A stretch of 64,000 nucleotides of DNA from an uncultured Candidatus Saccharibacteria bacterium (lineage in GTDB: Bacteria > Patescibacteriota > Minisyncoccia > Phycocordibacterales > Phycocordibacteraceae). The notes under the pieces are model-generated. The model had not been told where the DNA came from, searched no databases, and worked only from the letters and a program-made list of their open reading frames with translations. This document shows positions 1 through 64,000 of this stretch, piece after piece. The DNA lies in the NCBI GenBank assembly GCA_964507275.1, contig CAZDPG010000001.1, positions 404,577 to 468,576 on the forward strand, written 5' to 3'. The position numbers and the translations under genes are program-made. The first letter of the stretch is position 1, and every line of letters starts with the position of its first letter.

Positions 1-998
1 TCGAAGCCGTCCATCTCGACGAGTATCTGATTGAGGGTCTGTTCGCGCTCATCGTTCCCGCCACCCATACCGCTCCCGCGCACACGACCGACCGCGTCGA
101 TTTCATCGACGAAGATGATTGCTGGTGCCGCCTTCTTCGCGAGTTGGAAGAGGTCGCGCACCCTTGAAGCCCCGACTCCCACGAACATCTCAACGAATTC
201 GGAGCCCGAGATAGAGAAGAATGGAACACCCGCTTCGCCCGCAACCGCGCGTGCAAGGAGCGTCTTGCCGGTACCAGGAGCACCCATGAGAAGGATACCC
301 TTCGGGATGCGCGCGCCGATATCGAGGAACTTCTTTGGGCTCTTGAGGAAGTCCACGATTTCAAGAAGTTCTTCTTTCGCCTCCCGCGACCCAGCGACGT
401 CCGCGAAGGTGACCCGTTGCGATATGTCAGCAGGATCTATGACACGCGCCTTCGACTGCCCGAAGCTAAATGCCTGCATACCCGCGCCTCGCACCTGGCG
501 CGAAAGGAACCAGAAGAGGAACACGATGAAGAGTATCGGAATGAAGATCGGTGCGAGATTCAAGAACCAGAACGTGAATCCTGACTGTCCCTGTATCGTG
601 ATAGAAACTTTGGTCAGCTCTTCTGGAGTGACGCCATAGGTCGCAAGCGTCTCAGGAAGACCGGCGGAAGGGTCTTTGCGAGACAGCTTCGTCGAGCCAT
701 CGGTGTACTCGAGCTCGAGCGAATCGCCATTGACGACGACTGCCTTCACCTTCCCTTCTCCGACGTCGGTCGCAACGACTGAAAGTGGGATAGTGGTGCT
801 CGATGTGGCGAAGCTCTCGACAAGCGAATACACGCTCATGAGAAGGAGGAATATGAGAACCGTCGTCAGAAGATTGCCGAAGAAAGACGGTCCTTTGAAA
901 AAAGTCTTCAACCCCCGCCGCTTCGCCCCTTTTGATGAGAGGAAAGGAGGATTCCCAGGCTTCTTCATCTTCGGTTTCTTTGGAGATATCGCTGCCAT
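1..998 (-). CDS. ftsH: ATP-dependent zinc metalloprotease FtsH (N-terminal part; gene continues beyond window start)
   Basis: Reverse-strand translation from ATG at 998-996 gives MAAISPKKP..., two TM segments, then the AAA module [51 protein letters not shown]...[12 protein letters not shown] (Walker A/B). It is absent from the ORF track because the window edge truncates it. The + strand ORF 31..639 is its shadow. Confidence 0.85.
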
Positions 999-1021
999 AG
1001 AAAATACTATACTCTATACCT

Positions 1022-1465
1022 ATGACTCTCGTCGAATATAAGAAGGCGCTCCTGAAGTTCGCTCCTATCGAGACGTTCTCGGCTGGTCTCGAACTCATCG
1101 GGTCCGAAGTGAAGGCGCTCAGGAGCAAGCTCGGCTCGCTCGATGGCGCACGCGTTGTGGTGCGCGGCGGCGAAGCGTTCATCGTCGGCATGACCATCCC
1201 GCCCTACCAGGCAGCCAACACGCCGAAGGACTATGACCCGGAGCGGGTGCGCCGTCTTCTCCTCACGAAGAAAGAGATCAACACACTCCTCATCGAGGAA
1301 GCGAAGAAAGGGTTGACAATCGTACCTCTTGAGGTGTATTCTAGTGGCAGACTCGTGAAAGCCCGTATCGCTATCGCTCGCGGCAAAGGGAAAGCCGACC
1401 GTCGCGAAGATTTGAAAAAGCGCGATGCAGGACGAGAGACCGCTCGCGTTCTGAAAAATCGCTAG
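1022..1465 (+). CDS. smpB: SsrA-binding protein SmpB
   Basis: 147 aa. The stretch KKALLKFAPIETFSAGLELIGSEVKALR...GARVVVRGGEAFIV is typical SmpB. It lies directly upstream of the tmRNA. Confidence 0.9.
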   Translation: MTLVEYKKALLKFAPIETFSAGLELIGSEVKALRSKLGSLDGARVVVRGGEAFIVGMTIPPYQAANTPKDYDPERVRRLLLTKKEINTLLIEEAKKGLTIVPLEVYSSGRLVKARIAIARGKGKADRREDLKKRDAGRETARVLKNR

Positions 1466-1512
1466 AGCCTATCAGTCGCAGAAAGTACGTGATGTTCTAT
1501 CATGTGTTTCCT

Positions 1513-1917
1513 GGGGGTGACCGGCTTTGACGGTCTGTACTTTGAAAGACGTGCGACGCAGTGCACTCTCGCCTACCACTCTAATCTAGCGAGAAAACAT
1601 ACTTGCAAAGAACACTCTTGCAAGCGTGAAGTCGCCATACTTCGGTATGAAGGACTTCACGTTCGCTTTCGCGACTGCCTAACCGCACCTCGCCAAGCGA
1701 CGTCTGTATCCTTGGGTTCCTTCAGTTGAGGATACAGGCGGAATTATCTGAAGGATCGATGCCCGGCCTCCCGCCCGGCGCATCTAAATAAGGGATCGGG
1801 CAGGAATGGTTTCGTTGGCGTTCCTCGCATCCTGCCTCAAACTTTAACGCCGACTATGCGTCGTAGACTCGCTTTCATAGCCAGATTCGGACCGGAGTTC
1901 AACTCTCCGCACCTCCA
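1513..1917 (+). ncRNA. ssrA: tmRNA (ssrA), one-piece, about 405 nt; CCA not encoded
   Basis: The 5' end GGGGGTGACCGGCTTTGACGG matches the canonical GGGGCTGATTCTGGATTCGACGG. The 3' end is GGACCGGAGTTCAACTCTCCGCACCTCCA with a T-arm TTCAA and an acceptor 3' strand CACCTCC that pairs with the 5' GGGGGTG, including a G3:U wobble (alanine identity). It sits next to smpB. The putative tag ORF is GCA(1605)...TAA(1680-1682). Confidence 0.8.
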
Positions 1918-1926
1918 CAACTATAA

Positions 1927-1963
1927 ACACAAAGGCCCAGAGTATCCCTCTGGGCCTTTGTGT
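1927..1963 (+). terminator. Hairpin terminator just 3' of the tmRNA
   Basis: Perfect 16-bp stem acacaaaggcccagag / ctctgggcctttgtgt with a 5-nt loop tatcc, 10 nt after the tmRNA 3' end. Confidence 0.65.
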
Positions 1964-1976
1964 ATGGCTTTGAGCG

Positions 1977-1987
1977 GGTTCTAATAT
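1977..1987. repeat. 11-bp direct repeat ggttctaatat (copy 1); copy 2 at 3296..3306
   Basis: Identical 11-mers at 1977-1987 and 3296-3306 bracket the low-GC two-gene islet exactly. Confidence 0.35.
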
Positions 1988-2008
1988 CCTCAGAGATCCC
2001 TGGACTAT

Positions 2009-2593
2009 TTATTCCATCAACCTGAACCAATCCCTGACAGCTAAGCGCAGGCGCTCAATTTCGTCTTCAGCGAGAGGACTGCAGTGCGCAATCGGTCCTC
2101 GCAGTATGTTCAGATTCGCCATCACACGCTCAACCGCTTTCACACTTGAGAAAATCGAGGCAAAGACATCCCAATTGCCTTTAATAATCTGACCCAGCTC
2201 GCCAAACGTGCAGAAATCGATCGGCTCATCCGAGCGTGGTGTGACACCAGAATCAATCTCTCTTTGCTGACGACCTTCCGCCTCAGTCCGCAAATCATTT
2301 GATACCCGAGTATTCCACCAATTTGGATCTGCAGCGACCAGTGTATCCACGATGAGACGCCTCACCGTTTTTTCGAGCGAATAGAACGTTTCATAGTGAG
2401 GTGCCATCGTGGCGGCCTCACTCCGAATATCCTGCTCGATCTGCGGATAATACGACTTATCGACAACAAGCACACTACTATGTTCCCTTCCCAAATCGAG
2501 GTTGTATTTAGCCTCAATCTCATCGAGGTTGTGCTCGATGAGCTGGCTTGTCATCGCAAATTCCTTTAGAGACGAGGAGGTGTTGCTCTTCAT
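2009..2593 (-). CDS. HEPN-like protein (R-x4-H motif LRGPIAHCSPL near the C-terminus); candidate RNase toxin
   Basis: 194 aa, in a ~47% GC islet. The C-terminal NLNILRGPIAHCSPLAEDEIERL fits the HEPN Rx4-6H catalytic motif and looks Swt1/Abi-like. Its start overlaps the stop of the upstream gene (ATGA). Confidence 0.5.
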   Translation of the reverse strand: MKSNTSSSLKEFAMTSQLIEHNLDEIEAKYNLDLGREHSSVLVVDKSYYPQIEQDIRSEAATMAPHYETFYSLEKTVRRLIVDTLVAADPNWWNTRVSNDLRTEAEGRQQREIDSGVTPRSDEPIDFCTFGELGQIIKGNWDVFASIFSSVKAVERVMANLNILRGPIAHCSPLAEDEIERLRLAVRDWFRLME

Positions 2594-3249
2594 TAGCTTA
2601 AGAGATGATCCTTCAGGCTTTTAAAAATTGCATTGAATACCGCGATATCCGAAGTGGCTGGTAGGTTCAAATTGATTGTATATCCTAGCTTGAGGTCTAC
2701 AGCCGTCCTAACTTTAGGCGGCCGCTCTTCCTGTACTCCAGATACTTCTTCTTCTCTCTCTTCAACTCCCGAGGGTTCTTCGCCGGTAGCATCGAAATTA
2801 GCAAGACTTTTCAAAGCTTCGAAAGATCCAATAATTCCCCTAACTGTACTGGAATTCGCTTCAAGACCAGTCGCTTGTACAACGACCCCCTTCAATTCAT
2901 TTGCCTTCAAATCGTGAGCGTATTCATTCAACTCGTAAAGCGCCGCGTACCCCGCCTTCACCGCTTGAGCTGCTGCACTAGACCGGAGTGCGGGGTTGCG
3001 AAATCTCTTATAAAGATCAGTTGGGGTCCCATCTCCATTGAGAAAACCGGTACGCTTCAGAAAAGGTATGATTGGTTTTGCTGTACCTCCTTTTTGACCC
3101 AACTTTGTAGCGAGAAAATCCTGGGTAAACCGATCGGGTGTCGCCGCTTGGACAACACGCTCAAGCGTCTTAGTTATGACGCCGTAAGCATTCATGTAGG
3201 GAATTTTTATGCTCCCGTTTGCACTACGCTTAGTTTCTCCGTCAGCCAT
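2593..3249 (-). CDS. Hypothetical protein, proximal gene of the two-gene islet operon (possible partner or antitoxin of the HEPN protein)
   Basis: 218 aa with no domain I can name. The stop and start overlap by 1 nt with the HEPN gene. Low-GC context directly downstream of the tmRNA. Confidence 0.5.
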   Translation of the reverse strand: MADGETKRSANGSIKIPYMNAYGVITKTLERVVQAATPDRFTQDFLATKLGQKGGTAKPIIPFLKRTGFLNGDGTPTDLYKRFRNPALRSSAAAQAVKAGYAALYELNEYAHDLKANELKGVVVQATGLEANSSTVRGIIGSFEALKSLANFDATGEEPSGVEEREEEVSGVQEERPPKVRTAVDLKLGYTINLNLPATSDIAVFNAIFKSLKDHLLS

Positions 3250-3295
3250 GGTACATATAGTCCTCCTTTTAGCAGAAAAAGCAAGTCTTTTAGCA

Positions 3296-3306
3296 GGTTC
3301 TAATAT
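3296..3306. repeat. 11-bp direct repeat ggttctaatat (copy 2)
   Basis: See copy 1 at 1977..1987. Confidence 0.35.
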
Positions 3307-3427
3307 TTGACCTTATTACCCCCGCCAAATGACCCCTCGGTCGGCTCAGGTTCACTCAAATTAGGCAGATGTATTGCTCCGCCATATATCAAACAGGTTC
3401 TAACATCCTTTAGGAAGTCCCACATAT

Positions 3428-3469
3428 AGAAACTAAGAACCCTCGCACGTGCGAGGGTTCTTAGTTTCT
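3428..3469. repeat. 42-bp perfect palindrome (20-nt arms, CG centre) in a divergent intergenic region, with a third AGAAACT half-site at 3498-3504
   Basis: agaaactaagaaccctcgca|cg|tgcgagggttcttagtttct is an exact reverse complement. It lies between the divergent genes 2593..3249(-) and 3579..4238(+), so it is a candidate operator or strong hairpin. Confidence 0.8.
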
Positions 3470-3578
3470 GAAACAATCGCAGTATCTTGCGTGTACTAGA
3501 AACTGAGAGCAGAAGAACCACCCGCTTCTCCCTCGCGTCATGGCACTCCTTATCGGGCATCTCGTAACATTCATCATT

Positions 3579-4238
3579 ATGATTGACTTCAAAAAAATTG
3601 CGGCCGTCCCTGTATTAGCAGCAACCTTTATCGTGGGCGGTGCAGTAACTGCTCTTGCGACCACCGCTTCCGCGGCAAATCAGGACGGAACCGGGCCAGC
3701 ACAGAGTGCCCAGAGAGCCCACGGGAGAGGTCCCGGCATCGGCGGCACTATCACCGCGATACAGGGTTCGACTATTACCATCACCGATAAGCGCGATGCC
3801 AAGACATACACCATCGACGCGAGCGGCGCGACAGTGAAGAAGATGTCGATAGGCACAGCGCCGGTAACCGAGACGCTCGCTGATCTCGCTGTCGGAGAAA
3901 TGATCATGGTCCGCGGAACCGTCTCCGGCACTTCGGTCACCGCGACAGAAGTCATGGAGGGCGACTTCCGTTTCGACGGCACAAGGCCGATGCAGGGTAA
4001 CCGACCAGGCGTCATAGGAACCGTCACTGCTGTACAGGGTTCGACTATCACGGTCACGAACATGGATGGCACCGTGCATACGATCGATGCGAGCGAAGCC
4101 ATTGTCGAGAAGCATGTGAGTAGCTCCCTTTCAGACATCACTGTCGGTGTCCGCATCAACGCGATGGGCACCATTTCCGGCACTTCAGTGAAAGCGAAAG
4201 TAATAGTAACCGGCGCTCCAATACTTCCCGTACGGTAG
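3579..4238 (+). CDS. Secreted protein with two internal ~75-aa tandem repeats (DUF5666-like); the ORF-track start 3540 is an alternative
   Basis: Signal peptide MIDFKKIAAVPVLAATFIVGGAVTALATTASAA. Repeats GTITAIQGSTITITD...TIDASGATV and GTVTAVQGSTITVTN...TIDASEAIV. It is the first gene of the ECF sigma cluster. Confidence 0.6.
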   Translation: MIDFKKIAAVPVLAATFIVGGAVTALATTASAANQDGTGPAQSAQRAHGRGPGIGGTITAIQGSTITITDKRDAKTYTIDASGATVKKMSIGTAPVTETLADLAVGEMIMVRGTVSGTSVTATEVMEGDFRFDGTRPMQGNRPGVIGTVTAVQGSTITVTNMDGTVHTIDASEAIVEKHVSSSLSDITVGVRINAMGTISGTSVKAKVIVTGAPILPVR

Positions 4239-4265
4239 ATTCAGCAGTAGCTCTTGCGCCACCCT

Positions 4266-4299
4266 AACGACAAGCCCTGCATGGGGCTTGTCGTTTTTT
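4266..4299 (+). terminator. Rho-independent terminator or attenuator
   Basis: Stem aacgacaagccc / gggcttgtcgtt followed by tttttt, between 3579..4238 and the ECF sigma gene. Confidence 0.6.
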
Positions 4300-4328
4300 G
4301 AAACAAAATCGCCACTCGCCTGTACTAT

Positions 4329-4898
4329 ATGAAGGTGGATACCACCCATCAAAACCCGACAGATGAGGAGATTGCTCTACGCGTCCAGCAAGGAGATTCT
4401 GAAGTCTTTGGTGTGTTAGTCGATCGCTACGAACAGAAGCTGCTGCGATACGGCAGAAAATTCCTCTCACGCCCTGAAGACGTACAGGATATCGTGCAAG
4501 ATGTTTTCATCCGCGCTTATCGGAATATCCAGAGCTTCGATCCGGCCCAGCGCTTCAATCCGTGGATCTACCGCATCGCGCACAATGCCTACCTGAACAC
4601 AATGCGACGTAATTCACTCGCGCCCCTTTCAGTCGACTTCGATACGGTACTGATTCACTTCAAATACGATGATCCGTCCGAGTCGGAACGCGAGCAGAAG
4701 GATATGCGCGACCTGATCGAACGTAGTATGAACGACATTCCCGCTAAGTATCGCGAAGTACTCATCCTTCATTATTTTGAAGAGATGCCTTATAAAGATA
4801 TCGCTGACGTACTAGAGATACCGGTCGGGACAGTCAGCATACGTCTCAGGCGAGCACGAGAAGCACTCAAAAAGAAAATTAACCCCGCACACCTATGA
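4329..4898 (+). CDS. ECF-family RNA polymerase sigma-70 factor
   Basis: 189 aa. Region 2 (DIVQDVFIRAYRNIQSFD...FNPWIYRIAHNAYLN) and region 4 (YREVLILHYFEEMPYKDIADVLEIPVGTVSIRLRRARE). The stop TGA overlaps the next ATG (ATGA). Confidence 0.85.
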   Translation: MKVDTTHQNPTDEEIALRVQQGDSEVFGVLVDRYEQKLLRYGRKFLSRPEDVQDIVQDVFIRAYRNIQSFDPAQRFNPWIYRIAHNAYLNTMRRNSLAPLSVDFDTVLIHFKYDDPSESEREQKDMRDLIERSMNDIPAKYREVLILHYFEEMPYKDIADVLEIPVGTVSIRLRRAREALKKKINPAHL

Positions 4899-5641
4899 AC
4901 CCTCACTCCCCCGAAGAAAAACCATCTGCACTCAGAGAACAGATACTCCGTGAGATTGGCTCAGGCAAGGTCGCCATGCGTCCGAAACTATACTTCTCTC
5001 TCAAAGTCTTCGCGACTATCTCCGTCGCTCTCGGCATCCTCATACTTTCAACATTCCTATTCAACTTCATACTCTTCAGTATCCGCATCAACGGACAAGA
5101 CGCCCTACTCGGATTCGGACCTCGTGGCATGCACGCTTTCCTGCGCTTCTTCCCATGGACACTCCTCATAGCTGACATTCTGCTCGTCGTGCTTCTCGGA
5201 AAACTCGTCCGGCGATTCCGTTTCGGCTACAAGACCCCGACCCTGCTCGTACTCGGGACTGTCTTCATCGGCACAATACTGATGGCAACCTTTCTCGACC
5301 GTGGGACCCATATGAACGACCGTCTCTTCAGAGCATCTCGCCAGCAGCACCTCCCCTCCCCCATGAATTCGCTCTATAGAGGTGCTCGCTTCGCCCCACC
5401 TCCCGTTGGGGGCATCCACAAAGGGGAGATCCTATCCATAACGGGGAGTTCCCTTGTCGTCAGACTTCTCGATGAAGAAAGTCGCACGGGCACCACGACC
5501 ATCACGGTCTTGTTGCCATTGGACAATTTCCGAGCAACCACGACAGGACTACGCTCCGGCGACACTGTCCTCATCGCCGGCGACGAGTCCGACGGCTTTT
5601 TGCGAGCCTTCGGTATCCGGAACATCACATCGGAAAATTAA
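4895..5641 (+). CDS. Putative membrane anti-sigma factor
   Basis: 248 aa, translationally coupled to the ECF sigma gene. An N-terminal cytoplasmic segment, then TM helices, then a C-terminal domain. Confidence 0.5.
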   Translation: MNPHSPEEKPSALREQILREIGSGKVAMRPKLYFSLKVFATISVALGILILSTFLFNFILFSIRINGQDALLGFGPRGMHAFLRFFPWTLLIADILLVVLLGKLVRRFRFGYKTPTLLVLGTVFIGTILMATFLDRGTHMNDRLFRASRQQHLPSPMNSLYRGARFAPPPVGGIHKGEILSITGSSLVVRLLDEESRTGTTTITVLLPLDNFRATTTGLRSGDTVLIAGDESDGFLRAFGIRNITSEN

Positions 5642-5688
5642 AAACATCGCGAGATAAAGCAACGCTAATTTTTGCTATACTTCCTGAA

Positions 5689-6252
5689 ATGAGTTTCCAG
5701 AACCGCAGGAACGGATTCTTGTTGCAGGATGTATTGATTATCGCAGCAAGTATTGGCATTGCGGTGTTCCTGACACAGACAGACACTCTCGTGACACTGC
5801 TCGTATCCACGAAAGAATTGGAGTTCCTCGGAAGCTTTCTAGCCGGGCTCTTCTTCACATCGGTCTTCACCACCGCCCCGGCGATAGTGACTCTCGGTGA
5901 GATTGCGCGTGCTAATTCGCTCGTGCCGGTCGTCGTATTCGGAACTCTCGGAGCCGTGATCGGCGACCTGCTCATATTCCGATTCGTGCGCGATCGGTTC
6001 TCGGAACACTTACTGGAGCTGGCGGGCCACAGAAGCATCGCGCGCCGTGCGCATGCACTGTTCAAGATGCGACTCTTCCGATGGCTCTCGCTCTTCGTCG
6101 GCGGAGTGATCATCGCCTCGCCATTCCCAGACGAGCTCGGCATCGGCCTCTTCGGTCTCGCGAAGGTAAAAACGTCGTGGTTCATCCCGCTCTCAGTCCT
6201 GTTCAATGCTCTCGGTATCCTCGCGATAGGAATCGTCGCACGAACGCTATGA
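5689..6252 (+). CDS. Small polytopic membrane protein (hypothetical)
   Basis: 187 aa with about 5 hydrophobic helices. Its TGA stop overlaps the start of the P-type ATPase gene. Confidence 0.5.
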   Translation: MSFQNRRNGFLLQDVLIIAASIGIAVFLTQTDTLVTLLVSTKELEFLGSFLAGLFFTSVFTTAPAIVTLGEIARANSLVPVVVFGTLGAVIGDLLIFRFVRDRFSEHLLELAGHRSIARRAHALFKMRLFRWLSLFVGGVIIASPFPDELGIGLFGLAKVKTSWFIPLSVLFNALGILAIGIVARTL

Positions 6253-8870
6253 CGATACGTAGCACAGATATCGATAAACTTCTGTCGCATCCTTTCTGGA
6301 TGCTGCCAGCATCGGAAGTCGCTGCCCTCCTGAAAACAAACATACAGGAAGGGCTTTCCGAGCACGAGGCCGAGAGGCGGCTTGCGATCTTTGGGCCGAA
6401 CATTATCGAGGAATCGCGGAAGGCTCCGTGGCTCCTCATCCTCCTCAACCAATTCAAGAGTCCGCTTATCCTGATTCTGTTGTTCGCTGGCACAGCCACG
6501 GTCTTCATCGCTCACTACCGCGACGCGCTCTTCATTTTCTCTACCATCGTCGTCAATGCGCTCCTCGGCTTCTATCAGGAACATAAAGCTGAGAAGGCGC
6601 TCTCCGAAATAAAGACTTATCTCAAACAGCGATCGCGTGTCATCCGCGATGGTGTCGAGCGTGATATAGATGCAGCGCAGGTAGTTCCGGGAGATGTGAT
6701 ACGCATCGCGCAGGGCGATCGCGTGAGCGCAGACGGACGACTCGTGTTCGTAAACGATCTCCAAATCGACGAAGCGATTCTCACCGGAGAATCGCTCCCT
6801 TCAGCGAAATCAGCAAGCCCTGCGAGTCTCTCCGCAGGGCTTGCTGATCAGCGCTCTATGGCCTTCGCAGGGACACTCGTCACGCAAGGTATCGGCACGG
6901 CGATAGTATGCCGAACCGATTTCTCAACCGAGCTGGGAAAGATTGCAGCGCTCGTCGGCGAATCACACCGGGAGGAGACGCCGCTTCAGAAAGCAATTAA
7001 GACATTCAGCCTTCAAGCGGGAGTCCTCTTGAGCATCCTCACGCTCGCGGTTTTCGGTGCGGGGATTGCTCTTGGGTATTCCCATATGGACATGTTCCTC
7101 ACGTCCGTCGCCATTGCCGTCTCGGCGGTTCCCGAGGGCTTACCAGTGGCGATGACGGTCATCCTCGCAATAGGTGTGCAGCGCATGGCACGGCGCAAAG
7201 GCGTCATACGGAAACTCATCGCTGCCGAAGCACTCGGGAGCACGACGATTATCCTGACCGATAAGACCGGGACGCTCACCATGGCGAACATGGCGCTTAG
7301 CAAGCTATTGCCCACCCTAGGCGAAACTGAGGAATCGTTGCTCGACATGGCACTCCTCAATACGGACGTCCTCGTGGAGAACCCTGATGATCCTCCCTCA
7401 GAGTGGCGCATGAGCGGACGCGTACTGGAGGCCGCACTCACGCGCTCTGCGGCAGGGCGGGGTGGGAGAACTGCTGTGGAGATAAAGCTCGCGACTCCCG
7501 TCTTGAGCTTTCTGCCGTTCAATGCCGTTAATAAATTCTCCGCCTCGCTCACACACCTCCATGGGAAATATCTGCTGACCTTCTTCGGAGCGCCTGAAAC
7601 ATTCATCATGCACTCGACACTCTCACCAGTGGAGCAAGAAGAGGCTCTCAAGAAAATCGATGAGCTCGCACAATCGGGCGAACTCGTCATGGGTATAGCG
7701 ACGAAAGAGATCGAGAAGCCTGATGACTTCACGTTCTCGAATGACTTGAAATTCTCCCACCTTTCTTTCAGAGGGCTACTGACCTTGCGCGACCCTATCC
7801 GCCCGAATGTCAAAGAAGCCATACGCGATGTTGAGTTGGCGGGGATACGGACGATTATCATGACGGGAGATCATCGTGGCACAGCCGAGGCAATCGCACG
7901 CGAAGTCGGTATGGAAATCGACGAGCATAGCATCCTCGACGCCGGAGAGCTTCGTGGATTGACGGATGAGGAGCTGAAAGAGCGGTTGCCGCATATTCGC
8001 GTCATCGCGCGCGTCTCACCGCTCGACAAGATGCGTATCGTACAGATGTTTCAAAGCATGGGCGAAATCGTAGCGATGACTGGCGACGGGGTGAACGACG
8101 CGCCAAGCATTAAGCAAGCGGATATCGGCATCGCTATGGGATCAGGCACGGAAGTTTCTCGTAGCGTCGCGGACCTGGTACTCCTGGATGATAATTTTGA
8201 AACCATCGTCGCTGCCGTCGAAGAAGGACGGCAGATCATGCATAACATACGCAAGGTACTGGTGTACCTCCTCTCCTCTGTGGCAGACGAGCTCTTTCTT
8301 ATCGGCGGGGCGCTCGCAACCGGTCTTGTGCTCCCGCTGAATGCGCTCCAGATACTTTGGGTGAATTTCTTTTCAGATAGCTTCCCGGCGGTTGCATTCG
8401 CTTTCGAGAAGAATGCTGACGGACGGATGACCCGCCGACCGCAGAGCATACGCGACGGATTGTTCGATCCGGTGATGCGGTTTCTCATCCTTTCTATCGG
8501 CCTCTCCACAAGCGTCCTGCTCTTCTTCTTGTACTGGGCACTCCTGCGCGCAGGATTCCCTGAGGACATCGTGCGCACGTTCATCTTCGCAAGCTTCGGG
8601 AGCTATTCCTTATTCCTCGCGTTTTCTTTGCGGAGCTTGGAGAAGAGTATCTTCAGCTTCTCCCTGTTTTCTAATCGCTATCTGGTCGGCGGCGTGGGGA
8701 TCGGCATCACACTCTTGGGCATAGCGATCTATGTGCCTTTCTTCCAATCAATCCTCGACACTGTCGCCCTATCGCTTCCATGGGTTCTCGGCGTGGCGTC
8801 TGTCGGTGTGATAAATATCGTCGCAGTGGAGCTCGGTAAGTGGTTTTTCAGTCGGCGGCAGGCAGTATAG
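6249..8870 (+). CDS. P-type cation-transporting ATPase (P2-type Ca2+/Mg2+-like)
   Basis: DKTGTLT phosphorylation motif, TGDGVNDAPSIKQADIGIAMG hinge motif, cation-ATPase N-terminal and C-terminal TM bundles. The ORF track begins at 6081; the true start is ATG 6249 (MTIRSTDIDKLL...). Confidence 0.9.
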   Translation: MTIRSTDIDKLLSHPFWMLPASEVAALLKTNIQEGLSEHEAERRLAIFGPNIIEESRKAPWLLILLNQFKSPLILILLFAGTATVFIAHYRDALFIFSTIVVNALLGFYQEHKAEKALSEIKTYLKQRSRVIRDGVERDIDAAQVVPGDVIRIAQGDRVSADGRLVFVNDLQIDEAILTGESLPSAKSASPASLSAGLADQRSMAFAGTLVTQGIGTAIVCRTDFSTELGKIAALVGESHREETPLQKAIKTFSLQAGVLLSILTLAVFGAGIALGYSHMDMFLTSVAIAVSAVPEGLPVAMTVILAIGVQRMARRKGVIRKLIAAEALGSTTIILTDKTGTLTMANMALSKLLPTLGETEESLLDMALLNTDVLVENPDDPPSEWRMSGRVLEAALTRSAAGRGGRTAVEIKLATPVLSFLPFNAVNKFSASLTHLHGKYLLTFFGAPETFIMHSTLSPVEQEEALKKIDELAQSGELVMGIATKEIEKPDDFTFSNDLKFSHLSFRGLLTLRDPIRPNVKEAIRDVELAGIRTIIMTGDHRGTAEAIAREVGMEIDEHSILDAGELRGLTDEELKERLPHIRVIARVSPLDKMRIVQMFQSMGEIVAMTGDGVNDAPSIKQADIGIAMGSGTEVSRSVADLVLLDDNFETIVAAVEEGRQIMHNIRKVLVYLLSSVADELFLIGGALATGLVLPLNALQILWVNFFSDSFPAVAFAFEKNADGRMTRRPQSIRDGLFDPVMRFLILSIGLSTSVLLFFLYWALLRAGFPEDIVRTFIFASFGSYSLFLAFSLRSLEKSIFSFSLFSNRYLVGGVGIGITLLGIAIYVPFFQSILDTVALSLPWVLGVASVGVINIVAVELGKWFFSRRQAV

Positions 8871-8986
8871 TCTTTATTGACTTCCCTCCTGTTTTTACGT
8901 AAGGTAACCCTGCAATTAGCCGGATTTCCGGGTGTAATTCGCTGATCTTCAAGCAGCCAATCCCCCACCAACCAGAGGAGAGCTAT

Positions 8987-9631
8987 ATGAACGAACTTGA
9001 ACAAGCCAAGATGATTCTCACCCAGATGGGAGCGGTCATCACCGACAGTCACGTCGTCTACCCGTCGGGCAAACATGGCTCGACGTACATCGAGAAGGAT
9101 TTGCTCTATCCCTATCCATGGAAGACAGCCCGGCTCTGCGGGATAATCGCCGATCATTTCTGCGACGATAACGTGCGCGTGGTCATCGCTCCGTCGGCCG
9201 ATGGCATCGCCCTGTCCCAATGGACGGCGCATTTCCTTTCTCTCCCAATCGGAGCCCCTGAAATACTTGCTGTGCATGCCGATGAAGTCGAGGGCGACCT
9301 CATCATCAGCCGCGTTTACGAAAGGTTCATCCGCGACAAGCGCGTCCTCGTGGTCGACCACTCCCTCACCACTGATAGCGTCGTGAAGGATACGGTGAAA
9401 GCGGCACGGACGGCTGGCGGCATCGTCGTCGGTGTTGGCGTCCTCTGCAACTGCTGTGGCGAGGCGGCGCTCGATCTCGCCAGCGTCCCGAAGATCCTCG
9501 CGGTCGTAAACACGCCATTCGACTCGTGGAGCGAGGCAGACTGCCCGCTCTGCAAGCAGGGCATGCCGATCAATACGGATGTCGGCAAGGGACGCGAGTT
9601 CCTCGACGCGAAGATGCTGTATCAGGCGTGA
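8987..9631 (+). CDS. Type I phosphoribosyltransferase-domain protein (orotate-PRTase-like)
   Basis: 214 aa with a PRPP-binding loop KRVLVVDHSLTTDSVV. A good RBS gaggagagctatATG. The opposite-strand ORF 8729..9652 is R/D-rich shadow. Confidence 0.6.
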   Translation: MNELEQAKMILTQMGAVITDSHVVYPSGKHGSTYIEKDLLYPYPWKTARLCGIIADHFCDDNVRVVIAPSADGIALSQWTAHFLSLPIGAPEILAVHADEVEGDLIISRVYERFIRDKRVLVVDHSLTTDSVVKDTVKAARTAGGIVVGVGVLCNCCGEAALDLASVPKILAVVNTPFDSWSEADCPLCKQGMPINTDVGKGREFLDAKMLYQA

Positions 9632-9650
9632 TCTTCCGGTCCGCCTACTC

Positions 9651-9690
9651 AAGGCTCGTACTGTGTAGTGCGAGCCTTTCTTTATTTATC
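9651..9690 (+). terminator. Hairpin plus T-tract terminator after the PRTase gene (between convergent genes)
   Basis: aaggctcgtac tgtgta gtgcgagcctt followed by tctttatttat. Confidence 0.5.
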
Positions 9691-10810
9691 GTACGCTCGT
9701 GTAGCCGCCAGGGATGCCGGAGGGCGAAAGGACGATCTGCCAGAGATGAATCTTGCGGGCGCGGAATGCTCCAGCGCAGGAGAGCAGATAGTATTTCCAC
9801 ATCCTATAAAACCTCTCTCCATACTTCTCTTTCAAGTTCGGCCACGCCGCATCGAAGTTCTTGAACCACGCCATGAGCGTTGTATCATAATCCGGACCGA
9901 AATTGTGCCAGTCCTCCATCACGAAAAGACCCTCGCTCGCTTCCCCTATCCCCTGAATCGAAGGAATCACACCACCTGGAAAGATGTATTTATTAATCCA
10001 TGGGTCGCTCGTCGTGCGCGAAATATTATCGCCGATGGTGTGCAGGAGGAAGAGTCCGTCAGGCTTCAAGCAGCGGCGTGCGACTTCGAAATAGGTGCGG
10101 TAATTCTTCACGCCTACATGCTCGAACATGCCTAGGGAAACGATATGATCGAACTCCTCACGCATTTCGCGATAATCCTGAACGCGAATGTCGATAGGAA
10201 GACCTTTGCAGCGCTCACGTGCGAGCGCTGCCTGCTCTACTGAGACGGTGATACCGACAACCGTCGCTCCGTATTTCTCTGCAGCGAACTTCGCGAAACT
10301 CCCCCACCCGCACCCGATGTCCAATATCCTATCTCCCGACTTCAGTCCTATCTTCCGGCACACTAAATCAAGCTTCGCCTCCTGCGCTTCATCAAGCGTC
10401 GTTGCATCCTTCCAGTACCCGCACGTGTAGACCATTCGTTTGTCCAGCATCGCCTCGTATAGATCGTTCCCGAGATCGTAATGTGCCTCGCCCACGACGA
10501 ACGCGCGGGCACTCGATTGCAGATTGAATAGAAATGCCTTAGCGATAGCGAAGACGGATGCAACATTGAATTTAATCTCCTCTTCCAAACGCGCCGAGAG
10601 CACGTTATGGATGAACGCATCGATATGCTTTGCATCCCACCAGCCGTCCATGTATGCCTCGCCGAGACCGAGCGTTCCGAAGCGGATAACGCGATTGAAG
10701 AGCCGCCCGTCGTGGACGGTAATATCCTGCGGACGATTTCCCCCGATGGTTACATCGACTGTCTTGAGAAGATCCTCGACGAAGGCGCGGGCAGAAGCCA
10801 TACGCCGCAC
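9686..10810 (-). CDS. cfa: Cyclopropane-fatty-acyl-phospholipid synthase family SAM-dependent methyltransferase
   Basis: 374 aa with the SAM motif ILDIGCGWGSFAKFAAEKYGATVVGIT and the Cfa signature HIVSLGMFEHVG...YFPGGVIPS. Confidence 0.85.
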   Translation of the reverse strand: MRRMASARAFVEDLLKTVDVTIGGNRPQDITVHDGRLFNRVIRFGTLGLGEAYMDGWWDAKHIDAFIHNVLSARLEEEIKFNVASVFAIAKAFLFNLQSSARAFVVGEAHYDLGNDLYEAMLDKRMVYTCGYWKDATTLDEAQEAKLDLVCRKIGLKSGDRILDIGCGWGSFAKFAAEKYGATVVGITVSVEQAALARERCKGLPIDIRVQDYREMREEFDHIVSLGMFEHVGVKNYRTYFEVARRCLKPDGLFLLHTIGDNISRTTSDPWINKYIFPGGVIPSIQGIGEASEGLFVMEDWHNFGPDYDTTLMAWFKNFDAAWPNLKEKYGERFYRMWKYYLLSCAGAFRARKIHLWQIVLSPSGIPGGYTSVR

Positions 10811-10833
10811 TATACCCCGGTAATTATAAAAAG

Positions 10834-12618
10834 CTAGCGTCGTGCTTTCGCGCGATCGTTCTCCGTCAAATACTGTTTACGCAATCTCACCGACAGCGGC
10901 GTGACCTCGAGATACTCGTCTTCGTTCATGATCTCCATGCCGCGCTCGATCGAAAGGTCGAAGATCGGCACGAGTGTAAGAGCCTCGTCCATACCCGATG
11001 AGCGGACGTTCGACTGGTTCTTGCCCTTCGTGGGATTCGCAAGCATTTCCTCGCCCTTTGAAGTATTGCCGATGACCATACCCTCGTACACTTCGGTCGC
11101 TGGCTTGATGTAGAGCTGGCCTCGATCCTGCAAGTACCAGAGCGAGTAGCCGAGCGCCTTGCCGCTTGCCATCGAAATCATCGAACCGACTTGGCGGCGC
11201 TTGATCTCGCCGGCGTACGGCTTGAACTCGATGAAGCGCGAAGAGAGGATGCCCTCGCCCTTGGTGTCGACGACGAAGATGTTCTTGTAGCCAAGGAGTC
11301 CGCGGGTTGGCCCGAGCATCGTGAGGCGCACGAGGTTCTCGTGCTGGGTGAGGTTCTGGAGCACGAAAGCGCGCATGCCGAGCTTCTCAATGATAGCGCC
11401 CTGGAACTCGCTCGGCGTATCGATGATGACTTCCTCGAACGGTTCCATCTTCACGCCGTTCTCCTCGCGGATGATGACCTGCGGCTGAGAAACCTGGAGC
11501 TCATACCCCTCGCGACGCATGTTCTCAATCAAGACCGCAATGTGGAGCTCGCCACGACCGGAGACCTTGAAGGATTCTGAGCCGGAGAAGTCGACCTTGA
11601 GACCGACGTTCACCTCGAGCTCTTTCTCGAGGCGGTCGCGAATCTGGCGGCTCGTCACATACTTGCCTTCTCGCCCGGCAAAAGGAGAGTTATTCACGAG
11701 GAAGTTGAGCGAGATTGTCGGCTCATCCACCGCAATAGCCGGGAGTGGCGTTGCGTTCTCGTCAGACGTGATGGTCTCGCCGATATAGGTATCAGGGAGG
11801 CCGGCGATGAGCACAATGTCGCCTGCTTTTGCCTCAGCAGTCTCGACGCGCTCGAGACCCTTGAAGGTAAACATCTTCGTAATCTTGCCCGGGATTGTCT
11901 CGCCATTCGTTTTCTTCTCGAACACGTTCTGATTCGTACGTACCGTACCCGCGTAGATACGAGCAACGGCAAGTCGACCCAAGAAATTGTCATAAGCGAG
12001 ATTGAAAGGCTGCATCATGAGCGGTGCCTCGGCATCGGCGTGCATGTTTGCTGCCGGGACCTTCTCGAGGATCATGTCGAGGAGCGGAGTGAGATCCTTA
12101 CGCTCGTCCGAGAGATTCTTCATCGCAAGACCTTCGCGACCGATTGAATAGATTACCGGGAAATCACACTGTTCGTCAGAAGCCCCGAGTTCCATGAAAA
12201 GTTCGAGCACCTGGTCATGCGCGCGCGCAGGATCGGCTGCTGGTTTGTCGATCTTGTTCAAGACGACAATAGGCTTCAATCCGAGATCGAGCGACTTCTT
12301 GAGTACGAAACGGGTCTGCGGCATCGGACCCTCCTGAGCATCGACGACAAGGAGCACCGAGTCGATCGAGCGGAGCACGCGCTCCACCTCGCTACCGAAG
12401 TCAGCGTGGCCCGGTGTGTCGACGATGTTGATCTTGGTGCCCTTGTACTCGACGGCCGCATTCTTGGCATAGATGGTGATGCCGCGCTCGCGTTCGATAG
12501 TATTGCTGTCCATCGTGGTGCCCTCGGGTGAGGCGCCGGTCTGCTTAAGAATAGCGTCAGTCAAAGCCGTCTTCCCGTGGTCGACGTGCGCGATGATAGC
12601 GATATTGCGTATTTCCAT
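10834..12618 (-). CDS. typA: Translational GTPase TypA/BipA
   Basis: 594 aa with G1 [23 protein letters not shown], and EF-G-like domains. Confidence 0.9.
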
Positions 12619-12628
12619 AAAAATAAAA

Positions 12629-12642
12629 AAGGCCCGTGGGCG
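12629..12642 (-). terminator. Small hairpin plus T-run downstream of mntH (weak)
   Basis: On the minus strand cgcccacgggcc is followed by ttttttatttttat. Confidence 0.3.
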
Positions 12643-12682
12643 ATAGATTCACTATATAACAAATCGTTGTGGATGCAAGTCT

Positions 12683-14062
12683 TTAGAGAAAGAGGGTCGC
12701 AACCGCGGCAATGCCTGAAATTGCCATGATGACGATAGTGACCCAGCCGATGCCGGACGCAAGCGGCCCGTTCGCATGCTCACCCATAAGCCGCTTATTC
12801 CCCGAGAGCCGGACGACGAAATACAGTATGACCGGCGCGATGATCCCATTGGCGACGGCGGCATAGATAAGCGCCTTGATGGGGTCGAGGTGCACGAAGT
12901 TCGCGGCAATGCCGAGAACCATGGAGATGATGATGACGCCATAAAACGCGTGCGCTTGCTTCAGTTTGCGGTAGAGACCGTACTTCCACCCGAAGCTCTC
13001 ACTAATCGCGTACGCGGTCGAGCCGGCGAATATTGGCACGGCGAGCAGTCCCGTTCCGACGATACCGAGAGCGAAGAGGAGGAACGCGAACTCGCCGAAC
13101 GGCTTCAGGGCAGATGCCGCCTGATCCGCCGTCGCAATGTCCGTGATGCCGTTCACATACAGCGTGCCGGCACAAGCGGCGAAGATGAAGAATGAAACGA
13201 TGTTGGAGAACGCCATGCCGCTCCACACGTCGATCCTCATGTTCTTGATCGCCTCCGGATTCACTTGCGCGCGCCGCGCGGCGATGGTCGTTTCGCCTCG
13301 CAAGATATCTTCCTCAACTTCTTGGGAGGTCTGCCAGAAGAAGAGATACGGTGAGATAGTTGTCCCGAGCACGGCGCAGATGAGGAATATCTGCTCTTTC
13401 GAGAACGAGAGTGAGGGGATGAGCGTGTGCCGCAGGACGTCAGCCCAGTCGAGATTCACTGAGAACGCGACGACGACATAGGAAAGAAGTACGAATGTCA
13501 GGTATTTGAGATATCTTGCGTACTGCGCGTACGACGTGAATATCTGGAGCACGAGACTCACGAGAGCGAAGAACACGACGAGCGAACCGAAACCGATACG
13601 CGGGAAGAGCAGCTGCGATGCGGCCGCCATCGCTCCCAGGTCAGCGGCGATGTTGAGCGTATTGGCGAAGAAAAGGAGCCCCGTCGCCACATAGAGCGCA
13701 CGCGGTGAGTAATGCTTGCGGATATTGGCTGCAAGCCCCTGGCCTGAGACCAGGCCGATGCGGGCACACATCTCCTGCACGGTTGCCATGAGCGGATAGG
13801 TGAACAGGGAAAGCCAAATAAGTTGCAATCCGTACTTAGCCCCCACCTGCGAATACGTCGCAATGCCGGACGGATCGTCGTCGGCAGCCCCGGTGGTGAG
13901 CCCCGGACCGAGTGTCTTCCAGTATTCCCGAGCGCGCTTCAGAGGGAATCGGGTAACGACGATTTCTTCCTCTCGTTCTATGAAAACAACACTCTCTTCC
14001 AGCACGCGCGCGGGCGCTCCCATTGCCTGTTCGAAATCCTTGCCAAGCGCATCTTTCTTCAT
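12683..14062 (-). CDS. mntH: NRAMP-family divalent metal (Mn2+/Fe2+) transporter
   Basis: 459 aa with 11-12 TM helices and NRAMP motifs (DPSGIATYSQ...GAKYGLQLIW; MGAAS-like region). Confidence 0.85.
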   Translation of the reverse strand: MKKDALGKDFEQAMGAPARVLEESVVFIEREEEIVVTRFPLKRAREYWKTLGPGLTTGAADDDPSGIATYSQVGAKYGLQLIWLSLFTYPLMATVQEMCARIGLVSGQGLAANIRKHYSPRALYVATGLLFFANTLNIAADLGAMAAASQLLFPRIGFGSLVVFFALVSLVLQIFTSYAQYARYLKYLTFVLLSYVVVAFSVNLDWADVLRHTLIPSLSFSKEQIFLICAVLGTTISPYLFFWQTSQEVEEDILRGETTIAARRAQVNPEAIKNMRIDVWSGMAFSNIVSFFIFAACAGTLYVNGITDIATADQAASALKPFGEFAFLLFALGIVGTGLLAVPIFAGSTAYAISESFGWKYGLYRKLKQAHAFYGVIIISMVLGIAANFVHLDPIKALIYAAVANGIIAPVILYFVVRLSGNKRLMGEHANGPLASGIGWVTIVIMAISGIAAVATLFL

Positions 14063-14140
14063 GTTGGTGCCATTATCATACCCTGTAATGCCGGCCTCAC
14101 CATTGTGGTGGCTGGATAAGGGAGTGGTTGCCGGACGTGG

Positions 14141-15607
14141 TTATTTCTCCAAATCGAGAATGTCGTCGATACGAATCTGTTCGACGAATTCCGGCACGTG
14201 CGAGACGAGAATCATCGCTCCTTCGTAGGCACTGAGAGCCTTGGCGATGATGGGTAAGTGGCGGAAGTTGATGTGATTCGTCGGTTCGTCGAGGATGAGG
14301 AGTCCGGGGCGCTCGAGCACCAACGAAGCAAAGGCGACCAGACCCTTCTGTCCTTCCGAGAGACTGCCGATCTTGGTGTAGACGACATCGCCCGTAAGCA
14401 GGAATCCGGCAGCAACCGTACGCATTCGCTTTTCATCTGGTTGCCCCATCGCGACCATGAGCGCGTCGAAGACGGTCTGGTTGAAGTCGAGCGTCGAGAA
14501 GTCTTGGCGGTAATAGCCGACCTTCACACCCTCAGTGATAGTCGCGCCCTCTGCCACCCCCTTCGCGATTGCTTCCAAGAGGGTGCTCTTACCGATGCCG
14601 TTCGGTCCGCGCAGGAGCAAGTGATTATTCTTACGGAGCGCGATGTTCGCCTTCTTCTCGACCGGTTTTCCTTTCGGCGATAGCACCGAGTATCCCGAGA
14701 GAGCGAAGACGACGCCGCTCAAGTCTTCTTGCGCGGGAATCGTGAACGGACGAATAGTCCTGTCCTCTTTGCGCACATCGACCTTCTCCTCTTCCATCTC
14801 CTCAACTTCGGTGCGCATCTTCTTGGCAACGAGACGCATCTTCCCTCCCTTCTGCGCGAAGAAGTTCGCCTTATCCTTGTTCTCCTGGATCTTCTTCTCG
14901 AGCTGAGCGTTCTTCCGATTCTCCTTGTCGATACGAATCAGGATGTCGCGCTGCACATCGTGATAGTTGCCCGGATACTGCTCTATCTTGCGAGTGAAGA
15001 CGTCGAGATAGAGGACCCCAGTGGTGAATGCGTTTAAGAACTCAGCATCGTGCGAAATGACGACACAGGTCTTGTCATAATCGACGAGGAACTGTGTGAG
15101 GTGCTCGATACCCGCCTTGTCGAGGTTGTTCGTAGGCTCATCCAAGAGCAGTAGATCGGGGTCCTGGATGAGTGCCGAGGCGAGAAGAAGACGTGCCTGC
15201 TGCCCACCCGAGAAACTCTTCACAATCCTCTCATGCAGTTTCTCGTGGTGTTTCAGATTCACCACCTCGAGCACCTCATCGATCTTCGGGTCAATATCGT
15301 ACACCTTCTTATCGAAATAGGATTGGAAGAAATCGCGGACGGTGAGCTCCATCTTCTCGCGAGGAATCACCTGCGACGCTATCGCTACCTTCATACCATG
15401 CGATGTGTGTATCTCGCCGTTCTCAGGCTTCAAGCTGCCCGTCATGAGCGAGAAGAGCGTCGACTTCCCTGCGCCGTTCTGACCCATCACGGCCATCTTC
15501 ATCCCGCGGCGCAGCGTAAAGCTCACCTCGTCGAGGATCGGCTTGTTGTGTCCGTATTCGAAGGAGACTTCTTCGAAATTAATAACGCTCTCTTCGCGTG
15601 CCATCAT
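14141..15607 (-). CDS. ABC-F family ATPase (two ABC domains, no TMD; EttA/Uup-like translation factor)
   Basis: 488 aa with two Walker A motifs (GQNGAGKST, GPNGIGKST), two LSGGQ-like signatures and an inter-domain linker. Confidence 0.85.
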   Translation of the reverse strand: MMAREESVINFEEVSFEYGHNKPILDEVSFTLRRGMKMAVMGQNGAGKSTLFSLMTGSLKPENGEIHTSHGMKVAIASQVIPREKMELTVRDFFQSYFDKKVYDIDPKIDEVLEVVNLKHHEKLHERIVKSFSGGQQARLLLASALIQDPDLLLLDEPTNNLDKAGIEHLTQFLVDYDKTCVVISHDAEFLNAFTTGVLYLDVFTRKIEQYPGNYHDVQRDILIRIDKENRKNAQLEKKIQENKDKANFFAQKGGKMRLVAKKMRTEVEEMEEEKVDVRKEDRTIRPFTIPAQEDLSGVVFALSGYSVLSPKGKPVEKKANIALRKNNHLLLRGPNGIGKSTLLEAIAKGVAEGATITEGVKVGYYRQDFSTLDFNQTVFDALMVAMGQPDEKRMRTVAAGFLLTGDVVYTKIGSLSEGQKGLVAFASLVLERPGLLILDEPTNHINFRHLPIIAKALSAYEGAMILVSHVPEFVEQIRIDDILDLEK

Positions 15608-15696
15608 TCCACCCTACCTTACTTCGCATTAAAATGGAAAGGCTGTATAGTGCCCGTATGCCAAAGACGCCTCCCGAAGCTAAAGACGGATACCCA

Positions 15697-16407
15697 ATGC
15701 GCATCAACAAATACCTCGCCCATGAGGGTATCGCGACGCGCCGGGCAGCTGACGAGCTCATCGCCAAGAAGCGCGTGCTCATAAACGGCAAGGTTGCCGT
15801 CCTCGGCGGCAAGGTGATGGAGAGCGACCGAGTCGAGCTCGTCGGCACGATGACGCCGAAGAAGTTCCTCTACTTCGCGTACAACAAGCCAATCGGCGTC
15901 ATCACCCACTCGCCGCAGATGGGCGAGAAAGATATCAAGCAGAGCGTTGCGGGAGCGAAGAGGAAAAACAGTGAGATGTCAGACGTCTTCCCCGTCGGCC
16001 GCCTCGACAAGGACTCGAGCGGACTCATCATTCTCACCAACGATGGTCGCGTGACCGACCGCCTCCTCAATCCTGACTATGATCACGACAAAGAATACCG
16101 CGTACGTACCCTCGAACCTTTGCGCGAGAGTTTCAAGAAAGCGATGGAAGGCGGCGTGAACATCGAAGGCTACCTGACCGCGCCGTGCTCGGTGCGCAAG
16201 ACTGGCCCGAAGAGTTTCAATATCACCCTCACTGAGGGCAAGAAGCACCAGATCCGCCGCATGGTTGCCGCGCTCCATAACCAAGTCGTTGATCTCGAGC
16301 GCGTACGCATTCTTAATATCCGGCTCGAGGACCTCGCCCCGAACGCCACGCGCCCTATCACGGGCGACGAGCTCACGACATTCCTCTCGACTATCGGGAT
16401 GAAATAA
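15697..16407 (+). CDS. RsuA/RluB-family 16S/23S rRNA pseudouridine synthase (S4 domain plus PseudoU_synth_2)
   Basis: MRINKYLAHEGIATRRAADELI (S4), then the catalytic PVGRLDKDSSGLIILTNDG. The ORF track starts at 15598; in-frame ATGs occur at 15634, 15658 and 15697, and the last aligns with canonical RsuA N-termini. Confidence 0.75.
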   Translation: MRINKYLAHEGIATRRAADELIAKKRVLINGKVAVLGGKVMESDRVELVGTMTPKKFLYFAYNKPIGVITHSPQMGEKDIKQSVAGAKRKNSEMSDVFPVGRLDKDSSGLIILTNDGRVTDRLLNPDYDHDKEYRVRTLEPLRESFKKAMEGGVNIEGYLTAPCSVRKTGPKSFNITLTEGKKHQIRRMVAALHNQVVDLERVRILNIRLEDLAPNATRPITGDELTTFLSTIGMK

Positions 16408-17337
16408 TTAGATTTCGTAACCGAAATCACGAACCAATTCTTCAAAAGTCATCAGTTTCCTCCTATCAACCTTTGACTGCGCTCTCTGGATATTAGCATC
16501 GAAGTGGGTGAAGAGTCTCCGAATGGAGCGCTCCATGTCCTCAGGAAGACCTTCCAACTCTTTGTCGAGCGATGCTTCGCGGCCCTGCGCGAACGCAATC
16601 TGATTCGCTGTCCAATCGAGCATTCTCTTTGTGAGCGCCTCTTTCTGCTCATCAGAGAGCGTCTGCGGCGACTGGAGCGCTTCAAGCACGTCGATATTTT
16701 CTTCGCGGAAAATCGCGTTCCCGTCATGCACGAAAGAATCCGGTTCTTCCATGCCCGCCGTCCCGAGATCAGCGAGTGCAAGTGCTCGTGTCACGAGTTC
16801 CGATGTTCTCGTCATGAGTCGCTCCTGCACCGTCGCGGCATCGATACTCTCAATCAGGTTCGGCTGCGTGGCCGTCTTCTTTTCCATATCGAAGCCAGGA
16901 ATCGTCGCCTGAATGGCTTCGCGCACCGTCTCCATATCTTCCTCATCGAAAATCGAAGGATAGGTGCGCATAAACGCAACCGCTTCGTCAGCACTCGCGT
17001 CCTCGTTCTTCTCGATAAACCGAACCCGCTTTTTCACGCCGCTGTTCGCATCCACGGTTATCTCGTATTCCTGGACGGTGTCGTGACTCGCCGCGACGAA
17101 TTCCCCAAGCCGGACGAGGCGCTCGCTCGCCCCCACCGCTTCAAGGATCTTTTTTGTCCGCTCGATGACGCCCCTGGTGTGTTGGGTATTGTGAAAGGCG
17201 AGATTATCAAACGGATTGTCCGAGTACTCAAACCGCTGACTGATAATCGTAAGCGCCTTGATAATACCGTCCTCAATAGCCTTCTCAAACGTGACGCGGT
17301 GCGCTTCTGGTGCCCCGCCAACATGTAGCCATTCCAT
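16408..17337 (-). CDS. Hypothetical acidic protein
   Basis: 309 aa with normal amino-acid composition. The opposite-strand ORF 16504..17328 is Arg-rich shadow. Confidence 0.45.
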   Translation of the reverse strand: MEWLHVGGAPEAHRVTFEKAIEDGIIKALTIISQRFEYSDNPFDNLAFHNTQHTRGVIERTKKILEAVGASERLVRLGEFVAASHDTVQEYEITVDANSGVKKRVRFIEKNEDASADEAVAFMRTYPSIFDEEDMETVREAIQATIPGFDMEKKTATQPNLIESIDAATVQERLMTRTSELVTRALALADLGTAGMEEPDSFVHDGNAIFREENIDVLEALQSPQTLSDEQKEALTKRMLDWTANQIAFAQGREASLDKELEGLPEDMERSIRRLFTHFDANIQRAQSKVDRRKLMTFEELVRDFGYEI

Positions 17338-17365
17338 ATCTGATTAGTATATCAGGATACCAGTC

Positions 17366-18109
17366 TCACCCCATCCGCAATACCATCACCCCATCATGAC
17401 CATAGGGGTCATTCCAGAATTCCCAGTTCCAGTCAGTATCAGCGAGCATTTTCTTGAGTTCCTCGGCTTGCGTCATATCGCACTCGACGTAGAGCACACC
17501 ACGCTCGGTGAGATACTTCTTCCCTTCCCGTATGAGTTCGCGATGATGACCATAGCCATCGCTTGAGCCGAAGAAAGCGATGTGCGGTTCATACTTCATC
17601 TCAGGATCCATGTCTGCTTCGCCCGCGGGATCGACATACGGCGGATTCGCACAGATGATGTCGAACGTGCCGGTGATCTTCTCCAGACTGTCGCCGACGA
17701 TAAGCGTCGCACGTGAGGCGTCGATGCCATTGCGCTCCAGCGACTTCGCGATTTGTGGCATGAGGTTTGCATCGATTTCATTGAACGTCACGTGTGATTC
17801 AGGCAAGTACTTCAGGAGCGCAATGCCGATGTTACCCGCACCCGCGTACGCATCGAGTGCCGTAATCGACCCTTTATCTTTCCATTCTTCTATTACTCTC
17901 TTCGTCCAAAAGGCCGTCTCGTCGCGCGGGACCATCGGCTTGTAGGAGAGGTCAATGCGACAATCGAGGAAGTCGGCATAACCGAGTATATATTCAAATG
18001 GCTCATGTGCATCGATGCGCGCGCAATCAGCGCAGTAAGCATCGTTCTCGACTCCTCCGTATTTCTCTCTTAGCACCTTCTGCTTCGCTGCTTCGTCTGA
18101 CAGATACAT
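17366..18109 (-). CDS. prmC: Release-factor glutamine N5-methyltransferase (HemK/PrmC family)
   Basis: 247 aa with the NPPY motif (ICANPPYVD) and the SAM-binding LDAYAGAGNIG. Confidence 0.8.
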   Translation of the reverse strand: MYLSDEAAKQKVLREKYGGVENDAYCADCARIDAHEPFEYILGYADFLDCRIDLSYKPMVPRDETAFWTKRVIEEWKDKGSITALDAYAGAGNIGIALLKYLPESHVTFNEIDANLMPQIAKSLERNGIDASRATLIVGDSLEKITGTFDIICANPPYVDPAGEADMDPEMKYEPHIAFFGSSDGYGHHRELIREGKKYLTERGVLYVECDMTQAEELKKMLADTDWNWEFWNDPYGHDGVMVLRMG

Positions 18110-18111
18110 GA

Positions 18112-18705
18112 CTAGTCTTCAAGAATCTTCTGTATGAGCGCGTCTCGCTCTTTCGGCGTTGCCTTCACTGCTGAATACAGCACGACCGTTGCCTCATGGG
18201 CCGCTTCCTTTATCGCGCGCATCTGTGCGATCGTCTCTTTCTGATTCAACTTGTCGGCTTTGTTCGCGACGATGAGATACGGATGTCCCTGTTCGCGGAG
18301 CACACGTATCATCTCTTCGTCGAAAGCTGTGAGTCCTGCCTTGCTGTCGAGGATGAGCACGATCTTCGCAATCGTCGCCTCCGAGTACATGAGGTACCAC
18401 AGGATAAGCTTCTCGATACTCTCTTTCTGCTTGGGTGATGCCTCAGCATAGCCGTAGCCAGGCAGGTCGACGAAGTAGCACTTCTTCCCATTCACACCGA
18501 AGAAATTAATCTCGGTCGTCTTACCCGGCTTCTTGCCGACCTTCACCAAATCCTTGCGGTTGACGACCGAATTGACGAGGCTCGACTTGCCGACATTTGA
18601 GCGCCCGACGAAAGCGTACTCAGGTACGCCATCATAGAGGATTTCGTCCGTCCCAACGATTCCCTTCAGGAACTCTGCCGAATTAATCTTCGTAATGACT
18701 GCCAT
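18112..18705 (-). CDS. engB: Ribosome biogenesis GTP-binding protein EngB/YsxC
   Basis: G1 GRSNVGKSSL, G3 DLPGYG, G4 NKADK. The likely start is MAVITKINS at 18705; the ORF track extends to 18780. Confidence 0.8.
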   Translation of the reverse strand: MAVITKINSAEFLKGIVGTDEILYDGVPEYAFVGRSNVGKSSLVNSVVNRKDLVKVGKKPGKTTEINFFGVNGKKCYFVDLPGYGYAEASPKQKESIEKLILWYLMYSEATIAKIVLILDSKAGLTAFDEEMIRVLREQGHPYLIVANKADKLNQKETIAQMRAIKEAAHEATVVLYSAVKATPKERDALIQKILED

Positions 18706-18898
18706 ATATCCAAACACTACCCTACTCCCTGATTTTTGCGAATTATAAAAAACGGCACGCCATAATAGCGCGCCTCCCATATCAACGTCAGAGACCTATT
18801 TCAAGGGTGGCTCCGCATCACCTGGCGACAATGCTTCACAGCCTCAGTCCTATCCTACACAAACATCGATGTGGTTTCGTGACTTTACCATAAAACTA

Positions 18899-20143
18899 TT
18901 ACGCGTGGCTACCGGCAACGTAGCCAGTCGTCCAACAGAGCTGGAGCGAGTAGCCACCTGAGGGACGGCTGATATGGAGCAGGTCGCCCGTGATGAAAAG
19001 ATTATCGAGGATCTTGCTCTTCATCGTGTGCGTATCCACTTCAGTGAGGGGAAGCCCGCCATCAGCGACAACCGCACGATCGAGACCCATGAGTCCGGTG
19101 ATAGTCATCGGCAGGCATTTGAGCAGTGCGCCCAGCGACTTGCGATTCTCCTTCGTCACGCTATGCACTTTTGTTTCCGGATTGATGTCCGGTGTGAGCG
19201 ATAAAAGCGTTTCAGACATGCCAGGCGGTACGATGTCTTTCAGGACGTTCTTCAACAGCTTGTTCTTATTCGTATCAAAAATCTCGGTGATTTTTCTATC
19301 GAGCGCCCCGATATCCATCCCCGGGAAGAGATCGACGGTCGCCGTGACGACACCTTCCGGAAGCAAGCTCGCCACCTTCCCTGCACTGTTCAAGACCGTC
19401 GGACCCGAGATGCCGAAGTGCGTGAACAAGAGCGGACCAGTCTTCGAGAACTGCTTCACTCTATCGACGCAGAACGTAATCTTCATCGCACTGAGCGAGA
19501 CGCCCGCGAGCGCCTTCACCCACCCCTCCTGCACCTTCAAAGGTACGATGGTCGGTGTCGGCTTCGCTACAGTGTGCCCGAGCTCTTTGAGCCAAGCGAA
19601 GCCGTCGCCCGTCGAACCAGTCTCCGGATGTGAGACGCCCCCGGTCGCGAGGATATACGAGTGCGCAGAGAAGTCTCCGGCACTCGTCTCTACCCTCACT
19701 ATATGACCGCCGGCGACGACGATCTTCTTCACGGTCACCCCGGTGCGCACCTCGACTTTCCCCTGTGTGAGATACTTCTCAAGCGCCCTGACCACATCGC
19801 TCGCGCGTTCACTCGCAGGGAATGCCCGCTTATATGCCTGGACCACCAGCGGCAGACCGTGTGATTCAAAAAATGAAAATGTGTCCTTCATGCCGAATTG
19901 CGAGAAGGCTGAATACAAAAACTTATCAGCTACTCCGTACCTCGCGAGCAACACACGCTCGTCCTCTTCGGCATTCGTGATGTTACAGCGCCCGCCGCCC
20001 GTTATAGAGAGCTTAGCACCGAGCTCTGCGTTCTTCTCAATGAGAAGAACGCTCTTTCCGAGCTCTGCGGCACGCCCCGCCGTCATCATACCGGACGCCC
20101 CGCCGCCGATTACCAGCACGTCGTAGGAAGAGAGAGACCTCAT
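18899..20143 (-). CDS. HI0933-like FAD-dependent oxidoreductase (aminoacetone oxidase family)
   Basis: 414 aa. The N-terminal GxGxxG is YDVLVIGGGASGMMTAGRAAELG, and a C-terminal ITGGxxN-type motif is present. Confidence 0.75.
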   Translation of the reverse strand: MRSLSSYDVLVIGGGASGMMTAGRAAELGKSVLLIEKNAELGAKLSITGGGRCNITNAEEDERVLLARYGVADKFLYSAFSQFGMKDTFSFFESHGLPLVVQAYKRAFPASERASDVVRALEKYLTQGKVEVRTGVTVKKIVVAGGHIVRVETSAGDFSAHSYILATGGVSHPETGSTGDGFAWLKELGHTVAKPTPTIVPLKVQEGWVKALAGVSLSAMKITFCVDRVKQFSKTGPLLFTHFGISGPTVLNSAGKVASLLPEGVVTATVDLFPGMDIGALDRKITEIFDTNKNKLLKNVLKDIVPPGMSETLLSLTPDINPETKVHSVTKENRKSLGALLKCLPMTITGLMGLDRAVVADGGLPLTEVDTHTMKSKILDNLFITGDLLHISRPSGGYSLQLCWTTGYVAGSHA

Positions 20144-20161
20144 AGAGGCTTGCTGCGCTTA

Positions 20162-20500
20162 CTACTGATCCGAGATGACGCGCGTCTGCGCCTCAATAGC
20201 GGAGATGAGTCGGTCGAGCTTCGTGTTCAAGATGCTGAACTGCTTCTTCAGATCGTTTGAGCCGTCTTCCTTGTATTCGGTCGGACGAGAAAATGGCTGT
20301 CCCGTGAAAGACGTCGTAGTCTCCTTGCCTTTGTAGCAGTTGCGGCAATAGACCGGTTTCTTGCCGTTTGGCTTGAATGGAACTTCGCATGGCGCGTGGC
20401 ACCCGTCGCAAGTCGTCTTGTGCGTCTCATTCGAGCGGTCGTCAGAACCGAAGGAAGGACGTCTCGGGCCGAAGCTATGTGATTTCTTAAAGTCTTTCAT
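20162..20500 (-). CDS. Small zinc-ribbon (CxxC...CxxC) protein
   Basis: TTCDGCHAPCEVPF...PVYCRNCY. Start MKDFKK chosen; the ORF track extends to 20530. Confidence 0.4.
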   Translation of the reverse strand: MKDFKKSHSFGPRRPSFGSDDRSNETHKTTCDGCHAPCEVPFKPNGKKPVYCRNCYKGKETTTSFTGQPFSRPTEYKEDGSNDLKKQFSILNTKLDRLISAIEAQTRVISDQ

Positions 20501-20605
20501 GGAGGTGATGATTAAACTGCAAAATAACATATTTCCTAAAGAAAGGCAAGGAGCATGAGAAAAGCCGCTTCGGATGCGGCTTTTCTGTACAAAGCACTCG
20601 AATTC

Positions 20606-21004
20606 CTATTCCGTCGTATGACCGTCGAAATGTTCCCCTTCGTCAGCCTCGGCGTCAGCCTTCGTCGCATGGACGGTGCCGTCCTTATGGTTCGGCGGAG
20701 CGTAGATTGTGTAGAGCTTCATCGGCTGGTCAGAAGAGGTGTTGACGATGTTATGCATCGCTCCATGCGGTACGACGATGGCGGAGCCGTCTTTTAGTTC
20801 GTGGGTGACGCCGTCCAGAATCGCCTGCCCTTCCCCTGCCTCGACGCGGATGAACTGATCCAAGTGGTGCACCTCCGCACCGATCTCCTCACCTGGTGCG
20901 AGACTCATCAGTACCAGCTGCACGTGCTGTCCGGTGTAGAGCACTTTTCTAAAATGCTCGTTTTCGATGGATGCTTGTTCTATGTTGGTGACGAATCCTT
21001 TCAT
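20606..21004 (-). CDS. Cupin-domain protein
   Basis: 132 aa with cupin motifs (G..H.H; P.G..H...N). Confidence 0.6.
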   Translation of the reverse strand: MKGFVTNIEQASIENEHFRKVLYTGQHVQLVLMSLAPGEEIGAEVHHLDQFIRVEAGEGQAILDGVTHELKDGSAIVVPHGAMHNIVNTSSDQPMKLYTIYAPPNHKDGTVHATKADAEADEGEHFDGHTTE

Positions 21005-21013
21005 ACCTCCAGA

Positions 21014-21868
21014 TTACTTCAAACGAACCGGTATCTCAAGCGCATCGTCATGCTCGGGCAGGCCAGAAGGATTGTCTTTCTTCAAGATGAGCGTGCCACT
21101 ACGCGAATACTGCCCCGATATGAGAGCGGTGTCGAAGGTGAGCGTTGCTTTGAAGGGAACGAATTCGGTCGTCATCCAGTCACTCTCTGCTTCCGCAATT
21201 CCCTGACCGATTATCTTTCCATCCCAGTCGGTGAGGAATATGGGGAAACTGGCCTCGAAATACCAATTGCCACGTGCTTCTCCGGTGATGGTCACGGGGC
21301 TTCCTATCTCGGCGTTAGGAAGCGGACTCGTGAGCCGGATCAGATGACTCTTGTCGATAACAAGAATCGTCCCTTCGACTTTCAGATACTTGCTCACGCC
21401 AACGGATGGCTGGGTGGTCATCGGCTCACCAGACCTCCTGTCTGCGTAATTCACGATCAGCTGACCCTCTCTGATCTCCGTCGTCTGCGGAGCGATCCTG
21501 TCGCCGAGCAATACTGCGTTCGTACCCTGATATCCATCACTTGTCTTAAGGGCAACAACCGAGTAATAGAATGTTCCACTCCCACCTGCGTCCTGCGTGA
21601 GGAGGAACGCGACATCAGGCATGCCGTCATTATTCAGGTCTCCGGTCGCCTCATTACCGAAGTACTGCGTCACCATCTTGGAGGCCGAGCCTGGTGCGGC
21701 GACTGTCTCTGCACGACCATCGATGAGCGTCACCGACTGCCCTTCGATGATGTACGTGGCGTTTTTGTAATCTGCCTGGGGTACTACTACTTGATCCTGG
21801 CTCATCCAAAACCATACTCCGATAATAAGAAGCAACGCAGCACCTCCCACTGTTATCGATGTTTTCAT
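21014..21868 (-). CDS. Membrane-anchored extracytoplasmic protein (hypothetical; Gmad2-like Ig fold possible)
   Basis: N-terminal TM helix MKTSITVGGAALLLIIGVWFW followed by a beta-rich domain. The opposite ORF 20801..21910 is shadow. Confidence 0.55.
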   Translation of the reverse strand: MKTSITVGGAALLLIIGVWFWMSQDQVVVPQADYKNATYIIEGQSVTLIDGRAETVAAPGSASKMVTQYFGNEATGDLNNDGMPDVAFLLTQDAGGSGTFYYSVVALKTSDGYQGTNAVLLGDRIAPQTTEIREGQLIVNYADRRSGEPMTTQPSVGVSKYLKVEGTILVIDKSHLIRLTSPLPNAEIGSPVTITGEARGNWYFEASFPIFLTDWDGKIIGQGIAEAESDWMTTEFVPFKATLTFDTALISGQYSRSGTLILKKDNPSGLPEHDDALEIPVRLK

Positions 21869-21919
21869 ACCGTAAGTATACCAACTCGGATAGCGAACCT
21901 CGGCGGATGACGTGCTACC

Positions 21920-23341
21920 CTATCTCGTTCCTTCTTCTGTAAATATTTCCTCCGAGACCCTCTCAATCAGGACTTCTTCTGCACCGATGAGTCGCTTTTT
22001 CTTCCAGTCCCCTCGTGCGTATATGCCGACCGTAACCAGAGCGATGATGATGCTTGAAATCGGAAATGCCCACCAGATGCCGACGGTACCCAGTGCGGTA
22101 TGTTTTGAGAGAATATATGCGAGCGGGAATTGAAGGACCCACTGCGACACGAGCGTGAGGATCATAGCGGTGACCATGTTCCCCGAAGCACGCAGTACCC
22201 CGGTAAGTGCAAGCTGCGCGCCCATGAAGCCCCATGACAGTGCCACGATACGCAGGAACACTGAACCGGCGGCAATGACATCAGGAGCACCAGGAATGAA
22301 GAACGAAATGATTTGCGATGCGAACAGAAACACGACAACGCCCAAACCGGTAAGCATCCCGAACCCGAGCCAGGCCCCGAGCCGTCCAATACGCGCTGCG
22401 CGATCGACATTACCAGCGCCGATATTCTGACCAACGAGGGTAGAGACCGCCATCGAGAGACCCATGGCAGGAATCATGATGACCTGCAGCACCGTTGATC
22501 CGACTCCGTAGGCGGCAATGGCGAGCGTTCCGAAACTCGTGATGAGAAACGTCATCATAGTAAGTCCGAGTGCTCGAGCCGATTGCTCGATCGATGCCGG
22601 GAAACCGAGGAGAAAGGCTCGTTGTATGTACTCAAAATCGGGTATGAAATCTTTGCGCCGGACATGCACGCCGCTCTTCCCGAGCCATAGTACTGCCATG
22701 CCGATGATTGCGGCGATGCCCTGCGTACTGAGAGTAGCAATGGCCGCGCCCATGACGCCGTACGCTTTAATCGGTCCCCATCCGAATATGAGTAGCGGGT
22801 CAAGGACGAAGTTGAGCAGAACGGTGCCGGACACGATGTAAATAGGAAGAGTTACGTTGCCGACGCCGCGCATGATCGCCTGGAAGACAAAGAACGTGAA
22901 GTTGAAAATGAGCGCAATGAAGGACACGCGCATGAAGCCGAGTGCTCCAGCATACACGTCCGGCGCGACGCCCATGAGCCGCAGCAGAGTTGGCGCGGCG
23001 ATGTATCCGATAGCCCCGAGGACAACCGAGACAACTGCGACCATAAGAAGTGTCTGCGCTGCGACATGACTCACCATCTCGTGATTTCTTGCACCGATAT
23101 ATTGCGCGATAAGGGTCGAACCGGCTATGGCCAGTCCCGCACCCAATGCAATCATCAAAAAGGTCACTGGGAAGCTGACCGACACGGCAGCGACTGCGGC
23201 ATCGCCCAACCGGCCGACCCAAAAGGCGTCAGTAATCTGATAACCTGCCTGGAGAATATTCGCCGCCACAATCGGTATTGCGAGCGTAAGAAGTGAACGA
23301 AGGATAGAACCTTCGAACAGCGCGTTGTTTCGTTCAGGCAT
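21920..23341 (-). CDS. MATE-family multidrug/oligosaccharide efflux transporter
   Basis: 12 TM helices; MATE repeats. The true start MPERNNALFEG is at 23341 (cat at 23339-41); the ORF track extends to 23584. Confidence 0.85.
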   Translation of the reverse strand: MPERNNALFEGSILRSLLTLAIPIVAANILQAGYQITDAFWVGRLGDAAVAAVSVSFPVTFLMIALGAGLAIAGSTLIAQYIGARNHEMVSHVAAQTLLMVAVVSVVLGAIGYIAAPTLLRLMGVAPDVYAGALGFMRVSFIALIFNFTFFVFQAIMRGVGNVTLPIYIVSGTVLLNFVLDPLLIFGWGPIKAYGVMGAAIATLSTQGIAAIIGMAVLWLGKSGVHVRRKDFIPDFEYIQRAFLLGFPASIEQSARALGLTMMTFLITSFGTLAIAAYGVGSTVLQVIMIPAMGLSMAVSTLVGQNIGAGNVDRAARIGRLGAWLGFGMLTGLGVVVFLFASQIISFFIPGAPDVIAAGSVFLRIVALSWGFMGAQLALTGVLRASGNMVTAMILTLVSQWVLQFPLAYILSKHTALGTVGIWWAFPISSIIIALVTVGIYARGDWKKKRLIGAEEVLIERVSEEIFTEEGTR

Positions 23342-23406
23342 AGATTTGTTGATTATACACAGGGTGATTCTAATCACCCGATGTGCTACGACATGACTTC
23401 CGTTTC

Positions 23407-23820
23407 CTAAATCATGAGAACCGCCCCGATGGTTATCAGAGCCGCCCCGAAGAGCGCCTTCCAAGAAAACTGCGTACCTAGAAATAAGAGGGAGAGGAGG
23501 AGGACAAACACGACGCTTGTCCGGTCGATGGCAGACACGCCAGGCGCCGGACCAATCTTGAGTGCAGAGAACATGGCGAGCCACGAGAGCGCGCCAGCGA
23601 TGCCAGAGAGCGTAATGAAAAGAAGCGCCCGCCCGTGCGGCAAAGATGCGAGATTAATCTTACCCAACCCTAAAGATACGACGACGAGGAATCCCGCCAT
23701 TATGACCGCCCGTACTGTCGTCGCGACGGTCGTATCAACACCCTGAAGACCGATTTTCCCGAGCACTGCCACCAGAGCAGCAAAGACTGCCCCGACGAGT
23801 GCCAGCAACATCCATGTCAT
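23407..23820 (-). CDS. EamA-like (DMT superfamily) small membrane protein
   Basis: 137 aa with 4 TM helices and an EamA-type signature. Confidence 0.55.
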   Translation of the reverse strand: MTWMLLALVGAVFAALVAVLGKIGLQGVDTTVATTVRAVIMAGFLVVVSLGLGKINLASLPHGRALLFITLSGIAGALSWLAMFSALKIGPAPGVSAIDRTSVVFVLLLSLLFLGTQFSWKALFGAALITIGAVLMI

Positions 23821-23841
23821 AGGGAAATCATACCGCGCGAA

Positions 23842-24429
23842 TTACTCCTGGCCAGGATTCGGTATGAAATGGATTGACTCAAGAAGCGGCTGGAAATCGC
23901 GTCGAATGTCGGAGTCCTTGTCCAAGAACTGTCCTGTTATGACGTAAACACTGTCTCCATGAGCAACCACGGCGTTCTCTGATGCATAGAGGCCGTCTGC
24001 TATATAGCGTATCGCATTGGCTCCACCAACCGTAGTCTCTGAAACATCGCCCGTCTTGAGGTTGATATTGCTGTACGGAATGTGTGTATCAGCCCACGTC
24101 TGCGGCCACTGCTTCTGCGGATTCTCAAAGATATATATCGCTATGACCGCAGGTCCCTCGCCGCCGACAGGCATTTCTCGCGACGCGTCCTCGGCACGGA
24201 TGAGAGTGAGTGCCTTCACGAGACCCGCTTGCGCATCTGCAGGCGCTGATTCTTCGAGCACATAGCCCTGCGGCCCAGAACGATAAGAAAACTCAATGCC
24301 AAGCTCGCTACTACTAAAGGTCGAGTACTGAGTATTTAGTCCCAGATTAATTTCTGTGACATCTGTTCGAAGCAGGACGAGCCCTGCCACGGCGAGCACT
24401 GCCACAAGGATGAGTAGCATTTTCTTCAT
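23842..24429 (-). CDS. Secreted hypothetical protein
   Basis: Signal peptide MKKMLLILVAVLAVAGLVLL. The ORF track extends to 24456. Confidence 0.5.
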   Translation of the reverse strand: MKKMLLILVAVLAVAGLVLLRTDVTEINLGLNTQYSTFSSSELGIEFSYRSGPQGYVLEESAPADAQAGLVKALTLIRAEDASREMPVGGEGPAVIAIYIFENPQKQWPQTWADTHIPYSNINLKTGDVSETTVGGANAIRYIADGLYASENAVVAHGDSVYVITGQFLDKDSDIRRDFQPLLESIHFIPNPGQE

Positions 24430-24436
24430 GTTCACA

Positions 24437-24718
24437 TCAGATCTGCGCGCCGTCACCGAGATTCACCTCAGCCTTATAACGCTCAATTACCTCAGGATGC
24501 TTGCCTTCTTTGCACTCAGCGACGAATTTCTCAGCACTCGCGCCATCGGGGAAGGTCATGTAAGAGAGAGATCCCTCGCACACCGCATTGATGTCGATCT
24601 TGCCCTGTGAAGCCGTATCGGTTTGCCTTTGTGTGGAGAGACCATAGCCTATACCCACAATAACGAGCCCTGCAAGAATAATTAAAGCTGTTTTCATAGC
24701 GGCGAGTGTTTTCCTCAT
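24437..24718 (-). CDS. Small secreted or membrane-anchored protein
   Basis: 93 aa with an N-terminal TM/signal and two Cys. Confidence 0.4.
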   Translation of the reverse strand: MRKTLAAMKTALIILAGLVIVGIGYGLSTQRQTDTASQGKIDINAVCEGSLSYMTFPDGASAEKFVAECKEGKHPEVIERYKAEVNLGDGAQI

Positions 24719-24878
24719 GATGATAATTATACGCTCCTAACCCGTCTAGGTCGCCGGGTACCAAAAACTAAGCTGCTGGCCTCCTCGGATTCGTACATTG
24801 TACCGTGAGGCACTATAAGGGTTTTCTGGCGCCTTTTTTCAGCCCCTTTCGACCCTCCTCGGAATGGCGCTTTCGTCG

Positions 24879-25421
24879 CTAAATGTTACTAACTCTATTG
24901 TGGATATACGCTGACGCCTCCTGACGGAAGGATTCAATAAATTCGTTGGGGATATTGTGTTCTCCTCGTATCGCATAAGCTCTCATATTACTCAGGTACT
25001 CCCACTCAACTATCGCCATAATGACTTGTTCGAGAGTTTTGTTTGGAAGCTGAATTAGATCAGTGTAATAACCGTCTGCACCGAGGTCTTGTGCATCGAA
25101 CTTTCTCCGAGTATCAAGAATGATATTTAGGATATCGTTTTCCGAATATGACGGAACAAACTTATTTTCAGCATTTTCTTGCCTGAATTTCTTTATATCC
25201 CCAACCGTCGCATCATTCCGGAGCCCACTTTCATTTGTGAGGCTCTCAATGTTAACAGACGGTTTTGCGGTTTTTGCCCATGCTTTAAAAGCGGAAGAAT
25301 TCTCATCCTTCAGCTTCTTATAAATCCTTATCTGGTGGCTTACTACTCCCTTATATCCAAGAAACGGCAATGCCTTTACGAGCAATCCGGCGAGAAATCC
25401 CCTAGAATTCAAAATCTGCAT
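24879..25421 (-). CDS. Hypothetical protein in the ~40% GC islet
   Basis: 180 aa with no recognisable domain. Strongly AT-shifted codon usage relative to the flanks. Confidence 0.45.
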   Translation of the reverse strand: MQILNSRGFLAGLLVKALPFLGYKGVVSHQIRIYKKLKDENSSAFKAWAKTAKPSVNIESLTNESGLRNDATVGDIKKFRQENAENKFVPSYSENDILNIILDTRRKFDAQDLGADGYYTDLIQLPNKTLEQVIMAIVEWEYLSNMRAYAIRGEHNIPNEFIESFRQEASAYIHNRVSNI

Positions 25422-25483
25422 TTCTGTATTTTATCACCTTCAAACTCCCGATGGGTCAAAGTGGCCAATCTCCTTCATGATTG

Positions 25484-26173
25484 TTACTTCATATATCCTC
25501 CTCCAGAACCCATTTGCTCTCCAAATTTATATAAGAAATTCTGTTGCGTCTCATATGTCTTCTCAGGAAAACCGGCAATGGCGGCGTTATACTTAATGGT
25601 AAGCGAACAAACCATATCTTCACCGCCCTGCAAACTTATAGATTTTACGATACTTTGGTTGATGCCTATAACATCATTTTTCGACACAAACGTCGGTGGT
25701 TCTTTAGACGGACAATCCATAGCCTGGTATAAAATTCTTGCAGGTAAATTCCCAGAATTTTTTATAAAAATCCGATAGTCTGATTTTTTAGATACTAAAT
25801 CCGTATTTCCTTCAACATTTTCAATTGTCAGGTATGGTCTCGTCCTGAGTTCGAATTCAATGCCTGCTCTTTGTGTCGCAAGCCAAGAGAAAATCATACT
25901 TGAAACAGCAACAATGGCTAAAATTCTATTTGTTAAAATTGAATTTCTTCTTTCCAAATTTATTGCTTCATTTTCTTTTTCGTAAACGTTTGATTTTTCA
26001 ATCTCCATATCCATCTCATCCTTAAAATCATCCGCTAGGCTCTTTTCGGCTCTTTCTCTCACACTGGAAAAGGCAAGTCCACGTTCAGCGAAGTTGTTTT
26101 GCATCTCTAACAAATCCCGGTCGTGCTTTCTTTTACGGAACCTTAACCAAATCTCAAGATATTTATGATTCAT
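25484..26173 (-). CDS. Hypothetical single-pass membrane protein in the low-GC islet
   Basis: Start MNHKYLEIW at 26173, only 14 nt from the tRNA-Gln 3' end. A cytoplasmic helical N-terminus, then TM ILAIVAVSSMIFSWL, then a ~130-aa external domain. Confidence 0.45.
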   Translation of the reverse strand: MNHKYLEIWLRFRKRKHDRDLLEMQNNFAERGLAFSSVRERAEKSLADDFKDEMDMEIEKSNVYEKENEAINLERRNSILTNRILAIVAVSSMIFSWLATQRAGIEFELRTRPYLTIENVEGNTDLVSKKSDYRIFIKNSGNLPARILYQAMDCPSKEPPTFVSKNDVIGINQSIVKSISLQGGEDMVCSLTIKYNAAIAGFPEKTYETQQNFLYKFGEQMGSGGGYMK

Positions 26174-26186
26174 ATTGTGATCTCTG

Positions 26187-26257
26187 CTGCGGGTCAGGGA
26201 CTCGAACCCCAATACCATCCTCCAGAGGGATGTGTCCTACCATTAGACGAACCCGCA
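26187..26257 (-). tRNA. tRNA-Gln (anticodon CTG); CCA not encoded
   Basis: TGCGGGTTCGTCTAATGGTAGGACACATCCCTCTGGAGGATGGTATTGGGGTTCGAGTCCCTGACCCGCAG. U1:A72, anticodon loop CTCTGGA, T-loop TTCGAGT, discriminator G, all as in bacterial tRNA-Gln. Confidence 0.85.
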
Positions 26258-26324
26258 AGAGCACGACACCGAAGTGCCGTGCTCCATAGAAGATACTTGA
26301 AAACGGTCCTTTATTCAACCAGCA

Positions 26325-26864
26325 CTATTGAGTCCAGAACAGGTGGTAGATAAATGAAACGAGAGGATCGGCATCCGGACCGTAGACGATAGCTGCGCCG
26401 AGTGCCCCAGTTATAGTCATACCAACGAGAGCAATGAGCGCGAGGAGGGGCAGGAACCAGGTATCAAGCACGAGGTGAGTAAAGTATCGTCTGAGACTGA
26501 GAACGCGCAGCAAGAAAGGATTCGTCCCGAAGATACGATTGCTCCACCCTCTCTGATCACAGATGCGCGTGAGGTAGGCCGCGGCAAGCACGAGATACAC
26601 GAGTGTCGTTGCAGCAGCAAAAGGTGCATGCACTTCAAGAATGAAATCATTGGGAACAAGTCCTTCGACGAGTTCCTCTGCCATACCGCCAGTGACGAGA
26701 GCCGCAAAGGCCGCGAGTACGCCAGCAAAGAGAAGGAAGGCTTTTACTGGGAATGCCCATGCCTGGCGACGTACCATGGGGAACGCATAGACGCCTAGCT
26801 CAAGGAGCGAATATACCGCGAGCAGGCCTATCGGGAAATGCACAAAGAGAGGGTGGATGTTCAT
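26325..26864 (-). CDS. DUF2231-like membrane protein
   Basis: N-terminal HPLFVHFPIGLL motif with 4-5 TM helices. Confidence 0.6.
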   Translation of the reverse strand: MNIHPLFVHFPIGLLAVYSLLELGVYAFPMVRRQAWAFPVKAFLLFAGVLAAFAALVTGGMAEELVEGLVPNDFILEVHAPFAAATTLVYLVLAAAYLTRICDQRGWSNRIFGTNPFLLRVLSLRRYFTHLVLDTWFLPLLALIALVGMTITGALGAAIVYGPDADPLVSFIYHLFWTQ

Positions 26865-26875
26865 GTTTACTATGG

Positions 26876-28534
26876 TTATCTTCGCTTCCTAGTAGCGACG
26901 GCAGCCTTCAGGAACTCCGTGAAAAGAGGGTGTGGATCGAGTGGGCGTGCCTGCAGCTCCGGATGGAATTGCGTACCCAACATGAACGGATGCACCGTGC
27001 GTGGGAGCTCGGCGATTTCCATAAGGACACCATCGGGACTCGTACCCGAGAACACTAGACCAGCATCCTGGAGCGGCTTCACGTATTCAAAATTGATCTC
27101 GTATCGGTGCCGGTGCCGCTCTTCAACAAGTTCTTTCTTGTACGCGGCGCGAGCGAGCGTTCCCTTCTTCAGGTACGCAGGATAGGCACCGAGACGCATC
27201 GTACCGCCGTACTTGTTCGCCGCGAGATGCTTCTTCTGCTCGAGCATCACGTCCACCACCGGATCCTGCGCGTTCTTCTGAATCTCGGTCGTGTGCGCAT
27301 TCTTGAGCTTGAGCACATTGCGAGCGTACTCTATGACCATGAGCTGCATGCCGTAGCAGAGACCGAAATACGGAATCTTATGCTCGCGTGCGAACTGTAT
27401 CGCTTTAATCTTCCCTTCAATGCCACTCTCGCCGAAACCGCCCGGGACGATAATGCCGTCGAAGCCGGCAAGCAGCGCCGAAGGTTTCGCACCGGCTTTC
27501 TCAAGATGCTTCGAGTTGATCCAGGTAATCTTCGGATAGCGCCCGAGCTTGGCAGCCGAGAACTTGATAGCTTCGATGACCGACAGATACGCATCGGAAA
27601 GCACGAAATCGCCCGAATCGAAATATTTCCCGACAATCGCTATGGAAACCTCAGGAGCTTTCTTATTCGCCACCGCCGTAGCGAACTTTCTCCATGCCGC
27701 GAGCGACGCCTTCCTCTTCTCAGGCAGCCTGAGCGCATCGAGGAGCGTATCACTGAACTTGTCCTTCTCGAAATTGAGAGGAGCTTCGTAGATGCTGCTG
27801 ATATCCGGAGCAGCGATGATGCGATCCTTGCGCACATTACACCAGACAGCGAGCTTCTCCTTACGCTTTTCGTCGATGGGTTCCTTGGAACGAGCCACGA
27901 TGAAGTCCGGCTGGACGCCATATGAGTTCAGGTCGCGCACGGCCGACTGAGTCGGCTTCGTCTTCATCTCGCCGAGCGTACCGGGCGTCGGTAGGTACGT
28001 GACCATAACGAACAACACGTCCTCTGGATAATTCATCTTCAAGACACGGGCGGCCTCGATGAAGAGTGCGTTCTGGAAATCGCCTATCGTGCCGCCGATC
28101 TCGATGACGGACATGCGGCTGCCATTATGCGCTGCGGCGGCCTCAATGCGATGTAATATCTCATCGCGCACGTGGGGAATCGCTTCGACGCACTTGCCGC
28201 CGTACTCAAGTGCGCGCTCACGGGCGATAACCGATTGGTACACCATACCGCTTGTCATATAGTCCTCATTCGTGAGATCGCGCCCGAGGAAGCGCTCGTA
28301 GTTCCCCATGTCCTGGTCGGTCTCGAGCCCGCTCCGGAGCACGAAGGTCTCGCCATGCTCGGTCGGATTCATCGTACCGGCATCGACATTCAGATACGGA
28401 TCGACCTTCACCAGATTCACCGGATACCCTTTCTGTTGGAGCAGGAGACCGATCGAACTCGTAACGACACCCTTCCCGACGCCGCTCATGACACCGCCCA
28501 GGACGAATATATATTTGTGACCTTGTTTTGCCAT
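26876..28534 (-). CDS. pyrG: CTP synthase
   Basis: 552 aa. N-terminal synthetase domain MAKQGHKYIFVLGGVMSGVGKG and a C-terminal GATase with GLCYGMQ. Confidence 0.92.
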   Translation of the reverse strand: MAKQGHKYIFVLGGVMSGVGKGVVTSSIGLLLQQKGYPVNLVKVDPYLNVDAGTMNPTEHGETFVLRSGLETDQDMGNYERFLGRDLTNEDYMTSGMVYQSVIARERALEYGGKCVEAIPHVRDEILHRIEAAAAHNGSRMSVIEIGGTIGDFQNALFIEAARVLKMNYPEDVLFVMVTYLPTPGTLGEMKTKPTQSAVRDLNSYGVQPDFIVARSKEPIDEKRKEKLAVWCNVRKDRIIAAPDISSIYEAPLNFEKDKFSDTLLDALRLPEKRKASLAAWRKFATAVANKKAPEVSIAIVGKYFDSGDFVLSDAYLSVIEAIKFSAAKLGRYPKITWINSKHLEKAGAKPSALLAGFDGIIVPGGFGESGIEGKIKAIQFAREHKIPYFGLCYGMQLMVIEYARNVLKLKNAHTTEIQKNAQDPVVDVMLEQKKHLAANKYGGTMRLGAYPAYLKKGTLARAAYKKELVEERHRHRYEINFEYVKPLQDAGLVFSGTSPDGVLMEIAELPRTVHPFMLGTQFHPELQARPLDPHPLFTEFLKAAVATRKRR

Positions 28535-28535
28535 G

Positions 28536-29462
28536 TTACACCGTCAGATACTTACGAATAGCCAAGACGGAAGCCACGGCACCGAGTACGATGCCCGAAA
28601 ACATGACGATGGCGAAGACGAGGAAGAAGTGATCGCCGTAGTAGCTTGCGATATTGAACCCGCCGAACCATGTTGCCGTCTTCATCCCTGCATACCAGGT
28701 CGCCGGATACAGAAGGACGAGCACGATGGCTGCCGCAGTAACGCCAGTGATAATCCCGGTGACGATAAATGGGCCCTGGATATAGGCGTTACTCGCGCCC
28801 ACGAGCCGCATCACCGCTACTTCATCCTTAGCGACATAGATTGCAAGGCGGATCGTCGCAAAGGCAATGAGAATTGAAGCTATTGCAAAGAGGATGACCA
28901 CGGCGAACCCAATCTCCCGCGTTGCGCGTATGGCGAGCGAGAGCCGGTCGATAACGTCCTTGTTCTGAGCATAGTTGATCCTATCGACGATCGACGCGCC
29001 GCCGGTCGAGAGCGTCGGCGATGCCTCGAGGAACTTCACGATGCTTTCGTATTCTGAGGGATCCTTCGCGCGTATCTCAAGCGATGCATCGAGCGGGTTA
29101 CCGCCGAGTTCATCGAGCGCCTGAAGCGTGAGCTGATCATTCGCATGACGCTCGCGGAACGCAAGGAGCGTTTCCTCTGCAGACGTGTAGGAGACGTTTG
29201 CCACCTGCGGTAGTTTCTCGAGCTGACTCTTCACGGCGAGGATGTCCGCTTCGCTCGCTGTCGTCACGAAGTACACCGACACGTCGACCTTTTCCTTAAT
29301 CGTCGTCAACGTGAAGGTGAGAAGCGCCGAGAGGAAGATGAGCGAGCTAATAATCGCAAGCGTCACCGTCATGATGAGCACTGTCGCAGCCGACACGGCA
29401 CCGCCGCGTCTAAAGCTCTTACCGCCGCTTATGAGCACCCGTTTGAAAATCATCCAGTCCAT
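28536..29462 (-). CDS. ftsX: Cell-division ABC permease FtsX
   Basis: Start MDWMIFKRVL at 29462, 4 nt after the ftsE stop; 4 TM helices plus a periplasmic domain. The ORF track extends to 29597. Confidence 0.8.
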   Translation of the reverse strand: MDWMIFKRVLISGGKSFRRGGAVSAATVLIMTVTLAIISSLIFLSALLTFTLTTIKEKVDVSVYFVTTASEADILAVKSQLEKLPQVANVSYTSAEETLLAFRERHANDQLTLQALDELGGNPLDASLEIRAKDPSEYESIVKFLEASPTLSTGGASIVDRINYAQNKDVIDRLSLAIRATREIGFAVVILFAIASILIAFATIRLAIYVAKDEVAVMRLVGASNAYIQGPFIVTGIITGVTAAAIVLVLLYPATWYAGMKTATWFGGFNIASYYGDHFFLVFAIVMFSGIVLGAVASVLAIRKYLTV

Positions 29463-29466
29463 ATAG

Positions 29467-30144
29467 CTACAGTATATACTTCCCGCCCATGTCATCACGC
29501 ACCATCTTCCCGCGGTCGATAGTGATGACGCGCTTCCCGATGGCGTCGACAATACCCTTGTTGTGAGTCGTGATGATGATCGTCGTGCCGAGTTCATTTA
29601 TCTTCTTGAGGATCTCGACGATCTCATATGTATTAATAGGGTCGAGATTCCCCGTCGGCTCGTCGGCGATGATGAGGTCCGGCTGATTGACGATCGCACG
29701 GCCGATGGCGATGCGCTGCTTCTCGCCCCCTGAGAGCTGATCAGGGAAATGCTTCGCCTTGTCAGCGAGATTCACGAGCTCAAGGATGTAGGGCACATCG
29801 CTCGCTATCTCATCGTCCGAACGGCCGGCGGCTTCCATCGCAAAGGCGATATTCTCATAGGCCGTCTTATTAGGAATCAGACGGAAGTCCTGGAACACCA
29901 TGCCTATCTTGCGACGGTAGTGGTGCAACGCTGAGCTCGGCAGGTCATTCACATCAATCGACTCAAAGAAAACATTGCCGTTGGTCGGACGCTCCTCTGC
30001 CAAGAGCAGCTTGAGGAGTGTCGTCTTGCCTGCGCCCGAGTGGCCGACGATGGAAACGAATTCTTTCGGGGCGACAGAGAGCGTGATATCCTCGAGCGCT
30101 GCGGTGTCTCCGTACTGTTTCGTTACCTTGTCGAAATAGATCAT
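29467..30144 (-). CDS. ftsE: Cell-division ABC ATPase FtsE
   Basis: Walker A GHSGAGKTT, LSGGEKQR, Walker B LIIADEPT. Confidence 0.9.
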   Translation of the reverse strand: MIYFDKVTKQYGDTAALEDITLSVAPKEFVSIVGHSGAGKTTLLKLLLAEERPTNGNVFFESIDVNDLPSSALHHYRRKIGMVFQDFRLIPNKTAYENIAFAMEAAGRSDDEIASDVPYILELVNLADKAKHFPDQLSGGEKQRIAIGRAIVNQPDLIIADEPTGNLDPINTYEIVEILKKINELGTTIIITTHNKGIVDAIGKRVITIDRGKMVRDDMGGKYIL

Positions 30145-30153
30145 GCGTTCCTC

Positions 30154-31032
30154 CTATTGTACCGTACTCGCGGCGGCTGCGTCTATAAACCCATCAAGGT
30201 CTCCCTCAAGCACTTTCTCTGGATTGGAGGATTCATACCCGGTGCGATGGTCTTTGACCATCTTATACGGGTGGAGCACGTAGGAGCGGATCTGGCTTCC
30301 CCACTCGTTTGCCGTCGTCGCGGCGATTGAGCGGCCTTTCGCCTCAGCCTGGCGCTGTGCCTCTTCTTTGGCAAATATCTTCGCCTTCAAGAGTTCCATC
30401 GCCTTCTCGCGGTTGGCCAACTGACTGCGCTCTGAAGAGACATGCACTGCGAGGCCCGTCGGCTTGTGGAGGAGACGCACTGCCGTCTCGACTTTGTTCA
30501 CATTCTGACCGCCGGCGCCGCCCGAGCGCGCGAAGGAGACCTCGATATCAGCCGGATTGATAGCAACCGCGTCGGTCGCGACCAGGGCTGGCAGGACTTC
30601 GACAAGCGCAAAGCTCGTCTGACGCTTCGCATTAGCATTGAAGGGCGAGATGCGCACAAGCCGGTGCACGCCCGCTTCATGCTTCAAGCGCCCGTACGCA
30701 CCGACACCACTTATCTCAAGCAGCACGTTGCGGTACCCGCCTTTATCGTTCTCATTAGCGTGCAGCTCGCGAACGCGCCAGCCCTGCCGAGCAGCGTATC
30801 CCTCATACATGCGGCGGAGCAGATGCGCGAAGTCTTCGGCGTCATCACCACCAGCGCCAGCGAGCACCGCGAGCGTCGCGTCGCCTGCGTCATGAGGATC
30901 GCCCGAGCCGCCTTCCTTCAAGTTCTGATACTCCCGCACGAGCTCTTGTGCTTTGTCCTTGTCCGCCCAGAAATCAGGCGATGCCATCATCGCTTCCAAT
31001 TCGGCAAGCCGTGTTTCCCGTTCGTCAGGCAT
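30154..31032 (-). CDS. prfB: Peptide chain release factor 2 (as annotated from the first ATG; see findings for the in-frame TGA upstream)
   Basis: SPF motif ([15 protein letters not shown]), GGQ motif ([18 protein letters not shown]) and the peptidyl-tRNA hydrolase domain. The N-terminal [17 protein letters not shown] aligns to E. coli RF2 residues ~30-47. Confidence 0.85.
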
Positions 31033-31044
31033 TATGCACGAGAA

Positions 31045-31410
31045 TCAATGAACGGTATCGTTGTCCACGCTGCCGCCCATCGCCTCTATTTTCTCTTTCA
31101 ATTCTGCCTTGTTCGCTTCAAGATCCTCAATCTCACCAGTGATTTTCCTGCCGAGCTCGATAAGCCCGTTGCGAAAGGCTTCCGCCTGGGGATCTTCCCT
31201 ATCCACCGCGATATGAATGCTCTGGATGCCCTTATCGCGACTATCTCGTAATTCAATGAGTTTCATCTGCACCTCCCGATATTCCCGACGAAGTCCCTGG
31301 AGCTCTATCTTTTCCAGTTCTTCCCTATGCTCGGCAGCTCTCACCACCGCCCGAGGATTCTCTCGATGCGGTACCGCCTCGTCTCCTTGCGCGCTTTTCA
31401 GGTTTTCCAT
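31045..31410 (-). CDS. 121-codon coiled-coil ORF in the same frame as prfB, separated from it by a single TGA (31047-31045)
   Basis: Both ORFs are in the same frame (31410 and 31032 are both multiples of 3), with only the codons TGA-TTC-TCG-TGC-ATA between them. GAGG lies 3 nt before the ATG at 31410. Confidence 0.45.
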   Translation of the reverse strand: MENLKSAQGDEAVPHRENPRAVVRAAEHREELEKIELQGLRREYREVQMKLIELRDSRDKGIQSIHIAVDREDPQAEAFRNGLIELGRKITGEIEDLEANKAELKEKIEAMGGSVDNDTVH

Positions 31411-31463
31411 ATGCCTCGTATTCTACGAGTTTTAGAGGGTATGCACAACTGCGATTACTGCTG

Positions 31464-31536
31464 AGCCGCCTCCCAGGTTTGAACTGGGGACCTACGGTTT
31501 ACGATACCGTCGCTCTACCAACTGAGCTAAGGCGGC
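31464..31536 (-). tRNA. tRNA-Thr (anticodon CGT); CCA not encoded
   Basis: GCCGCCTTAGCTCAGTTGGTAGAGCGACGGTATCGTAAACCGTAGGTCCCCAGTTCAAACCTGGGAGGCGGCT with anticodon loop ATCGTAA. Confidence 0.85.
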
Positions 31537-31582
31537 AATCCCTCATTTCTAGCACAGAAACCGATTCTGAAAAAGTGAGTCC

Positions 31583-32167
31583 CTATTCTTTATCGGCAAA
31601 GACGACGAGACGCTTAGCATAGCTTCTGGAAACAGTGTTCCAGGCCCCACCGCACGTAACGAGATTGAGATGCGCCTTTCCGTCGAGTGAACCGAACACC
31701 TCCGGGACATCTTCATATTCCCCATAGATTCGAAGTTCGCGCACCACAAATGCAGTGCGTACTCCGTTCTCGTCTTCAACATACACAGTATCCCCTCTCT
31801 GCAATGCAGACAGATTGTCAAACACTGCCGGCAAACCATCTTTCCATCCGTAGTGTCCGGCGATGACGGCACTGCCTTCCTCGCCGGGGCGCGGACCGAG
31901 GGAGAACCATGCCGCATTCACGGGACCTGTAGGCACATCCATTGCTCCCTTCGGGGTGAGGCCTACCGACTCCAGAGCCGTATCGACGCCGATGCTTGGT
32001 ATCGTCAGGCGTGCCGGCAATCCAGATCGTATTTCTTCCTCTCCAAGAGACGGCAACGGACCACTCTCTCCGGGGCTTTTCAGGCCAAAGGAGAAAAGTA
32101 TCAGAACGAGCGCGCACCCAGTAAGGGCGGCTACGAGCTGCGAGTTTTGTTTCTCGTGTCTTTCCAT
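31583..32167 (-). CDS. Sortase (class E/F-like transpeptidase)
   Basis: N-terminal TM; catalytic His region AVIAGHYGW; TLxTC motif (LVTCGGAW) and an Arg near the C-terminus. Confidence 0.75.
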   Translation of the reverse strand: MERHEKQNSQLVAALTGCALVLILFSFGLKSPGESGPLPSLGEEEIRSGLPARLTIPSIGVDTALESVGLTPKGAMDVPTGPVNAAWFSLGPRPGEEGSAVIAGHYGWKDGLPAVFDNLSALQRGDTVYVEDENGVRTAFVVRELRIYGEYEDVPEVFGSLDGKAHLNLVTCGGAWNTVSRSYAKRLVVFADKE

Positions 32168-32502
32168 CCAGCTTTTAGTTTCTTCGCGAGCGCTTTTATT
32201 TCCGGCGCATGTTCCTTGTATTGTTTGCTATAGGTTGCGGCAACGGTGTCGATCGCCTCCCGATACAGCGGCAGAGTGACGCTCTTTGTCTTCTTAAGCT
32301 TCTTCTCGATGTCTGTTTCCATCTTCGTCATCCAGACCTCAGCTTTTTCCCGATGCTGTTTCCCTTTCGGTCCGAGGAAGTAATACGCCCCGGCACCCAC
32401 AGCCGCTACGCCCACGCCGATTGCTGCCGCTGTGCCTGCCGACATTCCGCTTTTCTTCTTTTTCACGACTTTTTTCTTTGTCACTGCTTTTTTCTTTGTC
32501 AT
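32131..32502 (-). CDS. Lys-rich small single-pass membrane protein (hypothetical)
   Basis: MTKKKAVTKKKVVKKKKSGMSAGTAAAIGVGVAAVGAGAYYFL.... The start is ambiguous (32502 or 32634). Confidence 0.35.
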   Translation of the reverse strand: MTKKKAVTKKKVVKKKKSGMSAGTAAAIGVGVAAVGAGAYYFLGPKGKQHREKAEVWMTKMETDIEKKLKKTKSVTLPLYREAIDTVAATYSKQYKEHAPEIKALAKKLKAGWKDTRNKTRSS

Positions 32503-32524
32503 AAGAGGGGTAGGTAATTGGAGA

Positions 32525-32782
32525 TTAATGAGTACTGCTTTTCTGTTTTCTTTTCCGTCGGAAGAGGAATTGAAAGACACTGCTCTCTCGCATATCGTCG
32601 AGCATCTCTTTCGTCGTATCGCCGATGGCATCAATGTCTTTTTCCGCTTTTTCCAATATCCTCGAGAACGCGCGAAATGCGCGAAGGATGAAGACCAGGA
32701 TGGCGGTGGTCAACACCCCCAGGATGATGAACCCTATCGAGGAGATGAAGAAGAATATCTCTGATTGCATTAGGGTAGTCAT
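32525..32782 (-). CDS. Small membrane protein (hypothetical)
   Basis: 85 aa with one TM helix. Confidence 0.3.
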   Translation of the reverse strand: MTTLMQSEIFFFISSIGFIILGVLTTAILVFILRAFRAFSRILEKAEKDIDAIGDTTKEMLDDMRESSVFQFLFRRKRKQKSSTH

Positions 32783-32813
32783 GCGTTCATTTTGACTACT
32801 GGTACAGCTGAGG

Positions 32814-34628
32814 TTATGCAGTACGCTTCTTCAGCGTGACGCTCCGCACTGCCGCGATAACTCCGAGGATGCCAGCGAGAAGGACGACATTCCAGGGAGT
32901 TGTCGCGCGAGGAGGGAGTCCTGTGCTCGGCAGTTTCGGCGAAGCGACGACGACTGTCGCAAACGCGAGGTCTGTTGCGGTCAGCCCATTTGCGCTTCCC
33001 GAGGCTGTCGCAATGTTCGTTGTCGTTTGCGTCAGGTTCGTTTTGCAGGAGAACACCCACGACTCATTGCTTTCAAGCAGGTTGTTCTTATTCAGGTCTC
33101 CTGGATGATCCGAGACGCGTCCAGGCAATCCGGTACACTTATCGTCAGTGATGCTGACGTTGCTCAGGGTCGCAGTACCGGGGTTGCTCACGATATACCG
33201 ATAGGTAACCGCACCGGGGGCGGAAAGCGTCAGTACGCTCGGCACCTTCTCCACGTGAATGAGCGGCGACACAATTGATGCGCCGACGACAACCGTAGCG
33301 CTTGCAACATCGATTGCGCTAATGCCGTTCGCCCATCCGGTCGCGGTGACGGTGTTCGTGTGCGTCACAGAAAGTGTTGTAGAGCATCGGTATACCCAAG
33401 TCTCGTTCACCTCGAGCTTACCGTTTGCATTTGCGTCTCCAGAGGAGAGCACGAGCGGGCTGCAACTATCGCCGACCATCGTGATGGAGGACACCGGAAC
33501 TGTTCCGGTATTGCGAAGTGTGTAGGTGTAGGTCACCGGTCCGGGACCGCTGGGAAGTGCCATAGGATTTGCCGTCTTCACCACATCGATTAGTGGCGGC
33601 ACGACGGGTGCAGGCACACCGATGTCGTTGTTCGTGATAACACAGATCTTATTGTCGCCCGGGGAGAGCGTCAGACGGCCATTGCTGTCGCACGCACCAG
33701 AGAACGTCCGTGTGTAGTTGGCATTGCCGGTTTCAGTCACGGTGTACACAGCTGCTGGCGCCGGGAACGTGTTGGTCACGCCCGAGATGACCGGTTTGCC
33801 ATTCACAAAGAGTGGGAAGTCGGTAACAGTCTTCGTCCCGCCACTATCGTTGATGACCGTCTTGACGACGTTGATTGTCCCCTGCTGCGGATTGCTTCCC
33901 GGTATCGTAGTTCCGGTCGCACATCCGGAAATATCGGTAACACCGGCCGTTGACAGAGTTCCGGTAAGCGCCATTAGTCGACCGACAACGGTTGCTCCGG
34001 ACACCAGAGATACGTTGTTGTTCGCAATAAGCGTTCCGACAAACTGATTGCCGGGACTCCCGTTGATGGTAGCGTCTCGATCAATCTGCCAATAGACGTT
34101 GCAGGCATTCACTCCGGCACCCAAGACGACTGTGGCGGCATTCGTGAACGTAAGGTCGTTATTGATTTGGAAAATCCAGATCGACGAAGCATCGCCGTTC
34201 AATGTAAGAGTGGTGCTAATCGTAGCGTCACCGGAGCGGGTGTACAGGCCTGGTACCGGAGTCATATCAGGAGGAGAGGCGGGGTCCCAGGTAGTACCGA
34301 GGGGCTGGTTCGTGGGATTCATACTTGTCCAAGCGGCCGTAGCGGCCGTCTTGGCAGTCCCCGACAGACCACCGGTGCCGAAGTATCTTGTACCTCCTAC
34401 GGTCCAGGGTCCGCTTACCGAGAGACCCGGATTAACACCGAGATCACCAGCGACCGTGGCACCCAGGGCATCGGCAGTCATCGCCGAGCCGGCAAAGACC
34501 GAGAAGCTCGCCGCTGTCCCGAGATCCGGCGCTACTGCCGCTGTTGCGAAGGCAGTCGTTGGTCCGACAAGAATAAGCACCAGAGAAACGGTGAGCGCAC
34601 TTATCGCGATTTTGTGAGATAGGTTCAT
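32814..34628 (-). CDS. LPXTG-anchored surface protein with an N-terminal ice-binding-like (DUF3494) domain and DUF11-type repeats
   Basis: Signal peptide, then AVAPDLGTAASFSVFAGSAMT (DUF3494-like), two repeats ...VTYTYTLRNTG / ...VTYRYIVSNPG, and C-terminal LPSTG plus a hydrophobic segment plus KKRTA. Confidence 0.8.
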   Translation of the reverse strand: MNLSHKIAISALTVSLVLILVGPTTAFATAAVAPDLGTAASFSVFAGSAMTADALGATVAGDLGVNPGLSVSGPWTVGGTRYFGTGGLSGTAKTAATAAWTSMNPTNQPLGTTWDPASPPDMTPVPGLYTRSGDATISTTLTLNGDASSIWIFQINNDLTFTNAATVVLGAGVNACNVYWQIDRDATINGSPGNQFVGTLIANNNVSLVSGATVVGRLMALTGTLSTAGVTDISGCATGTTIPGSNPQQGTINVVKTVINDSGGTKTVTDFPLFVNGKPVISGVTNTFPAPAAVYTVTETGNANYTRTFSGACDSNGRLTLSPGDNKICVITNNDIGVPAPVVPPLIDVVKTANPMALPSGPGPVTYTYTLRNTGTVPVSSITMVGDSCSPLVLSSGDANANGKLEVNETWVYRCSTTLSVTHTNTVTATGWANGISAIDVASATVVVGASIVSPLIHVEKVPSVLTLSAPGAVTYRYIVSNPGTATLSNVSITDDKCTGLPGRVSDHPGDLNKNNLLESNESWVFSCKTNLTQTTTNIATASGSANGLTATDLAFATVVVASPKLPSTGLPPRATTPWNVVLLAGILGVIAAVRSVTLKKRTA

Positions 34629-34650
34629 AAGTAATTATGTTTTAGACGTT

Positions 34651-35898
34651 CTAGTAGGTACTAGCGTTGACTGCCTCGCGTGTAAGCGGCCCGAAATATC
34701 CGCTTGCCGGAATGATGCCCTTCGCCTTCTGATATTTCACGAGGGCCGCCCTCGTTGCTGCACCAAAGGTCGCTGTCTCATTCCCCGAAGAACCTGCACC
34801 GCTCGTGGCAACGGTATAGCCATGCGCGTTCAGGAATTCCTGAAGGGCCTTTACCTCCTTCCCGAGAGAACCGACCGTGAGATTCGCTTTGAACACGGCT
34901 ACAGCCGCACTCGTCACCGAGCCGGTGGCAGTACCCCCGAGCGAAGCTTTCACATTCGCAATGACTGAGGCATCGGCGTTGAACGATGCGAGTACGTCAA
35001 GAATTGCCTGGACCTGTGAGGTCGAGAGTCCCGAAGCGGATGATGCCGATGTCGTCTGCTGTGTCGAGGGAGTTGCTGGCGTAGCGGGAGTGGCCGGCGT
35101 TGTCGTTGTCGTTGCTGGCGTAGCGGGAGTGGTAGCAGTTGTGGTTGGCGCAGTAACGGTATTCGCGTCGAGCGTAACCGCGGCCTGTGCGAGCGCTCGG
35201 CCGTTCAGTACGGCGCCGGTATTCAGCACAATCGACGTTTGGTCCAATATAGTCCCGTTCATGACGGCGGTCGTGCCGAGAGTCGTCTGCCCCGCGACCT
35301 GCCAGAAGACATTGGAGGCCTGTGCACCACCGGAGAGAGTAACGCGCGCACCGGAACTCATAGTAAGATTCTGCGCTATCTGGAAGATCCAAACGTCTTG
35401 CGCACTGCCCGAGAGTGTAACGTCCGTCGGTATGGTGACACCGGTACTCCATTTGTAGAGACCCGGAGCAAGCGTCATGCCGCCGATATTCCCGGCACCG
35501 AGCTCAGTCGCGGTTGGGTTGGTTCTTCCAGCGGCGTCAGTGTAAGCGTTTTGCATATCGAGTACCGCGGTGGTAAGAATCGCGGGCGTCGGATCCGCAT
35601 ATCCAGGTGCATATACTTTCCCGGAAACTATGGCCGACGTAGAGAACGCACCCGCCGAAGGAAGCGTGAGCGCAAATCCGGTCAGATAGCTCGCAGCCGC
35701 CGGACTGAGACCGACATCTCCGGTAATGGAGGTAGCTCCGGTCGTTGAGACACCTGTCTTTGCCAAGATGGTATACCCACCGGATGTTCCGAGGTTTACC
35801 GCTGACGGGCCGGCCGCAAGCGCGACCATCGGCCCCGTAAGAACGAGTGCTAAGGAAAAAACAGACGTGGCGATAGAAACGCTTGTAGCTGTTTTCAT
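34651..35898 (-). CDS. Secreted DUF3494 (ice-binding-like) protein with a Thr/Pro linker and a C-terminal peptidoglycan-binding domain
   Basis: Signal peptide; GPSAVNLGTSGGYTILAKTG; linker TPATPATTTTTPATPATPATP; C-terminal LQEFLNAHGYTV...FGAATRAALVKYQKAKGI (PG_binding_1-like). Confidence 0.75.
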   Translation of the reverse strand: MKTATSVSIATSVFSLALVLTGPMVALAAGPSAVNLGTSGGYTILAKTGVSTTGATSITGDVGLSPAAASYLTGFALTLPSAGAFSTSAIVSGKVYAPGYADPTPAILTTAVLDMQNAYTDAAGRTNPTATELGAGNIGGMTLAPGLYKWSTGVTIPTDVTLSGSAQDVWIFQIAQNLTMSSGARVTLSGGAQASNVFWQVAGQTTLGTTAVMNGTILDQTSIVLNTGAVLNGRALAQAAVTLDANTVTAPTTTATTPATPATTTTTPATPATPATPSTQQTTSASSASGLSTSQVQAILDVLASFNADASVIANVKASLGGTATGSVTSAAVAVFKANLTVGSLGKEVKALQEFLNAHGYTVATSGAGSSGNETATFGAATRAALVKYQKAKGIIPASGYFGPLTREAVNASTY

Positions 35899-36099
35899 AC
35901 CTGCAATTGATTATGTGTAAGACCTTTTCTGACGGAGTGACATTATCGTGCGTACTCAAGCTAGCACACGCACAGAACGCTACCTTCAGTATAGCACTTT
36001 CTCATGGTCTTTTTGTGTCAATACCCTTCCTGTTGATAACAAGCTCAAAATACCCCGAGAAACCCCGGTGTGTCAGGAGAATTCCGTTATCTTTGATTC

Positions 36100-36175
36100 T
36101 GGAGCCGAGAGTCGGGATTGAACCGACGACCTGCGCCTTACCATGGCGCTGCTCTACCAACTGAGCTATCTCGGC
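36100..36175 (-). tRNA. tRNA-Thr (anticodon GGT); CCA encoded
   Basis: GCCGAGATAGCTCAGTTGGTAGAGCAGCGCCATGGTAAGGCGCAGGTCGTCGGTTCAATCCCGACTCTCGGCTCCA. Confidence 0.85.
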
Positions 36176-36322
36176 GAGCGAGGAAACGTGGGAGGACACG
36201 CCTTCGTGTATTCCCACGTTCTCCGAGCGAGCCGAGACAAGCGTGCAAGCAATGCTTATATCGGCGAACTCGTATTTCCCGCACCTGTGCATACTAGCCG
36301 AGTTTCCCTATTCTTTCAATTT

Positions 36323-36652
36323 TTAATACAGCAGCACGCCGACGACTATTACGCAGTTAGAGAGTCCCATGAGGACATTTGCGAGGAATATATGCTTGTC
36401 TTTGTGCACCGCGCCATATGTGGCCCACAGCACGTTGATGAGGACGAACAAGAGCCATGACGGCAGCGATAGGCCATCGCCGTTTTTCGTCGTGTAGATC
36501 TGGAGTATCTGCGGCACGAGCGCCAGGGGCGCGAAGACACCGACGCCGTACATAAGATAGTCGAGGAAGCGCTTCGGCAAGCTTCGTGCAGGGAATGGTT
36601 CGAGTCCTTGCGTAGCGAGCGCACGCGAGCGCATGTGGTGGAGACCGAGCAT
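36323..36652 (-). CDS. SemiSWEET (PQ-loop/MtN3-like) small sugar transporter
   Basis: FAPLALVPQILQIYTTKNGDGLSLPSWLLFVL...; 3 TM helices. The true start is probably internal (MYGVG.. or MRSRA..). Confidence 0.6.
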   Translation of the reverse strand: MLGLHHMRSRALATQGLEPFPARSLPKRFLDYLMYGVGVFAPLALVPQILQIYTTKNGDGLSLPSWLLFVLINVLWATYGAVHKDKHIFLANVLMGLSNCVIVVGVLLY

Positions 36653-36682
36653 AGAGTACGGAAAGCTTGATATACTTATACC

Positions 36683-37048
36683 ATGGAAGGCCTAGCCCAG
36701 TATGAAAAAGAAGAACGCCCGTGGGGAAACTTTGAACGCTTCACCATGAATGAGAAAACGACGGTCAAACTCGTGACGGTCAACGCTGGAGAATCTATCA
36801 GCCTGCAGACCCACGATAATCGCGACGAGTTCTGGCGCATCATTAAAGGAACTGGCATCATCACTATTGACGACACTGCGCATGATGCCAAAGAAGGCGA
36901 CGCATTCTTCACCCCGCGACACTCGAAGCACCGCGTCTCTGGCGGTCCAGAGGGACTCTCCTTCCTTGAGATAGCCTTCGGTGACTTCGACGAGCACGAT
37001 ATCAAACGTCTCGAAGATCTCTACGGGCGCACAACGAAAGTCGGTTAG
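36683..37048 (+). CDS. Cupin-2 domain protein
   Basis: 121 aa; GESISLQTHDNRDEFWRIIKGTG...GDAFFTPRHSKHRV. Confidence 0.6.
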   Translation: MEGLAQYEKEERPWGNFERFTMNEKTTVKLVTVNAGESISLQTHDNRDEFWRIIKGTGIITIDDTAHDAKEGDAFFTPRHSKHRVSGGPEGLSFLEIAFGDFDEHDIKRLEDLYGRTTKVG

Positions 37049-37100
37049 CGCAGGACCCACACAAAATACAAAAGACCCGGAAAGGGTCTTTTGTATTTTG

Positions 37101-37174
37101 CGCGAGGGACGGGACTCGAACCCGCAACCTTCCGCGTGACAGGCGGATGCTCTAACCAGTTGAGCTACCCCCGC
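37101..37174 (-). tRNA. tRNA-Asp (anticodon GTC); CCA not encoded
   Basis: GCGGGGGTAGCTCAACTGGTTAGAGCATCCGCCTGTCACGCGGAAGGTTGCGGGTTCGAGTCCCGTCCCTCGCG. Confidence 0.85.
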
Positions 37175-37232
37175 AGTTTCTACCTGCGCGCACGAACGTC
37201 ATCTTACCAAACTCTCTCAGAAATGTCCTCTG

Positions 37233-37306
37233 TGCCGGTGGCAGGGATCGAACCTGCGACCTCAGCTTTATGAATGCTGTGCTCTAACCAACTGAGCTAC
37301 ACCGGC
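37233..37306 (-). tRNA. tRNA with CAT anticodon (elongator Met or Ile2/lysidine); CCA not encoded
   Basis: GCCGGTGTAGCTCAGTTGGTTAGAGCACAGCATTCATAAAGCTGAGGTCGCAGGTTCGATCCCTGCCACCGGCA. G1:C72 pairs, so it is not an initiator; there is an A31-A39 mismatch. Confidence 0.8.
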
Positions 37307-37374
37307 ATGCAAACTCCGAGTCTGGCGAAAGCACGTGAGAAACGCTTACGCCCGACTCTTAAGACACTAGCAAA

Positions 37375-38949
37375 TTATGCAGGTAATTCAACGATAAACG
37401 TCGAACCCTTCCCCTGTCCTTCGCTTTCAGCACGGATGGTACCGCCATGTGCCTCAGTGATTTGCTTCGCGATGAAGAGCCCATAGCCGGTGGAGTGGAC
37501 GTTCACCCTCTGTGAATCCTTGCCATGACCGCCCTCCGTGAAGAGCTTCTTCTTGTCCTCGGCATCTATCCCGATGCCCGTATCCTGTACTGAGAACAAT
37601 ATCTTCCCTGCCTCCTTCTTGAGCGACACGATGATGGAGCCCGAGAGGGTGTAATTTATTGAATTGTCGATAAGATTGCGCAACACATGATCGCCTATCT
37701 CGCCTCTATCTCCAATGAATGAGAAGTGTTCATCTCCCGCTATGAAGGAGAGCATGAGGCCTTTCTTTTCGGCCGCGGCCTTCGACTTCTCTACTACTTC
37801 GGTCGCGAGTGCCTTGAAATCGAATGGCTCTTTCACATAGAGCACCGTCCCCTTCTTCAGGTTCGAGGCCTTAAGGATGCTCGAGACTGATTCCACGCCA
37901 TGACGCGTCTCCAAAAGAGAGTTCTCGACGAACGGCTTGAGTTCTTCCGGCAATGCACCGAAATCACCATCGGTAAGCGAAGCGAACGCGCCCTCAGCCT
38001 TGGTGAGGAATCCTTTCACTTCGTGTCCAATGAAGTGGATGAGTCCTTCTTGTCGGTCATTGGTCTCCCTGAGTTCCTCGGCGAGTCTCTTGAGACTGAG
38101 AGTGTCGAGCACAATCCTAAAGCTCCCGATGAGCACGATGAGAAACGCTGTGATATTCATGGCGATCTCGCTCGTATCGGTCGAGTAGAGGATGTTCACG
38201 AACGTGAATATCGTCACCATAAACCCGAGGAATGTCGTCGTCGCGACCTTCAAGTCGAAGAGATTGTGGCGATGAATCGCGTAGGACGTCATTATCACGA
38301 ACGGAAGCAGGAAGAGCGCGCCGAGCGGAATGAACCGGGGATTATTGAATACTGCCGGTATGATGAAATTGAATATGAGAAGGAGGACGAATGTTAGGAC
38401 TATCCCTGAGAGCATCAATGAGTAAGGGCGACGTTGTTCTTTCGGTGCCCGAGCCGTCTTCTGAACCATCTTCCAGATGGCCGAGATGATGAGGCTGAAG
38501 ACGAGTATCCCAAACAAGGGGATAGCCGGACCATTCTGTACTCCGCCGATCGCACCGTCGACACCGACTATGTTCACCCGCTCGAAGACGTAAGAGGAAA
38601 GCGTCAGTACCGATACGACACCTGTAAGCGGGATCAGCAGGAACGTGTGCCAGAAGGGCTGATCGTACTTGTCCTCCGGGAAGACACTCGCGAGATGGAA
38701 GAACGTGAACGCGTGCCACACAGCAAAACACATCACCCCCCGAAGTAGCCAGAGGGCGGCATCGCCAGCGGGTAGCTGATAGTAAGAATAATTGAGGATA
38801 CTCCAACACACCGATATAACCGCGAAGTAGAAGAAGGATCGATTCGTCGCGGATCGGATATCATTAAGGAGAATAGCGAATCCGAGCAGACCGATACCCG
38901 CGACGGAGATGCCGACGGAGAGGAGATCAAGGTGGGAGATCGCGTTCAT
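37375..38949 (-). CDS. Membrane sensor histidine kinase (multi-TM sensor plus HisKA plus HATPase_c)
   Basis: About 10 TM helices at the N-terminus, the H-box LIHFIGHEVKGFL, and G-boxes GYGLFIAKQITEAHGG. Confidence 0.8.
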   Translation of the reverse strand: MNAISHLDLLSVGISVAGIGLLGFAILLNDIRSATNRSFFYFAVISVCWSILNYSYYQLPAGDAALWLLRGVMCFAVWHAFTFFHLASVFPEDKYDQPFWHTFLLIPLTGVVSVLTLSSYVFERVNIVGVDGAIGGVQNGPAIPLFGILVFSLIISAIWKMVQKTARAPKEQRRPYSLMLSGIVLTFVLLLIFNFIIPAVFNNPRFIPLGALFLLPFVIMTSYAIHRHNLFDLKVATTTFLGFMVTIFTFVNILYSTDTSEIAMNITAFLIVLIGSFRIVLDTLSLKRLAEELRETNDRQEGLIHFIGHEVKGFLTKAEGAFASLTDGDFGALPEELKPFVENSLLETRHGVESVSSILKASNLKKGTVLYVKEPFDFKALATEVVEKSKAAAEKKGLMLSFIAGDEHFSFIGDRGEIGDHVLRNLIDNSINYTLSGSIIVSLKKEAGKILFSVQDTGIGIDAEDKKKLFTEGGHGKDSQRVNVHSTGYGLFIAKQITEAHGGTIRAESEGQGKGSTFIVELPA

Positions 38950-38955
38950 GACGAT

Positions 38956-40026
38956 TTAATGTGCTTCGGTGATGGCGGGCTGGACGCGGAATGACACCGC
39001 GCTTGGCGGTGCGGCACGGCCCACGCGGAATGTGAGGAACGGCTCGTCCTCGCCTCCGAGAACCTCACGTATCCGCTTACTCGCGTGCCGTACGCTTGCG
39101 CGCTCCTGCGCAGAGAAGACATCCGAGCTGTTGTGCTCCAATGCACGCGCAAGGAATAGCAGTCCCGTCACAATCTGGAGAGACAGGCCACGTGCGGCCG
39201 CTGCCAGCCAAACCCGCTCAAGCAAGCGCCCGGCCTCGATGTAGTTCTTCCGGTCGAAATGATCAATCGTAATGACACCGAACGCCGAAGCGCTTGCGTT
39301 CTGTCGCGCGTTCGTCTCAGCGACCATACGCGGGAAGCCAATCTTCGCGAGAAGCGACGCGACCGGCCAATACGGCAACACTTTAAAAAGAAGCTGTGCC
39401 GGTGGTGGCAACTCAAGCGTTTTTATAAATAGACCATGCCCCCCTGCGACATTCCTCTCTTCCGACCAGAAGATGCTCTCGAAGAAAATCTTATGGAGCG
39501 TCTTATTCTTGAGCGCTATCTCTTCCATGGTCGTGAGCGCACGCGAGATGCGAGACATGGACTCCCTGTCCTCGACGAGCGCAAGTGAGACTCCCTCTGT
39601 CTCCCCTGCTGCTTCGATTAATGCCCGTCGAACATCTTCCGCTAAGGGGACCTTCTCATATGCTTTCCGGTTCGTGTGTCGAAGAGGTATCGCCCGCTGG
39701 AGCTCCTGCTCCATTCTGGAAAGATTTCCTTCTCCATGAAAGACGAATGTCGCAGTAAGCGAGTCCTCAGCGCCGTAACGGATCTCTGGATTGAATCCGA
39801 GTGCTTTAGCTTCGAGCTCGGCATTCTGAATAGCCGCACCAAGCGCTATAAACGTCCCGCTGTCGTCGACGTTCAACAGAGCATTATCCCGCTCTGGCAG
39901 GGCGTGGAACTCGAGCATGTCCGGAGCGCGGAAGACGAAGCGCCACGGCTGCGAATTATCCCCAGAAGGGGCCGTCGCGGCCGCCGTGACTATCTTCGTC
40001 AACTTCTCCTTATATGCCGTATCCAT
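38956..40026 (-). CDS. Nitroreductase-fold (tandem, SagB/McbC-like dehydrogenase-type) protein
   Basis: 356 aa. The N-terminal TAPSGDNSQPWRFVF is a nitroreductase signature, with a second degenerate half. It is the last gene of the five-gene operon. Confidence 0.65.
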   Translation of the reverse strand: MDTAYKEKLTKIVTAAATAPSGDNSQPWRFVFRAPDMLEFHALPERDNALLNVDDSGTFIALGAAIQNAELEAKALGFNPEIRYGAEDSLTATFVFHGEGNLSRMEQELQRAIPLRHTNRKAYEKVPLAEDVRRALIEAAGETEGVSLALVEDRESMSRISRALTTMEEIALKNKTLHKIFFESIFWSEERNVAGGHGLFIKTLELPPPAQLLFKVLPYWPVASLLAKIGFPRMVAETNARQNASASAFGVITIDHFDRKNYIEAGRLLERVWLAAAARGLSLQIVTGLLFLARALEHNSSDVFSAQERASVRHASKRIREVLGGEDEPFLTFRVGRAAPPSAVSFRVQPAITEAH

Positions 40027-40031
40027 AGGGA

Positions 40032-41153
40032 CTAAAGGCCGATCGTTGAAAAGAAATCCGCTCGAGCCTTCTCACGACCGGCCTTCACGTGCGGCAAGTG
40101 GTGGTCCGGATCGAGAAGCGCGTCAAGACTGATTTCGCATTTCTCTTCGTTTACGGCCTGCCCGAGCGCAAGACGCTTCAGGATGTACGCGATCGCGACG
40201 CCGGACAGCGTCGCAGCGTCGCCGAGCTGGGGCCAGGAGTAGATCTCGCGACCGACCTGCAAGAGCGAACTCATCATGCGTTCGGTCACGAACTGCGGCC
40301 CAGCGATTTTCGTCGCGAGCTTCGGCAGATCTGATGGTGTGAACGACTTGAACATCTCAAGGTTCACTTCGCCGATGACGCCATTGAAGAGCTCTTTCGA
40401 TGTATCAAGGTCGAATCGTTCGACTTCGACGATGATGTTATCTCCATTGTCTGTTGCCATGACAACCGGAAGCCCTCGCTTACGTGCCTCAAGCCGCAGC
40501 CGTATCTTCACTTCGAGATTATCGGTCTCTTCTACGACGACGTCGGCATCCTTGAAGAAAGCATCCATGTTCTCCTCGTTTACTCCAGCATCGAACGTCT
40601 CGATCTCGGCATACGGATTCAGCTGGTACACGTACTCACGCACGAGATCCGTCTTCTTGCGGCCGACTGCGAGGAAATCGAAACGGATGCGGTTCAAGTT
40701 CGACGGCGACACCTCGTCCGGATCAGCGATCTTGATGCGGCGCGCGCCGCCCATGAGCGCGAACGTGAGTGCACCATGACTGCCAACACTGAGACCAGCA
40801 TAGGCGACGGTGAGGTCATAGAGCTTCTGCTGTTCCTCCTCCGTTATGATGTTGCGATTGCGGGCAGTCCGTATCTCCTGATGCTCTTCATGCGGCAAAT
40901 AGTGCGCAAGAGTCTTGTTCCATGGAAAGAAGAACCACTCTCCTACCTCGTCGAGAGGCTTTCCTGCACAGTATTCACGAGAGAAGTCCTCGACTTCGCT
41001 CGCATGGTCTTTGATGAACTTGAACCGCGGATTCCGGATAAGAAATAGATCTTCGAGAAGAAGATCATAGCGATCGATGATGACTAAGGGGTGAAGGCGC
41101 TCACGAAATGCAGCGAGAGATTCTCTCGTACGATCAAGACGTTCTGGTGTCAT
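40032..41153 (-). CDS. ThiF/MoeB-family E1-like adenylyltransferase with an ~100-aa N-terminal extension
   Basis: Rossmann/ATP loop LSVGSHGALTFALMGGARRIKIADPDEVSPSNLNRI and an N-terminal extra domain (possible substrate clamp). Confidence 0.75.
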   Translation of the reverse strand: MTPERLDRTRESLAAFRERLHPLVIIDRYDLLLEDLFLIRNPRFKFIKDHASEVEDFSREYCAGKPLDEVGEWFFFPWNKTLAHYLPHEEHQEIRTARNRNIITEEEQQKLYDLTVAYAGLSVGSHGALTFALMGGARRIKIADPDEVSPSNLNRIRFDFLAVGRKKTDLVREYVYQLNPYAEIETFDAGVNEENMDAFFKDADVVVEETDNLEVKIRLRLEARKRGLPVVMATDNGDNIIVEVERFDLDTSKELFNGVIGEVNLEMFKSFTPSDLPKLATKIAGPQFVTERMMSSLLQVGREIYSWPQLGDAATLSGVAIAYILKRLALGQAVNEEKCEISLDALLDPDHHLPHVKAGREKARADFFSTIGL

Positions 41154-41178
41154 ACCAGAATGGTACCACGTCCGATGA

Positions 41179-42726
41179 TTAGGACTGATGCACTACCCAC
41201 GACTGCTTGATGCCCGGTTTGAAATACAGCGGATCTTCGTAGGACCAGAAGACGAGTCTCGGTTCGGCGCGTTTTCCAAGGAAATTCGAGAGTTCGTGGA
41301 ATTCTGAATTCTTCTCGCGCAGGTTCTTCACTATCTCGGTCACCAGTTGTGCCGAGAGGGTCTTGTGTATATCCGCATTCGGTTTCCGTTCAAGATTGAT
41401 TTCCAGATACTGGTCTTGGTTATCATCATATTTCGTAATGAGCGTGAGCTTGCCCGTGAGATATTCGACGAACCGCTTATCCAGAAGAACTTCCTTGATG
41501 GTCTCAGGGTATACCTGCAGCCCGTACAGCGTCGTCGCGAGGTCAATGCGCTCATAGACGTACACAAATGGCAGTTCATGTACGTGCTTCTTGATACCCG
41601 CCGTGGAGGCCTCCTTCATGAGGTCGACACCATGCGCTTTGAAGCATTCGATGAGTTCGCGGAATGAGTACACGCCTCCATGATCGCCGATGGAGTAGCG
41701 CAAAAGAGGGAGCGCGCTGTCTCCTGAGATGAGGATTTCGCCATTCGGCGCTTCGAACGAAACGAAGTTCGGGATGTACTGTGCAAAGGTCGGTGTCTTC
41801 GATGTGCCGCCGAAGAGATCTGCAAACAACTTCTCATTCTTGAGAGCGAGACGACGAGCAAGGATTGAGATCGGCGTCTCGAACGCCATGGAGCCGATGT
41901 CCGCACTGCCATAGATATTAATGGCATCGGTAAGCGGGTTCTCTATACCAACCTTCTTGGCAAGATGATCACGGAAGTTCTCGGTGAAAGCTTCGGCAGC
42001 AAAAAGGAGCGCTACCTTATGCTTTGCGAATGAGATGCCGCGTGCGAGCGCTTCGTCAATAACATCCTTCAGGAAGGGCGGGTACCCGGCAAGAATAATC
42101 TGCTCATACTGCGGTGCAATGTCCGTGAGAGCCTTCAATATCTCCGCTTTGTTGATACCCGGCGTAATCACTGATATCGGATACCCGCGGCGCCCCATGA
42201 ATTCAAACGCCTGGTACGTAATGAGGCCGCCAATCCATACGCCCATACCAAAGCACACGATGACGAGCGTTGATTTTTCTTCTTTCAGGGAACTAGTACG
42301 AAAAATAAGCTCATGGATGAAGGACGAGTGTTGGTCGACCTCATACGAGCGCGCGAAATATGTCGGCTTCCCCGTCGAACCAGAAGTGGAGGTGAGCACT
42401 TGCGGCAGTCGAAGGGAGCCGTCCCAGAACAGGTCGTGGAATTCGTTCTGGGAGAGATAATTCGCTTTAGATATCGGAGGCACCGTAGCGAAGTCCTTAG
42501 CCGTATGGATGTCTTCCTTCCGCACATTATTCGCTCGAAGGAAACGCTTATAGGCAGGAACTTGGGCCGACATTCGTTTGAAAAGCGATGGGAGATACGT
42601 CTTCTGGACGCGAGACCAGTCGTCACTCTTATTGATGTTCAGCTTCGTAAAGAAAGGATGCACGACAATTGGAGAACGAGACTTCTTTACCGGATTTGCA
42701 CGAACCGGCGAACGACTAGGGCGCAT
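41179..42726 (-). CDS. PaaK/coenzyme-F390-synthetase-like adenylate-forming ligase
   Basis: AMP-binding core TSTSGSTGKPTYF, ANL superfamily, PaaK/CapK-like size. The start may be internal (MSAQVPAYKRFL, ~42573). Confidence 0.7.
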   Translation of the reverse strand: MRPSRSPVRANPVKKSRSPIVVHPFFTKLNINKSDDWSRVQKTYLPSLFKRMSAQVPAYKRFLRANNVRKEDIHTAKDFATVPPISKANYLSQNEFHDLFWDGSLRLPQVLTSTSGSTGKPTYFARSYEVDQHSSFIHELIFRTSSLKEEKSTLVIVCFGMGVWIGGLITYQAFEFMGRRGYPISVITPGINKAEILKALTDIAPQYEQIILAGYPPFLKDVIDEALARGISFAKHKVALLFAAEAFTENFRDHLAKKVGIENPLTDAINIYGSADIGSMAFETPISILARRLALKNEKLFADLFGGTSKTPTFAQYIPNFVSFEAPNGEILISGDSALPLLRYSIGDHGGVYSFRELIECFKAHGVDLMKEASTAGIKKHVHELPFVYVYERIDLATTLYGLQVYPETIKEVLLDKRFVEYLTGKLTLITKYDDNQDQYLEINLERKPNADIHKTLSAQLVTEIVKNLREKNSEFHELSNFLGKRAEPRLVFWSYEDPLYFKPGIKQSWVVHQS

Positions 42727-42752
42727 GATGCGCGCACACTACCATATAAATA

Positions 42753-43784
42753 CTACCTTGTGAATAGACCCGAGAGGACAGTGATGAAATCCGGTAGGTC
42801 GCGAGGAGCTGGTACAGCGATACGCAGTGTGTCTTTCAGAAGCGCCTTTGCCTCAGGGAAATGACTCATAGGTTCACCAAGCGCGACACGGATATTCTGC
42901 TCCAAAAGCTCGTCGCGAACGCGAGAAGCATGTGCTACGCGCACAAGAACGAAGTTGGTTTTCGACGGATATACTACAACCCCCGAGATGGAGCTCAGCA
43001 TCTCTGCAAAGTGGTCACGTGCGGCGAGGACAATCGTGCGACGTTCCTCAACCTTGTCTGCCTGTGCGAGAAGTGTGAGCGCAGCTGCGGCGCTCGGGTG
43101 GGCGACCGGCCAGGGTAGCATGAGCTGTTCGATCCGCTTCACTACGAAGGGAGCAGCGATTGCGTACCCGACACGCGCACCTGAAAGAGCAAAGGACTTC
43201 GAGAGACTCCTGATGATGACCAGATTCGGAAGTAGAGCGAGATACGGCAAGAACGATACCCCGGAAGAAAATTCAAAATAAGCTTCATCGGAGACGACAA
43301 GCGTCGTGCTCCCGCGCACGGCCTCCACAAGAGCTTCGATATCCCCTCTCGACAGCGGGCAACCGAGTGGATTATTCGGATGACAGAGGAATAATACCCC
43401 TGCCGCGTTACTTTTGAGCATCTCTATCGTCTTCGCGAGCGGAAATACAAACCGACCTTCTCGCTCTTCATATGCAATAGGTACAGTCTCCGCTCCAACG
43501 CGATCAAGAATAGTCTCGTAACCGTAGAACGTCGGCACGGGAAGTAGTGCCTTCCCGCCACTTCCCGCATACGAGCGCGCGATGTGCTCTATCGCAGCAT
43601 CGGATCCGGGTGTAACCAGCAGCTGGTCCTTCGATACGCCGGCATACGAGGCGAGCGCGTGCTTGAGAGCGGCATAATCCGGATAGGTTGAGAGCTCGCG
43701 CACACCGAGAGTGCCCGCCGCCTCTACGAGTTCGTCATCGAGCAACCAGTAGCTCTCATTCCGATCAAGCGGCATCATCTCCAT
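42753..43784 (-). CDS. Class I/II PLP-dependent aminotransferase (histidinol-phosphate aminotransferase-like)
   Basis: 343 aa; the PLP region LVVSDEAYFEF...RSLSKSFALSGARVGYAI has a Lys-bearing SKS motif. Confidence 0.8.
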   Translation of the reverse strand: MEMMPLDRNESYWLLDDELVEAAGTLGVRELSTYPDYAALKHALASYAGVSKDQLLVTPGSDAAIEHIARSYAGSGGKALLPVPTFYGYETILDRVGAETVPIAYEEREGRFVFPLAKTIEMLKSNAAGVLFLCHPNNPLGCPLSRGDIEALVEAVRGSTTLVVSDEAYFEFSSGVSFLPYLALLPNLVIIRSLSKSFALSGARVGYAIAAPFVVKRIEQLMLPWPVAHPSAAAALTLLAQADKVEERRTIVLAARDHFAEMLSSISGVVVYPSKTNFVLVRVAHASRVRDELLEQNIRVALGEPMSHFPEAKALLKDTLRIAVPAPRDLPDFITVLSGLFTR

Positions 43785-43820
43785 AATGGTATCACGCGAT
43801 ACCTACATGCGGACTCTATC

Positions 43821-44558
43821 TTATGAAAGAGCACCGAACCCGCTCGTCATAATCGCTCCGCCGTCCCTGTCGATCGCGTACCCATCGAAACCCGCGAGAC
43901 TCTCAATGAAAGCGATGCCCGTCTTCCCCATCGCAAAGGCCGCCGTCGCAAATCGATCAGCTTCAAGCACGTCTGGACCGATGACCGTGATACTCACAAT
44001 GTCTTCCAGCTTTTCTTCTGGCGCATGAGGGTTATAGATATGATCACCGCGAATGTATGAGCCCGAGGTCGCAATACCCTTCCCGCGCGGATATACCACC
44101 TTCACTATTTCGTGGATATTGAAAGGATTGCGGATGCCGACGCTCCATTCTTCGCCTCTAGCATTCTTGCCGCTCATCGCTATGTCACCACCAGCATTCA
44201 CGAAATAATCCTCGTATCCTGCTTCCCTAATGAGAGCCGCAGCATTCCGCACCGCCCACCCTTTCACGACACCTGACGGGTCGATAAGACCATCGGGGCG
44301 GCGAATGTCGAAATACCCGCGTGTCTCCACCTTCGTCTTCCCGGCAAGAGCGAAGACCTCGGACATCTCCGCGCTCAGGGCGTTGTTGGCGACCTCGCCA
44401 CGATTGATACGGGAAATCTCACTGTCTTCTTTATAGGTACTGAATCGGTTGTCGACAGAGGCAAAGTAGGCGAAGACTTCTTCGAGTGTTTCGCGCGCTC
44501 CAGCATCTACGATTTCAATCTCAATCGGCATGCCCATGATAATCCGCGTCTCTTTCAT
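43821..44558 (-). CDS. apbE: FAD:protein FMN transferase ApbE
   Basis: 245 aa; GGDIAMSG and DVLEADRFATAAFAMG motifs. Confidence 0.75.
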   Translation of the reverse strand: MKETRIIMGMPIEIEIVDAGARETLEEVFAYFASVDNRFSTYKEDSEISRINRGEVANNALSAEMSEVFALAGKTKVETRGYFDIRRPDGLIDPSGVVKGWAVRNAAALIREAGYEDYFVNAGGDIAMSGKNARGEEWSVGIRNPFNIHEIVKVVYPRGKGIATSGSYIRGDHIYNPHAPEEKLEDIVSITVIGPDVLEADRFATAAFAMGKTGIAFIESLAGFDGYAIDRDGGAIMTSGFGALS

Positions 44559-44611
44559 CTCTTCATATTACTACTTCACCTGCACTTCCATTTCACAGAA
44601 TCTGTTCTAGA

Positions 44612-45163
44612 ATGGGGAGCATGCACGACTACACCATACGCCAATCCGCATTTGCCCACTTCTTCACCGCAAACACTGCGAGCGCGCCGCTCTGGCTTCT
44701 TGTCCGTCTCTATCTCGGCTACGAGTGGCTCATGGCTGGCTGGGATAAGATGATGAACCCCGCCTGGTTCGGGAGTGACGCAGGAGCTGCGCTGAACGGA
44801 TTCGTGCAGGGGGCACTTGCCAAGACAGCCGGGGCTCATCCCGATGTGCAGATGTGGTACGCAGGATTTCTTAAGGCAACCGTCCTCCCTCATCTCGTCG
44901 TTTGGTCGAACATGGTCACTCTCGGCGAAGTACTCGTCGGACTCGGACTCATCGTCGGACTCTTCACTGGCGTTGCCGCACTCTTCGGCTTCTTCATGAA
45001 TCTCAATTTCATGCTTGCCGGGACAGTGAGCGTCAATCCTATATTCCTCGTACTTGCACTCGGCATCATGCTCGCCCACCGGGTCGCTGGCTACTGGGGT
45101 CTCGATCGGTTCGTTCTGCCGCGTCTGTGCCGACGCTCGCGCGGATTCCCCCCGAGGGCATAA
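44612..45163 (+). CDS. DoxX-family membrane protein
   Basis: 183 aa with 4 TM helices and a DoxX-like LYLGYEWLMAGWDK. Confidence 0.6.
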   Translation: MGSMHDYTIRQSAFAHFFTANTASAPLWLLVRLYLGYEWLMAGWDKMMNPAWFGSDAGAALNGFVQGALAKTAGAHPDVQMWYAGFLKATVLPHLVVWSNMVTLGEVLVGLGLIVGLFTGVAALFGFFMNLNFMLAGTVSVNPIFLVLALGIMLAHRVAGYWGLDRFVLPRLCRRSRGFPPRA

Positions 45164-45169
45164 CGTACT

Positions 45170-45691
45170 GTGGAAAAGTGGATTAAAGAATTGCCTATGT
45201 CGCGGGTAGCCTACCCGTCGTCGCTAGGTGACCGTTTTAAATTCTGGTTCTGGAAGGCGTATTCTCCGTTCCATCCGTTCGTGCGCGATATCTCGTACCG
45301 CATTGGTATCGGGAAGTTCCTCCTTACGCGCGTCGTCCCGGAGATACAGCATGTCGGACGTCAGGACTTCCTCCTTGGCGTACTGAATCCAATATATTCC
45401 GTTCAGGAATTCGTATCGTTCCTCATCAAGCAAGGGTTCGGTAACCACTTCGTTGCATGGAAGGATGCCGACGAGATCGTGAGCTTGCGTCGGACTGTCG
45501 AATTCAAGCATCAGTACCACCTCCGTATCTTCACGGATGGAGAGGTGCGCTGTCATTTTGAATACACGCCGGAATATCATCCCTTCCTCCACCTTGTGCG
45601 AGTCGGCTTCGAAGATAGAACGGCAGAATTCAAGGAACTCCTACACGGATGGATACTAGCCCCAGACAATTCCGAACGAACAAGCTCATAA
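45170..45691 (+). CDS. Hypothetical protein (preferred over the antisense ORF 45224..45592)
   Basis: It fits the tight co-directional + strand gene run (6-nt and 12-nt spacers to its neighbours). Composition is unremarkable. Ambiguous. Confidence 0.4.
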   Translation: MEKWIKELPMSRVAYPSSLGDRFKFWFWKAYSPFHPFVRDISYRIGIGKFLLTRVVPEIQHVGRQDFLLGVLNPIYSVQEFVSFLIKQGFGNHFVAWKDADEIVSLRRTVEFKHQYHLRIFTDGEVRCHFEYTPEYHPFLHLVRVGFEDRTAEFKELLHGWILAPDNSERTSS

Positions 45692-45703
45692 TCATCAGGT
45701 ATA

Positions 45704-47005
45704 GTGGAAGTAATGGATCGATCCATACGCAACTTCGAGTCGCTTGCCGAGAATGAACTGCGTCTCTCTGCGCTTGCCATTGCCGAAGCAGGCTATGCAG
45801 CTATCGATGTCGGTGCGGCGCTCATTCGGAAGCTTCATATCGAAAATGACGAGCTTCATATTAATGACACACGCTTCCGTCTCGCCGGCCGCCGTGTATT
45901 CTTCGTAGGAGTCGGCAAGTGCGCCGTCGCTGCGGCGGAAACGATAGAGACCTTGCTGGGTGACCGCCTTACCGGCGGCATTGCGCTCGACGTCGCATCT
46001 TCCACGCATTCAAATCTGACGAAAATAGAGACCCTCATCGGCACGCATCCGCTCCCGAGCGAGGCCAATGAAACCGCAACGGAGCGAATTATCTCACTTC
46101 TCTCTGGATGCACGGGGGATGATCTTGTGATTATGCTCATCTCAGGAGGAGGTTCGACACTACTCTGTTTGAACAAAGCTCCTATGACCTGTGTCGATGA
46201 GAGTATACTCTTCTCCAGTCTGACAGCACGCGGCGCATCGATACAGGATATAAATACAGTGCGGAAGCATACCTCGTTTGCGCGCGGCGGCGGACTCGCC
46301 AAGACAGCCTACCCGGCCGAAGTTATCTCGCTCATTGTCTCTGATGTTCCTGATAACGACATTGGATTCATCGCTTCTGGTCCAACCGTGCGCGACACAT
46401 CGACAATTGAAGACGCTCGAGCGATTCTCAAGCGGTACGACGTACTCCCGTCAGAAGGATTTGAATTCTTAGAAACACCAAAGGATCAGAAATATTTCGA
46501 CCACGTAGATAACATCCTCTTTCTTACAAACCAGGATGCCCTTTTCGCCATGAGAGAAGAGTCGGCGCGGCGAGGATACACTGCCACCATCATGGACGAT
46601 CACGTGACGGGAGAAGCGGCGCAGGTTGGACGCACCATTGTAGAAGCGCTTCATGGCGCTCCGTCAAAGAGCGTCCTTTTGTATGCTGGCGAGAGCACCG
46701 TGACGGTGAAAGGACGTTCTGGAGCAGGAGGACGCAATCAGGAAATGGCACTCAGTGCACTTGAGCATCTCCATCCTAACGAACTCCTGCTTCCTCTTGC
46801 CTCTGACGGCCATGACAATACCGATCATGCTGGCGCGATTGCTGACGCGACAACCCAGGCGCACGCCGATGCTCATAATCTCTCAATCAGAGAGCATCTC
46901 GACGTCCATGCTTCGTATGATTTCTTCACAACATCTGGCGATGCCGTTTTGACGGGCTATACTGGATCAAACGTGTCCGACATTATTATCGCTATAAAAG
47001 ACTAA
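45704..47005 (+). CDS. Glycerate 2-kinase (MOFRL family)
   Basis: 433 aa with DUF4147 at the N-terminus and MOFRL at the C-terminus (GGRNQEMALSAL). Confidence 0.8.
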   Translation: MEVMDRSIRNFESLAENELRLSALAIAEAGYAAIDVGAALIRKLHIENDELHINDTRFRLAGRRVFFVGVGKCAVAAAETIETLLGDRLTGGIALDVASSTHSNLTKIETLIGTHPLPSEANETATERIISLLSGCTGDDLVIMLISGGGSTLLCLNKAPMTCVDESILFSSLTARGASIQDINTVRKHTSFARGGGLAKTAYPAEVISLIVSDVPDNDIGFIASGPTVRDTSTIEDARAILKRYDVLPSEGFEFLETPKDQKYFDHVDNILFLTNQDALFAMREESARRGYTATIMDDHVTGEAAQVGRTIVEALHGAPSKSVLLYAGESTVTVKGRSGAGGRNQEMALSALEHLHPNELLLPLASDGHDNTDHAGAIADATTQAHADAHNLSIREHLDVHASYDFFTTSGDAVLTGYTGSNVSDIIIAIKD

Positions 47006-47008
47006 CTC

Positions 47009-49432
47009 ATGAATACCTACCCCAATATCCTCTGGATGCGCGACATCGGCATGGATGATGTGCCCCACGTGGGCGGGAAGAACGCCTCGCTTGGCGAGAT
47101 GATTCGCACGCTCGTCCCACAGGGTATCCGCGTTCCCGAGGGATTCTGCATCACAGCCGAGGCTTACTATTTTTATCTTAAAGAAACCGGGCTTGATGTT
47201 TTCATAGAGACGACACTTAAGGATCTTGACACAAGAAACCTAAAAGAACTCTCGCGTTCGGCAAAGCTTGTGCGCGAAAAGATGCGCGCCACGCCTTTCC
47301 CCGCGACTCTCGAAAAAGAGATCGCGGAAGCCTATGCGCTCATGGAGGAGCAGTATGGAAAGAACGTCGACTGCGCCGTCCGCTCTTCGGCAACAGCCGA
47401 AGACCTGCCGGGTGCTTCGTTCGCGGGAGAGCAAGAGACCTATCTCAATATCCGCGGCGAGAAAGATATCGTCCGCGCTGCCGTCTGGACGATGGCTTCC
47501 CTCTTTACCGACCGCGCTATCTCCTATCGCGCTGACAAGGGATTCGACCACATGAAAGTCGCCCTCTCTGTCGGCGTGCAGAAGATGGTCCGTTCGGATA
47601 AGGGTGCTTCTGGTGTCATGTTTTCGGTCGACACCGAGAGCGGTTTCCGCGATGTCGTCGTCGTGAATGCGACCTACGGCCTCGGAGAGATGATTGTACA
47701 AGGACACGTCACGCCGGACGAATACCTCGTCTCTAAATCGAGAATCGGCAAAGTACCATCACCCATCATCCTGAAGAAGCTCGGTACGAACCTCAAGAAG
47801 ATGATATACGACACCGGCAAGAGCGGTGTGCAGCAGACGAAAGTCATTGCGACGCCTCCTGCTCTCACACGGCGATTCGTGCTCACCGATGATGAAATCC
47901 TGACCATGGCTTCATGGGGAGCCCTCATCGAGAAGCACTACACCGAACGGGCACATACATGGACACCGATGGATATGGAGTGGGCAAAGGATGGTGTGAC
48001 CGGAGAGCTCTTCATCGTGCAGGCACGACCCGAGACCGTACAAGCCGAGCGCGATTACACCAAGCTCGTCGAATATAAAGTTACCAAGCAAGGCAAAGAG
48101 CTTGCTCGTGGCATCTCGGTCGGATCGAAGGTCGCCACCGGCACCGTGCACGTGATTATGAACCCAAAACAAATCAAAGAGTTTAAAGAGGGTGAAATCC
48201 TCGTCACGACGATGACCGATCCTGACTGGGAGCCAATTATGAAGATGGCGAGCGCCATCGTGACCGACAAGGGCGGCCGCACGAGCCACGCGGCCATCGT
48301 GTCGCGCGAGCTCGGTCTTCCCGCGATCGTAGGTACCGGAACTGCGACCCGCGTCCTGAAGAATGGCACGATGATTACTGTCGACACCACTGGAAGCGCC
48401 GGCATCATCACGGCCGGAAAAGCGAACATCGTGATGCACGAGCACTCGCTCGGAGCTCTTCCCCCGACGAAGACCAAGATCATGGTAAATATCGCTTCGC
48501 CGGATATCGCGTTCGAGCGGTCGTTCCTGCCAGTCGCAGGCGTCGGACTCGCACGCGAGGAGTTCATCATCGCGTCGACTATCGGCATGCACCCGCTCGC
48601 ACTCCTCAATTTCAAGAAGCTCTCACCGAAACTCCGTGCCGCCATCAAGGAGAAGATTGCCGGCTGGGATGATCCGGTCGAGTTCTACGTCGACAACCTC
48701 GCCTATGGCATCGCAAAGATTGGTGCCGCTTTCAGCCCACGTCCGGTCATCGTCCGATTCTCCGATTTCAAGACGAACGAATACTCCACGCTCCTCGGCG
48801 GTGAAGATTATGAACCGGATGAAGAGAATCCGATGATTGGCTGGCGCGGTGCTTCGCGCTATTACGACCCGAAATTCAAAGAAGCATTCGCGCTTGAGTG
48901 CCGCGCATTCGTGAAAGTTCGCGAAGAGATGGGACTCGATAATGTCATCCCGATGATTCCCTTCTGCCGCACCGTGCGTGAGGCGGAGCAGGTGCTCGCT
49001 ACCATGAAAGAGCACGGACTCGTCGCGAAATCGCTTGGGAAAGGAGGCGAAAAGACGACACCGGTCTATATGATGTGCGAGATACCGTCGAATGTACTCC
49101 TTGCGGAGGAATTCCTCGATCTGTTCGATGGCATGTCGATCGGGTCAAACGACCTCACCCAACTCACGCTCGGTCTCGATCGCGATTCTGGCATCGTCAC
49201 GCATATTGGTAACGAGAATGATGAAGCCGTCCGCGCGCTCATTAGCATGATCATCCGCAAGTGCCGTGCGCGCGGGAAATATCTCGGCATCTGCGGACAA
49301 GGACCTTCCGATCTCCCTGACTTCGCCGAGTTCCTCGTGAAGGAAGGTATCGAGAGTATGTCGCTCAACCCTGATTCCGTCGTGAAGACGGTCGAGCATG
49401 TCGCCCAGATAGAAGAACGACTCTCTCATTAA
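47009..49432 (+). CDS. ppsA: Phosphoenolpyruvate synthase (pyruvate, water dikinase)
   Basis: 807 aa. N-terminal ATP-grasp (VGGKNASLGEM), catalytic-His mobile domain (GGRTSHAAIVSRELGLPAIVG) and a C-terminal PEP-utilising TIM barrel. Confidence 0.9.
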   Translation: MNTYPNILWMRDIGMDDVPHVGGKNASLGEMIRTLVPQGIRVPEGFCITAEAYYFYLKETGLDVFIETTLKDLDTRNLKELSRSAKLVREKMRATPFPATLEKEIAEAYALMEEQYGKNVDCAVRSSATAEDLPGASFAGEQETYLNIRGEKDIVRAAVWTMASLFTDRAISYRADKGFDHMKVALSVGVQKMVRSDKGASGVMFSVDTESGFRDVVVVNATYGLGEMIVQGHVTPDEYLVSKSRIGKVPSPIILKKLGTNLKKMIYDTGKSGVQQTKVIATPPALTRRFVLTDDEILTMASWGALIEKHYTERAHTWTPMDMEWAKDGVTGELFIVQARPETVQAERDYTKLVEYKVTKQGKELARGISVGSKVATGTVHVIMNPKQIKEFKEGEILVTTMTDPDWEPIMKMASAIVTDKGGRTSHAAIVSRELGLPAIVGTGTATRVLKNGTMITVDTTGSAGIITAGKANIVMHEHSLGALPPTKTKIMVNIASPDIAFERSFLPVAGVGLAREEFIIASTIGMHPLALLNFKKLSPKLRAAIKEKIAGWDDPVEFYVDNLAYGIAKIGAAFSPRPVIVRFSDFKTNEYSTLLGGEDYEPDEENPMIGWRGASRYYDPKFKEAFALECRAFVKVREEMGLDNVIPMIPFCRTVREAEQVLATMKEHGLVAKSLGKGGEKTTPVYMMCEIPSNVLLAEEFLDLFDGMSIGSNDLTQLTLGLDRDSGIVTHIGNENDEAVRALISMIIRKCRARGKYLGICGQGPSDLPDFAEFLVKEGIESMSLNPDSVVKTVEHVAQIEERLSH

Positions 49433-49433
49433 T

Positions 49434-50621
49434 ATGCGTATCGACACGATTAGTGCCCGAACGATTCTCGACACGCGCGGACGTCCGACCATAGAGACGA
49501 CCCTTTCTTCCGAAAGTCTCTCGGCCACAGCTTCCGTTCCCTCAGGGAAGAGCACCGGCTCGCATGAAGCTCTTGAGCTGCGCGATACTGACGGCGGCGT
49601 TGCGACGGCGATTGAGCATGTAACCAATGAGATTGCACGGACCATCACTGGACGTGATTTCGCTTCACCTGACGAAATAGACGAGCTCCTCATTACTCTC
49701 GATGGCACACCGAACAAGTCACGGCTCGGAGCAAATGCGATTCTCTCAGTCTCAATCGCGACAGAGCGGCTTTTTGCAGCCGCAGCAGGTCAACCGCTTT
49801 GGAAAGCAATCGCCCATCGAGCCGGGACGACACCGCGTGCGCCGCGACTTTTTATGAACGTAATGAACGGCGGCGTTCATGCAGATTTCAAACTGCCATT
49901 TCAGGAATACATCCTTGTTGTCGAGGGTACGACAAGCGAGGCACTCCCTATTGCGCGCGAGGCATTTACGAAATTGGGAGAGCAGCTCGGCAATGTCCCC
50001 ATGGGCGACGAGGGGGGCTACGCTCCGACATTCGATACGCTCGAACGTCCCTTTGAATTGCTTGCCAGTATCGTCGCGGAGTTTCCAGGCACATCGATAG
50101 CGATCGACGCTGCTGCAAGCGAATTCTTCAAAGAAGACAGGTATCACCTCCTCGGAGCGTCATATACTGCCGAGGAGCTTTTGCGAATATACGAGAACCT
50201 GGTTGAACGCTTCCCCCTCAAGAGTATTGAGGATCCTTTTGACGAAGACGCGGCGAGCGACTTCGCGCGACTTACTTCCGCACTCTCCGAAAAGGCGCTC
50301 ATCGTCGGCGATGACTTCACCGTCACCAATCCCGCACGTATTGAGAGCGCGATAGCACAAAAGGCAATCAACGCGGTACTCATCAAACCGAACCAGATTG
50401 GTACGGTACGCGAAGTCATCCGTGCTGTGCAGATGACCCATGCCGCAGGACTCGAGACTATCGCGTCGCACCGGTCCGGAGAGACCGATGACACCTTCAT
50501 CGCGGACTTTGCCTATGGCACGAGTGCTTACGGCATTAAAGCCGGCGGTCTCGGCCAGAAGGAACGTCTGGAGAAATACGAGCGTCTGCTCGCCATAGAG
50601 CAAGAAAGCAAAACCGTGTAG
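49434..50621 (+). CDS. eno: Enolase
   Basis: 395 aa; ARTILDTRGRPTIE, the LIKPNQIGT...SHRSGETED signature. Confidence 0.95.
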   Translation: MRIDTISARTILDTRGRPTIETTLSSESLSATASVPSGKSTGSHEALELRDTDGGVATAIEHVTNEIARTITGRDFASPDEIDELLITLDGTPNKSRLGANAILSVSIATERLFAAAAGQPLWKAIAHRAGTTPRAPRLFMNVMNGGVHADFKLPFQEYILVVEGTTSEALPIAREAFTKLGEQLGNVPMGDEGGYAPTFDTLERPFELLASIVAEFPGTSIAIDAAASEFFKEDRYHLLGASYTAEELLRIYENLVERFPLKSIEDPFDEDAASDFARLTSALSEKALIVGDDFTVTNPARIESAIAQKAINAVLIKPNQIGTVREVIRAVQMTHAAGLETIASHRSGETDDTFIADFAYGTSAYGIKAGGLGQKERLEKYERLLAIEQESKTV

Positions 50622-50635
50622 AATATACAGCATCT

Positions 50636-51643
50636 ATGAAAATCCATTATTTCTCGAGCGAGTCGTGGGAGGAAGAGTTCGTCCGTGCGAGACTACCAGA
50701 TACCGAAATCGTCTTCCATGAAGACTCACTCGCCACATATCCGGATCTGACCGACTCGGATGCGACCGTGCTCTGCACGTTCATCGAATCCCCTATCGGG
50801 GCGACAGAGATGGACCGCTTCCCTTCTTTGAAGCTTATCGCAACACGCTCGACTGGCTTCGATCATATCGACCTCGCTGCCGCTGAGGAACGCGGTATCT
50901 TGGTGGCGAACGTCCCTTCGTATGGAGAGAACACGGTCGCTGAATTTACATTCGCGCTTATCCTCTCACTCTCACGACGCATCCCTGAGGCGCGTGAGAG
51001 CGTTGTGCGGGGGGCATTTTCACCGGCAGACCTGCGCGGCTTCGATCTTGCTGGGAAGACTCTCGGCGTCATCGGCTGCGGGCACATCGGTGCGCACGTC
51101 ATCCGCATGGCAAATGGCTTCGGCATGAACGTTCTCGGATTCGAGACGCATCAGGATGCGGAGCGGGCTCGCTCGCTCGGGTTCACCTATGCGTCGCTCC
51201 CTGATCTGCTCGCCGCCTCCGACGTCGTCTCGCTTCATGTCCCGTACAACGTCCATACGCATCACCTCATCAACAAAGAGAATATTGGTCTCCTGAAGAA
51301 AGGAGCGTACCTCATCAACACCGCCCGCGGTGCAGTCGTCGAGACGGAGGCACTCACTGCTGCACTCGAGAGCGGCGCGCTTGCCGGCGCAGGACTCGAC
51401 GTCCTCGAGGAGGAAGGCGACCTCGACGATGAAATGAAGCTCCTCTCAATGCCGCATCCAAATGCGGAGTCACTCAAGATTACACTTGAGAATCACTACC
51501 TGATCAGCCATCCACGCGTCCTCGTGACGCCACACCTTGCTTTCAACACGACTGAGGCTATTGAACGTATTCTCGATACCACGATTAGCAATATCAGTTC
51601 ATTCTCTGCCGGATCGCCAGTGAATACGGTTGCTCGCTCGTAG
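50636..51643 (+). CDS. D-isomer-specific 2-hydroxyacid dehydrogenase (NAD-binding)
   Basis: 335 aa; GxGxxG is LGVIGCGHIGAHV, plus the catalytic R/E/H region. Confidence 0.85.
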   Translation: MKIHYFSSESWEEEFVRARLPDTEIVFHEDSLATYPDLTDSDATVLCTFIESPIGATEMDRFPSLKLIATRSTGFDHIDLAAAEERGILVANVPSYGENTVAEFTFALILSLSRRIPEARESVVRGAFSPADLRGFDLAGKTLGVIGCGHIGAHVIRMANGFGMNVLGFETHQDAERARSLGFTYASLPDLLAASDVVSLHVPYNVHTHHLINKENIGLLKKGAYLINTARGAVVETEALTAALESGALAGAGLDVLEEEGDLDDEMKLLSMPHPNAESLKITLENHYLISHPRVLVTPHLAFNTTEAIERILDTTISNISSFSAGSPVNTVARS

Positions 51644-51653
51644 TAAATCTCGC

Positions 51654-52166
51654 ATGTCGATTCCAAAAAGACCGTTCCCGGGCAGTCATATCTTACTTTC
51701 CGTAGGGATGATACTCTCCTCATCCGCGTATGCGGTATGGCAATACATGCACGGACAGCAATCCGTCGTATCTCCGTCTGAACAATTTAGGAATGCAAAT
51801 AAGACCTTCCAAGAAGCGCTCCGGACTGGTCCGACACCGACTGGTTCGCCGATGATGGGCAGTGGGCCTATGATGCGTCTTGGTTCTTATGTCGACGGTT
51901 CATACACTGGAAGCACCGAAGACGCTTACTACGGCATGGTTCAAGTGAAGGCCATCGTGACGAATGGGAAGATCGTTGATGTGCAGTTCCTCCAGCATCC
52001 TAGTTCCCATGAGAACTCTATCTTCATCAACGGCCGCGCGATGCCGCTCCTCACCCAAGAAGCACTCCGAGTCCAGAGCGCACAAGTAGACGGCGTCTCT
52101 GGTGCGACCTTCACCAGCGGAGCTTTCAAGCAATCGCTTGCCACGGCTCTCGCGCAGGCACAATAA
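51654..52166 (+). CDS. FMN-binding-domain protein (likely ApbE flavinylation substrate)
   Basis: N-terminal TM; the motif DGVSGATFTSGAF matches the D-x-[ST]-GA-[ST] flavinylation site. The ORF track starts at TTG 51630; ATG 51654 is preferred. Confidence 0.65.
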   Translation: MSIPKRPFPGSHILLSVGMILSSSAYAVWQYMHGQQSVVSPSEQFRNANKTFQEALRTGPTPTGSPMMGSGPMMRLGSYVDGSYTGSTEDAYYGMVQVKAIVTNGKIVDVQFLQHPSSHENSIFINGRAMPLLTQEALRVQSAQVDGVSGATFTSGAFKQSLATALAQAQ

Positions 52167-52167
52167 T

Positions 52168-53667
52168 ATGCTGTCCTTCGTTGACACGTTCCTCAATAAG
52201 ATCACGATGTATCGCCTCGTGTTGCAGTACCTCATGGTCCTGCTCGGCGCTGCAGCCATTGCGAGTTTGTTCGGCCTTCTTTCATTCAGTTTCTTCGATC
52301 TCATATTCTCGACCGCAATCATCCTCGCGACATGCTGGATATCTAATGCGGTGTTCGCTCGAGGCTTTGGCGCAGCACGGAATGTCGAGTCTGCGTATAT
52401 CACCGGGTTCATCCTTGCACTCATCGTGAGTCCGGTCGCCCCTTCCGACGGCGCTGGCGTCGGGTTCCTTATCTTCGTTTCGGCATGGGCAATGGCTTCG
52501 AAATACATATTCGCCATCGGCAAGAAGCATATCTTCAATCCAGCCGCATTCGGTGTTGCGCTCGGCGCACTCATGCTCGGACAATCAGCGACCTGGTGGG
52601 TCGCAAGCAGCACGGTACTCATGCCGCTCGTCGTAATCGGCGGATTCCTCGTCGTCCATAAGATACGCCGATTCGACCTGGTAGCCGCCTTCTCGGTCGT
52701 GGCGCTCACGGCCGTCGTCGTCACATCCTCTTCTGGCGGTGCCCTGACTCATCTCGCGCAAACGGTTCTGTATTCCCCATTTTCTTTCCTTACGCTCGTG
52801 ATGCTCACCGAGCCCCTGACGATGCCGCCGAGTCGCTTCTTGCGGGTGGGATATGCAGCAATCGTCGGCGTCCTGTTTGGTTCCCTGTATCTATCGCCTG
52901 AGCTCGCGCTTCTTGTGGGGAACGTCTTCGTATATATAGTCAGTCCGAAGAGACGCTTTATCCTGACCCTAGTAGAGAAAAACAAGATTGCTGATGCCAC
53001 CTATGAATTCGTTTTCGCACCAGATCATGCACTCAGCTTCCGCCCAGGACAGTACTTAGAATGGACGCTCGGACACCCCGCTGCTGACAATCGCGGCAAT
53101 CGCCGGTTCTTCACGATCGCTTCATCACCGACCGAGAAGACCGTGCGGCTCGGAGTGAAATTCTATGCTCCCGAGAGCAGCTTCAAACAAGCGCTTCTGG
53201 CGATGCAGCCGGACGACACGATATCGGCCGCGCAGGTCGCAGGAGACTTCGTGATGCCACGCGATAAAAAGAAGAAGCTTGTCTTCATCGCTGGCGGCAT
53301 TGGTGTCACCCCCTTCCGCAGCATGGTGCAGTACCTCATCGATACTAAAGAGGAACGGGCAGTGACGCTCCTTTATTCAAACAAGACCGTGAACGAAGTC
53401 GCTTATAAGGACGTATTTGACCAAGCCGCACGAGAAATCGGCATGAAGACGGTCTATGCATTTACAGACGAACCGAATCCTGTACCGAATGCCCATAACG
53501 GATTCATTGACCGGGCACTCATCGAGAGAGAGCTTCCTGACTACAAAGATTGCGTCTTCTATATTTCCGGCCCACACGGCATGGTGGTCGCATTCAAGAA
53601 GACATTGAGCGATATGGGTGTATCCCGTTTCAACATCAAGACGGATTACTTCCCTGGTTTTGCTTAG
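52168..53667 (+). CDS. Membrane oxidoreductase: polytopic N-terminal domain fused to an FNR-type FAD/NAD(P)-binding reductase domain
   Basis: About 8 TM helices (HIFNPAAFG), then RFFTIASSP (FAD-binding RxYS-like) and GGIGVTPF (NAD-binding). The start ATG 52168 follows the upstream stop by 1 nt. Confidence 0.7.
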   Translation: MLSFVDTFLNKITMYRLVLQYLMVLLGAAAIASLFGLLSFSFFDLIFSTAIILATCWISNAVFARGFGAARNVESAYITGFILALIVSPVAPSDGAGVGFLIFVSAWAMASKYIFAIGKKHIFNPAAFGVALGALMLGQSATWWVASSTVLMPLVVIGGFLVVHKIRRFDLVAAFSVVALTAVVVTSSSGGALTHLAQTVLYSPFSFLTLVMLTEPLTMPPSRFLRVGYAAIVGVLFGSLYLSPELALLVGNVFVYIVSPKRRFILTLVEKNKIADATYEFVFAPDHALSFRPGQYLEWTLGHPAADNRGNRRFFTIASSPTEKTVRLGVKFYAPESSFKQALLAMQPDDTISAAQVAGDFVMPRDKKKKLVFIAGGIGVTPFRSMVQYLIDTKEERAVTLLYSNKTVNEVAYKDVFDQAAREIGMKTVYAFTDEPNPVPNAHNGFIDRALIERELPDYKDCVFYISGPHGMVVAFKKTLSDMGVSRFNIKTDYFPGFA

Positions 53668-53701
53668 AAATCAGCCGTCTTACCTGGTGCGTAGTCAACG
53701 C

Positions 53702-53729
53702 AAAAGCCGCTCTTTCGAGCGGCTTTTGC
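53702..53729 (+). terminator. Rho-independent terminator (bidirectional-looking)
   Basis: aaaagccgctc tttc gagcggctttt, flanked by an A-run and a T-run. Confidence 0.75.
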
Positions 53730-53762
53730 TTACGTGATGCCTGGCGGTACTGTGGCCGGTAC

Positions 53763-53806
53763 TGGTTCCTGGAGTCACAACCGTGTTGCGGGGTCCATTA
53801 TCGAAC
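53763..53806. repeat. Displaced, degenerate copy of the tRNA-Met(CAT) 3' end plus ~22-nt trailer (att-like direct repeat, copy 1; copy 2 at 56308..56350)
   Basis: tggttcctgGAGtcacaaccgtgttgcgggg-tccattatcgaac aligned with tggttcctgCGtcacaaccgtgttgcggggg-ccggaatcgaac. It contains CCCCGCAA (acceptor 3' strand plus A72 A73) and a T-arm remnant in the same orientation as the tRNA. Confidence 0.6.
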
Positions 53807-53904
53807 TGGACTTTCTACGGCCTAGATGCTCAAAGTCTTAGTTCGATTCCGGTGCCCGTCTTTCTCAATACTGAGAACCCGTGCTCATAAATTACTGCTA
53901 GAAT

Positions 53905-54327
53905 ATGATGGGAGCTTTTACTCAGACTAAATTAGGATATCTTATGGACATCACCGTATTTCTTGCTCAGATCTGGGGGCCAGTTATCATCGCAGTCGGA
54001 ATCGGCGTCTATACGAGTCGCAGTTACTACCTCAAGATCTACCATGAACTCGAGAATGAGGCGTTTGCTGTTCTTATCTTCGGTATGGTGGCTCTTGCGG
54101 CGGGTATTGTTCACATACAGGTTCATAACCTATGGGATACGCTTCCGCAGATTGTGGTGAGTCTTCTCGGTTGGGGACTTCTCCTTAAGGGAATTGTTTG
54201 CACCTCCTTCCCGCGTATTGCCGATCGCGCTGGGGACTGGTGGGTCAGTACGAAACTGATTCCTGTAGCTGGTGGTTTTATGTTCTTTCTTGGAGCATAT
54301 CTCTCTTGGTTCGGGTACTTCGCATAG
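53905..54327 (+). CDS. Hypothetical 4-TM membrane protein (islet cargo)
   Basis: 140 aa, hydrophobic. Confidence 0.45.
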   Translation: MMGAFTQTKLGYLMDITVFLAQIWGPVIIAVGIGVYTSRSYYLKIYHELENEAFAVLIFGMVALAAGIVHIQVHNLWDTLPQIVVSLLGWGLLLKGIVCTSFPRIADRAGDWWVSTKLIPVAGGFMFFLGAYLSWFGYFA

Positions 54328-54336
54328 TCTCTACTC

Positions 54337-55716
54337 GTGACGAACGGAAAGAGAACTTACGGGCTTGAAAGACGTGCATACACTACAACTCGGACGTTGC
54401 TTAGGTTATTGCGGTCTGAACCTATAAAACGCGTACCGAAGCAGTTAGCACGCAAGAAAATCAAGATCGCTTTTATTCATAACGAAAAGAAGATTCATGT
54501 CGGTGCGCATACTGGAGCCGCACAAATCAATCGGCTCATGTCTGCCGCGCTCGCAGAACATGGGATAGAGGTTCGCAACTTCTATCCACGAACACAACTC
54601 ACCGATACTCCCGTGCATTTGAAAGGTCTCGCTAATATCCTTTTCTTCTACTCCCTGCTTGAACATAAAGAGGCCATGCTCAAGTATGACATCATTCAAG
54701 GAACGACATATACTCCGCTCCCTCTTCTTTCATTCAACGTACCGACGGTATGCCACTTTGGATCAACCGCGCGAGGATACCTCGAATCTACCCCCCGCAC
54801 CTCGGACATGTCCGAAGAAGAGCGTAGTGTCTTCAAGGAAATATTGCGGCTCGCCATCATACCGGAGTTTGACCTTAAGACCATGCGTCCGATCGAGGAT
54901 ATTGCAGATATTGAAGCTATTACCGCGACACGCGCGACGGCCTGTATCGCCACATCGCAAAAAGTGCGAGACGAACTCATTCAGATAGGTGTTGCCGTCG
55001 ACCGTATTCGCGTTATTCATAACGCGATCGAAGATTATTGGTTTGACCCTCCGCGCGATGTCATTCGACAACCCCCACACTTAGTATTCCTCGGCCGGCT
55101 CGGTAATGATGTATTTACTCTCAAGCTAAAAGGACTGTCTCGGTTGGTGCAACTGTACCGAGCGTTTCCCGATACGCCTAAGACAACCGTCTGTATGACT
55201 ACGAATCGCAAACTCAAAGAGTGGTTGCGAGTCTCTTTCCCGAAGCACTATATGTACGTCAATCTTCGCAAGGACCTCATTCCGGGTGCGCTCGCGCCGC
55301 TGTACGGTAGCATCCTCCTCCTGACTTCTCGTTATGAAGGGTTCTCTCTTAGTCTTGTCGAGGGAATGTCGCAAGGACTTGTGCCGATTACGTTTTCTGT
55401 GGGGGTCGCGCCTGAAATCATCCGCCATGGAGAGAACGGATTTTTAGTATCAACGATGAGCGAAGCGATATCCTGCGTTAAGGAGCTGCTCGCTAACGAA
55501 GAGAAGCGTCTTGCTATGGCGGATGCCGCGAAGCAAACTGCTGAACAATTCCGAAGTACGCGTATCGCAATGGAACTTGAAATGCTCTACCGAAGTATTA
55601 AGGAAAATCGCATCTGCGAGAACCATTCTGCTCTTTCACCCGAATCAGAGAAAAAGAATCGCACAGACAAGAATGATGCTCGCCAGAATATTAAACACGG
55701 AAGCGATACCGAGTGA
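54337..55716 (+). CDS. GT4-family (GT-B) glycosyltransferase
   Basis: C-terminal EGFSLSLVEGMSQGLVPI (E-x7-E) motif. The N-terminal start is uncertain; the low-complexity C-terminal tail overlaps the convergent ORF by ~70 nt. Confidence 0.65.
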   Translation: MTNGKRTYGLERRAYTTTRTLLRLLRSEPIKRVPKQLARKKIKIAFIHNEKKIHVGAHTGAAQINRLMSAALAEHGIEVRNFYPRTQLTDTPVHLKGLANILFFYSLLEHKEAMLKYDIIQGTTYTPLPLLSFNVPTVCHFGSTARGYLESTPRTSDMSEEERSVFKEILRLAIIPEFDLKTMRPIEDIADIEAITATRATACIATSQKVRDELIQIGVAVDRIRVIHNAIEDYWFDPPRDVIRQPPHLVFLGRLGNDVFTLKLKGLSRLVQLYRAFPDTPKTTVCMTTNRKLKEWLRVSFPKHYMYVNLRKDLIPGALAPLYGSILLLTSRYEGFSLSLVEGMSQGLVPITFSVGVAPEIIRHGENGFLVSTMSEAISCVKELLANEEKRLAMADAAKQTAEQFRSTRIAMELEMLYRSIKENRICENHSALSPESEKKNRTDKNDARQNIKHGSDTE

Positions 55717-55953
55717 GATGAGTCCGCGGTGCAAGGCATATAAAAGCCACACGATGCTGTTCAGCAGAATCAGCAAAAAGGTCGGCAAAGAAACTCCAGC
55801 CGTTGAGCCGCTTGAGAGAACTGCCCACACTTGGGGGTACAGTGCGACACCGGACACGAAGCCGTTGAGGAGCGCAAGACGGTCGATAAAATGATGATGT
55901 AAAGTGGGCATGAACAAATAGTATAACGCAACCCTTGAAAGTCGCCTGACCAA
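55645..55953 (-). CDS. PQ-loop / SemiSWEET-like small membrane protein (islet cargo)
   Basis: LLNGFVSGVALYPQVWAVLSSGSTAGVSLPTFLLILL; 3 TM helices. Confidence 0.45.
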   Translation of the reverse strand: MVRRLSRVALYYLFMPTLHHHFIDRLALLNGFVSGVALYPQVWAVLSSGSTAGVSLPTFLLILLNSIVWLLYALHRGLISLGIASVFNILASIILVCAILFL

Positions 55954-56225
55954 ATAGCGATTATCACACTCTTGATGCCTATGAGTTAGGAGGTGCGATT
56001 TTTCTTATGCATGTATTTAAAGCATATCTCCGGTTTGAAGTTCAATACCTGCCCCCATGCACCAGGGCGGGAAGTAGGAACTGTGGTAGATGCTGGACGC
56101 CACCAGTTCGATTCCAATGCCCATGTTCAAAATCTGATGAATTTCGATGTGATTGCGACACGAAACACCGTTGAATACGAGAGTCGGAATCGAACTGGAA
56201 ATATGTTGGAAATGCTGCATGACAG

Positions 56226-56256
56226 AAAAAGCGCCTCTAGTATTTAGGCGCTTTTT
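56226..56256 (-). terminator. Bidirectional hairpin terminator 74 nt downstream of the tRNA-Met(CAT) gene
   Basis: aaaaagcgcct ctagtattt aggcgcttttt. Confidence 0.6.
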
Positions 56257-56329
56257 CTGGTGACCACGGGGGTCGGTACAGTACCGATTTTGCCATGGGG
56301 GCAGGAATGGTTCCTGCGTCACAACCGTG

Positions 56330-56400
56330 TTGCGGGGGCCGGAATCGAACCGGCGTCTGGAGGTTATGAGCCTCCCGAGGTACCTCTCCTCTACCCCGCT
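56330..56400 (-). tRNA. tRNA-Met (anticodon CAT), probably initiator type (A1·A72 mismatch, A73); CCA not encoded
   Basis: AGCGGGGTAGAGGAGAGGTACCTCGGGAGGCTCATAACCTCCAGACGCCGGTTCGATTCCGGCCCCCGCAA. It closely parallels E. coli tRNA-fMet at both ends. The short D-loop and A29:U41 are deviations. Confidence 0.75.
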
Positions 56401-56448
56401 ATTCGCCTAGTGTAATGAATTGCTTATATTTCCGCAACCTCAACGATT

Positions 56449-57030
56449 CTAAATCGCACGGAATTCGCGGAAGACCGCTTCATACTGTGCGATGGTGCGA
56501 CGAGCGAGCGTATCGGAAAGGTCGAATGCCGATCCTTGGTGTGCAATCTGATTGCGTACTTTATGCGCCTCCCATGCCTCGTTCAGAGTATTGAAGTCTG
56601 ACGACTCGACGGACTTCAATTTCTCACCGACACCCTCGCCGTCATATCCCTGCTTCGTGAGCATGTCATCGAGCATGATGTCCGCTTCGATAATCGCCGA
56701 GCGCCAATCGCTCGGGTTCACACTGCGAGCGAGTTCCTCAATGTGAAGCCAGCGCGGATTCACACCTCCCACACTCTCAGGTGCGAGGAGAATCGTGCCG
56801 TAATACTCCTCCTCACGATTGCGTAGTTCAAAGAGTCGTACCGTCGAGTAGATAATGAAAACCAAAGCCAGGATGGCGAGGATGTAGCCGATGATGATAA
56901 TCCAAATCCAGACATGCGCTATCCACGCCGAGAATTCCGTCAGGTCTACCGACCCGTAGCATGAGCCATGCAGGCACTCGTAGAGGAGACGAAACCAATA
57001 TTCAACGTTGGTCTGATTGCCGGCCATCAC
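56449..57030 (-). CDS. Membrane-anchored HEPN-like protein (R-N-x3-H motif; DUF4145/Abi-like)
   Basis: TM segment WIWIIIIGYILAILALVFIIY; C-terminal EAWEAHKVRNQIAHQGS carries the classic HEPN RNxxxH motif. Confidence 0.5.
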   Translation of the reverse strand: MMAGNQTNVEYWFRLLYECLHGSCYGSVDLTEFSAWIAHVWIWIIIIGYILAILALVFIIYSTVRLFELRNREEEYYGTILLAPESVGGVNPRWLHIEELARSVNPSDWRSAIIEADIMLDDMLTKQGYDGEGVGEKLKSVESSDFNTLNEAWEAHKVRNQIAHQGSAFDLSDTLARRTIAQYEAVFREFRAI

Positions 57031-57052
57031 TCTCTAGTATAAACGAAAAATA

Positions 57053-58489
57053 CTAGATGCTGCGCACCTTCTCCACCATACTGCTTGCAACAAAGAGAGC
57101 GCCTTCCGCTTGATGCGGCGCGGTGAAGTGGATGCCGACCGGGAGCGGCGATCCTTCCCGCTCGACCGTACCCATCGGAACGGAGATTGCTGGCATGCCA
57201 GTGAGGTTGGCGGTTACGGTAAATATATCCTCCAGATACATCGCTATCGGATCGCTCTTCTCACCGAACTTGAACGCTGGAGAGAGCGTCGTAGGGAAAG
57301 CGATGACATCGCATCTCTCGAACGCTTTGTCATATTCGCGGCGCAGCACTGCACGAGCAGCATCAGCCTTCTTGTAATAGGCATCGATGTAGCCCGAGGA
57401 GAGCACAAACGTGCCGAGCAAGATGCGGCGACGCGTCTCTTCGCCAAACCCTTCGGTGCGGGAGAGTAGGTAATCATCAAGCAGCGTCTCACCACGTGCG
57501 GCGTGGCCGTAGCGAATGCCATCGAGCCGGGCAAGATTCGCCGAGACCTCCGCAGGCATGATGACGTAATACGCCGCGAGAGCATGTGAGCTCATTGGCA
57601 GTTCGATATCGACGAGAGTGTTCCCTGCCGTCTCAAGCTGTGCGAGCGTCGCATCAAATGCGGCACGTACATCGGTATCAAGACCTTCGGTGAGCAGGTG
57701 GCGCGGTACACCGATACGTAGAGACGTTGCTGCCGGACGAGCAGGATACATACCATCAGCAATCGTCGTCGAATCGAGCACGTCTATACCCTGAATTGCT
57801 TCATACAGAATGCGGGCATCCTCGACAGTTTTCGTAAGAGGGCCGATTTGATCAAGCGACGAACCCATCGCGATGAGTCCTGAGCGCGAGACAGCCCCAT
57901 AGGTCGGCTTCAGTCCCACGAGGCCGGTAAGCGCAGCTGGCTGGCGGATAGAACCGCCCGTGTCAGAGCCGAGCGCTGCAATCGCAAGGTGCGCTGCGAC
58001 GGCAGCGGCAGACCCGCCAGACGATCCTCCTGGCACACGCGCAGTGTCGACTGGGTTGAGCGTCTTACCGAACGCCGAATGCTCGGTCGATGAACCCATG
58101 GCGAATTCATCCATATTAGTACGCCCGACGAAGAGTGCGCCGGCGTCTTTAAGCTTCTTTATCACCGTCGCGTCATACGTTGCGCGATAGTTCTCGAGCA
58201 TCTTGCTTGCCGCGCTCGCAATATGTCCTTCTATCAAAATATTGTCCTTAATCGCGAGCGGAATGCCGCAGAGAAACGGTGCGGACTCCCCTTCCGTATC
58301 AATACGTTCCTGCGCGCGAGCTATTGCCGCATCGTCGGCATCGAAAATCTCAAGATACGCGTTCAGTTCAGGATTCTTTTCTCGTGCCGCCGCGCTACAC
58401 GCATTCCACAGATCGCGCACAGAAATCTCCCTTGCGCGGAGTGCGCGGGCTGCTTCGGCTATCGAGAGCTCATTCGGTCGCTTAGTCAT
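57053..58489 (-). CDS. gatA: Glutamyl/aspartyl-tRNA amidotransferase subunit A
   Basis: 478 aa with the amidase signature (GGSSGGSAAAVAA, Ser-cisSer-Lys triad context). It overlaps the gatC stop by 8 nt. Confidence 0.9.
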   Translation of the reverse strand: MTKRPNELSIAEAARALRAREISVRDLWNACSAAAREKNPELNAYLEIFDADDAAIARAQERIDTEGESAPFLCGIPLAIKDNILIEGHIASAASKMLENYRATYDATVIKKLKDAGALFVGRTNMDEFAMGSSTEHSAFGKTLNPVDTARVPGGSSGGSAAAVAAHLAIAALGSDTGGSIRQPAALTGLVGLKPTYGAVSRSGLIAMGSSLDQIGPLTKTVEDARILYEAIQGIDVLDSTTIADGMYPARPAATSLRIGVPRHLLTEGLDTDVRAAFDATLAQLETAGNTLVDIELPMSSHALAAYYVIMPAEVSANLARLDGIRYGHAARGETLLDDYLLSRTEGFGEETRRRILLGTFVLSSGYIDAYYKKADAARAVLRREYDKAFERCDVIAFPTTLSPAFKFGEKSDPIAMYLEDIFTVTANLTGMPAISVPMGTVEREGSPLPVGIHFTAPHQAEGALFVASSMVEKVRSI

Positions 58490-58775
58490 GAGTGATAATC
58501 TGCTTCACAGCAAGCGCGTCGCCATCGCGAGCAGGAAACTGTTCAGCGACTTTCTCGGTAAATGCTCCGGTCGGATGCGGTTCGCCATCGATCCGCATCA
58601 CATTGCGCACAGGGGGTTTCTCTCCGGTGATATCAACGGGCATATCCAGCTTTTCGAGCTGTCCCACATACGCGAGGATTGCATCGAATTCGCTCGTGAA
58701 TTTCTCGAGATCTGCGTCGTTTATTCTGATCCGCGCCAATTCCGCGAGTTTCTTTACTTCTGCTACTGTCGCCAT
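58482..58775 (-). CDS. gatC: Glutamyl/aspartyl-tRNA amidotransferase subunit C
   Basis: 97 aa; VKKLAELARIRINDADLEKFTSEFDAILAYV is typical of GatC. Confidence 0.85.
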   Translation of the reverse strand: MATVAEVKKLAELARIRINDADLEKFTSEFDAILAYVGQLEKLDMPVDITGEKPPVRNVMRIDGEPHPTGAFTEKVAEQFPARDGDALAVKQIITHD

Positions 58776-58908
58776 GCTAGAGACTCTATCACTTTTGAGC
58801 TGATTTCGGAATTCGCGCCAGAAATGCCAGAGTGTTCAGAAAAAAGTATACCCTCTCCCGCGCAAAGCGAGAAAGGGTATGTTGACGCCCGAATACAGAG
58901 AACAGGGA

Positions 58909-59646
58909 TCAGAGTTTCGAAGCGCCCAAGTCGCGGATGAGGAAACAGCGGCCGCCAGAGTACCAACGATTTGGGTGGTCGAGCCTGCGGACGTGCGCGT
59001 TCCAACCGAGATTCTCGCAGTTGACCGCGCCAACCGAGACGGGATTGTTTCCATTGCCAGTCGCGACGAAAAAGAAATTGCCGTAACCGTCAATACCCAC
59101 ACCGGTCTTTTCGCCGAGACCGGTCTTTTTGACCATTTCTTCAGCTTGCGGCAAGGTCATGATGTAACCGTTTTCGATGAGCCTCTCACCCAGAAGTACG
59201 GGGTTCATCCGCGAGCTCACGCCGAGGATTGCAGCCGCTGCTTCTGCAAACGTCCATGTTTCGGTGAAACCAACCGCCGTGATGATGCATGCGGCGGATT
59301 CCGGCTGAGTGGATGGGAGCCACCTGTCGAAATCTTTGTCGCGGAATACGTATCGCGAGCTGGGGAAGCAATTCCTTGTTTCCTCGGCAGCAATTGCGAT
59401 GAGGTTGGTTGTGGCGATGATGGAAAACGAGGGATGCTCCCCCATCTCAACCGCGAGTGATTTGAAGCCGGCAAGAACTTGTTTCGTTCCTTCCGGGTCA
59501 TTCATCCAGCGGTCCATGTCCACATCGGACGGGACATTCTGGATGAGCCAGCCCGCGAACGCCGCGGTTTTTTTGCAGTAGGCCTTCGCATCCATGATGC
59601 GCTTCTCCTTGCTGGTAGCCCCGACCGAATAGTCGAGTTTCGCCAC
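58909..59646 (-). CDS. Hypothetical protein
   Basis: 245 aa with normal composition. The antisense ORF 58879..59460 is a shadow. Confidence 0.45.
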   Translation of the reverse strand: MAKLDYSVGATSKEKRIMDAKAYCKKTAAFAGWLIQNVPSDVDMDRWMNDPEGTKQVLAGFKSLAVEMGEHPSFSIIATTNLIAIAAEETRNCFPSSRYVFRDKDFDRWLPSTQPESAACIITAVGFTETWTFAEAAAAILGVSSRMNPVLLGERLIENGYIMTLPQAEEMVKKTGLGEKTGVGIDGYGNFFFVATGNGNNPVSVGAVNCENLGWNAHVRRLDHPNRWYSGGRCFLIRDLGASKL

Positions 59647-59736
59647 AGCAGAAAATGGCTTAGCATGTAGGCCTTTCTCTGCTGTGGCAAATGTACCCTC
59701 ACAACAAACTTGACTTCTAAAAGTTATGGTACGCTG

Positions 59737-62256
<2,520 letters not shown>

Positions 62257-62266
<10 letters not shown>

Positions 62267-62874
62267 GGTGTGAGATGACTGGTGACGGTCACGACATAGG
62301 GAGTCTCATGAAATGTCCACGACACCCTCGACACAATGCGCTCGTCTCCGGCTGAAACGTCAATCGCCTGAACCGTGCGGGTAAACGGCGTTCGTTCTGC
62401 CCCTCCGAGCTCGCTCTGTATAGTATAAATCCCATTCGTTAGATAGAGCGGTGAGCAAGTTTCCCCCGAGCACGGCACGAGCGCGAAACCGCTTCCCGAA
62501 CCCATGCTGCGGGACGGATCAAGCGTGCAGGTCGTTGTCCGGCACTGCGTAATCGATCCGGCGTTCGACCCGTTAAGGAAATTGCTCCACGCCGTGTCGG
62601 AAACGGTCGCCCCTCCCGTCTGATACGCCGCGAGATATTCAGTATCGCGCATAGCGCGCACATATTCGACGCCCTCCTGCGCGAGATACGACGCTGTCAA
62701 TTGGTCGCGGGCGATTTCCGCAGCAACAAGCGCACGGCTTGCGGTAAACAGCGGACCGGACACGGCAAACGTAAGAATGGTCACCGCAATCATGGTTTCG
62801 ATGAGCGTAAAGGCTCTCGGAGTTTTTACGTCGAGCGGTATATATGACCGGAGAATAGGTTTTTTCATGTTCAT
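62257..62874 (-). CDS. Type IV pilin / pseudopilin (prepilin N-terminal methylation motif)
   Basis: PRAFTLIETMIAVTILTFAV. Confidence 0.65.
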
Positions 62875-63413
62875 ATATCGGTGCCGCGCATTGTCGCGGA
62901 TGTCTCGACCGTGAATGGCTCTTCCTTCCCTGGCCCTGTCGAGACCGTACCCGACACGATGATAACGACACGAGACTGCTGATAATCGCTCGGCGCGGGG
63001 CTCGTACCGGAAGCATAGAACAGGAGCGATGAGATGGTGACCGACGGGTCAGTCAGTGTACTTTGTATCGAATTGCTCGTCTTCACGAGCGAAGCGCCGG
63101 AGAGGCTGTAGGAAACCAAAACGCCATGTCTATTCCTAAACACGAAGCTGCTTGCGCCGCTCGGACAATCGCCGATTCCTCCGCAGTTATATGCAGAGCC
63201 GGTTCGTATGTCGCGCGTCATGGTCTCGAGCGCGAAGGAGAGATCGTCGATCCCGGTCGCAACCCCCTGAGCCTGACGATTCAGACCGATCATCACGAGA
63301 TAAGCCCCGGAGGAAAGCGTCATGACAAAGGCGAACAGGCCGACCGCCACGATGAGCTCAACGAGAGTGTATCCCGAGTGCCGAGTATGTTTTTTCGCAG
63401 GGGTCATGGGCAT
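62871..63413 (-). CDS. Type IV pilin / pseudopilin
   Basis: SGYTLVELIVAVGLFAFVM. Confidence 0.65.
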   Translation of the reverse strand: MPMTPAKKHTRHSGYTLVELIVAVGLFAFVMTLSSGAYLVMIGLNRQAQGVATGIDDLSFALETMTRDIRTGSAYNCGGIGDCPSGASSFVFRNRHGVLVSYSLSGASLVKTSNSIQSTLTDPSVTISSLLFYASGTSPAPSDYQQSRVVIIVSGTVSTGPGKEEPFTVETSATMRGTDI

Positions 63414-63982
63414 GATGTGGCGTTTGCGGTTATGCGACCGGTGGAAGAAACCGCGACGTAGCGTTCTCCGCCGAGGGGAGAAGAGATTGTGAGACAGGCA
63501 TTCGTGACCGGAGAGAGAGCTGAATAAGCTCGGTTGACGCTCATAAACGGATCAGCATCCGGACGCGCAAACACAATGTCGAGGGCGGTCAGGCCGCCAC
63601 CCTGTGCATACGCGCACGACCATGCCCCGGATGCAAAGGCACAGAAATCACCAACGGTGATGTTGTTTCCGAGCGTATAAGTCGTCACCATCAGATCCTG
63701 TCCCGATTCATAACTGCAGTTCCCCGGCTGCGCATCAAGCGTGGACGGATCATCTACGGAATGGCAGACGGACAACGCGGACGGCGCGGGATAGGTGTCG
63801 GCAAAAAGAGTGAATGATCCAGGTGTCGATAATTCAAAGTGCATGCCGTACCCGGTCGGCATCATATTAATCGCATGTCCCCCGAGTCCGTAGGTTGCGG
63901 CGGAACGAAGCGAGAGCGCCACATCATACGCCGTATTCGCAAGAATAAGCGTCTTATTGAAAGCGCTCTGACTCGTGAGCAC
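63404..63982 (-). CDS. Cys-rich secreted protein in the pilin cluster (hypothetical; the N-terminus may lie near the window edge)
   Basis: 192 aa with 8 Cys. It overlaps the upstream pilin gene by 10 nt. Confidence 0.35.
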   Translation of the reverse strand: MLTSQSAFNKTLILANTAYDVALSLRSAATYGLGGHAINMMPTGYGMHFELSTPGSFTLFADTYPAPSALSVCHSVDDPSTLDAQPGNCSYESGQDLMVTTYTLGNNITVGDFCAFASGAWSCAYAQGGGLTALDIVFARPDADPFMSVNRAYSALSPVTNACLTISSPLGGERYVAVSSTGRITANATSCP

Positions 63983-64000
63983 GACCGACGTGATCGTGAC

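Follow-up and report, generated by a model that had tools for sequence, protein, structure and literature searches.

A conserved PaaK-like ligase, ThiF-type cyclase, flavin oxidase and sensor kinase module in Patescibacteria: a possible variant of the oxazolone pathway

Described oxazolone pathways and related ligases

The N-acyl tryptazolone pathway TrzAS (Rv1356c/Rv1355c) has been described in Mycobacterium tuberculosis, M. smegmatis and Rhodococcus jostii. TrzS (Rv1355c) combines a ThiF cyclase and a flavin-dependent oxidase in one fused protein and converts N-acyl-tryptophan to an oxazolone; ATP-dependent cyclisation and O2-dependent desaturation of N-acyl-Trp were demonstrated, and residues R540 and Q651 were tested (Kleetz et al., J Biol Chem 2025, PMC12856293). 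The same chemistry is carried out on N-acyl-Tyr/Phe by TyzBC, from the tyrazolone pathway TyzACB of M. tuberculosis (Grigg et al., J Biol Chem 2023, PMC10404671), and by OxzB, from the oxazolone synthetase OxzAB of Pseudoalteromonas rubra, with which a ThiF-family enzyme was shown for the first time to have a substrate other than a macromolecule (de Rond et al., bioRxiv 10.1101/2020.06.11.147165). An N-acyltransferase is present in all of the described oxazolone pathways. NatL2, BomJ, AjiA1 and ClxA are PaaK-family AMP-ligases from benzoxazole pathways; in these enzymes an acyl-adenylate is coupled to a second small molecule without CoA, and NatL2 has a zinc site and a specific C-terminal lock (Song et al., Angew Chem 2020, PMC7204872).

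Gene content and conservation of the locus

The window, the whole 64-kb stretch of DNA that was analysed, carries five co-directional genes on the minus strand at 38956-44558. The spacers between the ORF calls are 36, 26, 25 and 5 nt, and a gap of 6 nt separates the oxidase gene from that of a 7TM histidine kinase. In order of transcription the genes are as follows.

44558..43821, minus strand: ApbE, 245 aa, first
43784..42753, minus strand: class I/II aminotransferase, 343 aa, second
42726..41179, minus strand: PaaK-like ligase, 515 aa, third
41153..40032, minus strand: ThiF protein, 373 aa, fourth
40026..38956, minus strand: nitroreductase-fold protein, 356 aa, fifth
38949..37375, minus strand: histidine kinase, 524 aa, sixth and last protein-coding gene of the module

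Genes for tRNA-Met and tRNA-Asp come after the kinase gene. An earlier note, made from the sequence alone, had described an operon of five co-directional genes with 5-36 nt spacers that runs into a kinase gene; the layout was as described, and its gene identities were upheld by the family assignments.

Conservation was assessed at loci anchored on the PaaK-like gene, which gave 82 independent Patescibacteria loci, 48 of them well-flanked. Because the PaaK-ThiF-nitroreductase unit recurs on one strand in 72 of the 82 loci, with the kinase included in 57, the arrangement is more than a chance one. The ThiF gene was found at every well-flanked locus (48/48; 80/82 overall) and the nitroreductase-fold oxidase gene at nearly as many (45/48; 72/82 overall). 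The 7TM kinase gene was present at 37 of the 48 well-flanked loci, about a quarter of them lacking it, and lay on the same strand at 57 of the 82. The conserved unit comprises the 7TM histidine kinase and three enzymes: a PaaK-like ligase, a ThiF-type cyclase and a nitroreductase-fold flavin oxidase. The five-gene unit originally proposed held for its core (PaaK-like, ThiF and nitroreductase genes), with ApbE and the aminotransferase as inconstant members, and the kinase, previously treated as a mere neighbour, is a constant one. An aminotransferase or a tryptophan-dehydrogenase-like enzyme occupied the same slot in 28 of the well-flanked loci, and a response regulator gene was nearby in only nine.

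The ApbE protein matched PF02424 (140.8 bits), and its gene was adjacent in only 3 of the 48 well-flanked loci; among all 82, no more than 4 had it close to the PaaK-like gene. At one related locus (L001) an ApbE orthologue with 74% identity adjoins genes for FMN_bind, RnfD-like and 2-hydroxyacid dehydrogenase proteins, the orthologues of which lie at 50636-53667 in the window. The FMN_bind protein encoded there, 7 kb from ApbE, bears the flavinylation motif DGVSGAT; this motif was absent from all six operon proteins. Despite being the first gene of the co-directional run, apbE probably belongs to a different system; it is likely to be a bystander, the likely client being the FMN_bind/reductase system 7 kb away. 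The earlier suggestion that ApbE is a pathway component was accordingly abandoned.

Family assignment of the module proteins

The PaaK-like protein gave no match in a Pfam search and scored 60 bits against the PaaK model TIGR02155 (cutoff 646). When its AlphaFold2 model (pLDDT 89) was compared with the PDB using Foldseek, PaaK1/2 was the best match (E ~1e-22), followed by BT_0428 and then by the CoA-independent PaaK-family ligases NatL2, AjiA1 and ClxA. ANL core motifs were found at residues 114 (TSGSTGKP), 272 (YGSAD), 344 (YSIGD), 393 (RIDL) and 504 (PGIK), and K507 was invariant in 80 homologues. Homologues across Patescibacteria were 55-88% identical, and relatives occurred in at least 581 species-level genomes. 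The gene at 41179..42726 (minus strand) thus encodes a PaaK-family adenylate-forming ligase and is the anchor gene of the module. NatL2, BomJ, AjiA1 and ClxA share its PaaK fold and rank with the nearest structures solved so far, but identity is only ~16% and they form an aryl ester of two hydroxy-anthranilates, not an N-acyl amino acid.

In the ThiF protein the ThiF domain begins at residue 98, so that the extra N-terminal domain of ~100 aa reported in the earlier note is real (~97 aa). The protein matched the Rv1355c family model NF005901 with 265.7 bits over model positions 23-347 of 722, and its best matches outside the CPR were Rhodococcus and Mycolicibacterium proteins with an Rv1355c family annotation (32-35% identity). 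The extension is common to the fused Rv1355c-family proteins, with which the motifs GEW-FFPW and RNRN-IT-EEQ align, and the ATP-site Asp is also conserved with them (the invariant Asp211, in VEETDN). The AlphaFold2 model (pLDDT 92.7) had AclA (9egb), ThiF and MoeB as its best solved matches, in each case over the E1 core only. From its resemblance to TrzS/Rv1355c, the protein is proposed to be an ATP-dependent cyclase that would adenylate a carboxylate and then close an oxazolone ring.

The nitroreductase-fold protein matched PF00881 (46.8 bits), NF005901 (186.1 bits, model positions 373-713), PRK14851 (164 bits) and the Acg family (143 bits), and Acg (2ymv) was the sole match in a sequence search of the PDB. 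Together, the ThiF protein and the oxidase span both halves of the Rv1355c family model, with scores that sum to 452, short of the full-length cutoff of 476. At two loci (L051 and L056) the same module has ThiF and oxidase fused into one protein of 731-733 aa, which for L056 scored 450.5 bits against NF005901; the oxidase motifs RAPSG-N-QPW and R..NR are kept in fused proteins too. At one further locus (L019) the slot holds a second type of ThiF/oxidase pair, with an oxidase nearer to the Acg family than to Rv1355c. The oxidase is a double nitroreductase-fold flavoprotein of the FDO (Acg/TrzS C-terminal) type and, judged by family membership, is proposed to act as an FMN-dependent desaturase of an amino-acid side chain. 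Such an oxidase depends on an electron acceptor, which is O2 in the known systems, and an anaerobic lifestyle is assumed for many CPR bacteria; this counts against an oxazolone pathway.

The aminotransferase matched Aminotran_1_2 in Pfam (151 bits), had hisC as its best NCBIfam match (224 bits, cutoff 276.55), scored 199 bits against CobD (cutoff 290.55) and carries the PLP-lysine motif SLSK at residue 193. An aminotransferase gene lies directly upstream of the PaaK-like gene at 14 of the 82 loci. At 22 others the slot is taken by a ~356-aa Glu/Leu/Phe/Val-type dehydrogenase, for which the best family was the tryptophan dehydrogenase ScyB (280 bits, cutoff 600), so the slot hosts two non-homologous amino acid/2-oxo acid enzymes. 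The HisC-family PLP aminotransferase is a variable upstream member of the module and probably converts an aromatic or hydrophobic amino acid to its 2-oxo acid and back.

The kinase matched HisKA_7TM (31 bits) and HATPase_c (82 bits) in Pfam, the 7TM domain being N-terminal. In a reciprocal test on a small sample, all five full-length metagenome relatives of the kinase (26-34% identity) had a PaaK-like gene just upstream. None of the genes in the 64-kb window was recognised as a response regulator. Given this conserved linkage, the kinase may sense the pathway product. Autoinducer synthases are paired with membrane-embedded sensor kinases in CqsA/CqsS, LuxM/LuxN and AgrBD/AgrC; by analogy only, in these systems too the genes that make a small hydrophobic molecule are linked with one for a polytopic histidine kinase without a large extracellular domain, but their proteins are not homologous to those described here.

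A possible oxazolone pathway and its alternatives

The earlier note had found no described pathway to match the locus; the ThiF/oxidase pair does match those of OxzAB, TyzACB and TrzAS. The locus resembles TrzAS in that cyclase and FDO oxidase belong to the same NCBIfam family, NF005901, including the N-terminal extension and the ATP-site Asp, that the two are also fused in some CPR loci, and that CPR loci often link an aromatic amino acid (tryptophan-type) supply enzyme. In contrast to TrzAS, cyclase and oxidase are separate genes here, linked genes encode a 7TM histidine kinase and either an aminotransferase or an amino-acid dehydrogenase, and the hosts are Patescibacteria rather than Actinomycetota, with CPR proteins only ~27-35% identical to those of the characterised family; no TrzA N-acyltransferase was found and, at these loci anchored on the ligase, a PaaK-family ligase is invariably present instead. 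TyzACB shares the split architecture, with the stand-alone ThiF cyclase TyzB beside the stand-alone FDO TyzC and a small N-acyl aromatic amino acid as substrate; it differs in requiring TyzA, an AHL-synthase/FeeM-like acyltransferase that uses acyl-CoA and has no counterpart found here, and TyzB (318 aa) is, by description, shorter than the ThiF protein (373 aa). OxzAB likewise has a ThiF-nitroreductase pair that forms an ATP-dependent oxazolone synthetase with a small-molecule substrate, but it is proteobacterial and fused, has the N-acyltransferase OxzA and lacks both ligase and kinase.

We consider the chances about even that the conserved unit, with its frequent upstream enzyme, constitutes a Patescibacteria variant of the oxazolone pathway. 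The new element looks like a CPR-specific version in which an ATP-dependent ligase stands where the known pathways use an acyltransferase, linked to a kinase in most of the genomes examined. From its gene position, the aminotransferase would supply or balance the aromatic amino acid. The PaaK-family enzyme would then adenylate a carboxylic acid and couple it to the amino group of the amino acid, giving an N-acyl amino acid. No acyltransferase-type domain was detected in the 65 ORFs of the window and none was conserved in related loci; from the position of the ligase gene and the CoA-independent precedent of NatL2, we infer that the ligase holds the role of the missing acyl-CoA-dependent N-acyltransferase. 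Alternatively, it could merely make acyl-CoA, with an acyltransferase encoded elsewhere in the ~0.7-Mb genome. The ThiF-type cyclase would form the oxazolone, and the flavoprotein, by homology to TrzS, TyzC and OxzB, would desaturate the C-alpha/C-beta bond to give a conjugated oxazolone. The co-transcribed polytopic kinase, conserved in its linkage, would be tied functionally to the product, and the simplest role for it would be that of a sensor. As first proposed, the general idea that a small molecule is acted on by two adenylating enzymes and a flavin oxidation stands.

It is possible, if rather unlikely, that these enzymes produce some other small molecule, such as a different heterocycle, an azlactone acyl donor or a salvage product, and not a stable N-acyl oxazolone. 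The window yielded no acyltransferase of the kind by which the known pathways are defined, the variable upstream enzyme makes or uses a 2-oxo acid that could itself serve as substrate for the ligase, the module is frequently located among housekeeping genes (dnaK-dnaJ upstream, trpS/aspS downstream), and sequence identity to the characterised enzymes is low. However, the characterised FDO-A/ThiF pairs (OxzB, TyzBC and TrzS) all yield oxazolones from N-acyl aromatic amino acids, and the whole Rv1355c architecture is kept, N-terminal extension included.

Modification of a macromolecule, either a tRNA base (as by TcdA, a ThiF-family dehydratase that cyclises t6A) or the adjacent kinase or another protein, is improbable. 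The ThiF protein scored 27 bits against TcdA (cutoff 304) compared to 266 bits for the TrzS family, PADLOC E1-E2 models gave generic matches only (≤42 bits), and the amino-acid dehydrogenase/aminotransferase slot points to free amino-acid chemistry.

The pairing of an extended ThiF protein with a nitroreductase had been read in the earlier note as a hallmark of RiPP/TOMM or microcin-type machinery. The extra domain would then bind a precursor peptide, with the nitroreductase serving as an azoline dehydrogenase of the SagB/McbC type. This reading is now very improbable, since for each of the two proteins the best match is the Rv1355c (TrzS) family, whose nearest characterised members work on small molecules; the oxidase otherwise matched the Acg family, and neither SagB-type nor ocin-ThiF models were among the NCBIfam matches. 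Nor does the extension itself indicate a RiPP enzyme: structural alignments to MccB and PaaA covered 220-230 core residues, leaving the extension unaligned to their peptide clamps, and ranked below those to AclA and MoeB. No YcaO was present among the 65 ORFs of the window, as had been noted, the 5-36 nt spacers are too short to hold a precursor gene, and the 82 loci share no conserved small gene.

The least probable explanation, housekeeping activation of a sulfur carrier by a ThiF/MoeB enzyme of thiamine or molybdopterin synthesis that lies among unrelated genes, draws on weak equivalog matches (TIGR02354, 86 bits; NF006395, 81.5 bits) and on homologues annotated at source as 'molybdopterin/thiamine biosynthesis adenylyltransferase', but all of the ThiF and MoeB equivalog scores were far below their cutoffs (152, 159 and 376), the window contained no 50-130-aa ORF with a C-terminal Gly-Gly, and the ThiF protein has only two cysteines and no CxxC zinc motif. 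The ThiF protein is instead of a non-housekeeping type, its linkage to oxidase and ligase is near-invariant, and the core of the cluster is conserved as a unit.

Layout of the gene run and its conservation

Six co-directional ORFs were found on the minus strand, separated by gaps of 36, 26, 25, 5 and 6 nt. The earlier note had described five co-directional genes with short spacers that led directly into a histidine kinase gene, and the same coordinates and gaps were recovered; the identities it assigned were backed gene by gene in Pfam and NCBIfam, with the support listed here.

44558..43821, minus strand: ApbE (Pfam, NCBIfam)
43784..42753, minus strand: class I/II aminotransferase (Pfam, NCBIfam)
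42726..41179, minus strand: PaaK-like ligase, 515 aa (weak NCBIfam PaaK match, fold)
41153..40032, minus strand: ThiF (Pfam, NCBIfam)
40026..38956, minus strand: nitroreductase-fold protein, the oxidase, 356 aa (Pfam, NCBIfam)
38949..37375, minus strand: histidine kinase (Pfam)

A consensus scan of positions 36600-45300 for promoters and terminators gave nothing beyond shuffled expectation, and Rfam matches in the vicinity of the operon were limited to tRNAs 3' of the kinase gene, with no riboswitch or leader among them. The tRNA-Met and tRNA-Asp genes lie directly 3' of the kinase gene (37100-37306, minus strand) and a tRNA-Thr gene lies farther on (36100-36175, minus strand), overlapped by a mechanically called ORF (36002-36292) that is probably spurious.

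An alignment of the ligase was scanned against one genome per species. Relatives were present in at least 581 species-level genomes, and the best 80 were all from Patescibacteria. The best 80 of these at least 581 relatives, plus three more, provided a set of loci that was searched with the window proteins and in which all ORFs were clustered; counts were made over 82 loci and over a well-flanked subset of 48 loci with at least 4 kb upstream and at least 6 kb downstream.

Genes found near the PaaK-like gene (all loci; well-flanked loci)
ThiF: 80/82; 48/48
Nitroreductase-fold oxidase: 72/82; 45/48
7TM histidine kinase: 57/82; 37/48
Aminotransferase: 14/82; 10/48
Amino-acid dehydrogenase: 22/82; 18/48
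Aminotransferase or dehydrogenase: 36/82; 28/48
ApbE: 4/82; 3/48

Co-occurrence of the five genes across genomes, which the earlier note had named as a check, was borne out in the well-flanked loci for ThiF (48/48) and the oxidase (45/48), and failed for the aminotransferase (10/48) and ApbE (3/48). Since ligase relatives occur in at least 581 species-level genomes and the ThiF/oxidase pair almost always accompanied the ligase in the 82 loci, these data suggest that the pair is also widespread in Patescibacteria.

The module genes were encoded on a single strand, most commonly in the order ligase, ThiF, oxidase, kinase. An alternative order (ligase, oxidase, ThiF, kinase) was observed in L019 (9497-11565), L014, L016, L020, L021, L032 and L037, which are loci of close relatives with the same flanking genes (DoxX, DUF4147/MOFRL, PPDK and enolase). 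The ThiF protein of this alternative pair was about 33% identical to that of the window; its oxidase was only weakly similar (about 17% in the alignment) and matched the Acg family with a higher score than the Rv1355c family. The occurrence of so distant a pair in window-like synteny, as in L019, indicates that the frame from ligase to kinase has stayed fixed while the ThiF/oxidase pair within it was exchanged as a cassette.

An unannotated 313-aa gene was located between the oxidase and kinase genes in 8-9 loci, and a response regulator was encoded nearby in some loci. In four loci (L007, L044, L069 and L077) inserted genes separated the PaaK-like gene from the oxidase/ThiF genes: a GTP cyclohydrolase II-like gene (Pfam, 93.6 bits), one for a P-loop kinase-like protein and one of 116 aa. 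An S9 peptidase gene was inserted in the module in L007, L010 and L065.

Identity of the ThiF/oxidase pair

The best NCBIfam match of ThiF was NF005901, the 722-position model of the Rv1355c family (265.7 bits, model positions 23-347), and the same model was the best match of the oxidase (186.1 bits, model positions 373-713), whose gene lies 5 nt downstream of the ThiF gene. Each protein covers one part of the model, and together they therefore represent, as separate halves, what mycobacteria encode as a single fused protein; since ThiF makes up only half of that fusion, its score stays under the full-length cutoff (476). In agreement with this assignment, the top tblastn matches of ThiF outside the Patescibacteria were annotated Rv1355c-family proteins from Rhodococcus, Mycolicibacterium and Mycobacterium plasmids (32-35% identity). 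In two Magasanikbacteria loci (L051 and L056) a fused ThiF-oxidase of 731-733 aa was encoded at the same position, and one of these proteins scored 450.5 bits on NF005901.

Alignment revealed that the motifs GEW-FFPW and RNRN-IT-EEQ of the N-terminal extension were common to ThiF, one Rv1355c-family protein and a fused patescibacterial protein. The extra N-terminal domain described in the earlier note is real, since the ThiF domain starts only at residue 98. The ATP-site aspartate (D211 in the window) was invariant and common to ThiF and the fused Rv1355c-type proteins, and the flavin-site motif of the oxidase, RAPSG-N-QPW, was likewise common to the fused proteins. Identity of the pair to characterised enzymes was low. 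Homology places the window's pair, a ThiF-family cyclase and an oxidase of the flavin-dependent oxidase (FDO) type, within a known kind, that of Rv1355c/TrzS, and the earlier view that no described pathway matches this operon has been overtaken by its match to the Rv1355c/TrzS family, the best for both proteins.

A characterisation of Rv1355c, as TrzS, appeared in December 2025: a ThiF-like domain carries out the ATP-dependent cyclisation of N-acyl-tryptophan and an FDO domain the subsequent O2-dependent desaturation, yielding N-acyl tryptazolones; the N-acyl-tryptophan substrate is made by the acyltransferase TrzA (PMC12856293). The same chemistry on tyrosine or phenylalanine is performed by TyzACB, described in 2023 (PMC10404671), and by OxzAB, described in 2021 (10.1101/2020.06.11.147165). 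The known oxazolone-pathway oxidases require O2.

The pairing of a nitroreductase-fold protein with ThiF had initially been read as azol(in)e-forming (TOMM) RiPP machinery that lacks YcaO. The absence of YcaO was confirmed, as Pfam detected no such domain across the 65 ORFs of the window, and gene-family clustering did not find YcaO in the related loci either. At E <= 0.01 the NCBIfam matches of the nitroreductase-fold protein were Rv1355c, PRK14851, Acg, PRK14852 and BluB, and those of ThiF were Rv1355c and generic ThiF/MoeB/E1 models; SagB-type and ocin-ThiF models were not among these matches, a negative that counts only if both models belong to the release searched. A precursor gene inside the operon is excluded by the 5-36 nt spacers, and no ORF family of at least 70 aa was kept beside the module across the related loci. 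In a structure search with the AlphaFold2 model of ThiF (pLDDT 92.7) only the E1 core was aligned; AclA (PDB 9egb) was the top match to this core, AclA, MoeB and ThiF ranked above PaaA and MccB, and the N-terminal extension showed no match to the peptide clamp of MccB or PaaA. The RiPP reading is disfavoured by the lack of YcaO and of a SagB-type or ocin-ThiF match, together with the best match of both proteins to the Rv1355c family.

A housekeeping MoeB/ThiF role with a sulfur carrier nearby, which the earlier note had named as contrary to its proposal, is also disfavoured. All sulfur-carrier E1 equivalog scores of ThiF were far below the NCBIfam cutoffs (TIGR02354, 86.1 against 152.2; NF006395, 81.5 against 159; moeB, 50 against 376.55). 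No ThiS or MoaD was found among the 65 window ORFs, the window contained no Gly-Gly-ended ORF of 50-130 aa, and ThiF has two cysteines and lacks a CxxC zinc motif. The Cap2, Bil and 6A-MBL types of defence system were rejected because PADLOC returned generic E1 matches only, of 42 bits or less.

The PaaK-like ligase and a putative oxazolone circuit

The ligase had no Pfam match and scored 60.3 bits on the PaaK model TIGR02155, against a cutoff of 646.3. Its AlphaFold2 model (pLDDT 89) had PaaK1/2 as the top Foldseek matches (E about 1e-22; 16-18% identity in the structural alignment). Equivalents of the ANL core motifs A3, A5, A7, A8 and A10 were all present, and the C-terminal catalytic lysine, K507, was invariant among homologues. 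The modelled structure clearly places the ligase in the PaaK family of the ANL adenylate-forming superfamily. Assignment as the phenylacetate-CoA ligase PaaK itself was rejected on the TIGR02155 score and the lack of paa genes in the window.

In the described pathways the acyltransferase (OxzA, TyzA or TrzA) adjoins the ThiF/oxidase, whereas the window has no counterpart and a PaaK-family ligase takes that place in the patescibacterial module. No acyltransferase-type Pfam domain was detected among the 65 ORFs encoded in these 64 kb, and no acyltransferase gene was kept in the 82 related loci; such a gene could lie elsewhere in the genome, outside the 64-kb window. A hypothetical gene beside a Mycolicibacterium Rv1355c-family gene was tried as a proxy for TrzA, but proved unrelated and had no match in the window or the loci. 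NatL2, AjiA1 and ClxA were among the solved structures closest to the ligase (Foldseek), and the PaaK family is known to include ligases, such as NatL2, that use another small molecule in place of CoA (PMC7204872). Outside the Patescibacteria, relatives of the ligase (Nonomuraea and other Streptosporangiales, 35% identity) lacked a neighbouring ThiF or oxidase gene, and their surroundings were not conserved.

The position just upstream of the ligase was occupied by one of two non-homologous enzymes: a HisC-type aminotransferase, as in the window, or a dehydrogenase of about 356 aa of the Glu/Leu/Phe/Val type, whose best family was the tryptophan dehydrogenase ScyB (280 bits, under the cutoff). 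Both interconvert an amino acid and a 2-oxo acid and this step therefore belongs to the pathway; its substrate is likely to be an aromatic amino acid.

ApbE had been counted as a pathway component. It was near the ligase in 4/82 loci, only in the closest relatives of the window, and the motif of its likely client lies outside the operon. In the related locus L001, a 74%-identical ApbE orthologue neighbours genes for an FMN_bind protein, an RnfD-like reductase and a 2-hydroxyacid dehydrogenase, of which the window has orthologues.

50636-53667, plus strand: 2-hydroxyacid dehydrogenase, FMN_bind and membrane/reductase genes, orthologues of the L001 ApbE neighbours
51630-52166, plus strand: membrane-anchored FMN_bind protein with the C-terminal flavinylation motif DGVSGAT
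52102-53667, plus strand: polytopic membrane protein fused to an FAD/NAD-binding reductase

The 50636-53667 system is the likely client of the ApbE protein encoded at 43821-44558, which has no recognisable signal peptide. The context of the orthologue and the DGVSGAT motif of this client thus explain ApbE by its known function, outside the module. The idea that ApbE matures the oxidase was rejected on the rarity of the linkage (4/82) and the absence of the flavinylation motif Dxx[ST]GA[ST] from the six operon proteins.

The 7TM kinase has no large extracellular domain. A reverse scan of metagenomes with an alignment of the kinase used a generic N-box pattern, and most of the 80 loci obtained encoded unrelated kinases, leaving about 7 that were informative. 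All five full-length kinase relatives with upstream sequence at 26-34% identity carried a PaaK-like gene just upstream (5/5), and in this small sample two relatives at 25% identity did not.

Judging from homologues whose activity has been demonstrated, ThiF would adenylate an N-acyl amino acid at its carboxylate and close the oxazolone ring, and the flavoprotein would then desaturate the side chain. Gene position and precedent suggest that the PaaK-family ligase may use ATP to join a carboxylic acid directly to an amino acid, giving the N-acyl amino acid, and that the aminotransferase or dehydrogenase would either feed in the amino acid or derive the acid component from a 2-oxo acid. From linkage, we infer that the 7TM kinase may sense the pathway product. 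A tentative reading, to which we give a low probability, is that the module by itself makes up a chemical signalling circuit in Patescibacteria, in which a ligase-dependent hydrophobic oxazolone (azlactone) is made from an aromatic amino acid and the co-transcribed 7TM kinase is its membrane-embedded receptor. If true, this would represent a quorum-sensing-like or host-sensing system in Patescibacteria and the first assigned function for oxazolones.

Patescibacteria are ultra-small, metabolically reduced and mostly episymbiotic, and are usually regarded as nearly devoid of specialised metabolism. An ATP-dependent ligase in place of an acyl-CoA-dependent acyltransferase would suit cells with little acyl-CoA metabolism. 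Descriptions of oxazolones, and of the ThiF/flavin-oxidase synthetases that make them, date only from 2021-2025 and come from Proteobacteria and mycolic-acid Actinomycetota; the compounds have as yet no assigned biological role, even in mycobacteria (PMC12856293, PMC10404671), and the linkage to a kinase provides a concrete, testable hypothesis on their purpose. Literature searches found no paper that joined ThiF and nitroreductase to Patescibacteria, or phenylacetate-CoA ligase to this group in such a context, and the mycobacterial oxazolone papers made no mention of ligases or Patescibacteria. As far as can be determined, the PaaK-family ligase in the acyltransferase's stead, the linked amino acid/2-oxo acid enzyme and the conserved sensor kinase are all new, within Patescibacteria. 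The annotations "molybdopterin/thiamine biosynthesis adenylyltransferase", "phenylacetate-CoA ligase" and "nitroreductase" are corrected for proteins in hundreds of genomes.

Other features of the window

A 98-nt Rfam match to positions 2122-2219 of bacterial 23S rRNA (58 bits, gathering score 50) was found at 18777-18874 (minus strand), in the spacer between small GTPase and HI0933-like flavoprotein genes and far from any rRNA operon; this segment may be an rRNA-mimic leader. Two ORFs share a reading frame at 30154-31410 (minus strand). An RF2-type release factor gene encodes 292 aa with SPF and GGQ motifs and without the usual N-terminal part, and a 121-aa ORF is in frame ahead of it, with its TGA stop 12 nt before the ATG, a junction that differs from the canonical CTT TGA +1 frameshift site. 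A tmRNA was located at 1513-1920. The adjacent HEPN_Swt1 and DUF5343 genes (2009-3249, minus strand) possibly act in defence or as a toxin-antitoxin module.

Surface proteins of the ice-binding-like type (PF11999) were encoded by two tandem genes at 32814-35898 (minus strand), one with a peptidoglycan-binding domain and the other with DUF7507 repeats, and a sortase gene adjoined them (31583-32167, minus strand). The stretch 24001-26000 had a low GC content (0.445, compared to about 0.54 elsewhere) and four ORFs without a Pfam match, and may be acquired DNA. Lastly, a mycolic-acid/cyclopropane-fatty-acid synthase-like SAM methyltransferase (CMAS, 308 bits) was encoded at 9686-10810 (minus strand), an unexpected gene in a lineage that is generally thought to be unable to make its own lipids.

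Follow-up and report, generated by a model that had tools for sequence, protein, structure and literature searches.

We find that the 2,544-bp unit beside tRNA-Met(CAT) (53794-56337, junction to junction, in the 64-kb stretch of DNA analysed here, hereafter the window) is probably a single non-autonomous cassette within a variable region of several cassettes, located at the 3' end of an initiator-type tRNA-Met in a clade of groundwater Parcubacteria (Paceibacteria). The locus is best read as a tycheposon-like array anchored at a tRNA, with the unit as one of its non-autonomous cassettes. The parts of the cassette and its immediate flanks are as follows.

56449..57027, minus strand: flanking gene P192, encoding a conserved 192-aa protein that precedes tRNA-Met throughout the clade
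56329..56400, minus strand: intact tRNA-Met(CAT) with no encoded CCA (ARAGORN; Rfam RF00005, 58.9 bits)
56318..56337, minus strand: proximal core copy, CCCCGCAAC (tRNA end) plus ACGGTTGTGAC (trailer), with the junction point GCAA|C at 56329-56333
56039..56328, minus strand: cassette head module, type Ia; more than 25 loci match it at 75-88% identity, many of them away from any tRNA
56260-56328, minus strand: head trailer with CAGGAACCATTCCTG and CGGTACTGTACCG
56223-56259, minus strand: perfect 14-bp head hairpin
56171-56198 and 56103-56130: inverted pair of the T-arm-like GGAATCGAAC in the head
55645..55953, minus strand: PQ-loop/SemiSWEET-like membrane protein, 88-102 aa (Pfam)
54337..55716, plus strand: GT4 glycosyltransferase, called as 435-459 aa (Pfam)
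53905..54327, plus strand: 140-aa hydrophobic protein directly upstream of the glycosyltransferase, no family match
53794..53863, minus strand: cassette tail of class P, an imperfect hairpin, GGGCACCGGAATCGAACT ... AGTTCGATAATGGACCCC
53774..53793, minus strand: distal core copy, exact 20-mer
53697..53773, minus strand: type II trailer, in which 15 nt present in relatives are deleted
53700-53729: perfect 13-bp hairpin in the type II trailer, which also ends the convergent OxRed gene
52168..53667, plus strand: flanking gene OxRed, a membrane FAD/NAD oxidoreductase

The tRNA appears from its sequence to be initiator-like because of an A1.A72 mismatch, and the 3' arm of the P-tail hairpin mimics its T-arm and acceptor. 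The two perfect hairpins rest on their inverted repeats, neither being called by a consensus terminator scan because the T-runs sit inside the stems. A conserved 84-aa open reading frame over the head module (55993-56247) was considered as a small gene and dismissed: about one-quarter of the ~40 homologous copies are broken by in-frame stops or frameshifts, and the terminator hairpin makes up the 3' end of the frame.

The first-pass annotation had described this islet as an insertion bounded by a direct repeat of the tRNA 3' end, and the repeat is real. The 20-mer GTCACAACCGTGTTGCGGGG, made up of the last 9 nt of tRNA-Met(CAT) and 11 nt of trailer, occurs exactly twice in the 64 kb (53774-53793 and 56318-56337), still at just these two sites when 3 mismatches are allowed, and had 0 matches in 100 shuffles. 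Ungapped similarity extends over 36 nt at 86% (53774-53809 versus 56318-56353), and a second similar stretch covers 21 nt at 76% (53751-53771 versus 56296-56316); overall, the two copies are similar over ~50 nt. The motif cggtacWgt, reported earlier upstream of both copies, is indeed there and is a piece of a recurring CGGTAC-W-GTACCG palindrome. The GC content was given as ~47%, and our value of 48.6% for the interval 53794-56328 is close to this (window mean, 54.0%; sd, 2.3% for equal-size windows; 21st lowest of 615). GTTCGATTCC has three more exact copies that had been missed, at 53841(+), 56106(+), and 56186(-), and all four exact copies in the window fall inside the 2.5-kb islet. The distal repeat had been taken for a decayed T-arm, which it is not; it belongs to a conserved P tail with 89-97% identity to other genomes (97% over 77 nt to L162 and 92% over 104 nt to L144). 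The proposal of site-specific integration by a decayed or satellite-like element is partly supported: the two copies delimit a discrete unit whose joint with the intact tRNA-Met lies at the very 3' end of the tRNA, and a site-specific origin is the best reading. That no integrase lies inside the islet was borne out by Pfam searches of every islet open reading frame, none of which had a recombinase domain.

The repeat belongs to a conserved module, made up of GCAACACGGTTGTGAC, ~45 nt with GTAC-W-GTAC palindromes, and then a hairpin, which is present at 80 metagenome loci of related Parcubacteria; these loci were fetched with the core pattern, and the conservation of the first ~27 nt is therefore built into the sample. 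The sequence to the left of the module is a tRNA at 34 of the 91 distinct junctions, a conserved "P" hairpin at 18, an "X" element at 14, and of another kind at 25. The left edge is sharp at GCAA|C, with the upstream partners diverging immediately 5' of GCAAC, and unrelated gene blocks are joined at this point, one base past the discriminator, so that the tRNA is never disrupted. X tails are likewise followed by GCAAC and then by unrelated sequence (L102, L107, and L149). All copies within every locus have one orientation, and the synteny is LigA-GatC-GatA-P192-tRNA-Met-[0.3-10 kb variable]-(OxRed-FMNb)-2Hacid-Eno-PPDK, with 2-4 module copies in the same orientation between P192 and 2Hacid in 22 loci. 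In contigs of 56-199 kb, the module is found in a single region each. Membership in a widespread dispersed repeat family had been named as something that would count against integration. The family is widespread, with its 91 junctions in 80 loci, but its confinement to one locus and one orientation argues for recombination and not against it.

Each cassette has a recognizable head and tail. The head consists of GCAAC-ACGGTTGTGAC, two GTAC-W-GTAC-type palindromes, and a terminator-like hairpin for the tRNA or the preceding cassette, and type I heads run for ~100 nt more with the inverted GGAATCGAAC pair; the tail is the conserved P hairpin or X element. At 87-97% nucleotide identity, compared to 77-82% amino acid identity for GatA, head and tail modules are better conserved than housekeeping genes. 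The P-class order tRNA plus type I, P plus type I, P plus type II is seen in the window and in L123, L160, L132, and L117. The interior of the islet had no nucleotide homologue in the other arrays except for the PQ-loop gene, and the cargo of the hotspot is very diverse, with 259 open reading frames falling into 192 clusters that include restriction-modification systems, Shedu, reverse transcriptases, Fic, and P-type ATPases. The core was not found in IMG/VR viral contigs, and hence no phage attP was found.

On the cassette reading, these arrays would be built by a circular cassette with tail|GCAAC|head (attP-like) recombining with tRNA|GCAAC|trailer (attB-like), the joining being performed by a site-specific recombinase acting in trans. 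Repeated events would stack the cassettes and leave P|type II trailer as the outermost junction, as in the window, and homologous exchange between the conserved modules would then shuffle and delete cassettes. We propose only tentatively the wider idea that this is an undescribed CPR gene-cassette capture platform. Its cassettes, of one to few genes, would each carry a ~300-nt head and, as tail, a hairpin or X element of 70-170 nt, and a recombinase acting in trans would place them precisely one base beyond the discriminator of the initiator tRNA-Met.

In Pfam and motif searches, neither the islet nor the 64-kb window as a whole yielded a recombinase, and a tyrosine recombinase was found neither by motif search of the window and ~0.7 Mb of related hotspot loci nor by Pfam scans of the hotspot open reading frames. 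The commonest protein in this hotspot in relatives is a large serine recombinase of ~445 aa (L105, L115, L123, L140, L143, L148, L155, and L169), of a family widespread in CPR, and it is our candidate enzyme for joining cassettes. It occurs with ParB-methylase and HTH genes in 9 loci, and no replication genes were seen. Its genes lie at variable distances from the site; no att-like site was found beside the gene, and nothing is conserved after its stop codon. Its 5' region of ~110 nt is conserved and contains GCAAC, with similarity continuing 24 nt beyond. A 5'-truncated copy abuts an X junction in L167; it was considered as a split gene, which we rejected, and it is a pseudogene. Among the best 120 homologues listed, none was assignable to the source contigs of the window. 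Integration by serine recombinases is not expected to give direct repeats of 20-60 nt, attL and attR sharing only the 2-bp crossover. The islet itself does not resemble a large-serine-recombinase element, as the window has no serine recombinase and the islet ends share 20 exact and ~50 similar nucleotides.

Close relatives (L017 and L199) were compared for an empty site, and no precise one was found. L017 matches the window at 100.0% identity over 3,735 nt, as far as ...GTTGTGACGC, and immediately past the core it changes to a type II trailer, where the contig ends; it was rejected as a precise empty site, its trailer differing from the distal trailer of the window by a 15-nt indel and several substitutions. 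In the 97.9% identical lineage of L199, similarity stops exactly at the OxRed stop codon (53667) and unrelated DNA follows, and thus the variable region includes the distal repeat itself. Exact-protein look-ups with OxRed, P192, and 2Hacid gave contigs 100% identical to the window, except for L017, L199, and L200 (97.5-97.9% identical for the latter two).

The first-pass calls of the three islet genes were sound: Pfam agrees with the glycosyltransferase and the PQ-loop protein, and the membrane protein is the 140-aa hydrophobic protein that has no family match. Both GT-B domains of the GT4 protein are above the cutoff (N-terminal PF13439 Glyco_transf_4, 1.4e-9, 38.6 bits, cutoff 28.5; C-terminal PF00534 Glycos_transf_1, 7.5e-14, 52.1 bits, cutoff 26.4), as is the PQ-loop domain (PF04193, 1.5e-6, 28.3 bits, cutoff 22), with MtN3_slv at 21.4 bits being under its cutoff of 23.7; SemiSWEETs are proteins of ~100 aa that have one triple-helix bundle and a PQ-loop motif. 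The last ~35 codons of GT4 overlap the PQ-loop gene in antisense, and nucleotide similarity to the glycosyltransferase genes of L191, L194, and L195 stops near 55593-55610. A partial homologue of the 140-aa protein lies upstream of the glycosyltransferase in L194, and in L173 a PQ-loop homologue (80% identity) occupies the corresponding position behind a type Ia head, followed by a P-type ATPase. The cassette of the window is a mosaic in which the head and the PQ-loop gene match an ATPase-type cassette and the GT4 and 140-aa pair is inverted inside. All of the best 120 GT4 homologue clusters listed have at least 63% identity, and GT4 is a gene conserved in the lineage and not the accessory cargo typical of such elements. 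A second finding that had been named as adverse, the same cargo in relatives without the repeat and at backbone GC, holds in part: GT4 adjoins the tRNA-Met module in L191 with no second repeat within 17 kb and has housekeeping contexts in L192 and L193. The suggested role of the cargo in surface glycans or as a phage-receptor modification is unsupported and is speculation, since GT4 is conserved in the lineage and found in other contexts elsewhere.

The closest described parallel of the tRNA-Met hotspot is the tycheposons of Prochlorococcus, which are tRNA-linked islands with tandem elements separated by partial tRNA copies and with degenerate remnants (Hackl et al., bioRxiv 10.1101/2020.12.28.424599); a minority of them use a large serine recombinase (bioRxiv 10.1101/2020.12.28.424599). 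In both systems a streamlined genome has a variable island at a fixed place beside a tRNA gene, partial tRNA copies lie between successive elements, degenerate remnants lack an integrase, and the cargo serves defence and transport; several same-orientation copies are found at the conserved island position here (2-4 copies in 22 loci). However, active tycheposons carry a site-specific integrase and replication genes, and no integrase or replication module was seen in the P/X cassettes; the repeat is mostly trailer with the junction after the discriminator base; the cassettes, of 1-4 kb, have long modules at head and tail that are conserved; and the host belongs to the CPR. Classical genomic islands placed in tRNA or tmRNA genes by tyrosine integrases, as defined for Islander (PMC4383910), share the intact tRNA at one end and the direct-orientation copy of its 3' end at the other, but the islet has no integrase, whose gene in such islands is usually beside the tRNA, its crossover is outside the tRNA body, and its distal fragment is conserved element sequence and not a native tRNA fragment. 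Integron arrays resemble the locus in their small cassettes of one to few genes, their single orientation at a fixed platform site, and the imperfect hairpin that ends each cassette next to the crossover. In contrast to integrons, there is no IntI next to the platform and no tyrosine recombinase, the core is GCAAC without GTTRRRY/RYYYAAC, the sites are highly conserved in sequence while attC sites (R''-L''/L'-R') keep only their structure, a terminator-like hairpin is part of every module, and genes run in both directions. CIMEs, IMEs, and Xer-dependent IMEX also have att-flanked cargo without a recombinase of its own and accumulate in tandem at one site; however, no helper element or recombinase is tied to the module site. 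IMEX integrate at the chromosomal dif site through the host XerCD; the module site does not appear dif-like, and GC skew does not turn there in the window.

It is possible, though we find it doubtful, that no dedicated recombinase is involved and that the duplicated tRNA-Met trailer/terminator module acts as portable homology, with homologous recombination (e.g., after DNA uptake) and illegitimate events swapping, deleting, and inverting gene blocks. The modules, at 60-300 nt and 75-97% identity between genomes, are enough for homologous exchange, and type IV pilus and competence-like genes lie ~4 kb away on the same contig. L153 and L172, whose flanks are 99.85% identical, diverge ~82 nt past the core start, after the trailer and not at the core, which shows that homologous exchange also operates; in addition, the whole segment is inverted between the two. 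The lack of a recombinase in the window and the internally mosaic cassette, with an order of glycosyltransferase and PQ-loop genes that varies among the window, L191, L195, and L173, also fit this explanation. Nevertheless, it does not account for the many unrelated left partners that all end exactly at GCAAC, the X tails followed by GCAAC and unrelated right partners, the single orientation of all copies, or the conserved mimicry of the tRNA T-arm and acceptor in the P tails.

The first-pass version, in which a once-autonomous island with its own tyrosine integrase entered the tRNA gene and later lost the integrase by deletion, leaving a displaced tRNA 3' fragment as a decaying scar, is improbable. 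It agrees with the direct repeat beside an intact tRNA, the low GC of the interval, and the ~370 nt of tail plus head with repeated GGAATCGAAC and GTAC-W-GTAC motifs in both arms, which we take to resemble a complex attP with arm-type sites, as for heterobivalent tyrosine integrases. However, the tyrosine recombinase is missing from the window, the ~0.7 Mb of related loci, and the Pfam-scanned hotspot open reading frames, the distal copy is conserved P-type sequence instead of a decayed resident tRNA copy, the junction follows the discriminator base and is not inside the tRNA, and the cargo, 2.2 kb of conserved genes, holds nothing that resembles an integrase pseudogene. We likewise consider it unlikely that the module is a functional cis-element (a tRNA 3'-processing signal, terminator unit, or protein-binding regulatory site) that was recruited after several genes, the islet being ordinary chromosome between two of them. 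Every module has a strong hairpin in a position suited to a terminator of the tRNA or upstream gene, the palindromes suit a dimeric DNA-binding protein, GT4 inside is a conserved lineage gene, and the module is better conserved than housekeeping proteins. Against this, Rfam at E<=1 over 50-60 kb found tRNA as the sole family, and the P hairpin, considered as structured RNA or as a site in single-stranded DNA, has a weak consensus fold (-6.5 kcal/mol, with compensatory change in 2/14 pairs). The palindrome alternates between the forms GTACAGTAC and GTACTGTAC, a sign of symmetry in the DNA and not of RNA structure; the P tail in the window follows genes of opposite orientation and therefore cannot be their 3' signal; and the module is confined to one hypervariable locus at which strains differ.

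In conclusion, the islet of the window, read as a non-autonomous cassette, is one cell of a larger cassette system and not a phage-receptor island. CPR/Patescibacteria have tiny genomes with few recognised mobile elements, and their gene gain and exchange are poorly understood. The locus offers a defined junction (GCAA|C), searchable att-like modules, and a candidate recombinase family, which makes gene flow in uncultured CPR testable, and the tRNA-Met hotspot is a predictable place to seek defence systems in these genomes. If the capture platform is real, it would build integron-like arrays of genes for defence, transport, and the envelope, with contents that vary among near-identical strains.

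The direct repeat of the tRNA-Met 3' end is real, and it delimits a recombination unit there. Its 20-mer core, GTCACAACCGTGTTGCGGGG, has exactly two sites in the window (53774 and 56318), a number that tolerance of three mismatches leaves unchanged, and none in 100 shuffles. The second site lies at the 3' end of the gene:

56329-56400, minus strand, tRNA-Met(CAT)

On the tRNA strand, the exact block reads CCCCGCAAC (the tRNA end) and then ACGGTTGTGAC; with the 20-mer included, the similar stretch is 36 nt long at 86%, and another 21 nt match at 76%. The DNA between the copies (the islet) has 48.6% GC where the window has 54.0%, the 21st lowest value among 615 equal-sized windows; its ORFs specify a hydrophobic protein of 140 aa, a GT4 glycosyltransferase and a PQ-loop protein, and no recombinase was found among them. 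The first-pass annotation was therefore right about the repeat, the low GC and the integrase-free cargo. The exact decamer GTTCGATTCC has four copies in the window, all within the 2.5-kb islet region; one is the tRNA T-loop, and among the other three both orientations are represented.

Elsewhere in the window, positions 23500-27000 are the lowest-GC part (~45%) and lie directly 3' of tRNA-Gln(ctg) (26186-26257, minus strand). They encode two hypothetical ORFs (24879-25421 and 25484-26218, both minus strand) and may be a second tRNA-linked islet; a tRNA-derived direct repeat was not found there. The tmRNA at 1513-1918 has an unusual 25-residue tag, AKNTLASVKSPYFGMKDFTFAFATA.

The source population of the window is groundwater Parcubacteria/Paceibacteria. 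The islet GT4 protein is found beside the same neighbours on ENA contig ERZ909573 k127_29331 (360 kb) and in several other assemblies, and these contigs are 100% identical to the window across all overlaps. The GatA of the nearest GTDB species representative is just 77% identical to that of the window. In the related locus L024 (GatA 73%), the same trailer, a hairpin and the same inverted GGAATCGAAC pair come after the tRNA, and in L021 (GatA 77%), four core copies follow the tRNA, the last three separated by single genes. The L021 tRNA (region 13393-13690) carries a group I intron (13416-13618, RF00028, 58.6 bits); in many other loci, too, such an intron probably splits tRNA-Met at the anticodon loop, and ARAGORN overlooks these genes.

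A pattern scan (GCAACACGGTTGTGRC-N3-4-GGARCCA) of metagenome contigs from JGI gave 90 matching stretches, with 80 loci among those listed; together with L017, L021 and L024, these hold 108 core copies, or 91 distinct junctions once duplicates were dropped. Beyond what the pattern itself fixes, the module comprises GGAACCAGTACCG, then ~14 variable nucleotides, CAGTAC(A/T)GTACCG and a hairpin, which exists in a few forms (types Ia, Ib, II and III); type I modules extend ~100 nt further. The module that opens the islet (its head, 56039-56337) shares 75 to 88% identity with over 25 loci. Overlying this head, an 84-aa ORF (55993-56247) has amino acid-level likeness in ~40 copies, but about one-quarter have in-frame stops or frameshifts, and the conservation is therefore at the nucleotide level.

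The repeat does belong to a family, the possibility of dispersal raised by the first-pass annotation, but on contigs of 56 to 199 kb the module is restricted to one region, core copies are uniformly oriented within every locus, and the flanks are conserved. The gene order is LigA-GatC-GatA-P192-tRNA-Met, 0.3 to 10 kb of variable DNA, and then (OxRed-FMNb)-2Hacid-enolase-PPDK on the opposite strand, where P192 is a conserved 192-aa protein and OxRed a membrane FAD/NAD oxidoreductase. The family is one locus and not a dispersed repeat. Its variable DNA contains 259 ORFs of at least 140 aa in 192 clusters, including restriction-modification systems, Shedu, reverse transcriptases, Fic, P-type ATPases, Ham1 and an S8 peptidase. 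Distant Parcubacteria (L023, L029, L030 and L033) have the order GatA-X-tRNA-Met-tRNA-Met-tRNA-Asp-tRNA-Thr; the Met-Asp-Thr tRNA cluster of the window (36100-37306) lies 19 kb from the tRNA-Met at the islet, with glycolysis genes between.

The sequences found 5' of GCAAC are of five kinds: tRNA, P, X, two smaller classes, and unique sequences. The tRNA is upstream in 34 of the 91 junctions, 15 of which show only its 3' half, as would fit an anticodon-loop intron. Conserved P elements precede 18 junctions; P is an imperfectly paired hairpin with a 3' arm that mimics a T-arm plus acceptor, and covariation support for the hairpin is weak. The conserved X element (14 junctions, ~170 nt) terminates in GGGTACAGTACCGACACGG. 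Since X ends in GCAAC followed by unrelated DNA in L102, L107 and L149, the two sides break sharply at the same bases, between GCAA and C. Judged from the sequence, GCAA is the acceptor-strand end plus discriminator, and the tRNA stays whole whatever joins.

For P-class units in the window, L123, L160, L132 and L117, the order is tRNA and type I head, P and type I head, then P and type II trailer, an order broken by X-class units (L021 and L129). Circular units joining P through GCAAC to a type I head would produce it by stacking into a tRNA joined through GCAAC to a type II trailer. The window unit is also mosaic in make-up. L173 matches its head and PQ-loop gene and continues with a P-type ATPase and a P tail; L195 has a head, then an inverted glycosyltransferase, the ATPase and the P tail; and in L191 the glycosyltransferase lies against the head beside the tRNA, with PQ-loop and ATPase genes on its other side and no second core found within 17 kb. 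The window glycosyltransferase ORF overruns the alignment end of its homologues by ~35 codons, into the PQ-loop antisense.

Comparison of strains delimits the variable region. From enolase to OxRed, L199 and the window share 97.9% identity, and beyond the OxRed stop at 53667 they have no similarity; the region therefore extends from the tRNA 3' end to 53668. L017, from another assembly, matches the window without a single difference over 3,735 positions, which run from LigA across the tRNA up to ...GTTGTGACGC; past that point it has a type II trailer where the window has a type Ia head. This is how an unoccupied site, or one with a different occupant, would be expected to look. The empty site sought by the first-pass annotation was not obtained exactly, as the L017 trailer differs from the distal one of the window by a 15-nt indel and several substitutions; the contig stops 55 nt beyond the divergence point.

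A motif scan of the window and ~0.7 Mb of hotspot loci found no tyrosine recombinase, and the core was absent from viral contigs. Among hotspot proteins, the most frequent is a large serine recombinase of ~445 aa (L105, L115, L123, L140, L143, L148, L155 and L169), a candidate for the enzyme, which has Resolvase, Recombinase and zinc-ribbon domains; ParB-methylase and HTH genes often precede it. It always follows a type II trailer, at a variable distance from the site; no att-like sequence was found beside its genes, and the 64-kb window has no copy. Contigs as long as those from which the window derives are not represented among its 120 best homologues. Members of the family occur very widely across CPR bacteria and are well conserved (all 8,000 candidates scored had E<=1e-20, and the best 120 of these are 61 to 92% identical), and their neighbours are often defence genes (Shedu, restriction-modification systems and reverse transcriptase-trypsin fusions). 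With their repeated motifs, the long head and tail look closer to a complex attP than to a serine-recombinase site.

The islet cargo is atypical for accessory DNA. The best 120 homologue clusters of GT4 (Paceibacteria and Nomurabacteria) are all 63 to 100% identical, a conservation at least as high as that of GatA, and the gene is found between rpoBC and trmD in L192 and in yet another place in L193. No tie to the suggested phage-receptor role was found.

As an explanation of the islet, we lean towards site-specific insertion of cassettes in trans. That exchange is instead driven by homologous recombination seems rather unlikely. L153 and L172, whose LigA-P192 flanks are 99.85% identical and whose whole tRNA-Met and cassette segment is inverted relative to each other, begin to diverge after the trailer and not at the core, so homologous exchange within modules also happens. 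(Their cargo differs as well, with a small restriction-modification cassette in L153 and a serine-recombinase/ParB-methylase block in L172 and L169.) A decayed autonomous island is improbable: the distal copy, which the first-pass annotation took for a decayed T-arm, is a P element that shares 97% identity with L162 (over 77 nt) and 92% with L144 (over 104 nt) and is therefore no decayed version of the resident T-arm. We give just as little credence to a purely cis-functional element.

The closest known likeness of the tRNA-Met array is found in tycheposon-type islands, the tRNA-anchored tandem-integration islands of Prochlorococcus (bioRxiv 10.1101/2020.12.28.424599), from which the array differs in its junction placement, its long conserved modules and in that no linked integrase was found in it. 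The islet is one cell of this clade-wide array at tRNA-Met.
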